This document shows, piece by piece, positions 1 through 55,094 of a stretch of 55,094 bases of DNA. The stretch is taken from the NCBI GenBank assembly GCA_030427295.1, contig JAUHWS010000002.1, positions 1 to 55,094 on the forward strand, in the 5' to 3' direction. Numbering within the stretch: position 1 is the first letter of the stretch; each line of letters opens with the position of its first letter. The notes under the pieces were generated by a model, which searched no databases, was not told the DNA's origin, and saw only the letters and a program-made list of their open reading frames with translations. The position numbers and the translations under genes were made by a program. This stretch comes from a bacterium (lineage in GTDB: Bacteria > Patescibacteriota > Gracilibacteria > UM-FILTER-43-11).

Positions 1-148
1 CCTTTGTCACTCTAGGACTTGATCCAAGAGTCGTCTTTATTTAGAGTGACTGAATTCAAAAAAGACTCCCGAGTTCACCTTTCTGGTAAACCACTCGCTA
101 AGCTCGTGGACCATAAAGGCTCGGGAGTGAGATGAAGGTGTAGGGTAG
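1..148 (-). repeat. Conserved structured 'tail' module of the dyad-element family. It is an inverted copy of 45713-45860 and may be truncated by the window edge.
   Basis: By manual alignment, the reverse complement of 1-148 matches 45713-45860 at roughly nine-tenths identity over the proximal ~130 nt. It contains the bulged hairpin ACTCCCGAG...CTCGGGAGT followed by a T-run on the minus strand. Confidence 0.8.
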
Positions 149-417
149 GTATATACTTTGGGTTGAGGTGAGTATATACTTCTTGCTTTATTTCGCATTC
201 TGAGATTCTCGCTTCAACGAAACAACATGATCACGAAATAACTGTTATTCAGATCTAATAACTCATTTATAGTTTATTTAGTGAGGTTTATAGTCCTACC
301 ATCGGTTGTTTCGTTCTAAGTTCCTTCATTATCACGTCGAACGTCAGCCAGTCGCCGAACCCCAGCATTTTGAAGAAGGTAGGTATATAGTTGGGGGGAG
401 GGTGAGTATATACTTCC
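146..417 (-). repeat. GTATATAC-dyad composite element, copy A
   Basis: Palindrome units phased 23 bp apart at 149-156 and 172-179, then 383-390 (GTATATAG) and 406-413. The ~195-bp spacer has complementary arms (CAACGAAACAAC 215-226 / GTTGTTTCGTT 305-315). Confidence 0.85.
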
Positions 418-418
418 A

Positions 419-458
419 CAAAAAAACGGAGCCCTGCAAGTCAGGGCTCCGTTTTTGA
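419..458 (-). terminator. Rho-independent terminator (bidirectional in form), 3' of the minus-strand SLH gene
   Basis: Perfect 10-bp stem CGGAGCCCTG (427-436) / CAGGGCTCCG (442-451) with a 5-nt loop, an A-run on one side and a T-run on the other. Confidence 0.85.
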
Positions 459-476
459 GTTGTCATGAAATGCTTA

Positions 477-1955
477 CTAGCGTTCGTAGTTGACTGTACG
501 AAGTTGTCCTCCGCTATACACTCGAATGTTCAATTTGTCTTTAGACGTGCTGCGGAAGGCGGAAAGTAGTGAGCCGATATCAAAGGTCTGTTCATCTCGA
601 GAGCTGTGTGTGCAGGTGTCCTCATTATTGTCGTGAACCAATTGCAGGTCGGCATGAATGACTTCATCCCCTTCGAACAAACCATCCCAATACAGATTGA
701 AGTCATGGTCTGTACAGTAGCCCGGGAAGCTCAGCTCAATGTTCAAAAGGTCTCCGATGAGCTCGATGTCTTCCCCCGTCACATCATTTCCCATGGTGAG
801 ATAATCGCTGGCGGTAGGAACCTCTTCAACGATTTGAAGGCTGGCATTCGGGGTTAACAAACTGTGTAGCACACGATCTTCTATTTCTTCGGGATCGTAG
901 TAGGTTCCTTTATGGAAACGTAAAACACCTCCTTCGACCTCCAAAAGAAAATCACGGTAACGTCGTCCTGATTCAATAGAAACGGCGGTATCTACCACCC
1001 GGAATCGGCGTCCACTGTAGTAAACGTAGCCCTTGTCGATAGCATAATCTTCGACCAAAGTTTCGATGTCGCCATCCTCAATGTACTCAAGATAGGCGAT
1101 GTCGATCAAACTATCATCTTCGGATAAGCTGTCATCGGGATCGAGATAGAGGATGTTTTTGCCTAGATTATCGTGAACATTAATTTCTTCGGGGATTTGG
1201 AAGCTGGTTTTGTATTTATCCCATTCGTAGGTTTTGAGTTTTACATTTTGATTGGTCTGAGGCATGAGGTAGCCATCCATTTGATAGAGCATGTGAGCGA
1301 CTTCTTTTCGGCTCATGTCTTCGGCGGGGAAAAAGTTGATCAATCGAGGTCCTTCATAATCGGCGGGCATGTCGACAAATCGAGTGTGGCTGGATCCCAC
1401 CAAGCGATGTTCAAATAAGAAGCGCGCATGAGGGGAATACCAGGTGGTCGCACTCATGTCCGCAATGGACTTGTCATCGTAGTAAAGCGGTGCAGAACCA
1501 CTGATTTTTTCTTCAGGCGCTAAGGCTTCAACGGCCATTTTTATGGCTTCAACCCGATTGACACATTCGAGAGGTCGAAGGGTGCCATCCTCGTACCCCT
1601 GCATGATTCCGCTGGTTTCGGCATAACGCGCGTAGTCGTAAAACCAGTCTGCTGACTCGACGTCAGAAAAAGAGGGGTAACGGAGCAGGTCTAGATCATC
1701 TTTCACCGCGTCGAATCCGCCTTCATTGGCAAAGCGATATTCGGTGAGCATTTTTAAGAGCTCGGCTCGAAGTACGCAGATGTCTGGGCCCCAGCGTCCG
1801 TCGCCATAGCCATTGGTGATGCCTTCTTCAACGGTCCAGTTGATGGCGGTTTGATATTCGGTGCTGGCATCCACATCCGAAAATTGCGCGAGACTCGGTG
1901 TGGTGAGGGCCACAAAACTCAGGAGGGCAATGCTGACTTTGAATCTTTTTTTCAT
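477..1955 (-). CDS. Secreted SLH-domain protein
   Basis: N-terminal signal peptide (ALLSFVALTTPSLA). Two S-layer-homology-like modules (FSDVDASTEYQTAINWTVEEGITNGYGDG..., FSDVESADWFYDYARYAETSGIMQGYEDGTLRP...). The C-terminal region is uncharacterised. Confidence 0.75.
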   Translation of the reverse strand: MKKRFKVSIALLSFVALTTPSLAQFSDVDASTEYQTAINWTVEEGITNGYGDGRWGPDICVLRAELLKMLTEYRFANEGGFDAVKDDLDLLRYPSFSDVESADWFYDYARYAETSGIMQGYEDGTLRPLECVNRVEAIKMAVEALAPEEKISGSAPLYYDDKSIADMSATTWYSPHARFLFEHRLVGSSHTRFVDMPADYEGPRLINFFPAEDMSRKEVAHMLYQMDGYLMPQTNQNVKLKTYEWDKYKTSFQIPEEINVHDNLGKNILYLDPDDSLSEDDSLIDIAYLEYIEDGDIETLVEDYAIDKGYVYYSGRRFRVVDTAVSIESGRRYRDFLLEVEGGVLRFHKGTYYDPEEIEDRVLHSLLTPNASLQIVEEVPTASDYLTMGNDVTGEDIELIGDLLNIELSFPGYCTDHDFNLYWDGLFEGDEVIHADLQLVHDNNEDTCTHSSRDEQTFDIGSLLSAFRSTSKDKLNIRVYSGGQLRTVNYER

Positions 1956-2019
1956 GGTTTTAAAGGATTAATTTGTTTCATTATCCTAGAAAACTAGTCG
2001 GTTTGTACAGAGATTTTCA

Positions 2020-2958
2020 TCACTCTGGCGAAACGATCATTTCATCGAGTAAGACATTGAGCTTTTGGATCAAATCGCCACACCCCTTTGCCCGAGGACT
2101 GTCTTGTAAGTTAATTTTTCTCCTTCTTGTTAATCTGCGCATTGATTTTGGCTCTTCACCTAAAAATGTTTCCATGTTGGCCCATGTTTCACCCCTCCCC
2201 CTTCTGAAGAGAATAAAATCGCCGACCAAACTTAATAGCTTCCCTGTTAATGGTCTAACAGACAAAAGAGACTTGGCTAAATGCGGCGTGAGCTGGTGAT
2301 AGGCTAATGGCTCGAGCGATGAACCAGCTGCTAGGCTTCCGAGTGCTATACGAGTGGTTAGCACACGCTCTTCAAAGTTTCTTGCAACTAGGCCTGCACT
2401 TTCGACATCATTCCTTAAAGCCTTTTCTAGCTCAGAAGCCGGTGTCAGGTATTCATGATCCATAGGCAAGTCAGCTGACGGACTGATTGCTTCTCGCTCA
2501 AGATCATTCAGTCGTTCAACTGCTTCTAATTTCTCTTCTAAATCTAAGATTAAAGATCTTGATGGTCCGTGCTCGCTATCTACTAGGCTCTCAGAATAGA
2601 TTAAATTGTTGATCGTTGTAGCACTCCCCCTAAACTCTCTTACAAAATGTCCTTTGGGTCGGCTTCCATGGTTGATGCGTAGGAATTCAAAAACCAGCCC
2701 CAACTGCCGCCCTGTTAAATCATCCGATTTTAAGATTGCCCTTGCAACGGCTGGAGTAACGTCGGCTGGATTCAGGTCCTGCAAAGGTCTTTCTAAGAGG
2801 CGCATCGACATCATTCTGGCATCCATCACACCCGCCTTTAATTCATGTGATATAATGGTTCTTGTCTTGGGGTCATCAAGCCTTTCGACATGTTGAATAA
2901 AATCGAGGACGGCAACGCACGCTGCTTGAATGGAAGGATGGGAAGCAACTTCGGGCAT
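2020..2958 (-). CDS. Hypothetical protein (312 aa, Arg/Leu-rich, no recognisable family)
   Basis: Long uninterrupted ORF. Composition by eye differs from its neighbours. It lies between dyad elements A and B. Confidence 0.55.
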   Translation of the reverse strand: MPEVASHPSIQAACVAVLDFIQHVERLDDPKTRTIISHELKAGVMDARMMSMRLLERPLQDLNPADVTPAVARAILKSDDLTGRQLGLVFEFLRINHGSRPKGHFVREFRGSATTINNLIYSESLVDSEHGPSRSLILDLEEKLEAVERLNDLEREAISPSADLPMDHEYLTPASELEKALRNDVESAGLVARNFEERVLTTRIALGSLAAGSSLEPLAYHQLTPHLAKSLLSVRPLTGKLLSLVGDFILFRRGRGETWANMETFLGEEPKSMRRLTRRRKINLQDSPRAKGCGDLIQKLNVLLDEMIVSPE

Positions 2959-3062
2959 ATTGAATGGAAGTTAACGCTTTATTAAGACTTTAAAATAATT
3001 TTTATTTTTGAGGATGTCAAATTTGGATTGATTCTAGCTTCTTATTTTTGGGGCTTAAAATG

Positions 3063-3290
3063 GTTGGGGTTAGTATATACTTTTTTAGAGCTGGTAGCTA
3101 TTAGCTGATAGACTAGTCGGTATTTAGCATAACTTAAATTATCTCTTATTTAAGATGAATAATGAGTTTTTTTAACTGAATTTAAACTACCAGCGACAAG
3201 CTCCGAGCTCTCAGCTTTTTGAGGAGGATAGGTATATATTTGGGAAGAAGGTAGGTATATACATGATGTGAGGATAAGTATATACTTTTC
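3063..3290 (-). repeat. GTATATAC-dyad composite element, copy B
   Basis: Units at 3073-3080, 3232-3239 (GTATATAT), 3255-3262 and 3278-3285, a 1+3 arrangement with 23-bp phasing. The spacer 3086-3225 is a hairpin (GAGCTGGTAGC... / ...CTACCAGCGACAAGCTCCGAGCTC) and aligns as a reverse complement to the spacer of copy D. Confidence 0.85.
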
Positions 3291-3295
3291 TAAAT

Positions 3296-3790
3296 CTATC
3301 CTAAACTTGCAAATCGATTTGCCGATCTTTGAAAGGACCCAGTGTCTAGTTCAAAATATGTCTCAGCTAGTTTTACCTCTTCTTCTTTTAGTGGTCCATC
3401 CATGACTAAGGCTACCAAACCTCTTCTTATCTCATCAACTACCTTATTAAATCTTGATGCCACCTCTCTTATCCTTACAATGCGTTCAATCTTTTCTTTG
3501 CTGTAGCCAAGATTAACTCTTCCACTCATGTCGGCCATTTTATTCTCTTCACGTTCTTTTGCTTCCACTCTCAATAAACCCTCGGCGGCGGCACGCATTG
3601 ATTGTAACTCAATTTCAAACAAAGCCTGAATCAGCTCCAATTGCTCATCAATTTTTGTGCCAAGCTTTAGAACTAAGCGAATTAGCTCGTCACGTATTTT
3701 ATTAATCTCCTCTTTCACCAAAGCCGATGCTGTATTAATCCTTCTTATTTGTTCTGTTTTGATTCCGTACGAGTCACTTTGAGCTTCCAT
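3296..3790 (-). CDS. Hypothetical coiled-coil protein (164 aa)
   Basis: ORF with heptad-like charged/Leu-rich sequence. No recognisable catalytic motif. Confidence 0.55.
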   Translation of the reverse strand: MEAQSDSYGIKTEQIRRINTASALVKEEINKIRDELIRLVLKLGTKIDEQLELIQALFEIELQSMRAAAEGLLRVEAKEREENKMADMSGRVNLGYSKEKIERIVRIREVASRFNKVVDEIRRGLVALVMDGPLKEEEVKLAETYFELDTGSFQRSANRFASLG

Positions 3791-3860
3791 AAATGTTTAA
3801 CTTTTAAAAAACCAGGAAGCTTATTGTAAGCTAAAGCCTTATTAGAAGTCAAACAACAAC

Positions 3861-4412
3861 CTAAGCAAACCACCATATCCCAGCAAAAACGAGGGTGACT
3901 AGAATGGCGTTGCGGATCATCACTTTGTAGTCGCGGACGTAAGGCTCATTACTTTTAAGAAGAAAGAAGTGGCGAGAGACATCATAAAAATAAGTGAAAA
4001 GGACCATGAACAAAGCATAGGCAACCAGTAGTTTATTCGTGTATAGATTGAACCACTGGGTGGAGAGTTGAGGGGTGGCAAATCCAACATAAAAACTCAC
4101 TGCCAGCAGGATCGTATTGTGTAAAAATTGATCGGTGAAGTAGAACAAACGATGGTGTTTCGGGTCCTTTTTGTCCAACTTCACCTTCGTCTGGTCGATC
4201 AAGTTGTGCGTGAGGTAGATGATCCCTACAGCAATTTGAACCCGCCTTAGGTGAAGCACTGGATAGAGCACCACAAGCAAAGTGAGCAAATGAACCAAGC
4301 CATGAATGAACACGCCTAAATAGCGCTCCATTTTGAGTTTAACCAACTTCCCCGGCTGAAAGGGATAATCAGCCAAAAAATGAGCAAGCAAAAAGTGAAG
4401 GATTAAGTTCAT
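3861..4412 (-). CDS. Multi-pass membrane protein, DUF3307-like
   Basis: N-terminal HFLLAHFLADYPFQ motif and several hydrophobic helices. The family assignment is from memory of the DUF3307 motif. Confidence 0.5.
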   Translation of the reverse strand: MNLILHFLLAHFLADYPFQPGKLVKLKMERYLGVFIHGLVHLLTLLVVLYPVLHLRRVQIAVGIIYLTHNLIDQTKVKLDKKDPKHHRLFYFTDQFLHNTILLAVSFYVGFATPQLSTQWFNLYTNKLLVAYALFMVLFTYFYDVSRHFFLLKSNEPYVRDYKVMIRNAILVTLVFAGIWWFA

Positions 4413-4459
4413 TTCGTTTGAAGAGGGTTAGGGGTGGGGTGACATTTAAAAATGGAGGG

Positions 4460-4852
4460 TTAGTAAATTTGATTCGCGCGTTTGACCACTTCGTAACTCA
4501 CCGCTGAGGCAATGCTGGGCTTGGTTTGAATCAACTCTCTAAAATCTTCTTTTTTGAGCATCAGTGTCTCGGTTTCCTCCATGGCTTTGACGGTCGCATT
4601 GCGTGGCTCTTCGGAGACTAAGGCCATCTCACCGAAAAAAGAGGGCTCAGCTAATTCCGCGATCATTTTATCATCACGGAGTACTTGAACCTTGCCGCGT
4701 TTGATCACGTACATTTCTTCACCGTAATCCCCTTGTTCAAAAACCACCTGATCGGGTCCAAAGTACTGCATTTGAACCATTTCAGAAATGGCTTTGAGGT
4801 CATCCTCAGACAACTCAGCAAAGAATGGAATCTGCTTCAGAATTTCAAGCAT
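4460..4852 (-). CDS. Stand-alone cyclic-nucleotide-binding (CAP effector domain) protein
   Basis: FFGEMALVSEEPRNATVKA phosphate-binding-cassette-like motif. At 130 aa it is a single domain. Confidence 0.75.
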   Translation of the reverse strand: MLEILKQIPFFAELSEDDLKAISEMVQMQYFGPDQVVFEQGDYGEEMYVIKRGKVQVLRDDKMIAELAEPSFFGEMALVSEEPRNATVKAMEETETLMLKKEDFRELIQTKPSIASAVSYEVVKRANQIY

Positions 4853-4993
4853 GGTTATTTTTGTTATTTATATTTATTTTTCTGTGATGACTAAATTATA
4901 GCATAAGGCTTGATTTTTGTAAAAAAATATGTAAGGCTTGAGGAACCGTCTTGTTTTTGAGGAAAACTAAAAATTTTAAGCCATTCAACTTAT

Positions 4994-7891
4994 ATGAAAT
5001 CAATTGTCGTTAAAGGTGCTCGTGCACACAATTTAAAAAATATTGATGTCGAGATTCCTCGAGATAAACTCGTGGTCATCACTGGGCTTTCGGGTTCTGG
5101 AAAGTCGTCCTTGGCCTTTGATACCATTTATGCCGAAGGACAGCGACGCTATGTGGAAAGCTTGAGCACTTACGCCCGGCAGTTTTTGCAGATGACTGAC
5201 AAACCAGACGTGGATTCAATTGATGGACTCAGTCCAGCGATTTCAATTGATCAAAAAACGGCCAGTCGTAACCCGCGTTCAACCGTAGGAACCGTGACGG
5301 AAATTTATGACTATCTGAGACTACTTTACGCTAAGATTGGTCATCCCCACTGTCCTGAATGTAATAAAAAAGTGGGTCGCATGTCCGCGAGTGAGATCGT
5401 GGACGAGGTGGCTGAGATGGAAGAGGGCAAAAAAATCATGCTTTTAGCCCCTGTGGTAAGGGATCGAAAAGGAGGACACTTGAAAATTCTCGAAAAAATC
5501 CGGAAAGATGGTTTTGTGCGTCTTCGGGTGGATGGGGATATCTACAACATTAATGAGGAATTAGATTTAGATCCAAAAAAGAAACATAGTATCGAAATTG
5601 TCGTGGATCGCTTGGTGGTAAGAAATTTTAAGCGTATTGTTAAAAAATTGAGTTCCGGACAGGAGATTGAAGAAAGGAATGAGGACCGTTCGCGTTTGGC
5701 GGATTCGGTTGAAACTTGTTTAAAATATGGGGAAGGGCTCATGCTGATTTTGGATGCAGACACCGGCGAAGAGAAATTATTTTCTGAGCATTTTGCCTGT
5801 GAAACTCACGGTGTAATGAGCCTGCCTGAGATCGCCCCACGATCATTCTCTTTCAATTCGCCCCATGGGGCCTGTGGAGATTGCCATGGACTCGGGACCA
5901 AGCTAAAGATCAACCCCAAATTAGTCATGCCCAACCCTCGTCTGACTATCGCGGAGGGGGCCATCGTGCCTTGGTCGATTTCGTCCATGCGCATGAATTG
6001 GTACAATAATCTACTGGCTGAGGTGGGGAAAAAACATGGTTTTGACGTCAGCACCCCTGTTGGAAAATTGAGCGAAAAACAGGTGAACCTCATTATGTAT
6101 GGAACGGGAGAAACAAAGTATCGAACGACCTATTCTAGCAAGAATTCAACGTACGAAAGCGACAGTACCTACGAGGGGGTGATCCCTAATTTGGAGCGAC
6201 GTTATCACGAAACTGACTCGGATTACGTCCGCAAAAACATCACTAAGTTCATGGAAATCACGACCTGTGAAACCTGTGGGGGGATGCGGCTTCGTCCGGA
6301 AATTTTAGCCATTACCGTTTTGGACAAGTCTATCATCGAAGCGACCAAGATGTCGATTGAGGATGCCGATGATTTTTTTAAGCAGATGATTCCCACCAAA
6401 ACGAAGAAGAATTTGACGGACAATGAATATAAAATCGCTCGGCTTATCATTCAAGAGATTGTCTCGCGTTTGGAATTTTTGCAGAATGTGGGCTTGAGTT
6501 ATTTGACCCTGGATCGAGCCGCCAATACCCTTTCGGGAGGAGAAGCGCAACGGATTCGGCTAGCCACTCAAATTGGCTCATCGCTTCAGGGGGTGCTTTA
6601 TGTTTTAGATGAACCATCGATCGGGCTTCACCAAAGGGACAATGAACGTCTCATCAAAACCATGGAAGATTTAAGGAATTTGGGAAATACCGTGATTGTG
6701 GTGGAGCACGATGAAGACACGATTCGAGTGGCGGATTATGTGCTCGACATTGGTCCAGGGGCAGGAAAACATGGAGGTCAGGTGATTGCCAGTGGAACGG
6801 CCAAAGAAATCCAGGACAATCCTGATTCGGTGACTGGCCAGTATCTTTCAGGGAAGAAAGAAATCAGCATCCCTAAAAAACGCCGCAAAGGAAATGGCAA
6901 GTTTTTGGAGGTGATTGGAGCCAAAGAGAATAACCTGCGGAATGTGAGCGTCAAGCTTCCACTCAATACTTTTGTCGGAGTGACAGGGGTTTCTGGCTCT
7001 GGAAAATCATCCTTGATCAATCATATCCTGTGTCCTTACCTCGCCAATAAACTCAATCGAGCCAAGCAACAAACCGGTAAATTTGATGAGATTAAAGGAG
7101 TGGAGCATTTGGACAAAATCATCAACATCGACCAGTCCCCGATTGGTCGGACACCTCGCAGTAACCCTGCCACTTACACCGGTGTTTTCTCGGACATTAG
7201 ACAGATTTTTTCCTCAACCAGCGAGGCAAAGTTGAGAGGGTATCGAGATGGTCGTTTTAGTTTTAATGTAAAAGGAGGCCGCTGTGAAGCCTGTAGTGGA
7301 GATGGTATGGTGAAGATTGAAATGCACTTTTTGCCGGATGTGTACGTGCCCTGTGAAGTGTGTAAGGCACGCCGTTACAATGCCGAGACATTGGAGGTGA
7401 CCTGGCATGGTAAAAACATTGCGGATGTTTTGGAGATGACGGTTGAGGAGGCTCTTCATTTTTTTGAAGCCATCCCACAGATTAAAAATAAATTGAGCAC
7501 GCTTCATGCGGTGGGCTTGGATTACATTCAATTGGGCCAAAGTGCCACCACGCTTTCGGGAGGTGAAGCCCAGCGGATCAAGTTGGCTACCGAGTTGGCC
7601 AAGCGATCGACCGGTAAGACCATCTACGTTTTGGATGAACCCACGACTGGACTTCATTTTGAAGATGTTCAGAAATTGTTGACTGTTTTGCAAGCCTTGG
7701 TGGATAAAGGCAACACCGTCTTGACCATTGAGCACAATTTGGATGTCGTGAAATCCGTCGACTACATCGTTGACCTTGGACCGGAAGGAGGAACGGGGGG
7801 TGGGGACATCCTTTGTACCGGCACCCCAGAAGACGTGGCCCAATGCAAAGAAAGCTACACGGGTCAATTTTTGGCTAAAATGCTGAAGTGA
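4994..7891 (+). CDS. uvrA: Excinuclease ABC subunit A
   Basis: 965 aa. Walker A motifs [23 protein letters not shown] and [10 protein letters not shown], two ABC signatures [12 protein letters not shown] / [12 protein letters not shown], and zinc-finger cysteines. Confidence 0.97.
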
Positions 7892-7899
7892 AGTTGGAG

Positions 7900-9471
7900 T
7901 TAGGCAGTGCGTTTGACCACTAATAGAGTGATGTCGTCGGCTTGAGGATGATCACCCATGTACATTTTTACATCCTTAATGAGTCCATTGTGGATGGCTT
8001 GAGCTGACTCTAGCTGAACATTTTTTTCAATGGACGCCAGGAAGCGCTCCATTCCGTAGTTTTCTTTATCGTTTTTCCAGGCCTCAGGGATCCCATCGGT
8101 ATACAGAATAAACACATCCCCCTTTTCCATTTTGACTTGTTCGGATTTGATGACTTCACTGATATCCCCTACCATTCCCAAGGCTACCCCTCCTGGCGAT
8201 AACGTGTTGGCTTTTTGGGAGGCAGCATGGTAATGAACCACTGGATTGTGCCCTGCTTGGGTGAATTGAATGGTGTTCGTCACTTCATCCCACATGGCCA
8301 TGACCATGGTGACAAAAATGCTGGAACCCGTTTTGAGTTTGAGCAGTCGATTGAGTTCGATCACAAGATCTTGAATGTTTCCGTAATGTTCGATGAGGGC
8401 TGGAATCAGGGCGTTGTTGATGGCTGACACGAGCCCAGCTCCCACCCCATGTCCAGTCACATCGGCAATGTAAAAGAGGAGTTTTTTCTGATCTTTGAGA
8501 GGGATAAAATCGTAGCAATCCCCTCCTACTTGACTGGCTGCCATCAAACTGGCGGCGATGTCTAGGCCTTGAATTTCAGGTAAATCGGTCGGGAGTAGGT
8601 CTTGCTGAATTTCGACAGCCAACTCAAATTCTTTGGCATTTTTTTCGTTTTCAATGCGGACTTCGGTGGTTTTTTCCAGTTCCACGGCCATTTCATTGAA
8701 GGTTTTGGCCAGAAGCCCCACTTCGGACTTTGATTTGATGGGGATGCGAGTTTTTAGATCTCCTTTACCAATTTTTTCTGCCCCGCGACTGAGGGTTTTG
8801 ATGGGGGCGGTAATCCCATTGGCTAAGAGAAAAGCAACGAGGAGGGAGATGATGATACCCACGACAGCGATGGCTGAAATGCGCATGATCATTTGCTGAA
8901 TCAATTGATCGAGAGAATTGTACGAAACCTCATAAACAAGTGAAAAACCTCGGGTGATGTCGTTGGGATCCCGAAAGGGGTAGACGATGTTTTGAACCTG
9001 CTCGGTGTCCTGGACTTCGTTGACTTCTTGGCCATTGAAATCGGTGTATCGTAGGCGGCTATCAATTTGTTCCAGGTAGACGATTCGATTTTCGTCGGCG
9101 GTTCTGACGGAGGGGAAAACGGCCTGAATTCGTTCTAAATTTGGTTTGAAAGCTGATTCTAAAGCCTCGGACTGATAGAGGGCCTCACCGCTGTAGTTGT
9201 AGATGGATAGCCCCTCAATGTCTCGATTGAGGCTGTAGATTTGGGCGAGTTCACGTTCAAAATTGACGGTGGCACCTTCTTGATAGTTGCTTTCGAAGCT
9301 GCTGATGATGCGTTCATGGGTGAGTTCGGCAAAACTGATGGCTTTTTGAAAGATATCTTGGTTGATTTCCCGAGTTTTTTGATCGATCAACAAATACGCC
9401 GTGGCTCCCATCACGGCAATGATGATGGCGGAGAGGGCCAAGATGATTTGTGATTTGACCGATCGAAGCAC
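7900..9471 (-). CDS. Membrane-bound HAMP domain / PP2C (SpoIIE-type) serine phosphatase
   Basis: GTG start. Two TM helices, a HAMP-like segment (APIKTLSRGAEKIGKGDL...FNEMAVELE) and PP2C motifs (GGDCYDF, ADVTGHGVGAG, YTDGIPEA). Confidence 0.85.
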   Translation of the reverse strand: MLRSVKSQIILALSAIIIAVMGATAYLLIDQKTREINQDIFQKAISFAELTHERIISSFESNYQEGATVNFERELAQIYSLNRDIEGLSIYNYSGEALYQSEALESAFKPNLERIQAVFPSVRTADENRIVYLEQIDSRLRYTDFNGQEVNEVQDTEQVQNIVYPFRDPNDITRGFSLVYEVSYNSLDQLIQQMIMRISAIAVVGIIISLLVAFLLANGITAPIKTLSRGAEKIGKGDLKTRIPIKSKSEVGLLAKTFNEMAVELEKTTEVRIENEKNAKEFELAVEIQQDLLPTDLPEIQGLDIAASLMAASQVGGDCYDFIPLKDQKKLLFYIADVTGHGVGAGLVSAINNALIPALIEHYGNIQDLVIELNRLLKLKTGSSIFVTMVMAMWDEVTNTIQFTQAGHNPVVHYHAASQKANTLSPGGVALGMVGDISEVIKSEQVKMEKGDVFILYTDGIPEAWKNDKENYGMERFLASIEKNVQLESAQAIHNGLIKDVKMYMGDHPQADDITLLVVKRTA

Positions 9472-9489
9472 GGGCTTGGATTATTTCAA

Positions 9490-11184
9490 TTACACTTCAT
9501 TTCTAAAACTTTTTCGCCGGTTGTCGGCAATGTTCAAATAATTGTTGATTAACTCATTGTGCTCCCGGGCAAAACTGAGAGCATTGCCTGAATAAATTTT
9601 ACTATTGAGAACATCTAGCGGACTTCCGTATCGTGCGGCAAGATTCCACATTTCATCCCTGTTCACAGCTCTTTCTCTCGGTGTTTCACCAATGACTAGT
9701 TTTTCTAGATCATTTTTGCTTTGAATATCATGGTTTGGCCCCCGTGGTTTTTTGAATTTTGAGGGATAGAAATGTCCGGACAATCGATTCCAATTCCTCC
9801 ACGTTTCTGAGTTGATATACTGAGACCCTTGAGGGAGAACAAATTCTTCCACTCTAACCCCTTTTGGAAAACTGTACTTCGAAGCTATTTTCTCAAGTTC
9901 AGAAGCGTATTCTTCAACCACCTTTTCTCTTTGCTCTTTTAAGCCATTGAAGTACTTATCTATTGTCCGTTTTAGGTCTTCATAGGCGGCGTCTTTTTCT
10001 TTCTCAAGTCTTTCCCAACCTGTCCCCGTCTTGAGAGCCCTTTCGTAGTCTGAATATAAACGGTCAAACTCCCTCCATTTACCTTCAATCACTGGAATGT
10101 TATCCAGATCGTTTGTGAACCACGAAATGGTGTGAGTTTTGACCGTTCTGAGATCCTCTCTGATGCTTTTCTCATTCACGGCATCCCTGTAATAACGCTG
10201 TTCAATTCTTCGCTTGAAGGCATCCACGGCTGATTTAATTTTGACCCGTCGTCTAGCTTTTTCTTTGGTTTCGGCTGCTTTTTTTGCTTTTTCAGCGGCG
10301 GCGGGGTCTTGCTCAAATGGATTTAGACCCATTTTTTCAATGTCTTCGTTACTAATACCGGCTTTTTGGAAGGCTTTTCTCCAGCCATCGGTGGTTGTGG
10401 CGTCGAAGCGACCTTCGTTGAAAATGATCACATCGTCAATTTTTTCGTAAAAAAGATCTGTATCCAGCATGCCACTCATTTGAGCCTCATCGCTTTCGAC
10501 CACACCACGATACATTTCATAAAGCTTATCTTTACCAATGGCTCGCATGGCTTCCACTGCCTGCTCTTTATCGGCGTACTCGATGTGACCACTGAGGATG
10601 GAGTCTTTACTGGACTTGGCCTTTGTTTGACCTCCGGATTCATAAGCCAGCTCAGGGAGATCAACGTTCATGTAAAGGGCTAATGCTGTTAGGGTGTCAG
10701 GTCCTAAAATCCCATCAGCGTTTAGCTTGTGTTGAGCTACTTTAGTGAGTGTTTGATAGCCTTCAACACCCAAGTTTCGGAAGATCACTTTTTGGAGCGA
10801 GCGAACCAACTTGTCAGCTGGCATGCGCTCCCCCTCCTCTTCAAATAAATCACGGACCACATCTGCAAACTCACTTCCCCACGACTGCCAGGTGCTAAAG
10901 GAGTCTGGTGACCCAAAGTCTCCACGACCGGCTGCCTCAATGAAATCTTTGATTTCTTGTGTTTTGGGCTTTAATCGTTCGTAAAAGGCTTTGTCGATTT
11001 TTTCAAATTTGGTCCGCGCTTCCATTTCTTTCTCTTTTTCAGCTGGGGTCAGCTCCTTATCTTTGTCCTCTTCCGGTGTTTTTTTACCTCCCCCTCCCCC
11101 ACCCGAAGGACTTCGACGTGGACCGTGTCCAAACACCAAACGCGCTGGCTTAAAGGGGTCAAAAGGGGCTAAAAAATGAATCAT
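9490..11184 (-). CDS. Hypothetical protein with a putative peptidoglycan-binding (PG_binding_1-like) segment
   Basis: 564 aa. Gly-run and charged N-terminus. HKLNADGILGPDTLTALALYMN resembles the PG-binding repeat. Co-oriented with the downstream PP2C gene across an 18-bp gap. Confidence 0.5.
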   Translation of the reverse strand: MIHFLAPFDPFKPARLVFGHGPRRSPSGGGGGGKKTPEEDKDKELTPAEKEKEMEARTKFEKIDKAFYERLKPKTQEIKDFIEAAGRGDFGSPDSFSTWQSWGSEFADVVRDLFEEEGERMPADKLVRSLQKVIFRNLGVEGYQTLTKVAQHKLNADGILGPDTLTALALYMNVDLPELAYESGGQTKAKSSKDSILSGHIEYADKEQAVEAMRAIGKDKLYEMYRGVVESDEAQMSGMLDTDLFYEKIDDVIIFNEGRFDATTTDGWRKAFQKAGISNEDIEKMGLNPFEQDPAAAEKAKKAAETKEKARRRVKIKSAVDAFKRRIEQRYYRDAVNEKSIREDLRTVKTHTISWFTNDLDNIPVIEGKWREFDRLYSDYERALKTGTGWERLEKEKDAAYEDLKRTIDKYFNGLKEQREKVVEEYASELEKIASKYSFPKGVRVEEFVLPQGSQYINSETWRNWNRLSGHFYPSKFKKPRGPNHDIQSKNDLEKLVIGETPRERAVNRDEMWNLAARYGSPLDVLNSKIYSGNALSFAREHNELINNYLNIADNRRKSFRNEV

Positions 11185-11303
11185 TGCGTAATGCGCATTA
11201 AATTATCCTTTAATTATATCACTTTTCGGCTTGAAATGCAAACCCTATTGATAGAATCCACCCAGTAGATTGGTTATACTGATAACCTCCTAACCCCTTC
11301 CTT

Positions 11304-12350
11304 TTGATTGAACGCGACAATCAAATCACCAGCGAAAAAAGTACGGCTCAAGACAATAAACTAGACGTTGCCTTAAGGCCCAAGCGACTTGCTGACTACG
11401 TGGGCCAAAAAGATGTCACCATGAATTTGAATGTATCCATGCAAGCGGCTCAAAAAAGGCAAGAACCGCTTGAGCATCTGCTTTTTTATGGTCCTCCTGG
11501 ACTTGGAAAAACCACCCTGGCCAATATTGTGGCCAGTGAAATGGGGGTCAACATCAAAACCACCAGCGGTCCGGCCATCGAAAAACAAGGTGACTTAGCG
11601 TCTATTTTGACCAACTTGAAAGAAAATGACGTACTTTTTATCGATGAGATCCATCGCTTAAAAACTCAAATTGAAGAGATTTTGTACAGTGCTATGGAGG
11701 ATTATGCGTTGGACATTATTTTGGGCAAGGGACCTGCCGCCAAAAGCATGCGTCTAGACCTTCCACGTTTTACTTTGATTGGAGCTACGACCAAAATCGG
11801 TTCGCTTTCTGCGCCGCTTCGGGATCGCTTTGGACATATCCATAAATTAGACTTTTATTCGACGGAAGAAGTGAGCCAAATCCTCAAGCGCAATGCCCAC
11901 TTGCTCGACATGCAGGTTTCAGATGAGAGCTTGACGAAAATTGCTCAATCCTCTCGAAAAACCCCCCGCATCGCCAACCGCCTTCTTAAGCGCATTCGTG
12001 ATTTTGCCACCGTGGATGATATTCAAGGCATCGATCTGCCTTTTACCGAAAGTTGCCTCAAAACCATGGGCGTCGATTTACTAGGTCTTGATAAAACTGA
12101 CCGACAAATTCTGATCACCATCATTGAAAAATTTCAAGGAGGCCCTGTGGGAGTCAATGCCATCGCTGCAGCCGCCGCTGAGGATGCGGAAACCATCGAA
12201 GATTTGTATGAGCCTTATTTGCTCCAAATTGGCTTTCTTGACCGCACCAAACAAGGCCGCGTGGTCACCGAAAATGCGTATTTGCACTTGGACATTCAGA
12301 TGCCAGGAAAAAAGCAAACAAAGCAAATAAAATTGTTCGAGCAGGACTAG
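11304..12350 (+). CDS. ruvB: Holliday junction branch-migration helicase RuvB
   Basis: TTG start. Walker A GPPGLGKTTLA, Walker B/sensor FIDEIHRL, typical RuvB length. Confidence 0.95.
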   Translation: MIERDNQITSEKSTAQDNKLDVALRPKRLADYVGQKDVTMNLNVSMQAAQKRQEPLEHLLFYGPPGLGKTTLANIVASEMGVNIKTTSGPAIEKQGDLASILTNLKENDVLFIDEIHRLKTQIEEILYSAMEDYALDIILGKGPAAKSMRLDLPRFTLIGATTKIGSLSAPLRDRFGHIHKLDFYSTEEVSQILKRNAHLLDMQVSDESLTKIAQSSRKTPRIANRLLKRIRDFATVDDIQGIDLPFTESCLKTMGVDLLGLDKTDRQILITIIEKFQGGPVGVNAIAAAAAEDAETIEDLYEPYLLQIGFLDRTKQGRVVTENAYLHLDIQMPGKKQTKQIKLFEQD

Positions 12351-12411
12351 CGACTAGCGACTAGCGACTAAGTATTCTTAGTTGTTATTCGTTAGTCCTT
12401 AATCGTTAGTC
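12344..12411 (+). repeat. Heptamer-word hairpin between ruvB and dnaG (possible terminator or attenuator)
   Basis: The left arm has GACTAGC repeated four times. The right arm reads CTTAGTT GTTATTC GTTAGTC CTTAATC GTTAGTC. The arms pair with several G:U wobbles if read as plus-strand RNA. Confidence 0.7.
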
Positions 12412-12412
12412 A

Positions 12413-14161
12413 TTGAATCATTTAGACGAAATTCGGGCCAAGCTCAGCATTGAGGAGTTGGTGGGAGGTTACATCCAACTTAAAAAAGCGGGGCGGAATT
12501 TAAAGGGGCTTTGTCCGTTTCATAACGATAGCCGCCCCAGTTTCATGGTCAGTCCTGAAAAGGGCATTGCTTACTGCTTTTCCTGCAACACAGGGGGGGA
12601 TATTTTTAAATTTATCCAACTGACTGAGAAGGTTGACTTTCCCGAAGCAGTGAAAATTTTAGCGGACCGGGTTGGAGTTCGTTTACCCAGTTATAAACCG
12701 GAAGTACAAGATGAGAAACGCCGTATTTTAAAAGCAAACGAACTCACTTGCCACTTTTTTCAAGAACAACTAAAACAAACACCTGCCGCTCGGGCTTACT
12801 TTGAAGGACGAGGCCTTTCTGAGGAGACGTTGCAACGTTTCTCACTCGGCTTTTCACCTGATAGCTTTCACTACCTGAAAGATCACCTTAAAAATCAAGG
12901 TTTCAATGATCGCGAATTGTTAGTCGCTGGCCTTTTGAATCAACGTTCGATGGCCGATAACAATACCTACGACCGGTTTCGAGGCCGTTTAATGTTCCCC
13001 ATTCATGATCACCAAGGGAATGTGGTGGGTTTTGGGGGTCGTATCACGGGGGACGGCGAACCCAAATACCTCAACTCGCCGGACACGCCGGTTTATAATA
13101 AGAGTTATGTCCTTTATGGATTACATTTGGCCAAAGAAGCTATCAAACAAAACGATCTGGCCATCCTCACTGAAGGGTATATGGATGTGATTACAGCCCA
13201 TCAGGCGGGCAGTCAAAATGTGATTGCCACCTCGGGCACTGCCCTCACCACCGGCCAACTTCGACTCCTCAAACGCTACACTAAAAATGTGGCCTTGGCC
13301 TTTGATCAAGACCAGGCTGGCATGGAGGCGACCAAGCGAGCGGTGGAACTGGCCAAAGAAGCAGATTTAGAGGTCAAAATCATCATGATTCCGGACGGAA
13401 AGGATCCTGATGAATGCATCAAACACTCTAAGAATGCTTGGTTTAAGGCGATTGATGAGGCCATTCCCGTCATCGATTTTTATTTTTCAGTGGCTTTCAA
13501 TCAACATGACAAAGAGACGTTAGAAGGCCGTAAGGCCATTGCCGCTTTTCTACTTCCCATCATCAAACTCTACCCCACGAAATTAGAACAAAACGAGCAC
13601 TTGACCCGTTTGGCCTTTGAACTTAAAACCGATGTGAAGTTTTTGTGGGATGACATGCAGCAACTCCGCCCACAAAGAAATGTCCCGCCTACTGGAGCAA
13701 CACAAGTCGAAACCCCACCTGAGAAAAACCGATTTAGTCGCGAGGCATTTTTGTTGGGATTCATCTTCAATCACCCCGCCCACTACCCTTTGGTTCATCA
13801 GGATTTAATCGACATGACGCACTTTGATCCAGAATCCAAAAAAATTTACACAGCCCTCAAAAAGGTGTATGATGCCAGGGGTGTTTTGCAGGTCGATTTT
13901 TTAAACAGTGAATTAGAGGAAGACGCCCTTGAGCAGTTAAAAGTTTATGGTTTACTGGTTGAGCAGCGCTACAGTGATGTGAGTGACTCAATAGTCGAAA
14001 AAGAGATCCTCAGTCTCATTCGAAGCATCAACCTCAAGAACATTCGCGCAGCTCAAAAAGAATACGAATTTAAAATTCGCTCAGCCACCTCAACTGATGA
14101 GCGAAGTCAGCTTCTCCGTCGTTACAACGACATTCTCAAATTATCAAGCAAACTCACTTAA
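12413..14161 (+). CDS. dnaG: DNA primase
   Basis: TTG start. Zinc ribbon CPFHNDSRPSFMVSPEKGIAYCFSCNTGGD and TOPRIM motif EGYMDVI. Immediately upstream of rpoD. Confidence 0.95.
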   Translation: MNHLDEIRAKLSIEELVGGYIQLKKAGRNLKGLCPFHNDSRPSFMVSPEKGIAYCFSCNTGGDIFKFIQLTEKVDFPEAVKILADRVGVRLPSYKPEVQDEKRRILKANELTCHFFQEQLKQTPAARAYFEGRGLSEETLQRFSLGFSPDSFHYLKDHLKNQGFNDRELLVAGLLNQRSMADNNTYDRFRGRLMFPIHDHQGNVVGFGGRITGDGEPKYLNSPDTPVYNKSYVLYGLHLAKEAIKQNDLAILTEGYMDVITAHQAGSQNVIATSGTALTTGQLRLLKRYTKNVALAFDQDQAGMEATKRAVELAKEADLEVKIIMIPDGKDPDECIKHSKNAWFKAIDEAIPVIDFYFSVAFNQHDKETLEGRKAIAAFLLPIIKLYPTKLEQNEHLTRLAFELKTDVKFLWDDMQQLRPQRNVPPTGATQVETPPEKNRFSREAFLLGFIFNHPAHYPLVHQDLIDMTHFDPESKKIYTALKKVYDARGVLQVDFLNSELEEDALEQLKVYGLLVEQRYSDVSDSIVEKEILSLIRSINLKNIRAAQKEYEFKIRSATSTDERSQLLRRYNDILKLSSKLT

Positions 14162-14164
14162 GCT

Positions 14165-15406
14165 ATGGCTAAAAAGGTCCAGAAGAAGTTCATCGCACAA
14201 CCTTCCGATGAAACCCTGGCTAAATTCCCGCCTGGGATAAAACGATTGATTAAAAAAGGGCGAGAACAACGTTTTGTGACCCACCAAGAGCTACTAAAGG
14301 CCATGCCTGAGGTGGAAGAAGATGTGATCATGCTCGACGAGGTGTACACCTTGTTTTTGGATTTGGGCATTGAAATTATCGACGTTAAAAATGAATTGAT
14401 CTGGGGTAAGAATAAGAAAAAAAAGGGGAATAAAAAAGATGGTAATGACGAGGATGAATGGGTTGATTTAGATGAAGAGTTCCCTGATGAACCCGATGAG
14501 GACAAGGATAAGTCGGAGGAAACTGATGAAAAAGAGGTGGCTGATGAAAAAGCAGCCAAGAAAAGGGCTAACCTTAAGGAAATTGCCAATGACTCGGTTC
14601 GCATGTATCTGAGTGAAATTGGCCGTGTGGACCTTTTGACTGCAGATGAGGAAATTGATCTGGCCAACCGTATTGCCAAAGGCGATCCGGTGGCTAAACA
14701 GAAGTTGGCGGAAGCGAATCTACGTCTGGTTGTTTCTATTGCCAAGAAGTACATCGGACGTGGCCTTTCTTTCTTAGATTTGATTCAAGAAGGAAATATT
14801 GGACTCTTCCGTGCGGTGGAGAAATTTGATCCTACGCGCGGCTTCAAGTTCTCAACCTATGCGACCTGGTGGATCCGTCAGGCCATCACGCGTGCCATTG
14901 CTGACCAAGCCCGCACCATTCGGATTCCGGTTCACATGGTGGAAACGATCAATAAGCTCACTCACACGCAGCGTCGTCTACTTCAGGAGTTTGGTCGTGA
15001 ACCAACGGTGGAGGAACTGGCCTCCGAGATGGACATGGATGTGAAAAAGGTGCGTCATATTCTCAAGATTTCTCAAGACATTGTTTCACTCGAAGCTCCA
15101 GTCGGGGCAGAAGAAGACAGTAAGTTAGGTGATTTTATTGAGGATGATGATGCTATTTCTCCAAGTGATTCGACCAATCGTCAGATCATGAAGGAGAATA
15201 TTCACTATATGCTCCGCTATCTGACGCCTCGGGAGCAGAAGATCATTCGCATGCGCTTTGGTCTGGATGACGGCATTGGGCACACCTTAGAGGAAGTGGG
15301 TAAGGAGTTTGGGGTGACCCGTGAGCGTATTCGCCAGATTGAAGCTAAAATTCTACAGAAAATGCGGGATCATCCAACCAGTATTAAAATTAAAGATCGA
15401 TTCTAA
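14165..15406 (+). CDS. rpoD: Primary sigma-70 factor
   Basis: Region 2 [41 protein letters not shown] and region 4 [24 protein letters not shown], with an acidic N-terminal insert. Confidence 0.96.
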
Positions 15407-15487
15407 AGTAGAACTAAGGACTATCAAATAAGGACTAAGTGAAAACAATGAAATAAGCAATAATTAATTAATAATAAGTAATCAAAT

Positions 15488-15976
15488 ATGGCAGACAACA
15501 ACAATTCAAAAGTGGTTCTAATCACCAAAGAGGGGTTGGATAAATTGAAAACTGAACTGAAGGAATTTCAGGGGGTTCGCCGAAAAGAAGTGGCTGAACG
15601 CCTTAAAGAAGCAATCGCCTATGGGGATCTTTCAGAAAATTCGGAATATGAAGAGGCAAAAAATGAACAAGCCTTTGTGGAGGGTCGTATCGTTGAGCTA
15701 GAACAGATGATCGCTAATGCCAAGATCATTTCTGATGCCAAATCAACTCAGGGCACGGTTCAGATTGGAACGACCGTGACCGTCCAAAATGTCACTGAAA
15801 ACGATGAGCCTGAAACTTACACCATTGTTGGTTCGACGGAAGCCGATCCCCTTGAGCATAAGATTTCAAATGAATCTCCTATTGGTTCAGCACTACTTGG
15901 AAAGGAAAAAAATGAAGTGGTGAAGGTGAAGGTACCCGCGGGAATTTTTGAATACAAGATTCTGAAAGTAAAATAG
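15488..15976 (+). CDS. greA: Transcription elongation factor GreA
   Basis: 162 aa. N-terminal coiled coil carrying GDLSENSEYEEAK. Confidence 0.93.
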   Translation: MADNNNSKVVLITKEGLDKLKTELKEFQGVRRKEVAERLKEAIAYGDLSENSEYEEAKNEQAFVEGRIVELEQMIANAKIISDAKSTQGTVQIGTTVTVQNVTENDEPETYTIVGSTEADPLEHKISNESPIGSALLGKEKNEVVKVKVPAGIFEYKILKVK

Positions 15977-15994
15977 TTAAAAACTAGCCATAAG

Positions 15995-16026
15995 CCATCT
16001 TTATTTGATTTTTAGATGGTTTTTTG
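15995..16026 (+). terminator. Weak stem-loop plus T-run after greA
   Basis: CCATCT (15995-16000) / AGATGG (16014-16019) followed by a T-run at 16020-16025. The stem is short and the loop large. Confidence 0.4.
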
Positions 16027-16032
16027 CTATAA
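16005..16032 (+). promoter_or_regulatory. Sigma-70-like promoter with extended -10 for the 129-aa gene
   Basis: TTGATT (16005-16010), 16-bp spacer, TGcTATAAT (-10 hexamer at 16027-16032), about 29 bp upstream of the ATG at 16061. Confidence 0.45.
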
Positions 16033-16060
16033 TTGGGGGATAACTTAGAATCCATTTTAA

Positions 16061-16450
16061 ATGGCGGACGATTCAACCATCACCGATGACCAGCAGCTTG
16101 TAATTCCTGATGACGTGGCCGAGAAGTTTACCGAGCTAGTTGAACTGATTCAGGGCAGCAAGAGCATGAATTTGGAGGAGCGTCAGTACTGGGTGGATGT
16201 CCTGCCTATCATGTCTCAAGAACAGCTGCAGAACTTGAGGACTATTTTGGAGAATGAAAAAAAGCAACTGTCTGAGGCGTCTAAAACCTATTCGGATGGT
16301 GTAAAGCAGGCGGAAGAGGAGGCTAAGCGAGCCTTTGATGAAGTCGCTTATTTAGAAAAAAAACGGGTGCGTGAAGAGGCTGAGGCCAAACATGAGGCAA
16401 AAGAAAAGCAAATGGAGGAGGATGTTTTGGCGGAGTTGGCTGAGCTTTAA
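16061..16450 (+). CDS. Small acidic coiled-coil protein, paralogue of the 23373-23621 product
   Basis: The motif MNLEERQYWVDVLPIMSQEQLQNLRTILENE is shared with FLDEQQKLNWSTMGMSLPTEQLEHVCQMIVEE. Confidence 0.6.
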   Translation: MADDSTITDDQQLVIPDDVAEKFTELVELIQGSKSMNLEERQYWVDVLPIMSQEQLQNLRTILENEKKQLSEASKTYSDGVKQAEEEAKRAFDEVAYLEKKRVREEAEAKHEAKEKQMEEDVLAELAEL

Positions 16451-16737
16451 ATAGGTGGTCAATTTGAATTTAAATGGGTTTTTATTTAGAATTTTGATAA
16501 CCATGCTGATTTCCCGGAAATTCAGGGTTCTGGGGAGAAACGCGCGGGTAAAACGATGAATAAAGGAAAAAAGATGGTTCCGCTTCGTGTTCTCCCCAGC
16601 GCTTTTTGGTTCGTTTTTGGCGTCAAAAATGAATGAAAAGAAAAAATAAACAAAAAAATCTTAATGGAGTGAGTTGGTGATTTAAGACATTAGGATAAAA
16701 GGTGGTCAAAGGAAACATAGCAGTCATAAATAATTAT

Positions 16738-16770
16738 TAAAAAAAAAGACCGCCCCTGTTTGGAACGGCC
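16738..16770 (-). terminator. Rho-independent terminator of the vWA lipoprotein gene
   Basis: On the minus strand, GGCCGTTCC-AAACA-GGGGCGGTC (9-bp stem with G:U pairs) followed by a run of about nine T. Confidence 0.65.
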
Positions 16771-16793
16771 TCTTTGAACCCCCCTGATTGACT

Positions 16794-18500
16794 CTATTTG
16801 ATCAATAATTGCATCAATTCGATTTCTTGGTTCAGCTCAGTGTCCCCAATTGCCTCCATTTCGGATTCAAAGTAGCTCATGAAATCTTGAATGCGAGACT
16901 GGTAGCTTTCGGGAACTCGTAATTCGAGTGAACTGCGTTCCCAACTACTATCATCAACAATAGGAGGTAAACTCGTCAATTCAACCTCGTCCCATTCGGT
17001 GAAAATTGCCTCGTCGGGAATATTTTGGCTTCTAGCATCGATCGTCCAGTGCTTCATCAAATTGACATAGCGTGCGAGTAAAATCCCCTTTCGAATGCCA
17101 TCATTGTCATACTGCTCCTCGGATTCTTTGGGCAACTGAATCGTGACGGTGTCTCCGCCAACTTCACCGGATCGGTTTTTATATGAGGTACGGAGCGTGA
17201 CATCCTGATCATCCCCTGTCGACTTTAATTTGAGGATCACGATCCCCCCTCGGGTTTCTCCTTCTTTTTGTTTGGAGGGGAACAAGGTGTTCACTTTCAT
17301 GATTTCACCAGTGGAACGGTCGGCTTCGGGTGAGCCGTAGACGGTTTCGATTTCAAAACCTTCCGATTCGAGATTCAAGGCCAGATCAAACACGAGGGGG
17401 GTGACCATGTATTCAAATTCGTCATCCATGCGCGTTTTAAAATCTTCAGCCGAATGGACGGCATAATAATTAGCCCCTCGCACCTTACTGATAGCCTCCA
17501 CAAGTTCGGTGTTAAAATCCACGCCAATGCCGATGAAGCTGGTGAAGATGCCTTGGTCGGCATTTTGGTCTACCATTCCCAGCAATCCTATTTCACTCGT
17601 GGCTCCTTGATTGGGCATGGCATCGGTCAAAAAAATGATGCGATTTTCATATTCATTAGGATTGGCTTCAGATAATCCGTCAAAGAGTTCAGTTCCTTTT
17701 TGCAGACCGGCTTCCATATTGGTCCCCCCTTGCTCTTTGAGTTCTAAAACATGATTCTTGATGGACTCCATGTCTGTTTCGCCCACCACACTGAGTGGTT
17801 TAGCGAGATAAGCTGAATCATCAAAGACCACCATCCCAAATCGATCCTCTGCATTGAGATGGCCGAGCAAGTCAACGACGGATTCGTTGGCTAGTTCCAT
17901 TTTAGATTTGGGAGACGGAGCCTCTAGTTCATTTTGTTCAAATAAAGGAATTTCAGCAGAGCCATCGTAGTAGTATTCATCAAATGGGGATCCCATCGAA
18001 CCACTGATGTCCAGGACCACGACGAGATTGAGTTTTTTGCGTTCAAAGTCTGCTTCGTTTAGGTTGGAATTGAGGCCTACTTGAAGGTAGTGTTCCAGCT
18101 CTCCTGAGAAGGGATCTTCTGAGGCTGCGTAGCTGTAAGAAGGGCAAAAAAGTTCATCGCAGGCTTCTTGTTGACCGGTATCGAAGTAGTAATCATAAAA
18201 AACTCCCTCGTGGGTGATATCGCTCGGGAGAGGCAAGTAGCCCTTTTTGATATTTTCTCTGAAGTTGGCAATGTCTTTGGCACCGCCGGTGGAAAAGCCA
18301 AGGGCGGCACTACTTGGGGCTACCGCTGTATCAAAAGCAGCTTCGCTTTGAACGGCCATTTCCATGTCTTCCTCTAAATAATTGTATTCAAAGGCCCAGT
18401 CGTCTTTTTTTGTTAATAAGGGGTGAGAACTGCACCCACTCATGATAATGAGGGCAACGGCCATTAAAATCGCGAGTCTTTTTTTCGTGTCTTTATTCAT
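16794..18500 (-). CDS. von Willebrand factor A domain lipoprotein (YfbK-like)
   Basis: Lipobox IIMSGC. MIDAS motif VVVLDISGSMG. 568 aa. Confidence 0.8.
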   Translation of the reverse strand: MNKDTKKRLAILMAVALIIMSGCSSHPLLTKKDDWAFEYNYLEEDMEMAVQSEAAFDTAVAPSSAALGFSTGGAKDIANFRENIKKGYLPLPSDITHEGVFYDYYFDTGQQEACDELFCPSYSYAASEDPFSGELEHYLQVGLNSNLNEADFERKKLNLVVVLDISGSMGSPFDEYYYDGSAEIPLFEQNELEAPSPKSKMELANESVVDLLGHLNAEDRFGMVVFDDSAYLAKPLSVVGETDMESIKNHVLELKEQGGTNMEAGLQKGTELFDGLSEANPNEYENRIIFLTDAMPNQGATSEIGLLGMVDQNADQGIFTSFIGIGVDFNTELVEAISKVRGANYYAVHSAEDFKTRMDDEFEYMVTPLVFDLALNLESEGFEIETVYGSPEADRSTGEIMKVNTLFPSKQKEGETRGGIVILKLKSTGDDQDVTLRTSYKNRSGEVGGDTVTIQLPKESEEQYDNDGIRKGILLARYVNLMKHWTIDARSQNIPDEAIFTEWDEVELTSLPPIVDDSSWERSSLELRVPESYQSRIQDFMSYFESEMEAIGDTELNQEIELMQLLIK

Positions 18501-18573
18501 AATGCTTGGTTTAAAAAATAGTCATGATGGTATACGAGCCATAATGAAAAAGGTAACAGTTTCATTTGATGGG

Positions 18574-18848
18574 GGGAGGTATATACCTATCCTCTTCCCG
18601 ACTATATACCTATGTCTTAATTCATTCCAATTCATTCCAATACTCACCAATTCATTCCAAACAAATCCTAAACTTGAATTTCTAATGTCCAAATGATTTA
18701 TAATTTGTTTTATTTAAGCTATTTTATTTCAAATAATGTTTAAAAATTAGACATTCGGAATTCAGCTTTATTTGGATATTGCGACATTGGAAATTGGTCA
18801 TTGAGAAAAGTATATACCCACCTCAACCCAAAGTATATACCAATCCCA
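18574..18848 (+). repeat. GTATATAC-dyad composite element, copy C
   Basis: Units at 18579-18586, 18602-18609 (CTATATAC), 18810-18817 and 18833-18840 (2+2, 23-bp phasing). The spacer begins with AATTCATTCC repeated three times and has partially complementary TTGGAAATTGG words at its far end. Confidence 0.85.
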
Positions 18849-18923
18849 CTCTAAAATATAAAACGTGATGTTTACGAAACCATCATAAGATGGTAGTATT
18901 TTTTATTAATAATTGCAATCAAA

Positions 18924-19394
18924 ATGAAGCTTGATGGTCAGGGGATCCCCCCAACCCCCTTTGTAAAAGGGGTGGCTAATGAAAGATACAAAAAGTTCAA
19001 CCCAGGAATGCTTAAATTACCGATTAACATAAACAATATTGAAAAAGCGAGCAAGCTTCGCAAAAATATGACCGAACCTGAGAGAAGAGTTTGGAATAAA
19101 TTGTTATCAAAGAGTAAGCTAGAGCAATTAAGATTTTTGAAACAAAGGCCTGTTGGACATTATATTGTGGACTTTTTTTGCAGCAAACTCCTTTTGGCAA
19201 TTGAAATAGATGGTAATTCCCACTTTACAAAAGAAGGGGTTGAATATGACAAGCAAAGAACTCACTATTTATCACTATATGGAATAAAAGTTATCCGGTA
19301 CACAAATAAAGAAGTAATGGAAAATATTGAGGGTGTTTTTATTGATTTAAAAGAACAGATTAAAAAAAGAAAAAATGAATTGAAAATGAATTAA
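18924..19394 (+). CDS. DUF559 (Vsr/endonuclease-fold) domain protein. The true start may be the internal Met near 19008.
   Basis: MTEPERRVWNKL...VDFFC...IEIDGNSH...D..R...L...G..VIRY matches the DUF559 pattern. The first ~17 codons read through a G/C-run repeat. Confidence 0.8.
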   Translation: MKLDGQGIPPTPFVKGVANERYKKFNPGMLKLPININNIEKASKLRKNMTEPERRVWNKLLSKSKLEQLRFLKQRPVGHYIVDFFCSKLLLAIEIDGNSHFTKEGVEYDKQRTHYLSLYGIKVIRYTNKEVMENIEGVFIDLKEQIKKRKNELKMN

Positions 19395-19436
19395 TCTATA
19401 CCGAATTTACCCCCCTTTCACAAAGGGGTCGGGGGA

Positions 19437-20108
19437 TCAACCCAAAAGCTCATTCACCATGTCCACACTCGCTTCGGACAAACTCTCAAGGATCACATCT
19501 GCCCCTGCTTTTTCTAAATCTTCTTTGGATTCCAATCCTGTTGTCACCCCAATCACTCGCATGCCAGCTCCTTTGGCAGAGGAAATCCCGGGTGTGGAAT
19601 CTTCGAAAGTGAGACAGTTTTTGGAGTCTAACCCAAAATAATCGACGGTCGAGGCGTAGATTTCGGGGTGGGGTTTGGAGAACTGAAGGTGATCGATGCC
19701 TGTGAGCTTGGAAAAGTAATGGAGCAATCCTGCTTCGGCAAGTGTTTGTTCAATGATGCTATCAGGATTGTTTGACACGCAGGCCATGAATTCAAAATGT
19801 TCGGCCATCAAACTGACGGTCTCTTTGGCATGCGGGAGCAGAGGGATGCCTGCGCTCATCTTTCGCTCGCGGTAGACCTGAAGGACTTCATTTTGCTGTG
19901 CTTGAGTTAACTTGGCCTCGGGCCACAGGGTCGCCATGCGCTCTTCGCCACTGAGAGCCATGAGCTGTTTTTGTTGGCGAAACTCCTCTGTAGGCAAGTT
20001 CAAGATTTCTTCGACCGTGTCATAAAAGAGTTTGTTGGCAATCGCCATGGAGGAGATGAGGACGCCGTCGAGGTCGAAGCAAATGAGGTGATCTTTTGAT
20101 TGATTCAT
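19437..20108 (-). CDS. HAD-superfamily hydrolase (beta-phosphoglucomutase-like subfamily)
   Basis: Motif I CFDLDGVL and motif IV-like FEDSTPGISSAKGAGM. Confidence 0.8.
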   Translation of the reverse strand: MNQSKDHLICFDLDGVLISSMAIANKLFYDTVEEILNLPTEEFRQQKQLMALSGEERMATLWPEAKLTQAQQNEVLQVYRERKMSAGIPLLPHAKETVSLMAEHFEFMACVSNNPDSIIEQTLAEAGLLHYFSKLTGIDHLQFSKPHPEIYASTVDYFGLDSKNCLTFEDSTPGISSAKGAGMRVIGVTTGLESKEDLEKAGADVILESLSEASVDMVNELLG

Positions 20109-20120
20109 TTAAAGAGGGTT

Positions 20121-20220
20121 TGTGGGGGTTTAGCTGGTAAGTGTTTAGCTGGTAAGTGTTTAACTTTTGTGAGTCATTGCCTTACCTAACCAGCTACAAG
20201 TGAAACACTTAAACACCCCA
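20121..20220. repeat. Long imperfect hairpin built from a tandem ~15-nt word
   Basis: The left arm has GTTTAGCTGGTAAGT twice. The right arm CCTTACCTAACCAGCTACAAGTGAAACACTTAAACACCCC is its imperfect complement. It lies 3' of the zinc-ribbon gene. Confidence 0.7.
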
Positions 20221-20224
20221 TTAA

Positions 20225-20461
20225 TTAATCAGTTTTGGAGTCTGCTGATTTGGATTCTGCCGAGTCGCTCTTAGATTCAGTCGAGGCGCCTTTGGAATCG
20301 GTGATATAAAACCCTGATCCTTTAAATTGAACCCCAGGCGCTTCTAAAACTTTCTGAGAGGGGTGACCACATTCCAAACATTTTTGATCGGGATGGCCGA
20401 CCGGAAGGAGTTTTTGGAACTTGTGGCCGCAGTCGAGGCATTTAAAGTTGTAGTTGGGCAT
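20225..20461 (-). CDS. FmdB-family zinc-ribbon protein
   Basis: MPNYNFKCLDCGHKF...CLECGH, i.e. two CxxC pairs, with a low-complexity Ser/Lys tail. Confidence 0.8.
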   Translation of the reverse strand: MPNYNFKCLDCGHKFQKLLPVGHPDQKCLECGHPSQKVLEAPGVQFKGSGFYITDSKGASTESKSDSAESKSADSKTD

Positions 20462-20604
20462 GGATCAAATTATTAGTGACGAATGTCGAATGACACATTT
20501 AATGGTGAGTTGATTTTAGCACATTTGTTGCAGTTCTTCACATACTTATCTAAAATGGAGGTAGGCGATTATACTCGTAATAAATAATAAGTAATAAATA
20601 ATCG

Positions 20605-23268
20605 ATGTTAGACAAGCAGTACGACGCGAAAAAATATGAGGATGGGATCTATAAAATGTGGGAGGAATCTGGGGCATTTAAAGCCGATGTGAATTCTGAA
20701 AAAGAGGCATTTACGATTTCCATGCCACCTCCTAACGCCACTGGAACTCTGCACTTGGGTCATGCGGTGATGCTAGCGTTGGAGGATATCATGATCCGCC
20801 ATCGGCGCATGAAGGGTTATGAAGCTTTGTATTTGCCCGGGACCGACCATGCAGCGATTGCCACCGAGAATGTGGTGATCCGTAAAATCAAGGAGGAGAA
20901 AAAAATCAAAGACCCTCGCACTTTGGGTCGAGAAGCAGTCATTCAAGAGATCAAGGACTTCGTTGCCAATAGTCAAAATACCATCCGTAGCCAGGTGCGA
21001 AAAATGGGAACCAGTTGTGATTGGAGTCGAGAGCGATATACGATGGATGAGATGCTAAATCGCTGCGTGAATGAGGTGTTTGTGAAGATGTACAAAGATG
21101 GCTTGATCTACCGTGGTCATCGGATTGTCAACTGGGACCCCAACCTAAAAACCAATGTGTCAGATGATGAGATGGATTATGTGGAGAAGAAGGATTCGTT
21201 TTATTGGTTTAAATATGGACCGTTTACCATTGGAACGGTGCGACCCGAAACGAAGTTTGGGGATAAATATGTGGTCGTGCATCCAGACGATGAGCGCTAT
21301 CAGCAATATGAACATGGCGAGACCTTTGAATGTGAATGGATCAACGGGCCCATCACGGCGACGATTATTAAAGATAAGGCGGCCGATCCAGAATTTGGCA
21401 CAGGTGCCATGACGATTACCCCTTGGCACTCGGCTGTCGACTTTGAGATCGCTGAGCGTCACAATTTAGACAAAGAACAGATCATTGATTTAGAAGGTAA
21501 TTTGTTGTCCGTCGCTGACGAATTTGCAGGCATGCCCATCACTGAGGCTCGGGAGAAGATTGTGGAAAAATTGGATAAAAAAGGATTATTGGTCAAGGTG
21601 GAAGAAAATTATGTGCATAAAGTGGCCATCAACAGCCGTGGAAAAGGCATGATTGAACCTCAAATTAGGGAGCAGTGGTTCATCGATGTGAACAAAAAAG
21701 TTGTTCAATGGAAAGGGGTGACCCGCAGCCTCAAAGAGGTGATGCAGGAGGTGGTGCGCAGTGAGGAGATTAAAATTTTACCCGAGCGCTTTGATAAGAT
21801 TTATTTCAACTGGATCGATAACTTGAGGGACTGGTGTATCAGTCGGCAGATTTGGTGGGGGCATCAGATTCCTGTGTGGTACAAAACGGAGGGAGACAGT
21901 ACCGACATGCACGTGGGCGTGCAAGCCCCAGAGGGTGAGGGGTGGGAACGCGATCCGGACACCTTGGACACCTGGTTTAGCTCGGGGTCCTGGACCTGGA
22001 GCACCTTGATCGACCCCAATTTGGCGGATGACTACTCGCTCTCGCTTGAAGACATGCTTGAAAATAGCCCTGATTTTCAGAAATTCCATCCCACTCAAGT
22101 GCTTGAAACAGGTTATGACATTCTGTTTTTCTGGGTGGCCCGCATGATTTTGATGACGACTTATACGGTTGGAACCATTCCTTTTGACACGGTTTATTTA
22201 CATGGATTGATCCGAACGCGCGAAGGCAAAAAAATGAGTAAGTCGGATCCTAAAACCTGTATTGACCCCTTGGAGGTGATCGAAAAATACGGAGCGGATG
22301 CGCTGCGGATGAGCATGGTGATCGGGAGTAGCCCGGGGAATGACTCGCGGCTTTATGATGAAAAGATCAAAGGCTATCGAAATTTCACGAACAAATTGTG
22401 GAATGCCAGTCGTTTTGTGCTGGGAATTTTTGAAGAAAATGGCATCGCTGAAGCGCCAAAACTGGATCTGAAAAACCTTTCGGATGCGGATCAGTGGATT
22501 TTGGATAAGTTGAATAAAGTTGTTGTCGAAACCGACAACAGTTTGATGGAGTATAAAATTGGTGAAGCTGGGCAACTGCTTTATGACTTTGTCTGGAATG
22601 AGTTTTGTGATTGGTATTTGGAACTTTCGAAGGGTGAGAAACAGAACTTGGGAGTGCTCTATCACTGCCTTAAAACGATTTTGATCCTGCTACATCCCAT
22701 CACGCCGTTTGTGACGGAGCAGATTTGGAGTCAATTGCCAGGCGCGGAGGGCATGTTGATTCAGGCTGACTTCCCTACTCCATTGGAGGGTCAATTTGAC
22801 GGCAGTGCCGTTGAACTGACGATTGGAATTGTGTCTGCCATCCGAAGTATGCGCGCTGAAAACCAAATTGAAGCGGCTCAAAAAATTCCAGTCACTATCT
22901 TTGCCTATGACCATTTTGAAACCGTGGATCGCAATAAGCCTGATATCATAAGGCTGGCTCGACTCAGCGCCTTGAGCTTATATGGAACCGATGAGGAGAA
23001 GAAGTTGTCTGGAGCGGCTGCTGATGTGGTCAATGGTATGGAGATTTACATTCCCCTGGAAGGCTTGGTGGATACCGAGAAGGAAAAGGAGCGTCTGCAA
23101 AAGGAAATTGCTAATTTGACGAAATACATTGCTGGATTGACAGGGAAATTATCGAACAAAAAATTTGTTCAAAATGCGCCGGAAGCCATTGTAGAAGCTG
23201 AGAAAAATAAATTAGAGGAAGCCGAGGAGAAATTGGGGAAAATGGAGGAGCAATTGAAAAATTTGTAG
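20605..23268 (+). CDS. valS: Valine--tRNA ligase
   Basis: 887 aa. HIGH-type motif TGTLHLGHA, KMSKS motif, C-terminal coiled coil. Confidence 0.96.
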   Translation: MLDKQYDAKKYEDGIYKMWEESGAFKADVNSEKEAFTISMPPPNATGTLHLGHAVMLALEDIMIRHRRMKGYEALYLPGTDHAAIATENVVIRKIKEEKKIKDPRTLGREAVIQEIKDFVANSQNTIRSQVRKMGTSCDWSRERYTMDEMLNRCVNEVFVKMYKDGLIYRGHRIVNWDPNLKTNVSDDEMDYVEKKDSFYWFKYGPFTIGTVRPETKFGDKYVVVHPDDERYQQYEHGETFECEWINGPITATIIKDKAADPEFGTGAMTITPWHSAVDFEIAERHNLDKEQIIDLEGNLLSVADEFAGMPITEAREKIVEKLDKKGLLVKVEENYVHKVAINSRGKGMIEPQIREQWFIDVNKKVVQWKGVTRSLKEVMQEVVRSEEIKILPERFDKIYFNWIDNLRDWCISRQIWWGHQIPVWYKTEGDSTDMHVGVQAPEGEGWERDPDTLDTWFSSGSWTWSTLIDPNLADDYSLSLEDMLENSPDFQKFHPTQVLETGYDILFFWVARMILMTTYTVGTIPFDTVYLHGLIRTREGKKMSKSDPKTCIDPLEVIEKYGADALRMSMVIGSSPGNDSRLYDEKIKGYRNFTNKLWNASRFVLGIFEENGIAEAPKLDLKNLSDADQWILDKLNKVVVETDNSLMEYKIGEAGQLLYDFVWNEFCDWYLELSKGEKQNLGVLYHCLKTILILLHPITPFVTEQIWSQLPGAEGMLIQADFPTPLEGQFDGSAVELTIGIVSAIRSMRAENQIEAAQKIPVTIFAYDHFETVDRNKPDIIRLARLSALSLYGTDEEKKLSGAAADVVNGMEIYIPLEGLVDTEKEKERLQKEIANLTKYIAGLTGKLSNKKFVQNAPEAIVEAEKNKLEEAEEKLGKMEEQLKNL

Positions 23269-23296
23269 AGGCCTCAAAATTTTGTATCCTCTGAAC

Positions 23297-23343
23297 GGGT
23301 TCAAAAAACGAGTCAAACTCCTTGTTTTTGAGCCCTTTTTTTG
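23297..23343 (+). terminator. Probable terminator after valS
   Basis: Imperfect stem GGGTTCAAAAAACGAG / CTCCTTGTTTTTGAGCCC followed by a T-run (23337-23343). Confidence 0.5.
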
Positions 23344-23350
23344 GTATAAT
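23322..23350 (+). promoter_or_regulatory. Sigma-70-like promoter with extended -10 for the small-protein/giant-protein pair
   Basis: TTGTTT (23322-23327), 17-bp spacer, TGgTATAAT (-10 hexamer at 23345-23350), 22 bp upstream of the ATG at 23373. Confidence 0.5.
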
Positions 23351-23372
23351 AATAAGATTTAATCTTATCAAA

Positions 23373-23621
23373 ATGTTCGAAGGCGCTCAGGCCAGCATCA
23401 TCGCTTACACGGAAGACCGGAAAAAAGCTCAAAGGCGTTATCAAGCCGCAGTAAAACAGGCTGCTTTTTTGGATGAGCAACAGAAACTCAATTGGTCGAC
23501 CATGGGCATGAGTTTACCCACGGAGCAACTGGAGCATGTTTGCCAAATGATTGTGGAAGAAAATCTCAAAAATCGTAAAACAAAAGGGGCTTTGGAAGTC
23601 CTCAAAACTAAAAATAAATAA
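23373..23621 (+). CDS. Small protein (82 aa), paralogue of the 16061-16450 product
   Basis: The ATG at 23373 is in frame with the tracked ORF 23322-23621. Shares the W...LP..EQL motif. Its stop lies 4 bp before the giant ORF's ATG. Confidence 0.6.
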   Translation: MFEGAQASIIAYTEDRKKAQRRYQAAVKQAAFLDEQQKLNWSTMGMSLPTEQLEHVCQMIVEENLKNRKTKGALEVLKTKNK

Positions 23622-23625
23622 ATTT

Positions 23626-26600
23626 ATGGCCCCACCAGGCTCTCGTCCAACATCACCGGAACTGGCCGAAGCCCTTAAAAAGCAGCGAGAAGGGTTGAGT
23701 GTTTCTGAGCTCGATAAACGAGCGGAGCAACTCTCGAAGGCTTCGAATGATGCCAGTGAAATCATGGCCATTCGGGGAGAAGTAGCGCCTGAAGAACAAC
23801 GGGCCCGGCTGAATAATTTGAAAACTAATTTGACGAGCCTGGTCGCCAAGATGGTATTACGTAACGTTAGGGTTGATGGTTTGGTTGCTCATCCAGAAAA
23901 TTTTGCCACCTTGTCACTCGGGCTTAAGTTGGACCGTCGTGCGGAAGAAGCCAGCATCTCAAAAATCACGGAACTCCTGGAGGGAACGGGCTTGACCTGT
24001 GAAGAAGTTCAAGATCCAGCGTTTTGGAACTCAATCATTCGTGATGGAAAACAAGTAGCAGAGATCATCCGCAAAGACGCTGAGTCGAAAAGCTCTAAAA
24101 ATACTATGGAGGCCATCAAGCAATTTGCCAAAAAAAATCCCGTAGCAGCTGCATTAGCCGGAGCGGGTGTGGCGATTGCAGGAGGGATGTTTTTATCTTT
24201 CCTCACCACGGAGATGAAAGACTTGTTCAGAAGTGAGAAGGGAGCGAATTGGAAAACGCGAGGAGGTCTGATGGGAACAGCTGGATTCTTAGCCCTGTGT
24301 CTTTTGAAGGGCCCCGAGTTTATGGAGTGGTATGAAAAATTAGAGATGACCCAAGAGGCCAAAGAAGATGTGGAACGCGCCGTGAAAGATGGAACGGGGA
24401 AGGTTAAGGAAGAAACCCGGCGAGCCATTGAAGCCGGTGGTGAAAAAGCGGTGGAGGCCTTTGAGGGGATGGGGGTGGATATGGAGACGACGATTGAAGC
24501 TGATAAGGAGCATCCACCAAGCACCCTAACGTTTTCTGAAAAAGACAAGGAGAAAGCTAAGTATGAAATGGCCACTTCGGCCTTCTTGAGATTGTATTTT
24601 TTTGAACGAGATTTTGGCCCTGATGAACGACGAACCTTTAAGCAAACGATCAATGACTTGTCGGATGTCCCCTTCTCTAAAATCAAATCAGTTTACGAAG
24701 CTAACCAATCAAATCAAAAGGTAAATCCATCTGAGCTGCCGGGGTTATCAGCAGATATTTCGGATGAATTGCTTTTCTCATTACTGGAAGGCTTGGTTAA
24801 GATGTCTATTTTGACTGAGGCGGAGCAGAATCCTGAAATAAGTGTTTATGCCTTATTTGTGAGTGCCGGTAAGCATCCTGCCCTTGACCAACTGGATGGC
24901 CTGAATGGTGAGCTGGTGGATAAATTAAAAAATTTAGATTTTAAAGGGGCCATTGATGTGATTGGTTCTCAATCTGTCAATTTAGCTGAAAATGTGGTTG
25001 AGTTTGGAGGTAAATTAGAATCCCAGCTGGATATCAACATCGATCATTTGAGTGGGGAAGAAAAAAAAGCGTACCGTGAAATTCAGGCTTTACTATTGAC
25101 TAGTAGTCAGGTGTCACAAAATCCAAAGGAAGCGGTGACTAATGTAATCAAGCCTCACCAGCAGTATCAATCCTTTCCGGAATCAATCTCCATGGCGGAA
25201 GTCTTTTTTGAAAAAATTAAAGCTAAAACACCCCCCATTCTAGACAAGGTTTATCAACATTTTGCCTTGGATGATTCAGGTCCGCTTCGTCGCGGAGTGA
25301 AGATTGAAACGCTGAGTTTCGCTTCAGCTTGTGAATTGATTGCTCTGGAAGCCTCTTTTGAAAATAGTTCTGAAACGTTGACTAGTTTGGCTCTTTTGAA
25401 TGCGGTATTGAGAGCTTTTGATAATTTGAATGATAAGAACAGCTACGTTGGTAAATTATCAGCCGAAGTACTCACCAAAGAAGTGAGTAAAATAAAACTA
25501 CCAGGACTTCAAAAAGTGAAGGCTCAATTTGATAAAATGGCTCCTTTAGCGGGTAATGCCTTGTGGAATTGGCTGAAGGACTACGTTCAAATTGGCTATG
25601 CCTTCTCTGAAGACAATCCTACGGATTTATCAGGGGCTGAATTTGCGGAACAAGCAACCCAAGCGCCCACTATTTCGTTTGGACGTGAGGCTGTGGGAGC
25701 CAGTTTAGAAATTGCTGGAGATAGTCTGGCTAGCATTGTTTTAACTTTAGGCCTAGAGGATTGGATCGGCAGCTGTAAAACCGGTGAAGATTTCTTAGAA
25801 ATGATTCGGGTCAATGGAGGGAATGTTGCTGTCACTGAAAATCGAGATGGAGCCTTGGAAGTGATCATTGAGGCCGGAGGGAAAATTTTCTTCGCTCGAC
25901 CCGGTAAAATCATCGGTCAAAGTTTGTACAATGGAAGCTTAGCCGGTGGCCGACTGGGAGATGGCGTGAAGATTTGGGCTGTGGGCTCAGCTCCATTTGT
26001 CGTTTATGGCGCTGCTAAAGGCTTTTTTAGAACGGTGACGGTGCCTGGTGGGCGTATCAGATTGGCCCCCATTTCTCGTATAGCCAACAGTATTACTGGA
26101 GGCTTAAAAGGTATGACTTACCCTGCTGTAGCCGGCTACAAAGGAGTTCGGGCGGTTGGTCGCGTGGTACGTGGCGTCTCGACACCACGACAAAACTTAC
26201 GCTATCTAGGAGAAAAAATCGCTCAAAAACCTCGCCGTGTTTACAATTGGGGAAGGGACATTGTGCGTTACAGAAATAGACCATTTCAAAATGTGGATAA
26301 CTTGGCCACGTCTTATCGCATGTTAAAACGTCACTATGAGGCGGTTAAGGATTTGCCTATCAAATCAGCGGGGGCCATGCACGACCAATGGCAAATTACC
26401 CGAGACATCAGGCAGGGGTGGGCGAGCATTCGTACGGACGCTGAAGATATTCGCCATGCTTTGACACGTCAGGTTACACTTCCAGACACTTTGAGGAACC
26501 GTACCTTGATCCATCAGACAAAAAAATTGGCTTGGGAAACGGGTAAAAAACTCAACAGCTATTTTCTGTATGAAAAAGGTGAGGGTCATTTGATGGCCAA

Positions 26601-29526
26601 CTTAGACCACCCAGAAATTAAGGAGATCATAGAAAGTTCTGAGAGGCTGAAGCGTTTTGGAGAATATTCAAAAGTAAATCCTCACCTAATGCGAGAAGTT
26701 AAATTATTGGTGAAGGGTCGATTATCAGAGGTAGATGAAAAAATTAAAGACTTACTTAAAACAACAGGCACTCTTGATGCAGGTGAAGCGAAGGCTCTTG
26801 CACGTCGAATTGTTAAACACCCGAGTACCGTCGAACAAATTTTTAAGGGCGCTGAACGTGCGGCTGATCAGTTTGTACTCAGTTCGGAATATCTTGCCAA
26901 AGGACCGGCTGCAGCAAATACTGCGAAACAAAATGGACCTCAAAATCCTATCAAAAGCCCAATCACTGGCATTGAATCCCTTAAGCCAACCGACTCACGC
27001 ACTATTAAAGAAATTAAACTCAATGATGAATGGGTCCGTGTGACTGAAGGCCCTTTGGCTGAAGAAAGAGCCATGGGTCGTTATATGAAGGTTGGAAGTG
27101 ATCGGCTCATTCAAGAATATAAGATTAATGGTGAGTGGGTCAGAGTTGCTGATGGACCCAATGCTCTTGAGGAAGCCAAGACAAAGTATATGAAACAGTT
27201 GAAGGTGAATTATACCGGTACACTTAGGCAATTTGAGGTTAATGGGGAATTAATTGCAGTACCTGAGGGGCCGGATGCGATTGAGCAAGCTAAGAAGAGG
27301 TATATGGACATCACTAGGGATAACATTAGTATTTCTGGAAAACGCATTACGCCTGGATTTAATGAATTTAAAATCAACAATGAGTGGATTCGGGTGAGTG
27401 AGGGGGAGGAAGCCCTTGAGCGAGCAAAGAGGAGGTATTTAAAAATAGTCGAACAGCGTACAAAAATAAGTGACGTTGGCAAGCTGAGGGAGTTTAAAAT
27501 CAATGATCAATTGGTTCGTGTGAGTCATGGTCCCGATTTGCATGAGCGGGCAAAGAGGAGATACATAAAAATTGAGGATTCACGAAAGCTCAGAGAATTT
27601 AAAATCAATGATCAATGGATAAAAGTGACTGAAGGACCTGAAGCGCTTAAGCGGGCAAAGACGCGTTATTCAAAACAAGTTCAAGTTGGAAGCTCTCGTA
27701 CCCTTCAAGAATTTAAAATCAATGACCAGTGGATAAAGGTCACCAAAGGCCCCGATGCCCTTGAACGAGCTCAAAGGAGGTACTTAAAAATCAATAAAGT
27801 ACCTCAATCCCCCCCGAAAACCCCTATAAAAACCGCCTCTATCTCCAGAACCAAAACCGCCTTCGGAGGTAAATTTGGGCAAATGGTCCAAGCTCCAAAT
27901 GGTCCTACAACAACACCCGCTCAAACCCCTGAAGCTAAAGCAGCTGCCAAAAAAGGGTTTGAAAAAGCCGCTAAATCGGCTGGTGTGTCGATTGATGTGG
28001 CAGCGATGAAGAATCCACAACTCATTGCATGGTTCCCTGTGTTGAAAGAAATGGTCGGACCTGCAAGTGCTGTGGCGACGATCGCTTATTTGGAAACGGC
28101 GGAAGACAAAAAAAAGGCCTTGGCGGAATCAGCGGTTGGCTTGGCAGCCTTCACTGGAGCACAGAAGGGAACATTCTTTACGCTGGGAAAGATTAATCCA
28201 GCCATGGTCAAATCAAAGCTTGGCCTGGGTATCTCAGTTGTGGCCGGCTTGGGAGCAGCGATTGGAGTGACTGAACCCGTAGCTGAAATTTTAGACGAGT
28301 ATATTCCTAAATTTGTGGGTGATAAACAAGTTTATGCCGAAATTGCCAGTCTGACCGAGAGAATTCTTGGTTATCAGGCGGCCCGTGGCCTGCTCAAACC
28401 TGCCACCAAGGTGGCTCTAAAAGAAGGACTCTCTGTTGGAGCCAAGAGCTTGGCAAAAGTCATCCCTATGAAAGTGAGGAATTCGGTCGGGAAGCGCCTG
28501 GCTTATTTGACCGGAAGCAGCCTGAGTAAAAAACTTGCCATGACCCTAGGAGTGCGTGGAACAGCCATGGCTGCCACCGCTGCCAGCCCGATTCCTGGAG
28601 ATGAGGTCGCCATGTTGGTAATTTTTGGACCCTGGATGGCCAAAGACATTTACGATATTGTCAGTTTGAGCTCCAAAGCATATAGCATCAGCAAAGCCAT
28701 GGATCACTATGGAAAAAAAGAGATTGAGGACATTAAACCTGCCACAGAACAGGATGAAAAGATGTTTGAAGCCACCTTGGCAGGATTGGGCATGAGCGAA
28801 GAAGCCTTTGCCGTCCTTGATGAGGCGAGTAAGCAAAATATTTTTCAATCGATTCCGGACATCACCTACAAAGTCAAACGATCTGGCGAGTCAAACTACA
28901 ATGAGACCTACCGTTTTGTAAAGGGGGAAGTTTACTCAACCACTATTGTGACCCCCGAGGGGGAAACGGTTGAATTATCCGATGAAGAACTCAATCAAGA
29001 CATTAAACTTCCACCACCACAAGAGCTCAAAAAGTGGGATATCGATTACAAGCAAGCTCCAGATGTTTTGAAAGCCAACTATCGTCTGGCCATTTTGATG
29101 GCCAAAGGTGAATGTGGGTGGACCAAGATGGATTTTGACATCCGGAATGATGGCGAAATTGTGATGAAGCGACTGGATGGCAAGAAAGAATCGCTCGTCT
29201 TGCGCCGTCATGGGGACAAGTGGTCTGTGGGTGAATATGGCGATGGTTATGATTTATTCCAGGCCATTGTATTGGGAAACTTGATCAACAAAGTGGGAGG
29301 TATCATCGAAAAAGAGGGTTATCGAGGCGGAAGTGAACGGCCATTTTCAATCACACGCAATGGGATTGAATTTGATAAAAGTTGGAGCGCCTTCAATTTG
29401 GGCATCTTATCGAATGAAGCAGGTTGGCTTGGCTTTTACGACAAAATCGGTCTCAATCAACGGGATGTGATGAAAGCCCTCAACGCTTGGTATCAAGTTG
29501 AGCATGGTAAAAAGGCTCTTGTTTAA
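23626..29526 (+). CDS. Giant membrane-associated repeat protein (about 1,966 aa), function unknown
   Basis: The start is taken at ATG 23626 (MAPPGSRPTSPE) to avoid overlap with the upstream gene. Hydrophobic helices lie near the N-terminus (AAALAGAGVAIAGGMFLSFL, GGLMGTAGFLALCLL) and in the C-terminal third. Seven tandem ~35-45-aa repeats. Confidence 0.8.
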   Translation: MAPPGSRPTSPELAEALKKQREGLSVSELDKRAEQLSKASNDASEIMAIRGEVAPEEQRARLNNLKTNLTSLVAKMVLRNVRVDGLVAHPENFATLSLGLKLDRRAEEASISKITELLEGTGLTCEEVQDPAFWNSIIRDGKQVAEIIRKDAESKSSKNTMEAIKQFAKKNPVAAALAGAGVAIAGGMFLSFLTTEMKDLFRSEKGANWKTRGGLMGTAGFLALCLLKGPEFMEWYEKLEMTQEAKEDVERAVKDGTGKVKEETRRAIEAGGEKAVEAFEGMGVDMETTIEADKEHPPSTLTFSEKDKEKAKYEMATSAFLRLYFFERDFGPDERRTFKQTINDLSDVPFSKIKSVYEANQSNQKVNPSELPGLSADISDELLFSLLEGLVKMSILTEAEQNPEISVYALFVSAGKHPALDQLDGLNGELVDKLKNLDFKGAIDVIGSQSVNLAENVVEFGGKLESQLDINIDHLSGEEKKAYREIQALLLTSSQVSQNPKEAVTNVIKPHQQYQSFPESISMAEVFFEKIKAKTPPILDKVYQHFALDDSGPLRRGVKIETLSFASACELIALEASFENSSETLTSLALLNAVLRAFDNLNDKNSYVGKLSAEVLTKEVSKIKLPGLQKVKAQFDKMAPLAGNALWNWLKDYVQIGYAFSEDNPTDLSGAEFAEQATQAPTISFGREAVGASLEIAGDSLASIVLTLGLEDWIGSCKTGEDFLEMIRVNGGNVAVTENRDGALEVIIEAGGKIFFARPGKIIGQSLYNGSLAGGRLGDGVKIWAVGSAPFVVYGAAKGFFRTVTVPGGRIRLAPISRIANSITGGLKGMTYPAVAGYKGVRAVGRVVRGVSTPRQNLRYLGEKIAQKPRRVYNWGRDIVRYRNRPFQNVDNLATSYRMLKRHYEAVKDLPIKSAGAMHDQWQITRDIRQGWASIRTDAEDIRHALTRQVTLPDTLRNRTLIHQTKKLAWETGKKLNSYFLYEKGEGHLMANLDHPEIKEIIESSERLKRFGEYSKVNPHLMREVKLLVKGRLSEVDEKIKDLLKTTGTLDAGEAKALARRIVKHPSTVEQIFKGAERAADQFVLSSEYLAKGPAAANTAKQNGPQNPIKSPITGIESLKPTDSRTIKEIKLNDEWVRVTEGPLAEERAMGRYMKVGSDRLIQEYKINGEWVRVADGPNALEEAKTKYMKQLKVNYTGTLRQFEVNGELIAVPEGPDAIEQAKKRYMDITRDNISISGKRITPGFNEFKINNEWIRVSEGEEALERAKRRYLKIVEQRTKISDVGKLREFKINDQLVRVSHGPDLHERAKRRYIKIEDSRKLREFKINDQWIKVTEGPEALKRAKTRYSKQVQVGSSRTLQEFKINDQWIKVTKGPDALERAQRRYLKINKVPQSPPKTPIKTASISRTKTAFGGKFGQMVQAPNGPTTTPAQTPEAKAAAKKGFEKAAKSAGVSIDVAAMKNPQLIAWFPVLKEMVGPASAVATIAYLETAEDKKKALAESAVGLAAFTGAQKGTFFTLGKINPAMVKSKLGLGISVVAGLGAAIGVTEPVAEILDEYIPKFVGDKQVYAEIASLTERILGYQAARGLLKPATKVALKEGLSVGAKSLAKVIPMKVRNSVGKRLAYLTGSSLSKKLAMTLGVRGTAMAATAASPIPGDEVAMLVIFGPWMAKDIYDIVSLSSKAYSISKAMDHYGKKEIEDIKPATEQDEKMFEATLAGLGMSEEAFAVLDEASKQNIFQSIPDITYKVKRSGESNYNETYRFVKGEVYSTTIVTPEGETVELSDEELNQDIKLPPPQELKKWDIDYKQAPDVLKANYRLAILMAKGECGWTKMDFDIRNDGEIVMKRLDGKKESLVLRRHGDKWSVGEYGDGYDLFQAIVLGNLINKVGGIIEKEGYRGGSERPFSITRNGIEFDKSWSAFNLGILSNEAGWLGFYDKIGLNQRDVMKALNAWYQVEHGKKALV
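27004..27798 (+). repeat. Seven in-frame tandem repeats inside the giant ORF
   Basis: Repeated motif [RQ]EFKIN[DN][QE]W[IV][RK]V[TS]EGP[ED]ALERAKRRY[LIM]K, seen seven times in the translation. The DNA repeats gaatttaaaatcaatga. Confidence 0.9.
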
Positions 29527-29598
29527 AGCTCTAAATCAATAACGGGAAATCAACATTAAATAGCTGAATAATTCAAAACTTATAGTCAGAAGAGATTT

Positions 29599-30165
29599 TT
29601 AAAGCTGATCGGCGGTTTTTCGACGTCCGTCTGAACTAAAGTAGTTGAAGTACAGAGAGGTGATTTTATCGACGGTGGCATTGAACAGAGATTTGAGCAC
29701 CTGCTTTAAACCTCTGATTCGGGCGATGCTCGCGTTGTATTCTTGTGCCCCACCCACAGCCATATTTTTCTTCAGCTTGGCGGCTTTTTTCATTTCATTT
29801 TTAATTTGCAGATTGATGGCCGTACGAATCTTTTTGATCATCACTTCCTTGCGAGGCAGTGAGCGTTTTTTGAGCCCTGATTTGATTTGGGCCGCTTGAT
29901 CGTCATCATCTGATTGCTGCGTGGAACCGGTTTTGAGATCTCCTTTTTTATCTTCGCGATTTCGTTCTGAAATTCGTTCGCTCGGCGCTTCCATGCCTGC
30001 CATCACATCGGCGACTTCACCTTGAACCCCTTCAGCTTGCTGAAGGACTTGCTTCATCCCCTCCTCGTGTCGTTCGGAGTCTTTTTGTTGGATCAATTGA
30101 TCCACTCGCTCAACTGGAGCGGGTTGTTTTTTGATCGCCTCGTTGTTTTCGGATGACGTGGCCAC
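29599..30165 (-). CDS. Hypothetical charged protein (188 aa)
   Basis: ORF with a GTG start, convergent with the giant gene. No recognisable motif. Confidence 0.5.
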   Translation of the reverse strand: MATSSENNEAIKKQPAPVERVDQLIQQKDSERHEEGMKQVLQQAEGVQGEVADVMAGMEAPSERISERNREDKKGDLKTGSTQQSDDDDQAAQIKSGLKKRSLPRKEVMIKKIRTAINLQIKNEMKKAAKLKKNMAVGGAQEYNASIARIRGLKQVLKSLFNATVDKITSLYFNYFSSDGRRKTADQL

Positions 30166-30233
30166 GTTATATAAAAATGTTATTATCTATATTATAGCAT
30201 TAAATCTTGTTTTTATAAAGGTCTATTGTTAGG

Positions 30234-30896
30234 ATGAGGGCAATGAAAACCTTTTATTCATCCACCTTCATGTCAGTCATTCTTGGGTTTTTGATGATGG
30301 TCAACTCGTCTTCTGAGCCTGTTGTAATTCCTGAACTGGAAGACATCCCTGAATTTAGGAGTATTTTGGACTATCAGGGATTTGAGCCGGGTAAAAATGG
30401 GCCGGTTGCCGTGGAATTTTTCACTCGCTTTACTTGTGACACCTGCCAAGTTTTTGCCATTGAAACGATTGAAAAGATTCATGACACATATAAAGACAGG
30501 GAGGTTGAATTGAATTTACACTTTATTCCAAATGTGGAGGATGAGATGGACGTTTTGGCGACGAAGGCTATTTATTGCGTGGAAGAAGAAAAGTATTGGG
30601 ACATGTTTGATGCCATTTATCGTCTGCCTTTTATCCGTACAGAGGAGATTGATCGCATTGCCTCCGAACTTGAAATGGATTCAGAGTCTTTTCAGAATTG
30701 TCTGACTGATGAGAAAACATTGAATAAAATGGAAGAGGCAAAAAATCATGCCAGCACTCAAAACATTCCAACCATTCCTAGTGGGGTGGTGAATGATATG
30801 CTTTTTGTGGGAAGTCATCCTTTTGAGAATTTAGATCGAAGCATTCGAAAACACTTGGACAAACTACCCGAATCACCCGTCTCCACTCAGCCTTAA
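30234..30896 (+). CDS. DsbA-like thioredoxin-fold protein with N-terminal membrane anchor
   Basis: VEFFTRFTCDTCQVF contains a CxxC in a DsbA-like context. N-terminal hydrophobic segment. Confidence 0.65.
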   Translation: MRAMKTFYSSTFMSVILGFLMMVNSSSEPVVIPELEDIPEFRSILDYQGFEPGKNGPVAVEFFTRFTCDTCQVFAIETIEKIHDTYKDREVELNLHFIPNVEDEMDVLATKAIYCVEEEKYWDMFDAIYRLPFIRTEEIDRIASELEMDSESFQNCLTDEKTLNKMEEAKNHASTQNIPTIPSGVVNDMLFVGSHPFENLDRSIRKHLDKLPESPVSTQP

Positions 30897-30906
30897 TTTT
30901 TTATTT

Positions 30907-31230
30907 ATGGACGATTGTATTTTTTGTAAAATCATTGCCAAAAGTATCCCCAGTGAAACGGTATTTGAGAATGAGGATTTGATTATTTTTAAGGACATCA
31001 ATCCCAAAGCTAGGCATCACTTATTGGTGGTGCCCAAAAAACACATCCCCATGATCAAAGATTTGAACACGGAGGAGGGTGATGGAGATTTAGTGGGACG
31101 CATGGTGTTGGCTGCTCGGGACATTGCAAAAGAAATGAATCTTTCTGGCTACCAGCTCCAATTCAATGTGGATAAATCGGGAGGTCAGGTGGTTTTTCAT
31201 ATTCATTTACATCTTTTGTCGAATGGGTAG
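30907..31230 (+). CDS. HIT-family (histidine triad) protein
   Basis: CIFCKI N-terminus and the HIHLHLL histidine triad. 107 aa. Confidence 0.9.
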   Translation: MDDCIFCKIIAKSIPSETVFENEDLIIFKDINPKARHHLLVVPKKHIPMIKDLNTEEGDGDLVGRMVLAARDIAKEMNLSGYQLQFNVDKSGGQVVFHIHLHLLSNG

Positions 31231-31240
31231 CGGAGGGGTG

Positions 31241-31320
31241 TACGGATAGTTTTACGGATAGTTCTACGGGTTGTTTACGGGTTGTTTATGGATGGTTTAC
31301 GAATAGTTTTACGGATTTTT
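31241..31320. repeat. Tandem 11-12-nt word array (TACGGATAGTTT-like, about 7 units), left arm of an inverted pair
   Basis: TACGGATAGTTT TACGGATAGTTC TACGGGTTGTT TACGGGTTGTT TATGGATGGTT TACGAATAGTTT TACGGATTTTT. Confidence 0.8.
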
Positions 31321-31340
31321 TGGTTTAGTAATATGAAATT

Positions 31341-31694
31341 TTATTTTTTAAGACAATTAATGAGGTTTAATATTCTCACTGATAGATTTTTATAACGCTT
31401 AGCAAATTGAATGAAGGTCTTTTCTGCTAGTAGCTTCTTATTAAAAAGCACTTGGAGATGATGCTGGGTTTCATCACTAAATCCCAAGGCGTTATTTAAA
31501 AAACGAATGAATTCTTTTTTGTAATATTGCTTTCCACATCCTTCTACAATGTTTGCTGATATGGAAGAAGATGATCTCAGGATCTGCCCACAGGCATTTT
31601 CAAATTTGTGATTAGGAATTTGACAAACAACCAAATAGAGCTCAGACTCGAGCTGGTGTGAAATTTGATAGATCTTCAACTGGCTAAAAATCAT
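31341..31694 (-). CDS. Four-helix-bundle protein (23S rRNA intervening-sequence protein family)
   Basis: 117 aa. The QILRSSSSISANIVEG motif is typical of this family. Confidence 0.8.
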   Translation of the reverse strand: MIFSQLKIYQISHQLESELYLVVCQIPNHKFENACGQILRSSSSISANIVEGCGKQYYKKEFIRFLNNALGFSDETQHHLQVLFNKKLLAEKTFIQFAKRYKNLSVRILNLINCLKK

Positions 31695-31744
31695 CTAAAA
31701 AAACTTTATTAAGGAGTTATTATACTTTTATTGAATGGAATCTG

Positions 31745-31810
31745 TCAATCAAACCATTCGTTAACTATTCGTTTATCAACTCGTCAATCGATTCGTAAAT
31801 CCATTCGAAC
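31745..31810. repeat. Tandem word array (ATTCGT-containing, about 5 units), complementary right arm of the inverted pair
   Basis: AAACCATTCGT TAACTATTCGT TTATCAACTCGT CAATCGATTCGT AAATCCATTCGA, the imperfect reverse complement of the 31241-31320 words. Confidence 0.75.
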
Positions 31811-31811
31811 C

Positions 31812-32480
31812 ATGAAAGGAAACTTATACATTATCCCCACCCCCATCGGCAATCTTGAAGATCTAACTTTTCGCGCCAAACGGCTTTTGGAAGAAGTGGA
31901 CTTGATTGCCTGTGAAGATACGAGGCACACCGGTATTTTACTGAAACATTACGGAATTCAGACGCCCAAACTCTCTTTTCACAGTCATAGTGGACAAGCG
32001 AAGGTGGACAAAATCATCGCCTTTTTAAAGGAGGGAAAAGATGTAGCTTTAGTGTCTGATGCTGGCACTCCTGGGATTTCGGATCCGGGTTACAATTTGG
32101 TTCAAGCCGCGCTTGAAAATGAGGTCACGGTAACTCCCCTGCCCGGGGCTTCAGCGGTGACCACCGCCCTATCTGCCAGCGGACTGCCCACGGATAAATT
32201 TTTGTACTTGGGATTTTTGCCTGTTAAAAAAGGTCGTCAGACCCTCTTCAAAAAAATGGCTGAGAGTGAGTATACCGTGGTGTTTTATGAATCTCCTCAC
32301 CGACTTAAAAAAACCCTGACCCAGTTGGTGGAACATGTGGGAGAGGATCGAATCATCAGCATTGCCAAAGAGCTCACTAAAATTCATGAAACTTATTATC
32401 GGGGTGAATTAAATCTCATCCTGAATGAGCTTCCTGAAACGATAAAGGGTGAGTATGTGGTCATGATTAAGCCGAAATAA
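31812..32480 (+). CDS. rsmI: 16S rRNA (cytidine1402-2'-O)-methyltransferase
   Basis: The start is taken at MKGNLYIIPTPIGNLEDLTFRA (ATG 31812). The tracked upstream extension only translates the word-repeat array. ACEDTR and DAGTPGISDPG motifs. Confidence 0.9.
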   Translation: MKGNLYIIPTPIGNLEDLTFRAKRLLEEVDLIACEDTRHTGILLKHYGIQTPKLSFHSHSGQAKVDKIIAFLKEGKDVALVSDAGTPGISDPGYNLVQAALENEVTVTPLPGASAVTTALSASGLPTDKFLYLGFLPVKKGRQTLFKKMAESEYTVVFYESPHRLKKTLTQLVEHVGEDRIISIAKELTKIHETYYRGELNLILNELPETIKGEYVVMIKPK

Positions 32481-32516
32481 CTGGTCTCCATTTTATTCAC
32501 TTAAAGGCTGGTGAAA

Positions 32517-32594
32517 GTAGCTTACAGAGCTTATAAAGCTTATAGAGCCTAATAAGCTAGCGAAGCGACTAAGCTTTGTAAGCTTCTAAACTAC
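32517..32594. repeat. Word-repeat hairpin 3' of rsmI
   Basis: AGCTTACAGAGCTTATAAAGCTTATAGAGCC ... CTAAGCTTTGTAAGCT with outer GTAG/CTAC. Built from AGCTTAT-type words. Confidence 0.65.
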
Positions 32595-32673
32595 ATTGAT
32601 GATTCTTATTGGAATGCGTAATGTGAGTTACATCATTATTTTTTACATCTAAAAAAACCTCTAAAATAAGACC

Positions 32674-33216
32674 ATGAAACCATCCATCACTTTGAACGGG
32701 CATGCATTCACACCACTCATCCCCCACTCAAAAATCATAGCCTCCATCGAGCGCCTGGCGGATGAAATCGATGGTGACTTTAAAGACAAGCCTGTGACTT
32801 TTTTGGTGGTTCTAAAGGGGGCTTTTATGTTTGCAGCGGAATTGATGCAAGCCATGAAAAAGGAGGTGGAGGTCGAGTTTATTCGGGTGAAATCCTATGA
32901 GGGAAAGGAATCCTCCGGTCAGATTCAAAGCGATTTTGGAGCACTGGATCTGAAGGGAAAATCTGTGGTCATTGTTGAAGACATTGTGGACACCGGAACC
33001 ACTCTGGAGTTTTTAAACGGAGCGCTTCAAAAAATGGGTGTGATGGACATCAAGGTTGCCACGCTCTTTTTTAAGCCTCAAACTTACCAAAAAGACCTCC
33101 CCATTGATTACGTGGGTATTGAACTTAAAGACCAATTTGTGGTGGGATTTGGCCTAGACTTTGATGAAGCTGGACGTACTTTGCCTGATCTTTACGTGGA
33201 AGCAAATGAAATGTGA
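32674..33216 (+). CDS. hpt: Hypoxanthine phosphoribosyltransferase
   Basis: PRPP-binding motif VVIVEDIVDTGTTL. 180 aa. Confidence 0.92.
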   Translation: MKPSITLNGHAFTPLIPHSKIIASIERLADEIDGDFKDKPVTFLVVLKGAFMFAAELMQAMKKEVEVEFIRVKSYEGKESSGQIQSDFGALDLKGKSVVIVEDIVDTGTTLEFLNGALQKMGVMDIKVATLFFKPQTYQKDLPIDYVGIELKDQFVVGFGLDFDEAGRTLPDLYVEANEM

Positions 33217-33222
33217 AGCGTA

Positions 33223-33792
33223 TTACTCTTCACCACCCCTCTCCCCTAGGAAACTTGAAACCACGAAGACAATAGCAGGCAATGAGAACCAAATGTTATA
33301 ATTGTTGATCATGGTTTGGACCATGAAAGAGCTACGATAGAGATTCATGACCGCCTCGTTGAGTACCACCCCTCCATCTTGAACGAGCGAGGCTCCTGAG
33401 GTATAAATCAAAATCGTACTGGTGATGAGCCCCGCGCTCAAAACGCCATAAGCCAAATTTAGCATGATACCGGTGATGCTCGATCGGGGCTGGTCCATGT
33501 TGATGGTGAATCGGCCTCGGGTGGCAATAAGCACAATCGCTGCCACAAAGATGAAAATCTTGATCACAATCAAACTCGCCTCGACATTAGTCACCTGAAT
33601 ACGTCCGGCCACGGCATCCTCGCCAATGAAATAGTATTGGACTAAATTTCCAATCCCATCCGCTGTTAAAATCGCAATATAACTGGCAATGATGATTTTG
33701 AGGGTTTGGTTGCGTCCAATAATAAAACTGTACGCGATGATGACCGCGAAGAATACAATAACGAAGAGGTCCCAGGTGAGATTGATATCCAT
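33223..33792 (-). CDS. Integral membrane protein, CvpA-like (tentative)
   Basis: Four or five hydrophobic helices. The N-terminus resembles the colicin V production protein family. The assignment is weak. Confidence 0.4.
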   Translation of the reverse strand: MDINLTWDLFVIVFFAVIIAYSFIIGRNQTLKIIIASYIAILTADGIGNLVQYYFIGEDAVAGRIQVTNVEASLIVIKIFIFVAAIVLIATRGRFTINMDQPRSSITGIMLNLAYGVLSAGLITSTILIYTSGASLVQDGGVVLNEAVMNLYRSSFMVQTMINNYNIWFSLPAIVFVVSSFLGERGGEE

Positions 33793-33892
33793 TTTTTATT
33801 TGTTTTTTTGGATGTCCTCATTGGACAAAAAAATTATACGCCAGCCATGCCTGTTGCGCAAATTTAAATTTTAATCCACTATTTTGGAGGAC

Positions 33893-34477
33893 CTATTTTT
33901 TATTGGCTTTTCGGTCATAATAGCGTTCAAAAAATTGGCTGATCACGATGGCCAAAGATAGTATCGCAAAATAGTACCCGAGTATTGCTCCGAGCGAAAT
34001 ATTCATTTGATATTTGAACATAGCAATTAGAAAAACACTATACCATGAAGTAGCGGATACTGCGCCCAAGCCAAATGCTAATTTGTACCAGCCGCGTCCC
34101 ATTTTTTCTTGATGCTTAAAGTTAAAATACAATAGGCGGGGAGCGATCCATAAATGCAAAGCAATTCCATTGACTGTCAAAATGCCAACCAAAATCATTT
34201 TGGCTAAAAAAGGATCAGATTGCCTATATAACTCGGGATTGGCAAGATAAATCGCCAATCCGCTAAGAATAATGAAACCCAAGGCAATGAGGACGATGGA
34301 TTTGAGTAAGTTTAAAACCTGATGTTCTTTTTTTGAAATCCGGTAATCCTTTAAAAACCTAAAAAACATGATGTCTGAAATGGTCGCTCCTCCTAAGCCC
34401 ATGGCTATCGCTAAAAGGTGGACGGTTAAGAATTTTAGTTTATGAGGCCCCAGGAAACCGAAAAATGCTTCTTCCAT
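33893..34477 (-). CDS. Integral membrane protein, unknown function
   Basis: 194 aa with about five predicted helices. Confidence 0.55.
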   Translation of the reverse strand: MEEAFFGFLGPHKLKFLTVHLLAIAMGLGGATISDIMFFRFLKDYRISKKEHQVLNLLKSIVLIALGFIILSGLAIYLANPELYRQSDPFLAKMILVGILTVNGIALHLWIAPRLLYFNFKHQEKMGRGWYKLAFGLGAVSATSWYSVFLIAMFKYQMNISLGAILGYYFAILSLAIVISQFFERYYDRKANKK

Positions 34478-34615
34478 AATTTGACTTATTTTTTATTTTA
34501 TTGTATAATTTTATATTACCTTTGATCTCCATGATTGTATCAAAATTGCTTGCTGACACCTAATGAGATTGATGCATCATCCGAATTTAAAGCCTATCCT
34601 TCCAAAATAAAAACA

Positions 34616-35116
34616 ATGAAAGAAAAAATAATCCGTTTTCTCAATCAGCACACCACCCGTATTGTTGATGATAACAATAGAAAATTTAAGCTCTATCCCA
34701 AATGGCTCATTTGGTTCATTCTTTTCTTGAGTTACAATGTTCTGCTTCAAGGCATCGCAGATGTACTTATTAAGGTGTCTGGTTACACTCCCTGGTTCTA
34801 CGCCTTGCCCGCCCGTTGGGATTTCTTGTTTTTAACAGGCGTCTCTGTTTTGATGGGGTATCAGGTGCTCATTGGGATGCGTCGGCGCGAATTGGATGTG
34901 ACTCGGAATTCCTTTGCACTGGGGATTTTAGTTGAAGCTGGGCTGGTGATTTCTGATGTGCTTCACCTGATTGACTATGCGAGCCATCATGAATATTTGT
35001 TGGCCATCCGCATGCCCTTTATTGTCTTGACCACTATCAATTTAACCATCTTGGTGGCCATTGCCCGCCATTTGAAGTTGTTTAGGGGACGCAAGGGGGA
35101 ATTTGAGTTGGCCTAA
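34616..35116 (+). CDS. Integral membrane protein, unknown function
   Basis: The start is taken at ATG 34616 (MKEKIIRF) rather than the tracked TTG at 34535. Four hydrophobic helices. Confidence 0.5.
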   Translation: MKEKIIRFLNQHTTRIVDDNNRKFKLYPKWLIWFILFLSYNVLLQGIADVLIKVSGYTPWFYALPARWDFLFLTGVSVLMGYQVLIGMRRRELDVTRNSFALGILVEAGLVISDVLHLIDYASHHEYLLAIRMPFIVLTTINLTILVAIARHLKLFRGRKGEFELA

Positions 35117-36139
35117 TCATTGATTTAATTTCAATTTTACCTCCTTTAAGAATCCAATGGACTGCATGATTTTTTGATGAGGCAGCTCAGCGCTATCCAT
35201 TTGAAAAGTGACTCGCGAAAGTCCACCCAAGGCCTTGCTGTGTTTTTTTATTTTTTTGGCCACATCTTCAGGGCTGCCCACCAAAAGAGCTCCTCGGGGT
35301 TCAGCAGCCGATTCGAAATCTTCTCGACGAACAGGGGGCCATCCACGCTCCTTCCCAATTTGAGTGAAGGTTTTAGCATAACCCGGGAAAAATTCATCTT
35401 TGGCATTCTGAGTTTCTTTGGCAATGTAACCGAGGGAGTGCATTCCGACTTTCATTTGATCTTCGGGGTGCCCAGCTTTTTTCCAGGCCTCTCGATAAAG
35501 CTCAACTAAGGGGGTAAAACGCTCGGTTTCCCCTCCAATGATAGCGACCATTAAAGGCAGCCCCAACATTCCGGCCCGCACAAAGGATTCAGGACTGCCC
35601 CCCACTCCAATCCAAATGGGCAAAAGATTTTGAAGCGGTCTTGGGTAAATAGACTGATCTTTGAGTGGTGGTCTAAATCGACCTGACCACGTGACCGTCT
35701 CTTTTTCTCGGATTTTTAAAAGTAGATCGATTTTTTCTTCAAACAGATCGTCGTAGTCCTTAAAGTCAAATCCAAATAAAGGGAATGATTCCGTGAATGA
35801 CCCGCGACCCACGACTAGTTCGGCTCGCCCTTTTGAAATCAAATCCAAAGCAGCAAATTGTTGAAAAATTCTGACGGGGTCGGCGGCACTTAACACCGTG
35901 ACTGCGCTGGTCAAACGGATATTTTTGGTCCGAGCAGCTGCCGCTCCCAAAATCACCTCAGGAGCGGAATCGAGGTATTCTTTGCGATGATGCTCGCCAA
36001 TTCCAAAGGTATCTAATCCTAATTGATCGGCATGCTCAATTTTCTCCAAAAGCTCAGCCATGGCCTTAGCATTATCTTTTGGGGTGACTTTGTAGTGGGT
36101 TAGCCCCGCCGAAGCGAAGCTATCAATTCCAATTTCCAT
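35117..36139 (-). CDS. LLM-class (luciferase-like) flavin-dependent oxidoreductase
   Basis: MEIGIDSF...GIGEHH...typical LLM N-terminus. The start is taken at ATG 36139 to avoid overlapping the SulP gene. Confidence 0.85.
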   Translation of the reverse strand: MEIGIDSFASAGLTHYKVTPKDNAKAMAELLEKIEHADQLGLDTFGIGEHHRKEYLDSAPEVILGAAAARTKNIRLTSAVTVLSAADPVRIFQQFAALDLISKGRAELVVGRGSFTESFPLFGFDFKDYDDLFEEKIDLLLKIREKETVTWSGRFRPPLKDQSIYPRPLQNLLPIWIGVGGSPESFVRAGMLGLPLMVAIIGGETERFTPLVELYREAWKKAGHPEDQMKVGMHSLGYIAKETQNAKDEFFPGYAKTFTQIGKERGWPPVRREDFESAAEPRGALLVGSPEDVAKKIKKHSKALGGLSRVTFQMDSAELPHQKIMQSIGFLKEVKLKLNQ

Positions 36140-36164
36140 TTTTTTTGTTTTATAGATGATTTGA

Positions 36165-37415
36165 TTATACCTCATCGATCAAACCTTCTGACTCTTCAGA
36201 TTTGAGGTCTGGAATGTGCCATTTTTTGGGCAGGATTCCATTCCAGAAAACAAAAACGAGCGTGAAGGTGATCACCGCTAAATTGAGACTTAAAAAAACG
36301 GTGGAAAGGATGGTGCCTAAGGCCACTAAAATACGGATTAACTTTTGTGGCTTACCTGACTTCATCAAGGCTTTGATGGAAGTGAGATCGGCTACGTCTA
36401 AGGCAATTTTTAAAATAACCCCTCCAAAAACGGCCTGAGGAATATACTGCAGAAGTCCAGCAAAAACGAAGGTGAATAAAATGCAAAACCCAGCTAGAAT
36501 TATTTTAGAAAGACGGTGATGTCCCTTTTCTTGATAGAGCATTATCGAGGGCACGGTTGACTGGGCCCCTGGAATCCCTCCAAATAAACTCACTCCAAAC
36601 AGAGACAAGCTCTGCCCCGAAAGCTCGCGAAACATTTGAGTTTTTCGTCGGCTTTTTCGATCCATGATCACAGCGGTCAGCAATGTGTCTAACAAGCCAA
36701 TTAAAGCCAGCTCTAAGGCTAAAGGAAGGAGGGTGCCCAACATATCGACATTTAGCGCAGACCATTGGGGCCATCCAAAACTAAGGAGGCTCGACGTAGA
36801 TTCTAGGTCAATGTATGTGACGGGGGCCTGCAAAATGAAAGACCCTAGACTGACTAATAAAATGACCGCCAGCGAATCACTAAGAAGCCGCCAGACTTGA
36901 TGTTCAAAATTTTTGTTCAAATAATGGACACCTATTATGACCAAAAAAGTGATCCCCATCAAAATTCCATCAGCTGTACTGCCTATGTTTTTGAACTGGG
37001 TTAAAATGATCAACAGGGCAATTCCATTCACAAATCCAGATACAACTAGATTGGGAACCCACTTAACCAACTTGTGAACCCGAAATAAGGTCAGCAAAAA
37101 TAAGATGATTGCTGCGAGTACCAGCGTTAGGTTCATCAGTTCAATGGCACTGAGATTGGAGGTTTGCTCTTCAAGCCATCCTTGATTGAGCAGCAACACC
37201 GATCCGATGGCCGCCGTCATGGGCCCCGTAGGGGAACTTACACCGTAGCGTGATCCTCCAACCAAAGCCGTGATCACCGCGATCACGCAGGTTGAAATCA
37301 TGCCAATGAGGGCTCCACGGCCTGACAGCACCCCAAAAGCAGCCCCCAAAGTGATCACCACCATACTCACTGTTAACGGGGCAAGCAGGTTGAAATGAGG
37401 CTTTGAGCGTGACAT
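36165..37415 (-). CDS. SulP-family anion permease (no STAS domain visible)
   Basis: 416 aa polytopic protein. GVSSPTGPMTAAIG and GGIPGAQSTVPS motifs are typical of SulP/MFS-type sulfate permeases. Confidence 0.8.
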   Translation of the reverse strand: MSRSKPHFNLLAPLTVSMVVITLGAAFGVLSGRGALIGMISTCVIAVITALVGGSRYGVSSPTGPMTAAIGSVLLLNQGWLEEQTSNLSAIELMNLTLVLAAIILFLLTLFRVHKLVKWVPNLVVSGFVNGIALLIILTQFKNIGSTADGILMGITFLVIIGVHYLNKNFEHQVWRLLSDSLAVILLVSLGSFILQAPVTYIDLESTSSLLSFGWPQWSALNVDMLGTLLPLALELALIGLLDTLLTAVIMDRKSRRKTQMFRELSGQSLSLFGVSLFGGIPGAQSTVPSIMLYQEKGHHRLSKIILAGFCILFTFVFAGLLQYIPQAVFGGVILKIALDVADLTSIKALMKSGKPQKLIRILVALGTILSTVFLSLNLAVITFTLVFVFWNGILPKKWHIPDLKSEESEGLIDEV

Positions 37416-37544
37416 GGGCTATTTTTAAATTCGCCCACCATTCTATTTTTTATTCGATTTGAACTCAAGTCGAAATCCTTGCTTTTTTGTAACAAATTAT
37501 ACTAAAATATGTTATAAATATTCTGTCAATAATTTTATTCTTTA

Positions 37545-39308
37545 GTGCGCTCCACCACCAAACAAACACTTCGGTTTTATTGGAAACACCTGAAGGCCTA
37601 TAAATGGCTGTTTTTTGGCATGATTGTGACCGCTGTGATCGCGGTAGGTTTCAATTTGACGGTCCCCTACTTTCTCAAGTTGTTTGTGGATCATTTGAGC
37701 ATGGGGGTTCAAACTGAAGGAGTTGCGGAGTCGTTGATGGGTTTTATCGGCATGATTTTGCTCATGGAGGCAGGTCAATGGGTGTTTTGGCGACTCAATA
37801 ATTTTATGGCGGATTACACTCAGCCACGGATGGCGGCCAATATTGTCAACGAATCCTTCGAATATTTACAAAAACACTCCTACAATTTTTTCAACAATGA
37901 ATTTGTCGGATCCCTGGTAAAAAAAGTCAATCGTTTGTCACACTCCTTTCTGGGCCTTACTAGCAAGCTTTATTGGGATGTCACTCCACTTTTTACCCGC
38001 ATGATCGTGATTTTTGTAATTTTGATGTGGCTCCATCCCCTGATTGGAGTCGCCATGTTGGTGTGGACAGCGCTATATATTACTTTGAGCTACCTGTTCT
38101 CGGTTTACAAACTTAAATTTGACTTAAAACGAGCGGAGCAAGATTCTAAAATGTCTGGTGCTTTGGCGGATTCGATCACTAACAACATCAATGTAAAACT
38201 TTTCTCAGCTTTGCCTTTTGAAATGAGGCGCCTGAAAAAAGTGACGGATGAGTGGCGGAGGCGGGCTCAAAAATCGTGGATGTTAGGAACGATTGTTGAA
38301 TCGATTCAAGGCGTCTTGATGATTGGTTTTGACATTGCCATTCTTTATTTCTCCGTTCGCCTTTGGCAAGAGGAGGTTTTGACTGTGGGTGACATTGTTT
38401 GGATTCAAGCTTATTTATTGGATCTATTTCGAAAATTGTGGGACTTTGGCAAGATGGTTCGGGTGGCCTACGAGGAGCTGGCGAATGCTGAGGAGATGAT
38501 TGTCATTCTCAATCGTGGTCATGAGGTGAAAGATTTAAAGAAGGCGCCATCCATTTCCGTGGCTCGTGGGAAGGTTGAATTCAAAAAGGTTCAGTTCTCA
38601 TATAGCCAGGATCGACCCATCATTCAGTCGCTGGATTTAACCATCAAACCGAGTGAAAAAGTGGCTCTCATTGGTCCTTCTGGGGGAGGAAAAAGTACGA
38701 TCACCAAACTTTTGATGCGTTTTTATGACATTCAAAAAGGTCAGATTTTAGTGGATGACCAGGATATCTCAAGCGTCACTCAAGCCTCGCTTCGAGGCAG
38801 CATTGGCTTTGTTCCTCAGGATCCCATTTTATTTCACCGCAGCTTGATGGACAACATTCGATATGGCCGACGGGAGGCCACGAATCAGGAGGTGATCGCC
38901 GCTGCGAAGCTGGCTAACTGTCATGAGTTCATCATGAATTTTGAGGGCAATTATGACACGTTTGTGGGTGAGCGCGGGGTAAAATTGTCTGGCGGTGAAA
39001 AGCAGCGAGTGGCCATCGCCAGAGCCATTTTGGCCAATGCTCCCATTTTGGTTTTAGATGAAGCGACTAGTGCGTTGGACTCAGAGACCGAGCTTTTGAT
39101 TCAAGAGGCCTTGGAAAATTTGATGAAACAGAAGACGACCATTGTTATTGCTCACCGGCTCTCGACCATCATGAAAATGGATCGGATTCTCGTGGTCCAA
39201 GATGGACAACTTGTCGAACAAGGCACTCATGCGGAACTGCTAAATAAAGAAATCGGACTCTACAAAAAACTGTGGAATTTGCAGGTGGGGGGGTATGTGG
39301 GTAGTTAA
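37545..39308 (+). CDS. ABC exporter, fused permease/ATPase (MsbA-like type)
   Basis: GTG start, six TM helices. Walker A GPSGGGKST, signature LSGGEKQRVAIARA, Walker B ILVLDEATSALD. Confidence 0.93.
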   Translation: MRSTTKQTLRFYWKHLKAYKWLFFGMIVTAVIAVGFNLTVPYFLKLFVDHLSMGVQTEGVAESLMGFIGMILLMEAGQWVFWRLNNFMADYTQPRMAANIVNESFEYLQKHSYNFFNNEFVGSLVKKVNRLSHSFLGLTSKLYWDVTPLFTRMIVIFVILMWLHPLIGVAMLVWTALYITLSYLFSVYKLKFDLKRAEQDSKMSGALADSITNNINVKLFSALPFEMRRLKKVTDEWRRRAQKSWMLGTIVESIQGVLMIGFDIAILYFSVRLWQEEVLTVGDIVWIQAYLLDLFRKLWDFGKMVRVAYEELANAEEMIVILNRGHEVKDLKKAPSISVARGKVEFKKVQFSYSQDRPIIQSLDLTIKPSEKVALIGPSGGGKSTITKLLMRFYDIQKGQILVDDQDISSVTQASLRGSIGFVPQDPILFHRSLMDNIRYGRREATNQEVIAAAKLANCHEFIMNFEGNYDTFVGERGVKLSGGEKQRVAIARAILANAPILVLDEATSALDSETELLIQEALENLMKQKTTIVIAHRLSTIMKMDRILVVQDGQLVEQGTHAELLNKEIGLYKKLWNLQVGGYVGS

Positions 39309-39921
39309 AAAGATATGCCGCGGCGAACTCTGACTATTTTGAGGGATAAATCTCATCATCAAAAACTGCCAAAGAATCAGGCTGACAGAGGCAGAGTCCA
39401 TTGTGCGTCTGCTTGGTGATCCTTATGGCGATACAAAGCTTTCCAGGGCCATCCGCAATATTTTTATATTTGTCTCAACGTCTTATAATCTGCTCTTGGC
39501 CTGCAAGGGGTTTTCTACTCCGAATGAGGTTGGCTTTTCAAAAAAATGTTCGACTCAGTCGCCTGATGTCTAAAAAATACTTGAGATTTATTTAAAAAGA
39601 TAGTACCTTATCTGAGCTCACTGAGTATTTTTAGAGTTGATTTGAAGGGAGGGTGAATGAGAGACTGAAATAGCTGGACGGTGAAAAAAAGAGTGAGTCA
39701 AAAACGGAGACCCCGCAAAATGCAAGGTGGGGGCGAACGCAGTGAGAAGAGAAGGGTATTTTGTGGGGAAGAGGAGGCGTTTATGTAGGCTGGAGCAGGT
39801 GCCGAGCGAGGCACATGCGTAAGCCGGAATAAAATGACGACGTGTCACCCCCGATTTTCATCGGGGCAGGCGCTGCTCAGTTGGTTAAATAAAGAAGTGC
39901 AGTTATTCTAAATACCGATGT

Positions 39922-39998
39922 GTCACCATAGCTCAGTTGGTTAGAGCGCAGGACTCATAAGCCTGAGGTCCCTGGTTCAATTCCAGGTGGTGACACCA
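39922..39998 (+). tRNA. tRNA with CAT anticodon (elongator Met or lysidine-modified Ile2), CCA encoded
   Basis: Manual cloverleaf: acceptor GTCACCA/TGGTGAC, D arm GCTC-AGTTGGTTA-GAGC, anticodon loop CTCATAA, T arm CCTGG-TTCAATT-CCAGG, discriminator A plus CCA. There is one A:G mismatch at the base of the anticodon stem. The G1:C72 pair argues against an initiator. Confidence 0.88.
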
Positions 39999-40138
39999 AT
40001 TAGCTTTATTTAAGCCAAAAATCAAGGGTCGACTCGCGTGCCAAGAGCCACAGGCCGTTTTGCTTCTCATTTTTATGGTTTTCTTTTCTCTCAATTTGAT
40101 GTGATGTATACTTAACCTGTACACCATTAAATAATGAA

Positions 40139-40696
40139 ATGCTTAAAAAAATAGCCCCATTGGTTTTTTCCGTTTTCATCTTGAATGCCTGCACTCAAAC
40201 GCCCAATAAAAATCTTGCCGCTGAGGAAACCACAATGATAAAAAACGAGAATGTAGGCCAACCCGCTGACCTAAACGAGCTTACTTATAGTGGATCCGCT
40301 CAGTTTATTTCTAAAGAAAACGCCATTCCTTGTGCTGATTCTGCCTATGATAATGCAGTTTGCATGGACGATTCCAATGGTATAATATCTTTGGTTTCGT
40401 ATTACATTCAAATTCCTTCTGCTGAAATGAGTGATGAGTTAATTAGTTATCTCAACGAGCAAAATGAAAGTATGGTTATCAAACTTGACCAAAGCTATGA
40501 CCTTAATATTGGCTGCAAAACTGATAGTCAAATACATGGTGATTTATATTCTTATGACAGCGACGTGATTGACACTGCTTTTAACACTGGGACCCCTCAT
40601 GTTATTGATTTCCAAATTGATCTTGATCAAAAGCCTAGACACGGGGACTATTCTTCCTGCCTTTCGCTCATTACTGAGTTCAACTTAATTCAATAA
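40139..40696 (+). CDS. Lipoprotein, unknown function
   Basis: Lipobox FILNAC. 185 aa. Confidence 0.65.
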   Translation: MLKKIAPLVFSVFILNACTQTPNKNLAAEETTMIKNENVGQPADLNELTYSGSAQFISKENAIPCADSAYDNAVCMDDSNGIISLVSYYIQIPSAEMSDELISYLNEQNESMVIKLDQSYDLNIGCKTDSQIHGDLYSYDSDVIDTAFNTGTPHVIDFQIDLDQKPRHGDYSSCLSLITEFNLIQ

Positions 40697-40790
40697 ATCC
40701 ATAGATTAATTAGGATTTTGCCTCAGTTTAATTTTATTAAAATAATTTGTAGGCAAGCTTGCTAATTTAGAGTTCGACCCTACATAATTT

Positions 40791-42011
40791 TTACCTCACT
40801 TCATCTGATAAATGTTCAGGACGGGGACCTATCCCAATGATATAGGCTGGCCATTTTTTGAGGAATGAAAACCGTTGGAAGGCTTTAAAAATCAATGGAA
40901 CTTGGGTATTTCCCTTTCCTTTGAGTATTTTTCCAATCAGTCGCTTTTGAAGAAAAAGTTGCAATCGCTGCATTAACTTCACTGGAAAATTTCGCCGCCT
41001 TTGGATTTTTTTTAAATCAGCAAGTGCCGGAACACCTTTTCTAAAGGCAGGCACGAGAACATTGGCGGCTGCCACGGCATCCTGAATCGCCACATTGATT
41101 CCAAGTCCTCCCACGGGCGACATGGCGTGGGCGGCATCCCCAATGCAAATCAAACCATCTTTTGACCAGTGCTTGAGTCGGTTTACTTCGACCACCAGTG
41201 ATTTGACTTGTTTCCAAGACTTAATTTCATCCACTCGGTCCCCTAAGAATGGAGCAGTTGCTTGAACATACTGGCGAAACGAACGAATCCCTTGAGCTTT
41301 GATTTTTTTAACCCGGCCTTTATTCACCACAAATCCAGCCTGCCAGTAGTCATCTCGTTGAATCATGACGAGAATTCGCCCTTTTTCGAGGCAACCAAAA
41401 CTCTGACTTGGATCGTTTGGCTTTCGCGAAATTCGGAACCATAAAACGTCCATAGGAGCGCCGTAATCTTTAACTTCCAAACCGGATTTTTTACGGATGA
41501 TTGAACTTCTCCCGTCTGCCCCCACGACGAGATCTGCCTGAATTTCTAGTGTTTCTTTTTTATGGGTAGCTCTCAGGCCAATCACTTTTCCCTTTTGCTT
41601 GATTAGACCAGTGGCTTGGGTCTCCATCCTTAAATCAAAATTGGGGTATTTTTTAGCCTGTTTAGCAATGAAATTTAGAAAATCCCACTGAGGCACAAAG
41701 GCAATGAAAGGATGTTTTATTTTGGTCTTCTTGAAATCGGCAAGAATTCTCATTTCACCATTCATCTGAAAGCCAATTTGATAGGTTTTTTCGTGAGGTA
41801 ATTTGAAAAAATCCTCTAGTAGATCCAACTCCTCCAATATATTCATGATTGAGGGGTGGATGGTATCCCCTCTAAAATCTCGGAAAAAGTCACCCCATTT
41901 TTCAAGGACGATCACCTTAATTCCCTTTCTTGCCAGAAGGTAACCTAACATCATTCCAGCAGGTCCCCCGCCAGCAATGCAGCATTGAGTTTTTATTCTT
42001 TTTTGAGTCAT
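40791..42011 (-). CDS. FAD-dependent monooxygenase (UbiH/aromatic hydroxylase class)
   Basis: GGGPAGMMLGYLLARKG dinucleotide-binding motif and the GDAAHAMSPVGGLGIN motif. Confidence 0.88.
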   Translation of the reverse strand: MTQKRIKTQCCIAGGGPAGMMLGYLLARKGIKVIVLEKWGDFFRDFRGDTIHPSIMNILEELDLLEDFFKLPHEKTYQIGFQMNGEMRILADFKKTKIKHPFIAFVPQWDFLNFIAKQAKKYPNFDLRMETQATGLIKQKGKVIGLRATHKKETLEIQADLVVGADGRSSIIRKKSGLEVKDYGAPMDVLWFRISRKPNDPSQSFGCLEKGRILVMIQRDDYWQAGFVVNKGRVKKIKAQGIRSFRQYVQATAPFLGDRVDEIKSWKQVKSLVVEVNRLKHWSKDGLICIGDAAHAMSPVGGLGINVAIQDAVAAANVLVPAFRKGVPALADLKKIQRRRNFPVKLMQRLQLFLQKRLIGKILKGKGNTQVPLIFKAFQRFSFLKKWPAYIIGIGPRPEHLSDEVR

Positions 42012-42016
42012 CTAAT

Positions 42017-42424
42017 TTATTTGAGTCCATCAATGATCACCTCAAACCCTCCAAAAGCCATTCGGTCCATGTCGAAGGGCATGGGCATATCTTCGTACTC
42101 AGTCATCTCTGGATCTACCATGACTTTTGCATTCACTCGATCTCGATGGGCTCGTGACTTGTAGGTCGCGTAAGCAAAAATGATGACTTCACTTCGTTTG
42201 GACTGAGTCATTTTTGGAAAAGTTAAGGTGACGTACTTGTTTGGCTTTTTATCTTCAAGGATGCATTCTTTGTAATCCAGGGCGCCATGTTTCACCCACA
42301 CTTTGGCAGCTATTTTTGCCATCTTTTTGTAATCGTCGAGCTTTTTTTGGGGCACCATGAGGACATATCCATCAACATAATTGGCCATGATTTTGGGGTT
42401 AGTTTTTATTTGATCACTACTCAT
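42017..42424 (-). CDS. DUF1428 family protein
   Basis: MANYVDGYVLMVP...HGALDYKEC matches the DUF1428 N-terminal pattern. Confidence 0.75.
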   Translation of the reverse strand: MSSDQIKTNPKIMANYVDGYVLMVPQKKLDDYKKMAKIAAKVWVKHGALDYKECILEDKKPNKYVTLTFPKMTQSKRSEVIIFAYATYKSRAHRDRVNAKVMVDPEMTEYEDMPMPFDMDRMAFGGFEVIIDGLK

Positions 42425-42478
42425 TTAATTGAGCAGTCTGTATATTACCCTAAAAATGAAATCCGTTGAATATCCTTT

Positions 42479-43324
42479 TTAATTGAACACCACTTCTGGA
42501 CCCCCATCGGAATTTAGAATGATGCGGGCATCGTGCTGACTCGAGATAACAAAATTAATGCTTTCTTCGTCGTATTCTGCTACCTCCATGGCGGGATTAA
42601 TGATTGAATCATCGTATTGATCACATTGAACCTCTTGCATTTCGGGTAATTCAAACACTTTTTCCCAAGGATTTGGAGAGATTCTTGTAATTTTTACCGC
42701 TTTTAAATCGACTTTAGGCAAATCATTTATGTCTATGACCTCACCTTCACATACCCCTTCAATAGCAAGGCTCACTTCAAATTCAGCCTGATTTTTCGGT
42801 TCAAAAGAAAATTGGTAAGCTCTACTGCTATCTTGCATGACTCTAAGTCTCTCATCACCTTGGCTATCATAAACAATATCAGTGAGCTCTGCAAAATCAA
42901 CACAAGGTGTTTGGGTATACCTCAAATTGATTCCCTCTTTGTCATTCAACTCCCAGTCAACCGTGCTACAGGCAACTAAAGGAAAAAATTCCACAAGCAC
43001 TCTTTCCTCTGTCTCATTGTCAAAACGCCACAATTCATAACCGGACGCGAAAAGCTCATCCCTTGGTGCGACCTTGAGCCCAACCCAAGTAATGCCCCCC
43101 TGGCTGGATTCTTTATCCACCTCATGCGTTTGTTCTAAAATGGACTCGAGACTTGATGCATCCCCCTCCCCCTCTTGATCTTCTTGTTCATCAAAAACCT
43201 CATCGGCTTCTTGGGTGACAGTAGGCACATCCATAGATTCAGGTTCTTCCAAAAAACCTTCATCGGGTTGCCCACAGCCGGCCAGTAAAATAACGGAGCT
43301 GATTAGAAGGAGTTGTTTTTTCAT
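42479..43324 (-). CDS. Lipoprotein, unknown function, acidic
   Basis: The start is taken at MKKQLLLISSVILLAGC (ATG 43324), which gives a lipobox. The tracked upstream extension is unlikely. Confidence 0.65.
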   Translation of the reverse strand: MKKQLLLISSVILLAGCGQPDEGFLEEPESMDVPTVTQEADEVFDEQEDQEGEGDASSLESILEQTHEVDKESSQGGITWVGLKVAPRDELFASGYELWRFDNETEERVLVEFFPLVACSTVDWELNDKEGINLRYTQTPCVDFAELTDIVYDSQGDERLRVMQDSSRAYQFSFEPKNQAEFEVSLAIEGVCEGEVIDINDLPKVDLKAVKITRISPNPWEKVFELPEMQEVQCDQYDDSIINPAMEVAEYDEESINFVISSQHDARIILNSDGGPEVVFN

Positions 43325-43482
43325 AAAAAAGAGTGTGTTAGGAGGTTGTTTTGATTTTAAGTTACAGAAATTACTCCTTAGCTTCAATGTTTTTAAATGA
43401 TTGAGTAGCCACCCCCCCACCACACTTGCCATTCTTTCTGCCTTTGCTATGATTGAGTAAACCTATTCATAAAATAAAATCC

Positions 43483-45378
43483 ATGAACATCATCACTTCT
43501 AGATTGACTTCAATTTTTGCAGGCCTATTTTTAGCCATAGTCCTTTTTTTCTCCAAACCGCTCTCGGCTGAGGCGAATTTTTCGGATGTGGACATCACCG
43601 ACCCGGCCAATGCTACCCTGGGTTATCTAGTCCATGAGGGTATCATTGAAGGGTTTCCAGATGGATCGTTTAGAGGCAACCAATTGATTGATCGGGCAGC
43701 GCTGATGAAGGTGATCGTATTGGGATCTGGGGCTGATCCGGATCCTAATCAATACAACAACTGCTTTTTGGATGTTCAAAATCAATGGTTTGCCCGCCAT
43801 GTGTGTTATGCCAAAGAAAAAGGCTGGGTGGAAGGCTATTTGGATGGCAACTTCCGACCCAGTCAGGAAGTGACCGATGTAGAAGCGGCTAAAATCATTT
43901 TGCTCCCCCTCTTGGAAAATCAAATCAATAATCAGGATCCGGAAAAAGTCAGCTCGGCTTTAAAACGATTGAGCGATGTGACGGGAAGTGAATGGTATGC
44001 CGATTATTTGACTTACATGTATTGGGCTAATTTAATCAGTGAACCGAACATGTCTGGGTCAGTGATCAAGGACTACCAGCCCAACAAAAAAGTAAATCGT
44101 GACTTTGTGACAGAACTACTGGCCCGAGCAATGGTCATTGAGCGTACAGGGGAAGCGTTTTACCATCCTTATTTTTTGGATGAGCTTCTCAAAGCCTCAG
44201 GAAAAAATGAATTGGTTTCAGTCGATGCGCCTTGTTATACCATGGACTCAGCCCCTTTGGATCAAAAAAGCTTTGATAGTCTCATGGCCAGCCGCTATGG
44301 AGATCAAGATTTTATTGAACTCGATGCGGGCCAAATGGTCAATCCTTTTACGATCACCACCTGTTTCTTGGGGAATGGAGATGCCTTATTGACCTACACT
44401 GGTTATGTTAGGGTAACCGATAAGTCTGATTGGAATAAGGGGTCAGGAACCTTGCTCAAAATTTTCCATGCCGATGGCTCAGACGCTGAACTTTGCCCCG
44501 ACAGCTTTGCCAGTTACGAATCGTTTGAATCTTTTGTGGGGCACGTTGACTTGAGTTCGCTTGACATGATTGACTGCCGGTATTTTAAAGATTTTAACGA
44601 TGTCTATTATCTTTCGGGTGAGACCTACATGCCTTTTTATGCCCTAGAAGGAGTGGATCAAGCGAGCTTCGCATCCTTGGGTATGAACACATTCAATAAA
44701 GCCCTTGGTCAAGACAGCACCACATTATATTACGGGGCGTATCCGGTTGAGAATTTTGATGTGAATACAATGGAATTCATTAATGAACGTTTTTTCAAGG
44801 ATAAAGACGCTGTTTACTTTATCGAAAGCATCATTAGTCAATTGAATATTGCTAGCTTTGAATCATCAGTTCTCAGTGAAGTAAATCCGGCTGCCTTTAC
44901 TGTTCTAACATTTGAAAATCTTGAAAGCTTTGATCCTCTGACTGAAAGATATCATCAAGGTTTATGGGGAAGGGCTGGTGATAAGTTATACATTGGTGAT
45001 GTTGAAGTGAGGATGGTGAATGTGGATAGTTTTGAGGTGATCAGCCACAACTATGCCAAGGATAAAGATGCCATTTATTCTCTTTTTGATAACCCCTTGG
45101 GAACTCTTGATGCTACCCCTGAACTGTGGACTCTGACTAATCAAGGAGCTGATGTGGATAGCTTTGTGGTATTAAACGAAAGCCTTTTTCCCAATAATTT
45201 CACGCTAGCGAAAGACAAAGACCATCTTTATTTGAATGGCATGGTCGTGGATCATGGGGAGTTGGATTTGTCTCAGGCTAAACTCCGCAATGGCAATGAG
45301 ATTTATGATGACAATGATTATAGCTGTAGTTATCTTCCTGAGCTGGATCCTGATAACTTGGTGTGTGGTTTTGGGTGA
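43483..45378 (+). CDS. Secreted protein with three SLH modules and C-terminal DKNYY-like repeats
   Basis: Signal peptide. SLH modules FSDVDITDPANATLGYLVHEGIIEGFPDGSF, FLDVQNQWFARHVCYAKEKGWVEGYLDGNFRP and LSDVTGSEWYADY. Recurrent KDKDAVYF / KDKDAIYS / KDKDHLYL motifs. Confidence 0.75.
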   Translation: MNIITSRLTSIFAGLFLAIVLFFSKPLSAEANFSDVDITDPANATLGYLVHEGIIEGFPDGSFRGNQLIDRAALMKVIVLGSGADPDPNQYNNCFLDVQNQWFARHVCYAKEKGWVEGYLDGNFRPSQEVTDVEAAKIILLPLLENQINNQDPEKVSSALKRLSDVTGSEWYADYLTYMYWANLISEPNMSGSVIKDYQPNKKVNRDFVTELLARAMVIERTGEAFYHPYFLDELLKASGKNELVSVDAPCYTMDSAPLDQKSFDSLMASRYGDQDFIELDAGQMVNPFTITTCFLGNGDALLTYTGYVRVTDKSDWNKGSGTLLKIFHADGSDAELCPDSFASYESFESFVGHVDLSSLDMIDCRYFKDFNDVYYLSGETYMPFYALEGVDQASFASLGMNTFNKALGQDSTTLYYGAYPVENFDVNTMEFINERFFKDKDAVYFIESIISQLNIASFESSVLSEVNPAAFTVLTFENLESFDPLTERYHQGLWGRAGDKLYIGDVEVRMVNVDSFEVISHNYAKDKDAIYSLFDNPLGTLDATPELWTLTNQGADVDSFVVLNESLFPNNFTLAKDKDHLYLNGMVVDHGELDLSQAKLRNGNEIYDDNDYSCSYLPELDPDNLVCGFG

Positions 45379-45489
45379 AATTAATTACGAATTGTTGTTT
45401 ATTTAAGGATTATGGATTACGTAGTACGCATTACGCGTTAACCGATCTTTTTTTCTTCGCATCTTGCACTTTTTACTTAGCACTTGAGA

Positions 45490-45720
45490 TGGAGTATATA
45501 CTCACCTTCTCCTAAACTATATACTTATCTTCCATAAAAAGCTGGGAGTTGGGAGCTTGTTGCTGGTAGTTAAATCCAGCTAAGATAACTCTCTATTACT
45601 CTTAAATAAGAGATAACTTGAGTTATTCTAAATTCTGACTCGTCTACCAGCTAACATCTAATAGCTATCAGCTCGAAAAAAGTATATACCCACCTCAACT
45701 CAAAGTATATACCCATCCTA
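45490..45720 (+). repeat. GTATATAC-dyad composite element, copy D
   Basis: Units at 45494-45501, 45517-45524 (CTATATAC), 45682-45689 and 45705-45712 (2+2, 23-bp phasing). The spacer 45534-45675 is a long imperfect hairpin homologous to the reverse complement of the copy B spacer. Confidence 0.88.
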
Positions 45721-45860
45721 CACCCTCATGTCACTCCCGAGCCTTTATGGTCCACGAGTTTACGAGTGGTTTACCAGAAAGGTGAACTTGGGAGTCTTTT
45801 TGAATTCAGAGAGTCCAAATACAGACGACTCTAGGGTCTAACGCCCTAGAGTGATAAATG
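45713..45860 (+). ncRNA. Candidate structured RNA/terminator module (the 'tail') shared with 1-148
   Basis: Hairpin of about 21 bp with bulges: ACTCCCGAG-CCTTT-TGG-CCAC / GTGG-CCA-AAAGG-CTTGGGAGT, followed by TCTTTTTG, then a second hairpin CTCTAGGG-TCTAACG-CCCTAGAG. One copy difference gives a G:U pair on this strand only. Confidence 0.45.
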
Positions 45861-45873
45861 ATTATTTACCATT

Positions 45874-45975
45874 CAGGACCTCCCCCCTTACCCCTCACAA
45901 ACCCATCTTATTGTCCTCCTCCCCGTGGAGGGGGAAAGAGATTGATGGGTGAATCACTTTTAGGGGGAGGTCCTG
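45874..45975. repeat. Nested G/C-run inverted repeat
   Basis: Outer pair CAGGACCTCCCCCC / GGGGGAGGTCCTG, middle pair ACCCATC / GATGGGT, inner pair CCTCC / GGAGG. Confidence 0.7.
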
Positions 45976-46047
45976 ATGAGATAATTTAAGTTATTCTAAA
46001 TACCGACTAGTCTACTAGCTCCCAGCTACAAGCTAATAGCTATATTA
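45976..46047 (+). repeat. Half-copy of the B/D-type spacer arm, without dyad units
   Basis: GAGATAATTTAAGTTATTCTAAATACCGACTAGTCTACTAGCT...AGCTAATAGCTAT aligns closely to the reverse complement of 3090-3150 and to 45610-45672. Confidence 0.75.
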
Positions 46048-47745
46048 TTATTCTTCATGAGAATGATTGTGTTCTTCCTCATCAATTTCAACCTCATCGG
46101 AATTGCGGAGGTACAGTTGTGGATTGACCGCTTGGCCATTTTTCCAAACTTCAAAGTGTAGGTGAGCCCCTGTGGTATAAGGTCCTGCCCCAAGGGTGCC
46201 GGGGGTTCCGCCTGAAAGCGCGACCACCTCGCCTTGTCGAACGGTCATGCCAGGTTCTACCAAAAATTCAGACACATGTCCATACACGGTGACCAGGTTA
46301 TTTTTGTGGGCGAGAACCAAATAGCTGTAACCGTAGCCGTTATCAGCGACTTCTGAAACATAAGCATCGGCGGGTGCTCTGATTTCAGTGAATTGAGCGG
46401 CCCGAATATCGATGGCATTGTGCTCGAAGGAGTATGGATAACTTGGATCTTTAAAGGTCGCAGTGATCACATTTTGGGGGATAGGCCAAATGAATGGCTT
46501 GGCTCCATCAGGCAGATCATCGCCATTCAAAATGTTAAGCGCTTCACTACTCAATGCTAAATCATCAAGGTTATCTGCCCGTGTGGCCCCTTTGATGTTT
46601 TGATCCAGCGAATCCAAAGCGGTTTCAATCATCTGGATATTTTCTTGCAAGCTTTGAACGGCAATGGCTGATTCAAGTTGTTGACGCCGCGCGTCTTCGA
46701 GGAGCAGTTGATATTTTTCTTCTTCTCCTTCGGTTTTTTCAAGAAGTTCTTCTTTATTGATTCGAGATTCTTCTTGGATTTGCTTTTCATTGTTGAGCTG
46801 TTCGTACAGATAATCTAAATCTTCTTGGTCTTTGAGTAATTTGAGTTGTTTTTCTTCAAGGGTTCTTCGCTTTTCATCAAGCTCGTGAAAAATTTTTCGC
46901 CCGGTTTCTTCCATCACAGCCACATATTCTTCCCCCATCAAACTTTCACTCACCGTCTCTTCTTCGAGGAGCAGCTTTAAACTGCTCGCTTCTTGGCCTT
47001 CAATGTCTAAATATTTGGACTGTTCTCCATAAAGGAGCTTGATAAAATCTAGCACGACTTGCTCTTGTATTTTGAGTTCAAGTTCTGCGCTTTCAAGCTC
47101 TATAAGCGTGTCTTTGATTTCAATTTTCTTTTCGGCAATCAGCACTTCGACATTGGTGATCTTTTCTTTGGTGAGTCGAATTTGCCCATTCAGCCGTTCA
47201 ATTTGGGCTTGCAAAGAGCCGATTTCTTCCGTGATGGGAATGAGTTTTTCTTCTGTGTCCTGAATTTGCTCTTCGAGGGAATCAAACCGTTCTTGCTGCT
47301 CCTCTAAGTTTTCTTTGGCATCCGACAGACGCATTTGCGTGAAGGCTTTCTTGCCTCCCCAACTATCAATCAAACTGTCTTTGTAGTTTTCAAAGGCAGC
47401 AGAGTTTTCAGTGTTGCCTGAGGATGTCCCTGGAAGTGCAGGTGAACTTGATGTGGAGCTGGATTGCAATAGATCTGCCGTGGCATTTTCTTGAACGGTT
47501 GAGATTAAATCCCCATTGGCATTGTAAGCCCCATTCTCGGTGATCTCAATCAAGCTGGACTCATCGTAGTAACTTTTATCTTCAGCGGATGGCAGCCCAA
47601 AATCGAGTAAATCTTGAGATTCTGCTGCTGCCAGGTTTGGCATGAAAAGTCCCAACGCCAACAAAGAAATGATGATTTGTTTTTTTGCCTTTCTCACGGG
47701 CTTGAAATTGCTTTTTAAAAGGGATTTTTTCACTTTTTTAATCAC
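46048..47745 (-). CDS. M23-family metallopeptidase with long coiled-coil (EnvC-like)
   Basis: N-terminal anchor, extended coiled-coil, and a C-terminal M23 domain (GYSYLVLAH...GHVSEF...GTPGTLGAGPYTTGAHLHFEV). Confidence 0.88.
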   Translation of the reverse strand: MIKKVKKSLLKSNFKPVRKAKKQIIISLLALGLFMPNLAAAESQDLLDFGLPSAEDKSYYDESSLIEITENGAYNANGDLISTVQENATADLLQSSSTSSSPALPGTSSGNTENSAAFENYKDSLIDSWGGKKAFTQMRLSDAKENLEEQQERFDSLEEQIQDTEEKLIPITEEIGSLQAQIERLNGQIRLTKEKITNVEVLIAEKKIEIKDTLIELESAELELKIQEQVVLDFIKLLYGEQSKYLDIEGQEASSLKLLLEEETVSESLMGEEYVAVMEETGRKIFHELDEKRRTLEEKQLKLLKDQEDLDYLYEQLNNEKQIQEESRINKEELLEKTEGEEEKYQLLLEDARRQQLESAIAVQSLQENIQMIETALDSLDQNIKGATRADNLDDLALSSEALNILNGDDLPDGAKPFIWPIPQNVITATFKDPSYPYSFEHNAIDIRAAQFTEIRAPADAYVSEVADNGYGYSYLVLAHKNNLVTVYGHVSEFLVEPGMTVRQGEVVALSGGTPGTLGAGPYTTGAHLHFEVWKNGQAVNPQLYLRNSDEVEIDEEEHNHSHEE

Positions 47746-48002
47746 TCCTATTTATTATACCAAATTTTGGCTAAAAAACAAGGTTTTTTACGATCCACTA
47801 GCCAAAAACCTACTTGTGAATGGACCGAAGCATATGATAGGCTTGGGTAAAGGATCATTGCTCCATTTTCGTTCGCCAACTGTTTGTAATTTTAAATCGA
47901 TTAGCGATTAGCATGTCGATGTAACTTCAAAACTATTCGTAAGCTATCAGCAGCCTATTCGCACCCCATTCGTAATTAATAATTTGTAATTAGCTATTAA
48001 GT

Positions 48003-48572
48003 ATGATCGCCTACCTCTCTGGCCTCACCATTGATAAGGATGAAAAGACACTCACTGTTTTGGTGTCTGGAATTGGCTATCGGGTTTTTAGCACTTCGGA
48101 TTTGATTGCCGGCACCCCATTGGATCAAAAAATACAACTCTTCATCCACACAGCGGTTAAGGAGGATGACATTAGTTTGTATGGCTTTAAAACAAAAGCT
48201 GAACTCGCGTTTTACCAAAAACTTTTGACCGTTTCAGGAATTGGTCCGCGAATGGGCATGGAAATCTTAACCTGCCCCTTAGATTTAACCAAAACAGCCA
48301 TTTTATCCGAAGACATCAGCACCCTAACTAAAATCAAGGGCTTGGGTAAAAAGACCGCTGAACGCCTTTGCTTGGAGTTGAAAAATAAAATTGAACTCCC
48401 CATGGGTGAAACAACTCAGAAGTCAGACTCTCCCATTCATGAGGATGCCGTTTTGGCTTTGGAAAGCTTGGGATACGAGCGCTATCACATCCTCAAATCC
48501 ATGGCTGAGTTGCCTGCTGAACTTCAAGACACGGAATCGATTGTGAAATATTTTCTCAAGTCCGCTGCTTAG
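48003..48572 (+). CDS. ruvA: Holliday junction DNA helicase subunit RuvA
   Basis: MIAYLSG N-terminus and helix-hairpin-helix motifs VSGIGPRMG and IKGLGKKTAERL. Confidence 0.92.
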   Translation: MIAYLSGLTIDKDEKTLTVLVSGIGYRVFSTSDLIAGTPLDQKIQLFIHTAVKEDDISLYGFKTKAELAFYQKLLTVSGIGPRMGMEILTCPLDLTKTAILSEDISTLTKIKGLGKKTAERLCLELKNKIELPMGETTQKSDSPIHEDAVLALESLGYERYHILKSMAELPAELQDTESIVKYFLKSAA

Positions 48573-48608
48573 TAAAGTAGGTAAAATGGGATATAAAGGG
48601 TAATGAAT

Positions 48609-48657
48609 GAGTGGTGAGTGGTGAGTGGTGAGTGGTGAGTGGTGAGTGGTGAGTAAT
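48609..48657 (+). repeat. Tandem heptamer GAGTGGT x6 plus one degenerate unit (GAGTAAT)
   Basis: Perfect units start at 48609, 48616, 48623, 48630, 48637 and 48644. The repeat lies between ruvA and pgi. Confidence 0.95.
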
Positions 48658-48681
48658 TGATAATAAATAATAAAAAATAAA

Positions 48682-49965
48682 ATGCTTCACCTTCAATTTG
48701 ATAATATTTCTGCCAAAAAGGTTAGTCTGCTTCACGGCATTTCTGAAGCACGGCTTCGTCGTTTTTGTGAAAAGAATCAGACCTTGGTGGACACAGTTTT
48801 TAAATCGAAAACGAAGGCAGGTTATCATTTTTTGGCTTTGCCGGATGCTAAGTCAACAGTTGCCAAGGTGAAAAAATTTGTGGCTTCTCAGACCAAAGCT
48901 GGCTGGAAGCACATTGTTTTGTTGGGGATTGGGGGCAGTGCTTTGGGTCCGCTGGCTGTGAGAGATGCTTTGATCAGCCCCTTTGCAAAAACGGCTAAAT
49001 TGCATGTTTTGGATAATGTGGATCCTGCATTTGCCAGTGATGTGCTAGACAATATTCCTCTGGCCAAAACGCTATTTATCGTCATTTCTAAATCAGGCAC
49101 CACCACTGAGCCAATGGCTCTGTATGCCGTCGTGAAAGAACGGCTTCAGAAAAAGTTTCCAAAGGATTATCAGAAACATTTAGTTTTTGTGACAGATCCC
49201 AAAAATGGGCTCTTGAGAGAAATTGCTAAAGCAGAAAATATTATTACGTTCGACATTCCTCCTAAAATTGGGGGGCGCTTTAGTGTATTGACCAATGTAG
49301 GCTTGCTCCCCTGTGCCCTGGCTGGAGTGGACATTGGTGGACTACTCAAAGGAGCTCGCATGATGCGCGAATCCCTGAAAAAAAATAAGGGGTTTTATAA
49401 TGTGGCCCTCAAGTTAGCTGCTGTCCAATTTTTACTGGATCAAAAGAAGGGTAAATCGATGACGGTTCTCATGCCCTACAGTAACCACTTGTTTCGCATT
49501 GGGGATTGGTATCGGCAATTGTTGGCTGAGAGCATTGGGAAAAATCGATGGTCAGGCCCAACGCCCATCAATGCCCTGGGAACGACGGATCAACACTCTC
49601 AGCTACAACTTTACAATGACGGTCCCAATAACAAATTAATTATTTTCATGCGCGTCCTCAAGCCAGCCAAAGATTTGAAATGGGGCAATGTTTTGCCGGA
49701 TGAAATCGGTTTTTTGAACCATAAAAAAATGAGTCAGGTGATTGATGCAGCCTATCAAGGCACGTCCCAAGCCCTCACAAAACACAAGCGACCCAATTTA
49801 ACGATCGAGGTGCCCAAGGTAGATGCAGCGAGTTTGGGGGCTCTATTCATGCTTTTTGAGTTTGAAATAGCCCTTTTAGGACAATTGTATAAGGTGAATG
49901 CCTTTGATCAACCTGGTGTGGAACACAGTAAAAAAATCACTAAAAAACTGCTGATGAATTTGTAG
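48682..49965 (+). CDS. pgi: Glucose-6-phosphate isomerase
   Basis: VISKSGTTTEP motif and SIS-domain layout. 427 aa. Confidence 0.88.
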   Translation: MLHLQFDNISAKKVSLLHGISEARLRRFCEKNQTLVDTVFKSKTKAGYHFLALPDAKSTVAKVKKFVASQTKAGWKHIVLLGIGGSALGPLAVRDALISPFAKTAKLHVLDNVDPAFASDVLDNIPLAKTLFIVISKSGTTTEPMALYAVVKERLQKKFPKDYQKHLVFVTDPKNGLLREIAKAENIITFDIPPKIGGRFSVLTNVGLLPCALAGVDIGGLLKGARMMRESLKKNKGFYNVALKLAAVQFLLDQKKGKSMTVLMPYSNHLFRIGDWYRQLLAESIGKNRWSGPTPINALGTTDQHSQLQLYNDGPNNKLIIFMRVLKPAKDLKWGNVLPDEIGFLNHKKMSQVIDAAYQGTSQALTKHKRPNLTIEVPKVDAASLGALFMLFEFEIALLGQLYKVNAFDQPGVEHSKKITKKLLMNL

Positions 49966-49983
49966 TGAATCATTTATCTCCTC

Positions 49984-50655
49984 ATGAAAAACAAAATTAA
50001 AAAAACAGAGGCGGGCTTCACCTTGGTGGAAATTCTCGTGGTTCTCATCATTGTTTTTTTGGTTTTGGCAGTGGGCATCAACACTTATCAGGCTCAACGT
50101 GAATTCACACGTTACAATGATGCTATTTTAAAAGTGAATCAACTGATCAAGTCGGCCCGAAACAATACTTTGAGCCATCAGACGGTTTATGATCCGGAGA
50201 ATTTAGAGGAGCCAACTTATGTTCCAGAGGGGGGTTATGGCGTTTTCATCGATCAATCCAAGACTCCCGGTGACTCGCGTTTCATTCTCTTTGCGAATAC
50301 AGCGACGGGAAATAATCCTGAGGAAGAGGCGCTGAAAAAAGCTCGCTATGACGAAGGGGAGGATTTGATTGAGGAAGTTTACGCCTTGGATCCTATTGTG
50401 AATTTTGAAGGGTTATTTCTTGACCAAAATGATCCGCCCAGCCCCCTTGAAAATAATGAGCATCAGGCCGTGATTATTTTTAGCCCTCCTCTGGCTGACA
50501 GTTATTTGGCCGTCAATGATCAGCCCAATCCCGATGAGCTGACCACTTTGCCTGAGCTTTACCTGTCTTTTAGACGCCTTGGTGCCGAGGTGGTTCCACC
50601 ACTTTATATTTATTTAAATGGGATCTCGGGTATCAGTGAAATCCAACAACCATGA
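49984..50655 (+). CDS. Prepilin-type N-terminal cleavage/methylation domain protein (pseudopilin 1)
   Basis: KKTEAGFTLVEILVVLIIVFLVLAV class III signal. Confidence 0.85.
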   Translation: MKNKIKKTEAGFTLVEILVVLIIVFLVLAVGINTYQAQREFTRYNDAILKVNQLIKSARNNTLSHQTVYDPENLEEPTYVPEGGYGVFIDQSKTPGDSRFILFANTATGNNPEEEALKKARYDEGEDLIEEVYALDPIVNFEGLFLDQNDPPSPLENNEHQAVIIFSPPLADSYLAVNDQPNPDELTTLPELYLSFRRLGAEVVPPLYIYLNGISGISEIQQP

Positions 50656-51440
50656 CCGGACTTACCCCTAAAAACAAAGGAGAAACCTTGATGGAAACTC
50701 TCATTGCCATCTCGGTGATCGCGATTGGCATTGCGGTGGCAAGTACCGTGATTTTGAACTCGATACGTTATATGCAAAATGCTAAAAATCGGGTGATTGC
50801 TTTGAATATCGCCCGAGAGGGATTGGAAGGCATGCGCAACATTCGGGATACGAACTGGCTGTTTTATAGTGATCGGCGGCGTCAGTGTTGGAATCACGAT
50901 CCGAGCACGGTTCCTTGTGAGGGGGATACCCCTATCATCCCGGGAACTTATGTGATCTATCGAGATATTGATCATCGCTGGCAATTGGCCTTAGCAGATA
51001 GTGATGTGGATGTGGATTCGGATGGAGACAACATTCCTGACAATGATTTGGATTTAGCCCCGCTGGCCCTGGTGGATATTGATGAAAATGTGGATTCGGA
51101 TGGAGACGAAAATCCAACCAATGATCGAGACACCTACAATCATGTGGATGAGGCTTTGAATTCATTGGGAGAAGCCACTCAAGAGACCTCCTTTAAACGC
51201 TATTTGCAAATTGAGTATCTGGATGACGACGGAGCATTTTCAGCCATCAGCCAAACGGATGAGCCCTTTGATTCGATCAACTCGTTGAAAGAATGGAGTG
51301 ATGGCGGACTGGATTCATCAGCCTTAAATCGAATGCGCATCACGAGTGTGGTGGAGTGGACGATTCGAGGGACCACTCATCGCACTCAACTTAAAACTAT
51401 TTTGACGGACCATTTGGATCGAGAAAATTTTGATAACTAA
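50652..51440 (+). CDS. Pseudopilin 2 with Asp-rich calcium-binding-like repeats
   Basis: KGETLMETLIAISVIAIG N-terminus. The ATGA overlap with the upstream gene suggests coupling. Contains DVDSDGDNIPDNDLD and NVDSDGDENPTNDRD. Confidence 0.8.
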   Translation: MTGLTPKNKGETLMETLIAISVIAIGIAVASTVILNSIRYMQNAKNRVIALNIAREGLEGMRNIRDTNWLFYSDRRRQCWNHDPSTVPCEGDTPIIPGTYVIYRDIDHRWQLALADSDVDVDSDGDNIPDNDLDLAPLALVDIDENVDSDGDENPTNDRDTYNHVDEALNSLGEATQETSFKRYLQIEYLDDDGAFSAISQTDEPFDSINSLKEWSDGGLDSSALNRMRITSVVEWTIRGTTHRTQLKTILTDHLDRENFDN

Positions 51441-51463
51441 TTTTTTTAAGACTGCAAAAAAGA

Positions 51464-52426
51464 TTGTGGACATCACGGGCGGGATTTACTTTAATTGAAC
51501 TGATCATCGCGCTTGGCATTTTGACGATGATTGGCATTTTTGCAGGAAACTTGTATTTGAATTACACGGCTAATGCCAAGCAATTGCAAGCTGCCAACAC
51601 GGTTTATGAAGAGGGGCGTTTTTTAATGGAAAAAATCGTCCGTGAAATTCGGATGAACACCATTGATTATGAAGAGTACTTCAATCAATCCACGGACCCA
51701 CCCGGTGAGCTGGGTGGCAACTATTGTCTGTACGATCAAGATTTTTATACTGAAGGCGATGATGGTGTCATGGGAACGCGTGACGATGAAAGTTTGGGGC
51801 GGCGCAACCCTGACAATGGCCATGTGGCTCCACTTGCTGAAATGATCCAAGGGAATTTGTATTTGATCAATCCTGAAGGTGACCGGCGCACTTACATCAG
51901 TTTGGTGGATGGAAATATAGAAATCAGTAAATTAGTTGGGCAAGATTTTGGACAAGATCACATCAATGCCTTGGATTCATATAATGGTTTAAAAACGAGT
52001 CATCCGAGTTGTGTTCCGGATGACGGTGAAGGTGATGGGTTGATTGACACTTGGCAATGTGATCCGGATTATCCTTGTAATCGAGAAATTGAAATTGAGA
52101 GTCCAACGGTTTTTGGTTGTTTGGGTTATGGTGATCGCATTGTTAATGATCCCGATGACCCTGATCACAGCTTTGTTGATTTTACCCCCGCCTCCATTGA
52201 CATTGTAGACCTTAAATTTATCCTTAATCCTGAGGACGATCCATGGAAGGCTTATCAAGTGGATGAGGTTCAAATTCAACCCTATGTGACGGTTCAAATG
52301 ACCGTGGCTGCCGATCCCAAGCAAGTAACTGGCATCAATGAGGCAAGTCCACCACAAGTCACACTAACCTCGACCATCACCACCCGAAATGTGGAAGAAG
52401 TCGTTTCATCTTGCCTCATTCGCTAA
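51464..52426 (+). CDS. Pseudopilin 3
   Basis: TTG start and SRAGFTLIELIIALGILTMIG class III signal. Confidence 0.85.
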   Translation: MWTSRAGFTLIELIIALGILTMIGIFAGNLYLNYTANAKQLQAANTVYEEGRFLMEKIVREIRMNTIDYEEYFNQSTDPPGELGGNYCLYDQDFYTEGDDGVMGTRDDESLGRRNPDNGHVAPLAEMIQGNLYLINPEGDRRTYISLVDGNIEISKLVGQDFGQDHINALDSYNGLKTSHPSCVPDDGEGDGLIDTWQCDPDYPCNREIEIESPTVFGCLGYGDRIVNDPDDPDHSFVDFTPASIDIVDLKFILNPEDDPWKAYQVDEVQIQPYVTVQMTVAADPKQVTGINEASPPQVTLTSTITTRNVEEVVSSCLIR

Positions 52427-52524
52427 AAAATGAATGATGACAATCCATAATATGTAATCCACAATAAGTAATAAAAAATATAAAACTGAACAACAAAGGC
52501 GTCTCGCTGGCCATTGCCATTGGT

Positions 52525-53679
52525 TTGATTCTGCTGCTAGCCATCATTACGGCTACGATGAGTGAATTGGTTTCGGAGGCCTTGCAGTCATCTCGTCAAA
52601 TTGAATCGTCCGATCGAGCCTATTTTGCTGCCGAAGCAGGGGTTGAAAATGCGCTTTATGAATTGTCCGGTCATCAATCTGGCTATGGCACTCCCCCTTT
52701 AGATGAACTTGAGGTCAGGCAAGACGATTTTAATGGGGGCGTTCGCTGGGCCAATCAGTGGTCTGTTGATAGCTACACCAAAGACGGTTGTTTAGAAAAT
52801 GATTGGCAAAATGGTTTCTCCCCCACCTTGTGTGGCAAGTTAAAGGCAGGTCAAAAACTCCAATTGAGTCTTTTTAATGATGTGGCCAACCCCAATAATG
52901 TGGACGTGAATCAGGTGGGAGTGAGTGATGCAGCGATAGAGCGGCTTAATTTGAATCAACTCGAGATCAAATTTCGCTTGCCAAAAAATGTTGTGAGTAA
53001 CTCTGGCTTAAACGAACTCCAAATTGACAATGATGAAGATTATAACAAGATGACAGGAGAGGGGGCTAATGAAGACGGTGACGCCGGAACCTACGGAACG
53101 AATCCTTGTGATTATAGCGGTAATGTGGAGGTGGATGACAATGATTGTGACCAGCGTGAAGATGAAGATAGCCCTGAAGATCCTGTGATCATCTGGCGAG
53201 TGGCGGATGAAACAGGTCGCTCATTTCAACCCTTGAGAGGATGTAAGGGGGATGATCCTCACCCGGACCACAATGCTGAAAATGCGGGGCTGTGCGAAAA
53301 GAATTTCGCCAATGAGGGGGATGGCGAATTGTCTGTTGGGCTGAATTTGAGTGATCGGGGATGGACGGCTGACGGTACGATTCAAACCTTCCAGGAATTT
53401 ATTGATGACACGGCTTTGAACAGCACCCTTCAAATGGAACTATTGCTGGTGGCCCCCATGGTGGCTATCAATACTCAAGACCCTCCGGAGGAACGACAGA
53501 TTGCCATTCCTTATTATGAATACGGCATTGCCTATGATGCTGGTTTTTCTGAAATTCCAGACCCTTTTTTTACGATCCGTTCTGAAGGTTATTTTAGGGA
53601 TTTCAAACAATCGATCACCACCCGAGTCTTACCGGGTCAAACAACCCGCTTGCTGGATTTGACGATCATTCAACAATAA
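52525..53679 (+). CDS. PilX/GspK-like minor pilin. The true start is probably upstream (in-frame NNKGVSLAIAIG from about 52486).
   Basis: The hydrophobic N-terminus KGVSLAIAIGLILLLAIITATMSEL continues in frame upstream of the tracked TTG. The globular part is Asp-rich. Confidence 0.65.
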   Translation: MILLLAIITATMSELVSEALQSSRQIESSDRAYFAAEAGVENALYELSGHQSGYGTPPLDELEVRQDDFNGGVRWANQWSVDSYTKDGCLENDWQNGFSPTLCGKLKAGQKLQLSLFNDVANPNNVDVNQVGVSDAAIERLNLNQLEIKFRLPKNVVSNSGLNELQIDNDEDYNKMTGEGANEDGDAGTYGTNPCDYSGNVEVDDNDCDQREDEDSPEDPVIIWRVADETGRSFQPLRGCKGDDPHPDHNAENAGLCEKNFANEGDGELSVGLNLSDRGWTADGTIQTFQEFIDDTALNSTLQMELLLVAPMVAINTQDPPEERQIAIPYYEYGIAYDAGFSEIPDPFFTIRSEGYFRDFKQSITTRVLPGQTTRLLDLTIIQQ

Positions 53680-53706
53680 TTTTGTGAGTCGGTATGATGT
53701 GATTTT

Positions 53707-53734
53707 GTAGAGACGCAAGATTTTGCGTCTCTAC
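53707..53734. terminator. Perfect 12-bp hairpin between the convergent pilin and leuS genes
   Basis: GTAGAGACGCAA (53707-53718), GATT loop, TTGCGTCTCTAC (53723-53734). There is no clear U-tract on either strand. Confidence 0.5.
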
Positions 53735-53757
53735 CTAATTCTGAATACCGTACAAAA

Positions 53758-55094
53758 TTATTTCACCACAATATTGACCAACTTACCAGGCACGTAAATC
53801 TCTTTGACAATGTCTTTACCGTCGATGTTTCGTTGTACATTTTCGTCTTCGTGAGCCAGTTTGATGGCGTCCTCTTTCCCAATGGATTTTTCGACCTCTT
53901 TCTTACCCCGGACTTTTCCATTGACTGAGAAAACGAGCTCGAAAGTGTTGTCCACGGTGAGCGATTCGTCGTAAGTCGGCCAGGGTTCGTAGGCGAGGGT
54001 TTGGGAATGTCCCAGTTTTTCCCACAACTCTTCAGCCAGATGTGGGGCAAAGGGAGAGAGAATCAAGGCAAAGGGCTCCATGACGGATTTGGGGATGGCT
54101 TTTTCTTTCATCACTTCGTTGGCCAGAATCATCATGGCCGAGATGGCGGTGTTGAAGCTGAAATTTTCGATGTCCTCCGTGACTTTTTTGATGGTTTTGT
54201 GCAGGGTTTTATTCAATGATTCGGAAGGCGTTTCATCCACTACATTCCCCTCTTCGACGAGGCGATAGACTTTTTGGAGGAAGCGGTAGGCGCCCTCGAT
54301 AGACTTGGTGGACCAGGGCTTACTGTCTTCAAATGGTCCCATGAACATTTCGTAAACACGCAGAGTGTCCGCGCCGTAGCGGGTGATCACATCATCCGGA
54401 TTGATGACGTTGCCCAGGGATTTACTCATTTTTTCACCATCTTCCCCCATGATCAGGCCTTGATGACGGAGTTTTTGGAAAGGCTCATCAAAATCGATGT
54501 AACCATGTTGATGCAAGGCTTTGCAAATGAATCTGGCGTAAAGGAGATGGAGAACGGTGTGCTCGGCGCCTCCCACATAAAGGTCGACAGGACACCACTG
54601 ATTCATTAATTTTTTGTCGGCGAACACTTGGTTGTTGTGTGGATCAGCGTAGCGATAGAGGTACCACGAGGAGCAGACGAAGGTGTCCATGGTGTCTGAT
54701 TCTCGCTTCACAATCGTACGGTCTGGACCCAACTGACCACTGGCTTTTAGTTTTTCTTCAATGCGCTTGAGTTCATCGGCGTGGTGGAAAGTCTTGGAGT
54801 CTAGTAGAGGCGAGGTGCCAGTGGGTACAAAATCCACATCGGTGGGGAGAACCACCGGAAGTTCGTCGTCGGGGAGAGGGTAAGCCTTGTCTTGATCGTC
54901 GTAAACAAGTGGAATGGGGGCTCCCCAGTAACGCTGACGAGAAATGAGCCAGTCGCGGAGACGATAACTCGCTTTTCGTTTGGCGAAACCTTTTTTTTCA
55001 CAGTGTTGAATGACTTCTTTTCGAACGTCGCTGGCCACTCTGCCGTGAAATTCCTGAGGTTCTTTTAAGATTCCTTTTTGGGTATCAGTGTAGC
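53758..55094 (-). CDS. leuS: Leucine--tRNA ligase, C-terminal part (the 5' end lies beyond the window)
   Basis: KMSKS motif (EKMSKSLGN) and the conserved RQRYWG segment. The reading frame stays open to the window edge. Confidence 0.93.
   Translation of the reverse strand, partial: YTDTQKGILKEPQEFHGRVASDVRKEVIQHCEKKGFAKRKASYRLRDWLISRQRYWGAPIPLVYDDQDKAYPLPDDELPVVLPTDVDFVPTGTSPLLDSKTFHHADELKRIEEKLKASGQLGPDRTIVKRESDTMDTFVCSSWYLYRYADPHNNQVFADKKLMNQWCPVDLYVGGAEHTVLHLLYARFICKALHQHGYIDFDEPFQKLRHQGLIMGEDGEKMSKSLGNVINPDDVITRYGADTLRVYEMFMGPFEDSKPWSTKSIEGAYRFLQKVYRLVEEGNVVDETPSESLNKTLHKTIKKVTEDIENFSFNTAISAMMILANEVMKEKAIPKSVMEPFALILSPFAPHLAEELWEKLGHSQTLAYEPWPTYDESLTVDNTFELVFSVNGKVRGKKEVEKSIGKEDAIKLAHEDENVQRNIDGKDIVKEIYVPGKLVNIVVK

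Follow-up and report, generated by a model that had tools for sequence, protein, structure and literature searches.

The 55,094-bp stretch of DNA described here (the window) is ordinary chromosome and contains uvrA, ruvA, ruvB, dnaG, rpoD, greA, valS and pgi, together with a single tRNA-Met gene, genes for SLH-domain proteins and type IV pilin-like genes. The UvrA protein is 84–88% identical to its closest homologues, the named matches being Candidatus Peregrinibacteria or Patescibacteria, and on sequence grounds we regard the DNA as a Peregrinibacteria (CPR) chromosome and not that of a phage. The style of the sequence had suggested a cyanobacterial host, but this was rejected because there are no HIP1 sites in the window and the best UvrA matches are to Peregrinibacteria and other Patescibacteria. 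Shine-Dalgarno-like (SD-like) motifs are found upstream of only three of the 43 genes. Scans of the window ORFs against Pfam, NCBIfam and PHROGs identified no transposase, recombinase, integrase, Rep or Cas protein, in agreement with the original prediction, in which genes of the rep, transposase, integrase and cas kinds were said to be absent.

Four intergenic regions of the window each contain one copy of a composite repeat, and these are referred to as copies A to D (Table 1). Only 11% of the window is intergenic and yet all four copies lie between genes (p ~1.5e-4 for random placement). Each is 228–280 bp long and is composed of a left array of two or three 23-bp units, a self-complementary core of 136–188 bp, and a right array of one or two units. 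There is no conserved ORF, and the reading frame is disrupted between copies A and D. The total lengths fall into two classes, with B (228 bp) and D (234 bp) in one and C (277 bp) and A (280 bp) in the other. A composite, unclassified intergenic element with direct units phased at 23 bp and a hairpin-capable core is what had been predicted, and all of these properties are confirmed. The four loci named in that prediction are also real, but the coordinates given for two of them were too short, as copies A and D run further into a common module of ~140 nt.

Table 1. Coordinates of the four copies and of associated features in the window
Feature	Coordinates	Strand	Details
Copy A, left units and core	within 134..413	-	L1 391-413, L2 368-390, type-A core 180-367
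Copy A, right units	within 134..413	-	R1 157-179, R2 134-156
Copy A, accessory module	1..133	-	Interrupted by window edge
Copy B, left units	within 3058..3285	-	Three units: 3263-3285, 3240-3262, 3217-3239
Copy B, core and right unit	within 3058..3285	-	B/D-type core 3081-3216; single right unit 3058-3080
Copy C, left part	within 18564..18855	+	L1 18579-18601; L2 18602-18624, tail replaced after 18613
Copy C, inverted tail using L1 head	18564-18586	-	From weight-matrix scan
Copy C, core and right units	within 18564..18855	+	Type-C core 18625-18809, R1 18810-18832, R2 18833-18855
Copy D, left array	45494..45539	+	L1 45494-45516 GTATATACTCACCTTCTCCTAAA; L2 45517-45539 CTATATACTTATCTTCCATAAAA
Copy D, core (B/D type)	45540..45681	+	Apex CTCTTAAATAAGAG; A-run at end, before R1
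Copy D, right array	45682..45727	+	R1 45682-45704, R2 45705-45727
Copy D, accessory structured module	45728..45860	+	Stem-loop 1, U-run, stem-loop 2
Solo right half of B/D-type core	45978..46041	+	Without GTATATAC units

Copy A begins 7 nt past the strong intrinsic terminator of an SLH gene, and copy B begins 10 nt past the stop codon of a 164-aa gene. Copies A, B and D each follow directly on a gene of the same strand, and copy C points away from its upstream gene; copy D sits between convergent gene ends. No shared or duplicated flanks of the kind expected of a target-site duplication are present at C or D, and the right end of A is off the window.

Repeat units and arrays

There are 12 exact copies of the octamer GTATATAC in the window where 0.21 would be expected, and none of 100 shuffles reaches 12. 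All 12 are within the four loci, and the claim that the exact 8-mer is confined to these and exceeds chance thus holds. When the first and last bases of the octamer are relaxed the number of units increases to 16, with four at each locus; the remaining occurrences of NTATATAN in the window (at 30167, 34224 and 38073) have no pyrimidine-rich tail. Each 23-bp unit consists of a self-complementary 8-bp head (N-TATATA-C) followed by a 15-nt C/T-rich tail. Head positions 2–8 (TATATAC) and an A at position 11 are present in all 16 units, and a C at unit position 13 is present in 15 of them. The tails from different unit classes agree at only about half of their positions, and the head is thus the constrained part of the unit.

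Forward is defined here as head and then C/T-rich tail, and polarity is uniform within each locus, with both arrays on the minus strand in A and B and on the plus strand in C and D, which bears out the earlier observation of a single orientation per locus. Neighbouring units (two-unit array pattern GTATATAC-N15-NTATATAC) are spaced by exactly 23 bp in nine of nine cases, just as had been reported. The 8-bp head is its own reverse complement, and at the level of the heads the ends of the element are therefore inverted as well as direct. We also derived a weight matrix from the 16 units and scanned both the window and shuffled windows with it. The 16 member units score 13.5–33.2 bits, the maximum in shuffled windows is 15.4 bits, and the scan of the window found no solo or eroded units outside the four loci. 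The sole extra match is an inverted tail that uses the leftmost head of copy C (Table 1).

Conservation within the family is highest in the right array, which is ~90% identical among copies A, C and D. Its first unit (R1) has the form GTATATACYCACCTCAACYCAAA, and the tails of A, C and D agree at 13–14 of 15 positions; the second (R2) is GTATATACCNAYCCYAC, for which A and D match at 12 of 15 tail positions but only 7–8 match with C. The right array of B is R1 alone. The left-array units belong to a looser class, CTAYCYTCYTCCCAA, and their likeness crosses positions. One example is the second left unit of A, which matches the middle left unit of B at 13 of 15 positions, with this same B unit matching the first left unit of C at 12 of 15. 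The left array thus behaves as a tandem array of two or three interchangeable units. The count of four units at every locus, to which the original prediction drew attention, is correct but does not stand as a rule because the number of left units varies between two and three; it reflects left arrays of 2–3 units and right arrays of 1–2, and looks coincidental. An origin of the 3+1 layout of copy B by circular permutation or an att-type event, in which its leftmost unit would correspond to R2, was considered and finds no support in the clustering of the units. The divergence between copies is 10–20%.

Cores, accessory module and neighbouring small repeats

The cores are of three sequence types, as had been proposed, with one in A, one in C, and one shared by B and D, and these are mutually unalignable (z < 2.1). 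The first 8–10 nt of the A core are common to those of B and D and there is no likeness beyond them. Copies B and D are homologous along the whole element, with 80% identity over 207 nt, even though they are in opposite orientations and 42 kb apart, and this end-to-end homology argues that the composite was copied as one unit.

All four cores are self-complementary, with z values (self versus reverse-complement score) of 2.6, 4.6, 6.3 and 3.2 for A, B, C and D respectively, consistent with the long hairpin-capable spacer anticipated from the sequence. The folding-energy z values are -1.5, -2.4, -3.2 and -3.6 in the same order, and the GC content of the cores is 26–38%. Pairing of heads across the left and right arrays is predicted in D only, with local pairing of heads instead in A and C, and cross-pairing was for this reason rejected as a conserved fold. 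In the reverse orientation there is a run of four to five T residues after the cores of A, B and D.

The retention of complementary arms in unrelated cores had been interpreted as selection on structure, but this interpretation is not supported. Cores B and D are the only two that are homologous, and compensatory changes are absent from all 28 of their predicted base pairs; an origin of the cores as palindromic repeats explains the arms equally well. Tandem heptamers (AGCTNNN)n form the outer arms of the B/D core, which has AGCT...AGCT inverted termini with an A-run on either side. Its right half is also found alone at a second site with no units (Table 1), and the cores thus appear to be independent palindromic repeats, in which case the complementarity of their arms would be inherited and not selected. 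We note that an exact 18-mer is common to the right arm of the B/D core, the half-copy, and the sequence immediately upstream of tRNA-Met, where it is possibly a promoter. The 9-mers at the core apices, TTATTTAAG and TTTATTTAG, are also present at five non-element sites, of which three follow gene ends (40006, 45399 and 16481), one is in the module beside A (36) and one is in a coding ORF (39240), and TTATTTAAG cannot be used as a hallmark of the element as first suggested.

The accessory module of ~140 nt lies beside the right array in A and D, and the two versions are 87.5% identical. It contains a 26-pair stem-loop, a U-run, and then a second stem-loop, in which there is one compensatory change from G:C to A:U (one of 35 pairs, in two sequences). 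The z for its folding is -4.5 for the forward and -3.0 for the reverse strand. There are several small palindromic elements in the intergenic region that contains D, including a further one at 45873–45976, and nesting of small repeats is evident in this genome.

Distribution and comparison with known repeats

We searched for relatives of the element with a degenerate double-unit pattern chosen to match all eight unit pairs of the window. There are 14 single matches across 185,579 species genomes (one genome per species) and one in IMG/VR, and a stricter double-unit pattern has two matches in JGI metagenome contigs. The metagenome matches and those genome matches that were inspected (L002, L008, L011 and L013) look like chance occurrences, most of them within genes or from unrelated taxa. 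Neither a single-unit scan nor a module scan of viral contigs gave a match, and a scan with the core 18-mer gave one chance match, in a phage gene. Plasmids and phages have no similarity to the element by blastn, and in Rfam only tRNA-Met passes, with the units, cores and module lacking a match even at E < 5; there is no clean match in Rfam, plasmids or phages to a described IS, MITE or REP family. A multi-frame concatenated translation of the units and module has no match in 5.8 billion proteins. Judged by these searches, the repeat family is apparently previously undescribed.

Five relatives with UvrA proteins 86–88% identical to that of the window (~80 kb in total) contain no unit, and blastn finds no similarity in these ~80 kb to any of the four loci. 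The gene order from uvrA to greA is kept in L018–L020, L022 and L026, and in L018 also through ValRS; the order from the SLH gene to ruvB is kept in L025. The absence of the family from relatives that keep the gene order argues that it is restricted to this lineage. Where look-ups with exact proteins gave a match, it was to contigs of the same strain only, and four such look-ups had no match. The intergenic sequences of the relatives are too diverged from those of the window to be aligned for an empty-site comparison.

Copies B and C are within lineage-specific gene islets. Relative to L018, a VWA gene, copy C and a DUF559 gene are inserted between two conserved genes, and where L025 has a HepT/MNT pair, the window has the 164-aa gene, copy B and a 312-aa ORFan instead. 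The 312-aa ORFan was rejected as an element-linked protein because it has no homologue among 5.8 billion proteins, no paralogue, and no match in PDB, Pfam, NCBIfam or PHROGs.

Logan, the product of a second assembler (run ERR3428543), contains parts of A, B and C at 100% identity, and the element is therefore not an assembly artefact. Identical contigs are also present in a second run. One Logan contig (L023) spans the window from 3233 to 407, taking in the core and R1 of B, and another (L024) begins at 18812, within the R1 head of C. Three of the six Logan contig ends are inside 8-bp heads, which constitute 0.23% of the window, and none of the 31-mers at these ends is repeated within the window. 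From the geometry of the k-mers, two of them are as would be expected from near-identical copies elsewhere in the genome, and the end at 407, against unique flank, could be due to variation within the population where the left side of A meets its flank.

CRISPR arrays have at least three near-identical repeats of 23–50 bp, between which are unique spacers that resemble one another in length (~25–75 bp), whereas here the units abut and there is a single self-complementary 'spacer' of 136–188 bp; no cas genes were found with Pfam, NCBIfam or PHROGs, and we agree with the earlier conclusion that this is not a CRISPR array. The BIMEs of E. coli are formed from inverted REP palindromes and the pneumococcal BOX elements have the structure boxA-(boxB)n-boxC. 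The element described here is similar to both in being short, non-coding, intergenic, modular, hairpin-capable, lineage-restricted and protein-less, with a variable number of tandem sub-units, but it differs in that arrays of 23-bp units with palindromic heads and tails of the same polarity flank an exchangeable palindromic core. It resembles a MITE in its size (228–280 bp), in being non-coding, multi-copy and intergenic with conserved ends and a variable interior, and in its absence from close relatives. However, the inverted termini are limited to the 8-bp head, the 15-nt tails are direct, with a single inverted tail at the left edge of C, and there is no known parent IS. The original exclusion of a MITE on the grounds that the ends are direct is nonetheless weakened, because the head is its own reverse complement and a protein that reads the head alone would see inverted ends too.

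The ends of Tn7, Mu and Tn552 have repeated sites of ~22 bp that are inverted between left and right and unequal in number and spacing between the two ends. The four copies are alike in having repeated ~22-bp units at each end with an uneven number on the left and right, but differ in that the asymmetric tails of both arrays point in the same direction in all four. Iterons and plasmid centromeres (as in R6K and RK2, or parC of R1 with 5+5 iterons around a core) are present once per replicon, beside rep or par genes. The similarities to these are direct repeats of ~20 bp, a period of about two turns, and two blocks around an AT-rich core; unlike them, the element is present four times within 55 kb of chromosome, has three unrelated cores, and is not accompanied by a rep, par or dnaA gene. 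Thus, phased repeats beside an AT-rich region are found, as in an iteron origin, but a single rep-linked locus is not. The analogy with iterons and multi-site transposase ends is a reasonable lead as to how the element may work.

A closer parallel may be the IS607 family, which uses a serine transposase (TnpA) and has neither terminal inverted repeats nor target-site duplications (PMC6188088). Its ends have directly repeated, helically phased subterminal motifs at which multiple transposase dimers assemble; in IS1535 these motifs are 9 bp, phased at 10–11 bp, and located 20–60 bp from the tip (PMC6188088). The general layout is similar, but here the units are 23 bp, contain an 8-bp palindrome and abut the element boundary, and there is no tnpA or tnpB in the window. 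We regard the IS607 family as the closest mechanistic analogue, in the sense that the element may work like its members and not that it belongs among them.

Possible nature and roles of the element

We regard the four loci as copies of one protein-less interspersed repeat, most likely a mobile element or its decaying remains. Our favoured but tentative reading is that they are a lineage-restricted, non-autonomous mosaic mobile element with phased units that would be recognised by a dimeric protein; that the element moves, that a protein binds it and that the heads have this role are what we infer here. The heads, being about two helical turns apart, would be phased sites for a dimeric DNA-binding protein such as a transposase or recombinase, the gene for which would lie elsewhere in the genome. 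To this protein the two ends would be equivalent, the head being palindromic, despite the tails pointing in the same direction. The self-complementary core would be an exchangeable passenger, belonging to a separate palindromic repeat family that nested or recombined at a fixed position in the scaffold after the closing A-run of the left array, and the ~140-nt module of A and D would be an additional optional block.

Conserved ends with a free interior are the defining pattern of non-autonomous elements, and the combination of right arrays that are ~90% identical among A, C and D with cores that cannot be aligned supports such an assignment. The enrichment and phasing of the units, the intergenic placement, the absence from relatives, and the location of B and C in lineage-specific islets are all consistent with it. 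Further copies elsewhere in the genome would fit with Logan contigs that end in heads at 31-mers not repeated in the window, and the nesting of independent repeats is supported by the half B/D core that exists without units. Several observations count against mobility. There is no transposase or recombinase in the window, an autonomous parent was not found, neither a target-site duplication nor an empty site could be delimited, the 10–20% divergence between copies gives no sign of very recent activity, and only the four copies of the 55-kb window were available. The tails also keep their direct polarity, and we know of no well-studied cut-and-paste system in which direct tail polarity is conserved. 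Moreover, all four scaffolds hold a core and there is no 'empty' four-unit scaffold in the window, which makes independent nesting of the cores awkward.

CPR (Patescibacteria) genomes are small and streamlined and are thought to be poor in repetitive and mobile DNA, and we found no account of interspersed repeats in CPR genomes in the literature searched. If the density of about one element per 14 kb holds, the family would account for an appreciable part of a ~1-Mb genome, and it would be expected to cause assembly breaks in metagenome bins. To our knowledge, no well-studied transposition system has a layout of phased units with palindromic heads, tails of the same polarity, and a swappable palindromic core. 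Identification of the protein that reads the 23-bp unit could reveal a new type of transposon-end recognition or, in this uncultured lineage, a new factor for chromosome organisation. The element is a well-delimited family of small non-coding repeats of unusual design, although a new mechanism is not demonstrated; as it stands it is a well-documented curiosity in a phylum that is essentially uncharted for such repeats.

An alternative, which we consider unlikely, is that the arrays are sites for a host protein and are operator-like, centromere-like or nucleoid-organising. A dimeric protein would bind them cooperatively, with the two arrays joined across a bendable AT-rich core able to extrude as a cruciform. 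The geometry is suited to this, as a perfect 8-bp palindrome repeated at exactly 23 bp (about two turns) is the classic arrangement for cooperative binding of dimers on the same face of the DNA, and the heads are invariant while the tails drift. The layouts of parC of plasmid R1 and parS of P1 are comparably two-armed, and at an unrelated alphaproteobacterial locus (L013) three GTATATAC boxes, spaced by 23 and 22 bp, precede a gene for a protein that is weakly ribbon-helix-helix-like at its N-terminus. However, the absence of the sites from five relatives with the same gene order shows that they are not a conserved host feature, and there would be nothing to regulate at D, between convergent gene ends, or at A, past a strong terminator. 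The homology of B and D through the core indicates copying and not convergence of sites, and a density of four sites per 55 kb, together with the exchange of cores and a module found in some copies only, looks like the dynamics of a repeat.

A role at the RNA level seems rather improbable. The element would function within a 3′ UTR or small RNA as a signal for processing, stability or termination, or as a protein sponge; a two-unit block would fold as an AU stem of 8–9 bp with a C-rich loop, the core as a long hairpin, and the module would give A and D a terminator-like 3′ end. The location of A, B and D directly downstream of same-strand genes is compatible with this, but copy C points away from its upstream gene and the strong intrinsic terminator ahead of A makes read-through from upstream unlikely. 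Adjacent heads pair in silico at -7 kcal/mol (z -3.6), and the module has its forward-strand z of -4.5, the U-run after stem-loop 1 and the one compensatory pair in stem-loop 2, whereas the B/D core is without covariation and Rfam has no match at E < 5. Two further features could be accommodated, namely the exact 18-nt stretch shared by the right arm of the B/D core and the possible promoter upstream of tRNA-Met, and the T4-5 runs after the A, B and D cores in reverse orientation. In consensus scans, though, promoter-like sites are at the level of shuffled sequence, and terminator-like sites are only marginally above it at C and D. An anti-Shine-Dalgarno reading of the C-rich tails is moot given that SD-like motifs precede only three of 43 genes, and we rejected a role for the element as an anti-Shine-Dalgarno sponge, or for its reverse strand as an SD-like sequence, for the same reason.

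It is somewhat less probable again that a 23-bp minisatellite of about four tandem units acted as an insertion hot spot in which three unrelated palindromic MITEs landed independently. The cores are mutually unrelated and each is palindromic, the B/D core occurs as an independent repeat at 45978–46041 and has the AGCT...AGCT inverted termini and flanking A-runs, and there are several other small palindromic elements in the intergenic region of D. Yet all four scaffolds are interrupted, and no intact array was detected with the weight matrix. The insertions would also not be clean: the B core follows the third unit and not the second, the C core replaces part of the L2 tail, and the 8–10 nt shared by the start of the A core with B/D suggest recombination instead.

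A more speculative and quite improbable idea is that the scaffold is the cassette site of an undescribed site-specific system in CPR, with the hairpin between the arrays as an exchangeable payload. The phased arrays would recruit a recombinase or processing protein that recognises the palindromic GTATATAC head, and the payload could be DNA, in the form of a swappable cassette, or could give rise to a precursor from which a guide or regulatory RNA is derived via the hairpin. This would explain why three unrelated cores, always palindromic, occupy one position in a conserved frame, and also why a Logan contig ends at 407, at the left edge of A, which repeats in the window do not account for.

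Chance, an assembly artefact or a described class (CRISPR, REP/BIME, a known IS or MITE, or a replication origin) is highly improbable and in effect refuted, as the resemblance in direct repeats, AT-rich centre and hairpins is superficial, 12 sites are present against 0.21 expected, the second assembler gives an identical sequence, there are no cas or rep genes, the spacers are 136–188 bp, the Rfam, plasmid and phage searches are empty, and four copies per 55 kb of ordinary chromosome are incompatible with an origin.

Two other functions were considered and rejected. One was a replication-fork trap or orientation switch, with A and B reversed and C and D forward, but there is neither a GC-skew switch nor a dnaA or dif context in the window. 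TTAAATAA is not enriched upstream of genes, and the copies do not appear to be promoter cassettes, as promoter-like matches are at shuffle level and the 312-aa gene beside B has its own promoter, TTGACA-17-TATTTT, located outside of the element.

Structured module beside copies A and D, and palindromes near copy D

Copies A and D of the 23-bp-unit repeat element are each accompanied by a structured module of ~140 nt (see Table), in which a 26-pair stem-loop is followed by a U-run and then by a second stem-loop with one compensatory change (G:C to A:U). The forward-strand folding z-score is -4.5, and a search of Rfam gave no match for the module. It could represent a small RNA or terminator module, independent of the rest of the element. 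A further palindromic element sits between this module and an isolated half-copy of the B/D core, the type of self-complementary stretch between the arrays that is common to copies B and D; the only Rfam signal for this palindrome is to whalefall-1, and is sub-threshold (E = 0.31). The solo half contains an 18-mer, AGTTATTCTAAATACCGA, that is also present, exactly, in the tRNA-Met region (39885-40013), where the stretch with it ends 3 nt before the tRNA. A perfect 10-nt inverted repeat (TTAAATAAAG / CTTTATTTAA) flanks the tRNA-Met and 18-mer stretch on both sides, and the 11 nt at 39842-39852 are complementary to the 3' end of tRNA-Met.

Features of the window and of the alphaproteobacterial locus L013
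Feature	Position	Details
Structured module, ~140 nt	45728-45860 (+), copy D; 1-141 (-), copy A	87.5% identity, A versus D
Further palindromic element	45873-45976	perfect 14-nt arms TCAGGACCTCCCCC / GGGGGAGGTCCTGA, spacing 76 nt
Solo half-copy of B/D core	45978-46041	exact 18-mer in common with tRNA-Met region
Perfect 10-nt inverted repeat CTGGGGAGAA / TTCTCCCCAG, 50 nt apart	16530-16599	343-bp spacer 3' of 129-aa gene
A/T-rich leader GTAATnnATAATAAGTAATAAA	15457-15489, 20577-20606, 47973-47997, 48653-48682, 52454-52483	
1991-aa ORF	23551-29526	in-frame tandem coding repeats at 26992-27789
Three GTATATAC boxes	L013 4970-5022, Pseudogemmobacter faecipullorum	spacing 23 bp and 22 bp; upstream of 365-aa gene

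Gene islets and contig ends

Comparison of gene order with two relatives shows lineage-specific gene islets. One is at 16451-19436, where a VWA gene, copy C and a DUF559 endonuclease-like gene form an insertion relative to L018, in which the two flanking genes overlap. The second is at 2020-3790, where a 164-aa gene, copy B and a 312-aa ORFan, the last without a homologue among 5.8 billion proteins, replace the HepT/MNT toxin-antitoxin pair of L025. Of six contig ends produced by an independent assembler (Logan), three, on contigs L023 and L024, are inside the 8-bp heads, the palindromic starts of the units, at 407, 3233 and 18812, and none of the 31-mers at these ends occurs more than once in the window. 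The end at 407 adjoins unique flank, and might be a sign that the population is heterogeneous where copy A begins on its left side. Another Logan contig, L021, ends at 16609, 10 nt past the CTGGGGAGAA / TTCTCCCCAG repeat, and the window shows no cause for this.

Gene-end motifs, leaders and a long ORF

Outside the elements, TTTATTTAG and TTATTTAAG are found directly 3' of gene or tRNA ends at 16481, 40006 and 45399; they also occur at 36, in the module beside copy A, and at 39240, within a coding ORF. They may be a general intergenic or end-of-gene signal of the host genome. The A/T-rich leader recurs immediately 5' of greA, valS, ruvA, pgi and one further gene. Because SD-like motifs of any kind precede only 3 of 43 genes, SD-independent translation initiation is suggested, alongside a conserved motif of leader or promoter type. 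The tandem repeats in the 1991-aa ORF are ~105-126 nt each with mutual identities of 60-75%, and Pfam gave no confident domain in this ORF.

Analogous boxes in Pseudogemmobacter faecipullorum

The L013 boxes have the same 8-mer as the window heads, yet the locus is unrelated to the window. The N-terminus of the 365-aa gene product gives weak, sub-threshold ribbon-helix-helix matches (RHH_5, E = 0.013). The locus is a natural counterpart to palindromic operator boxes in phased arrangement.
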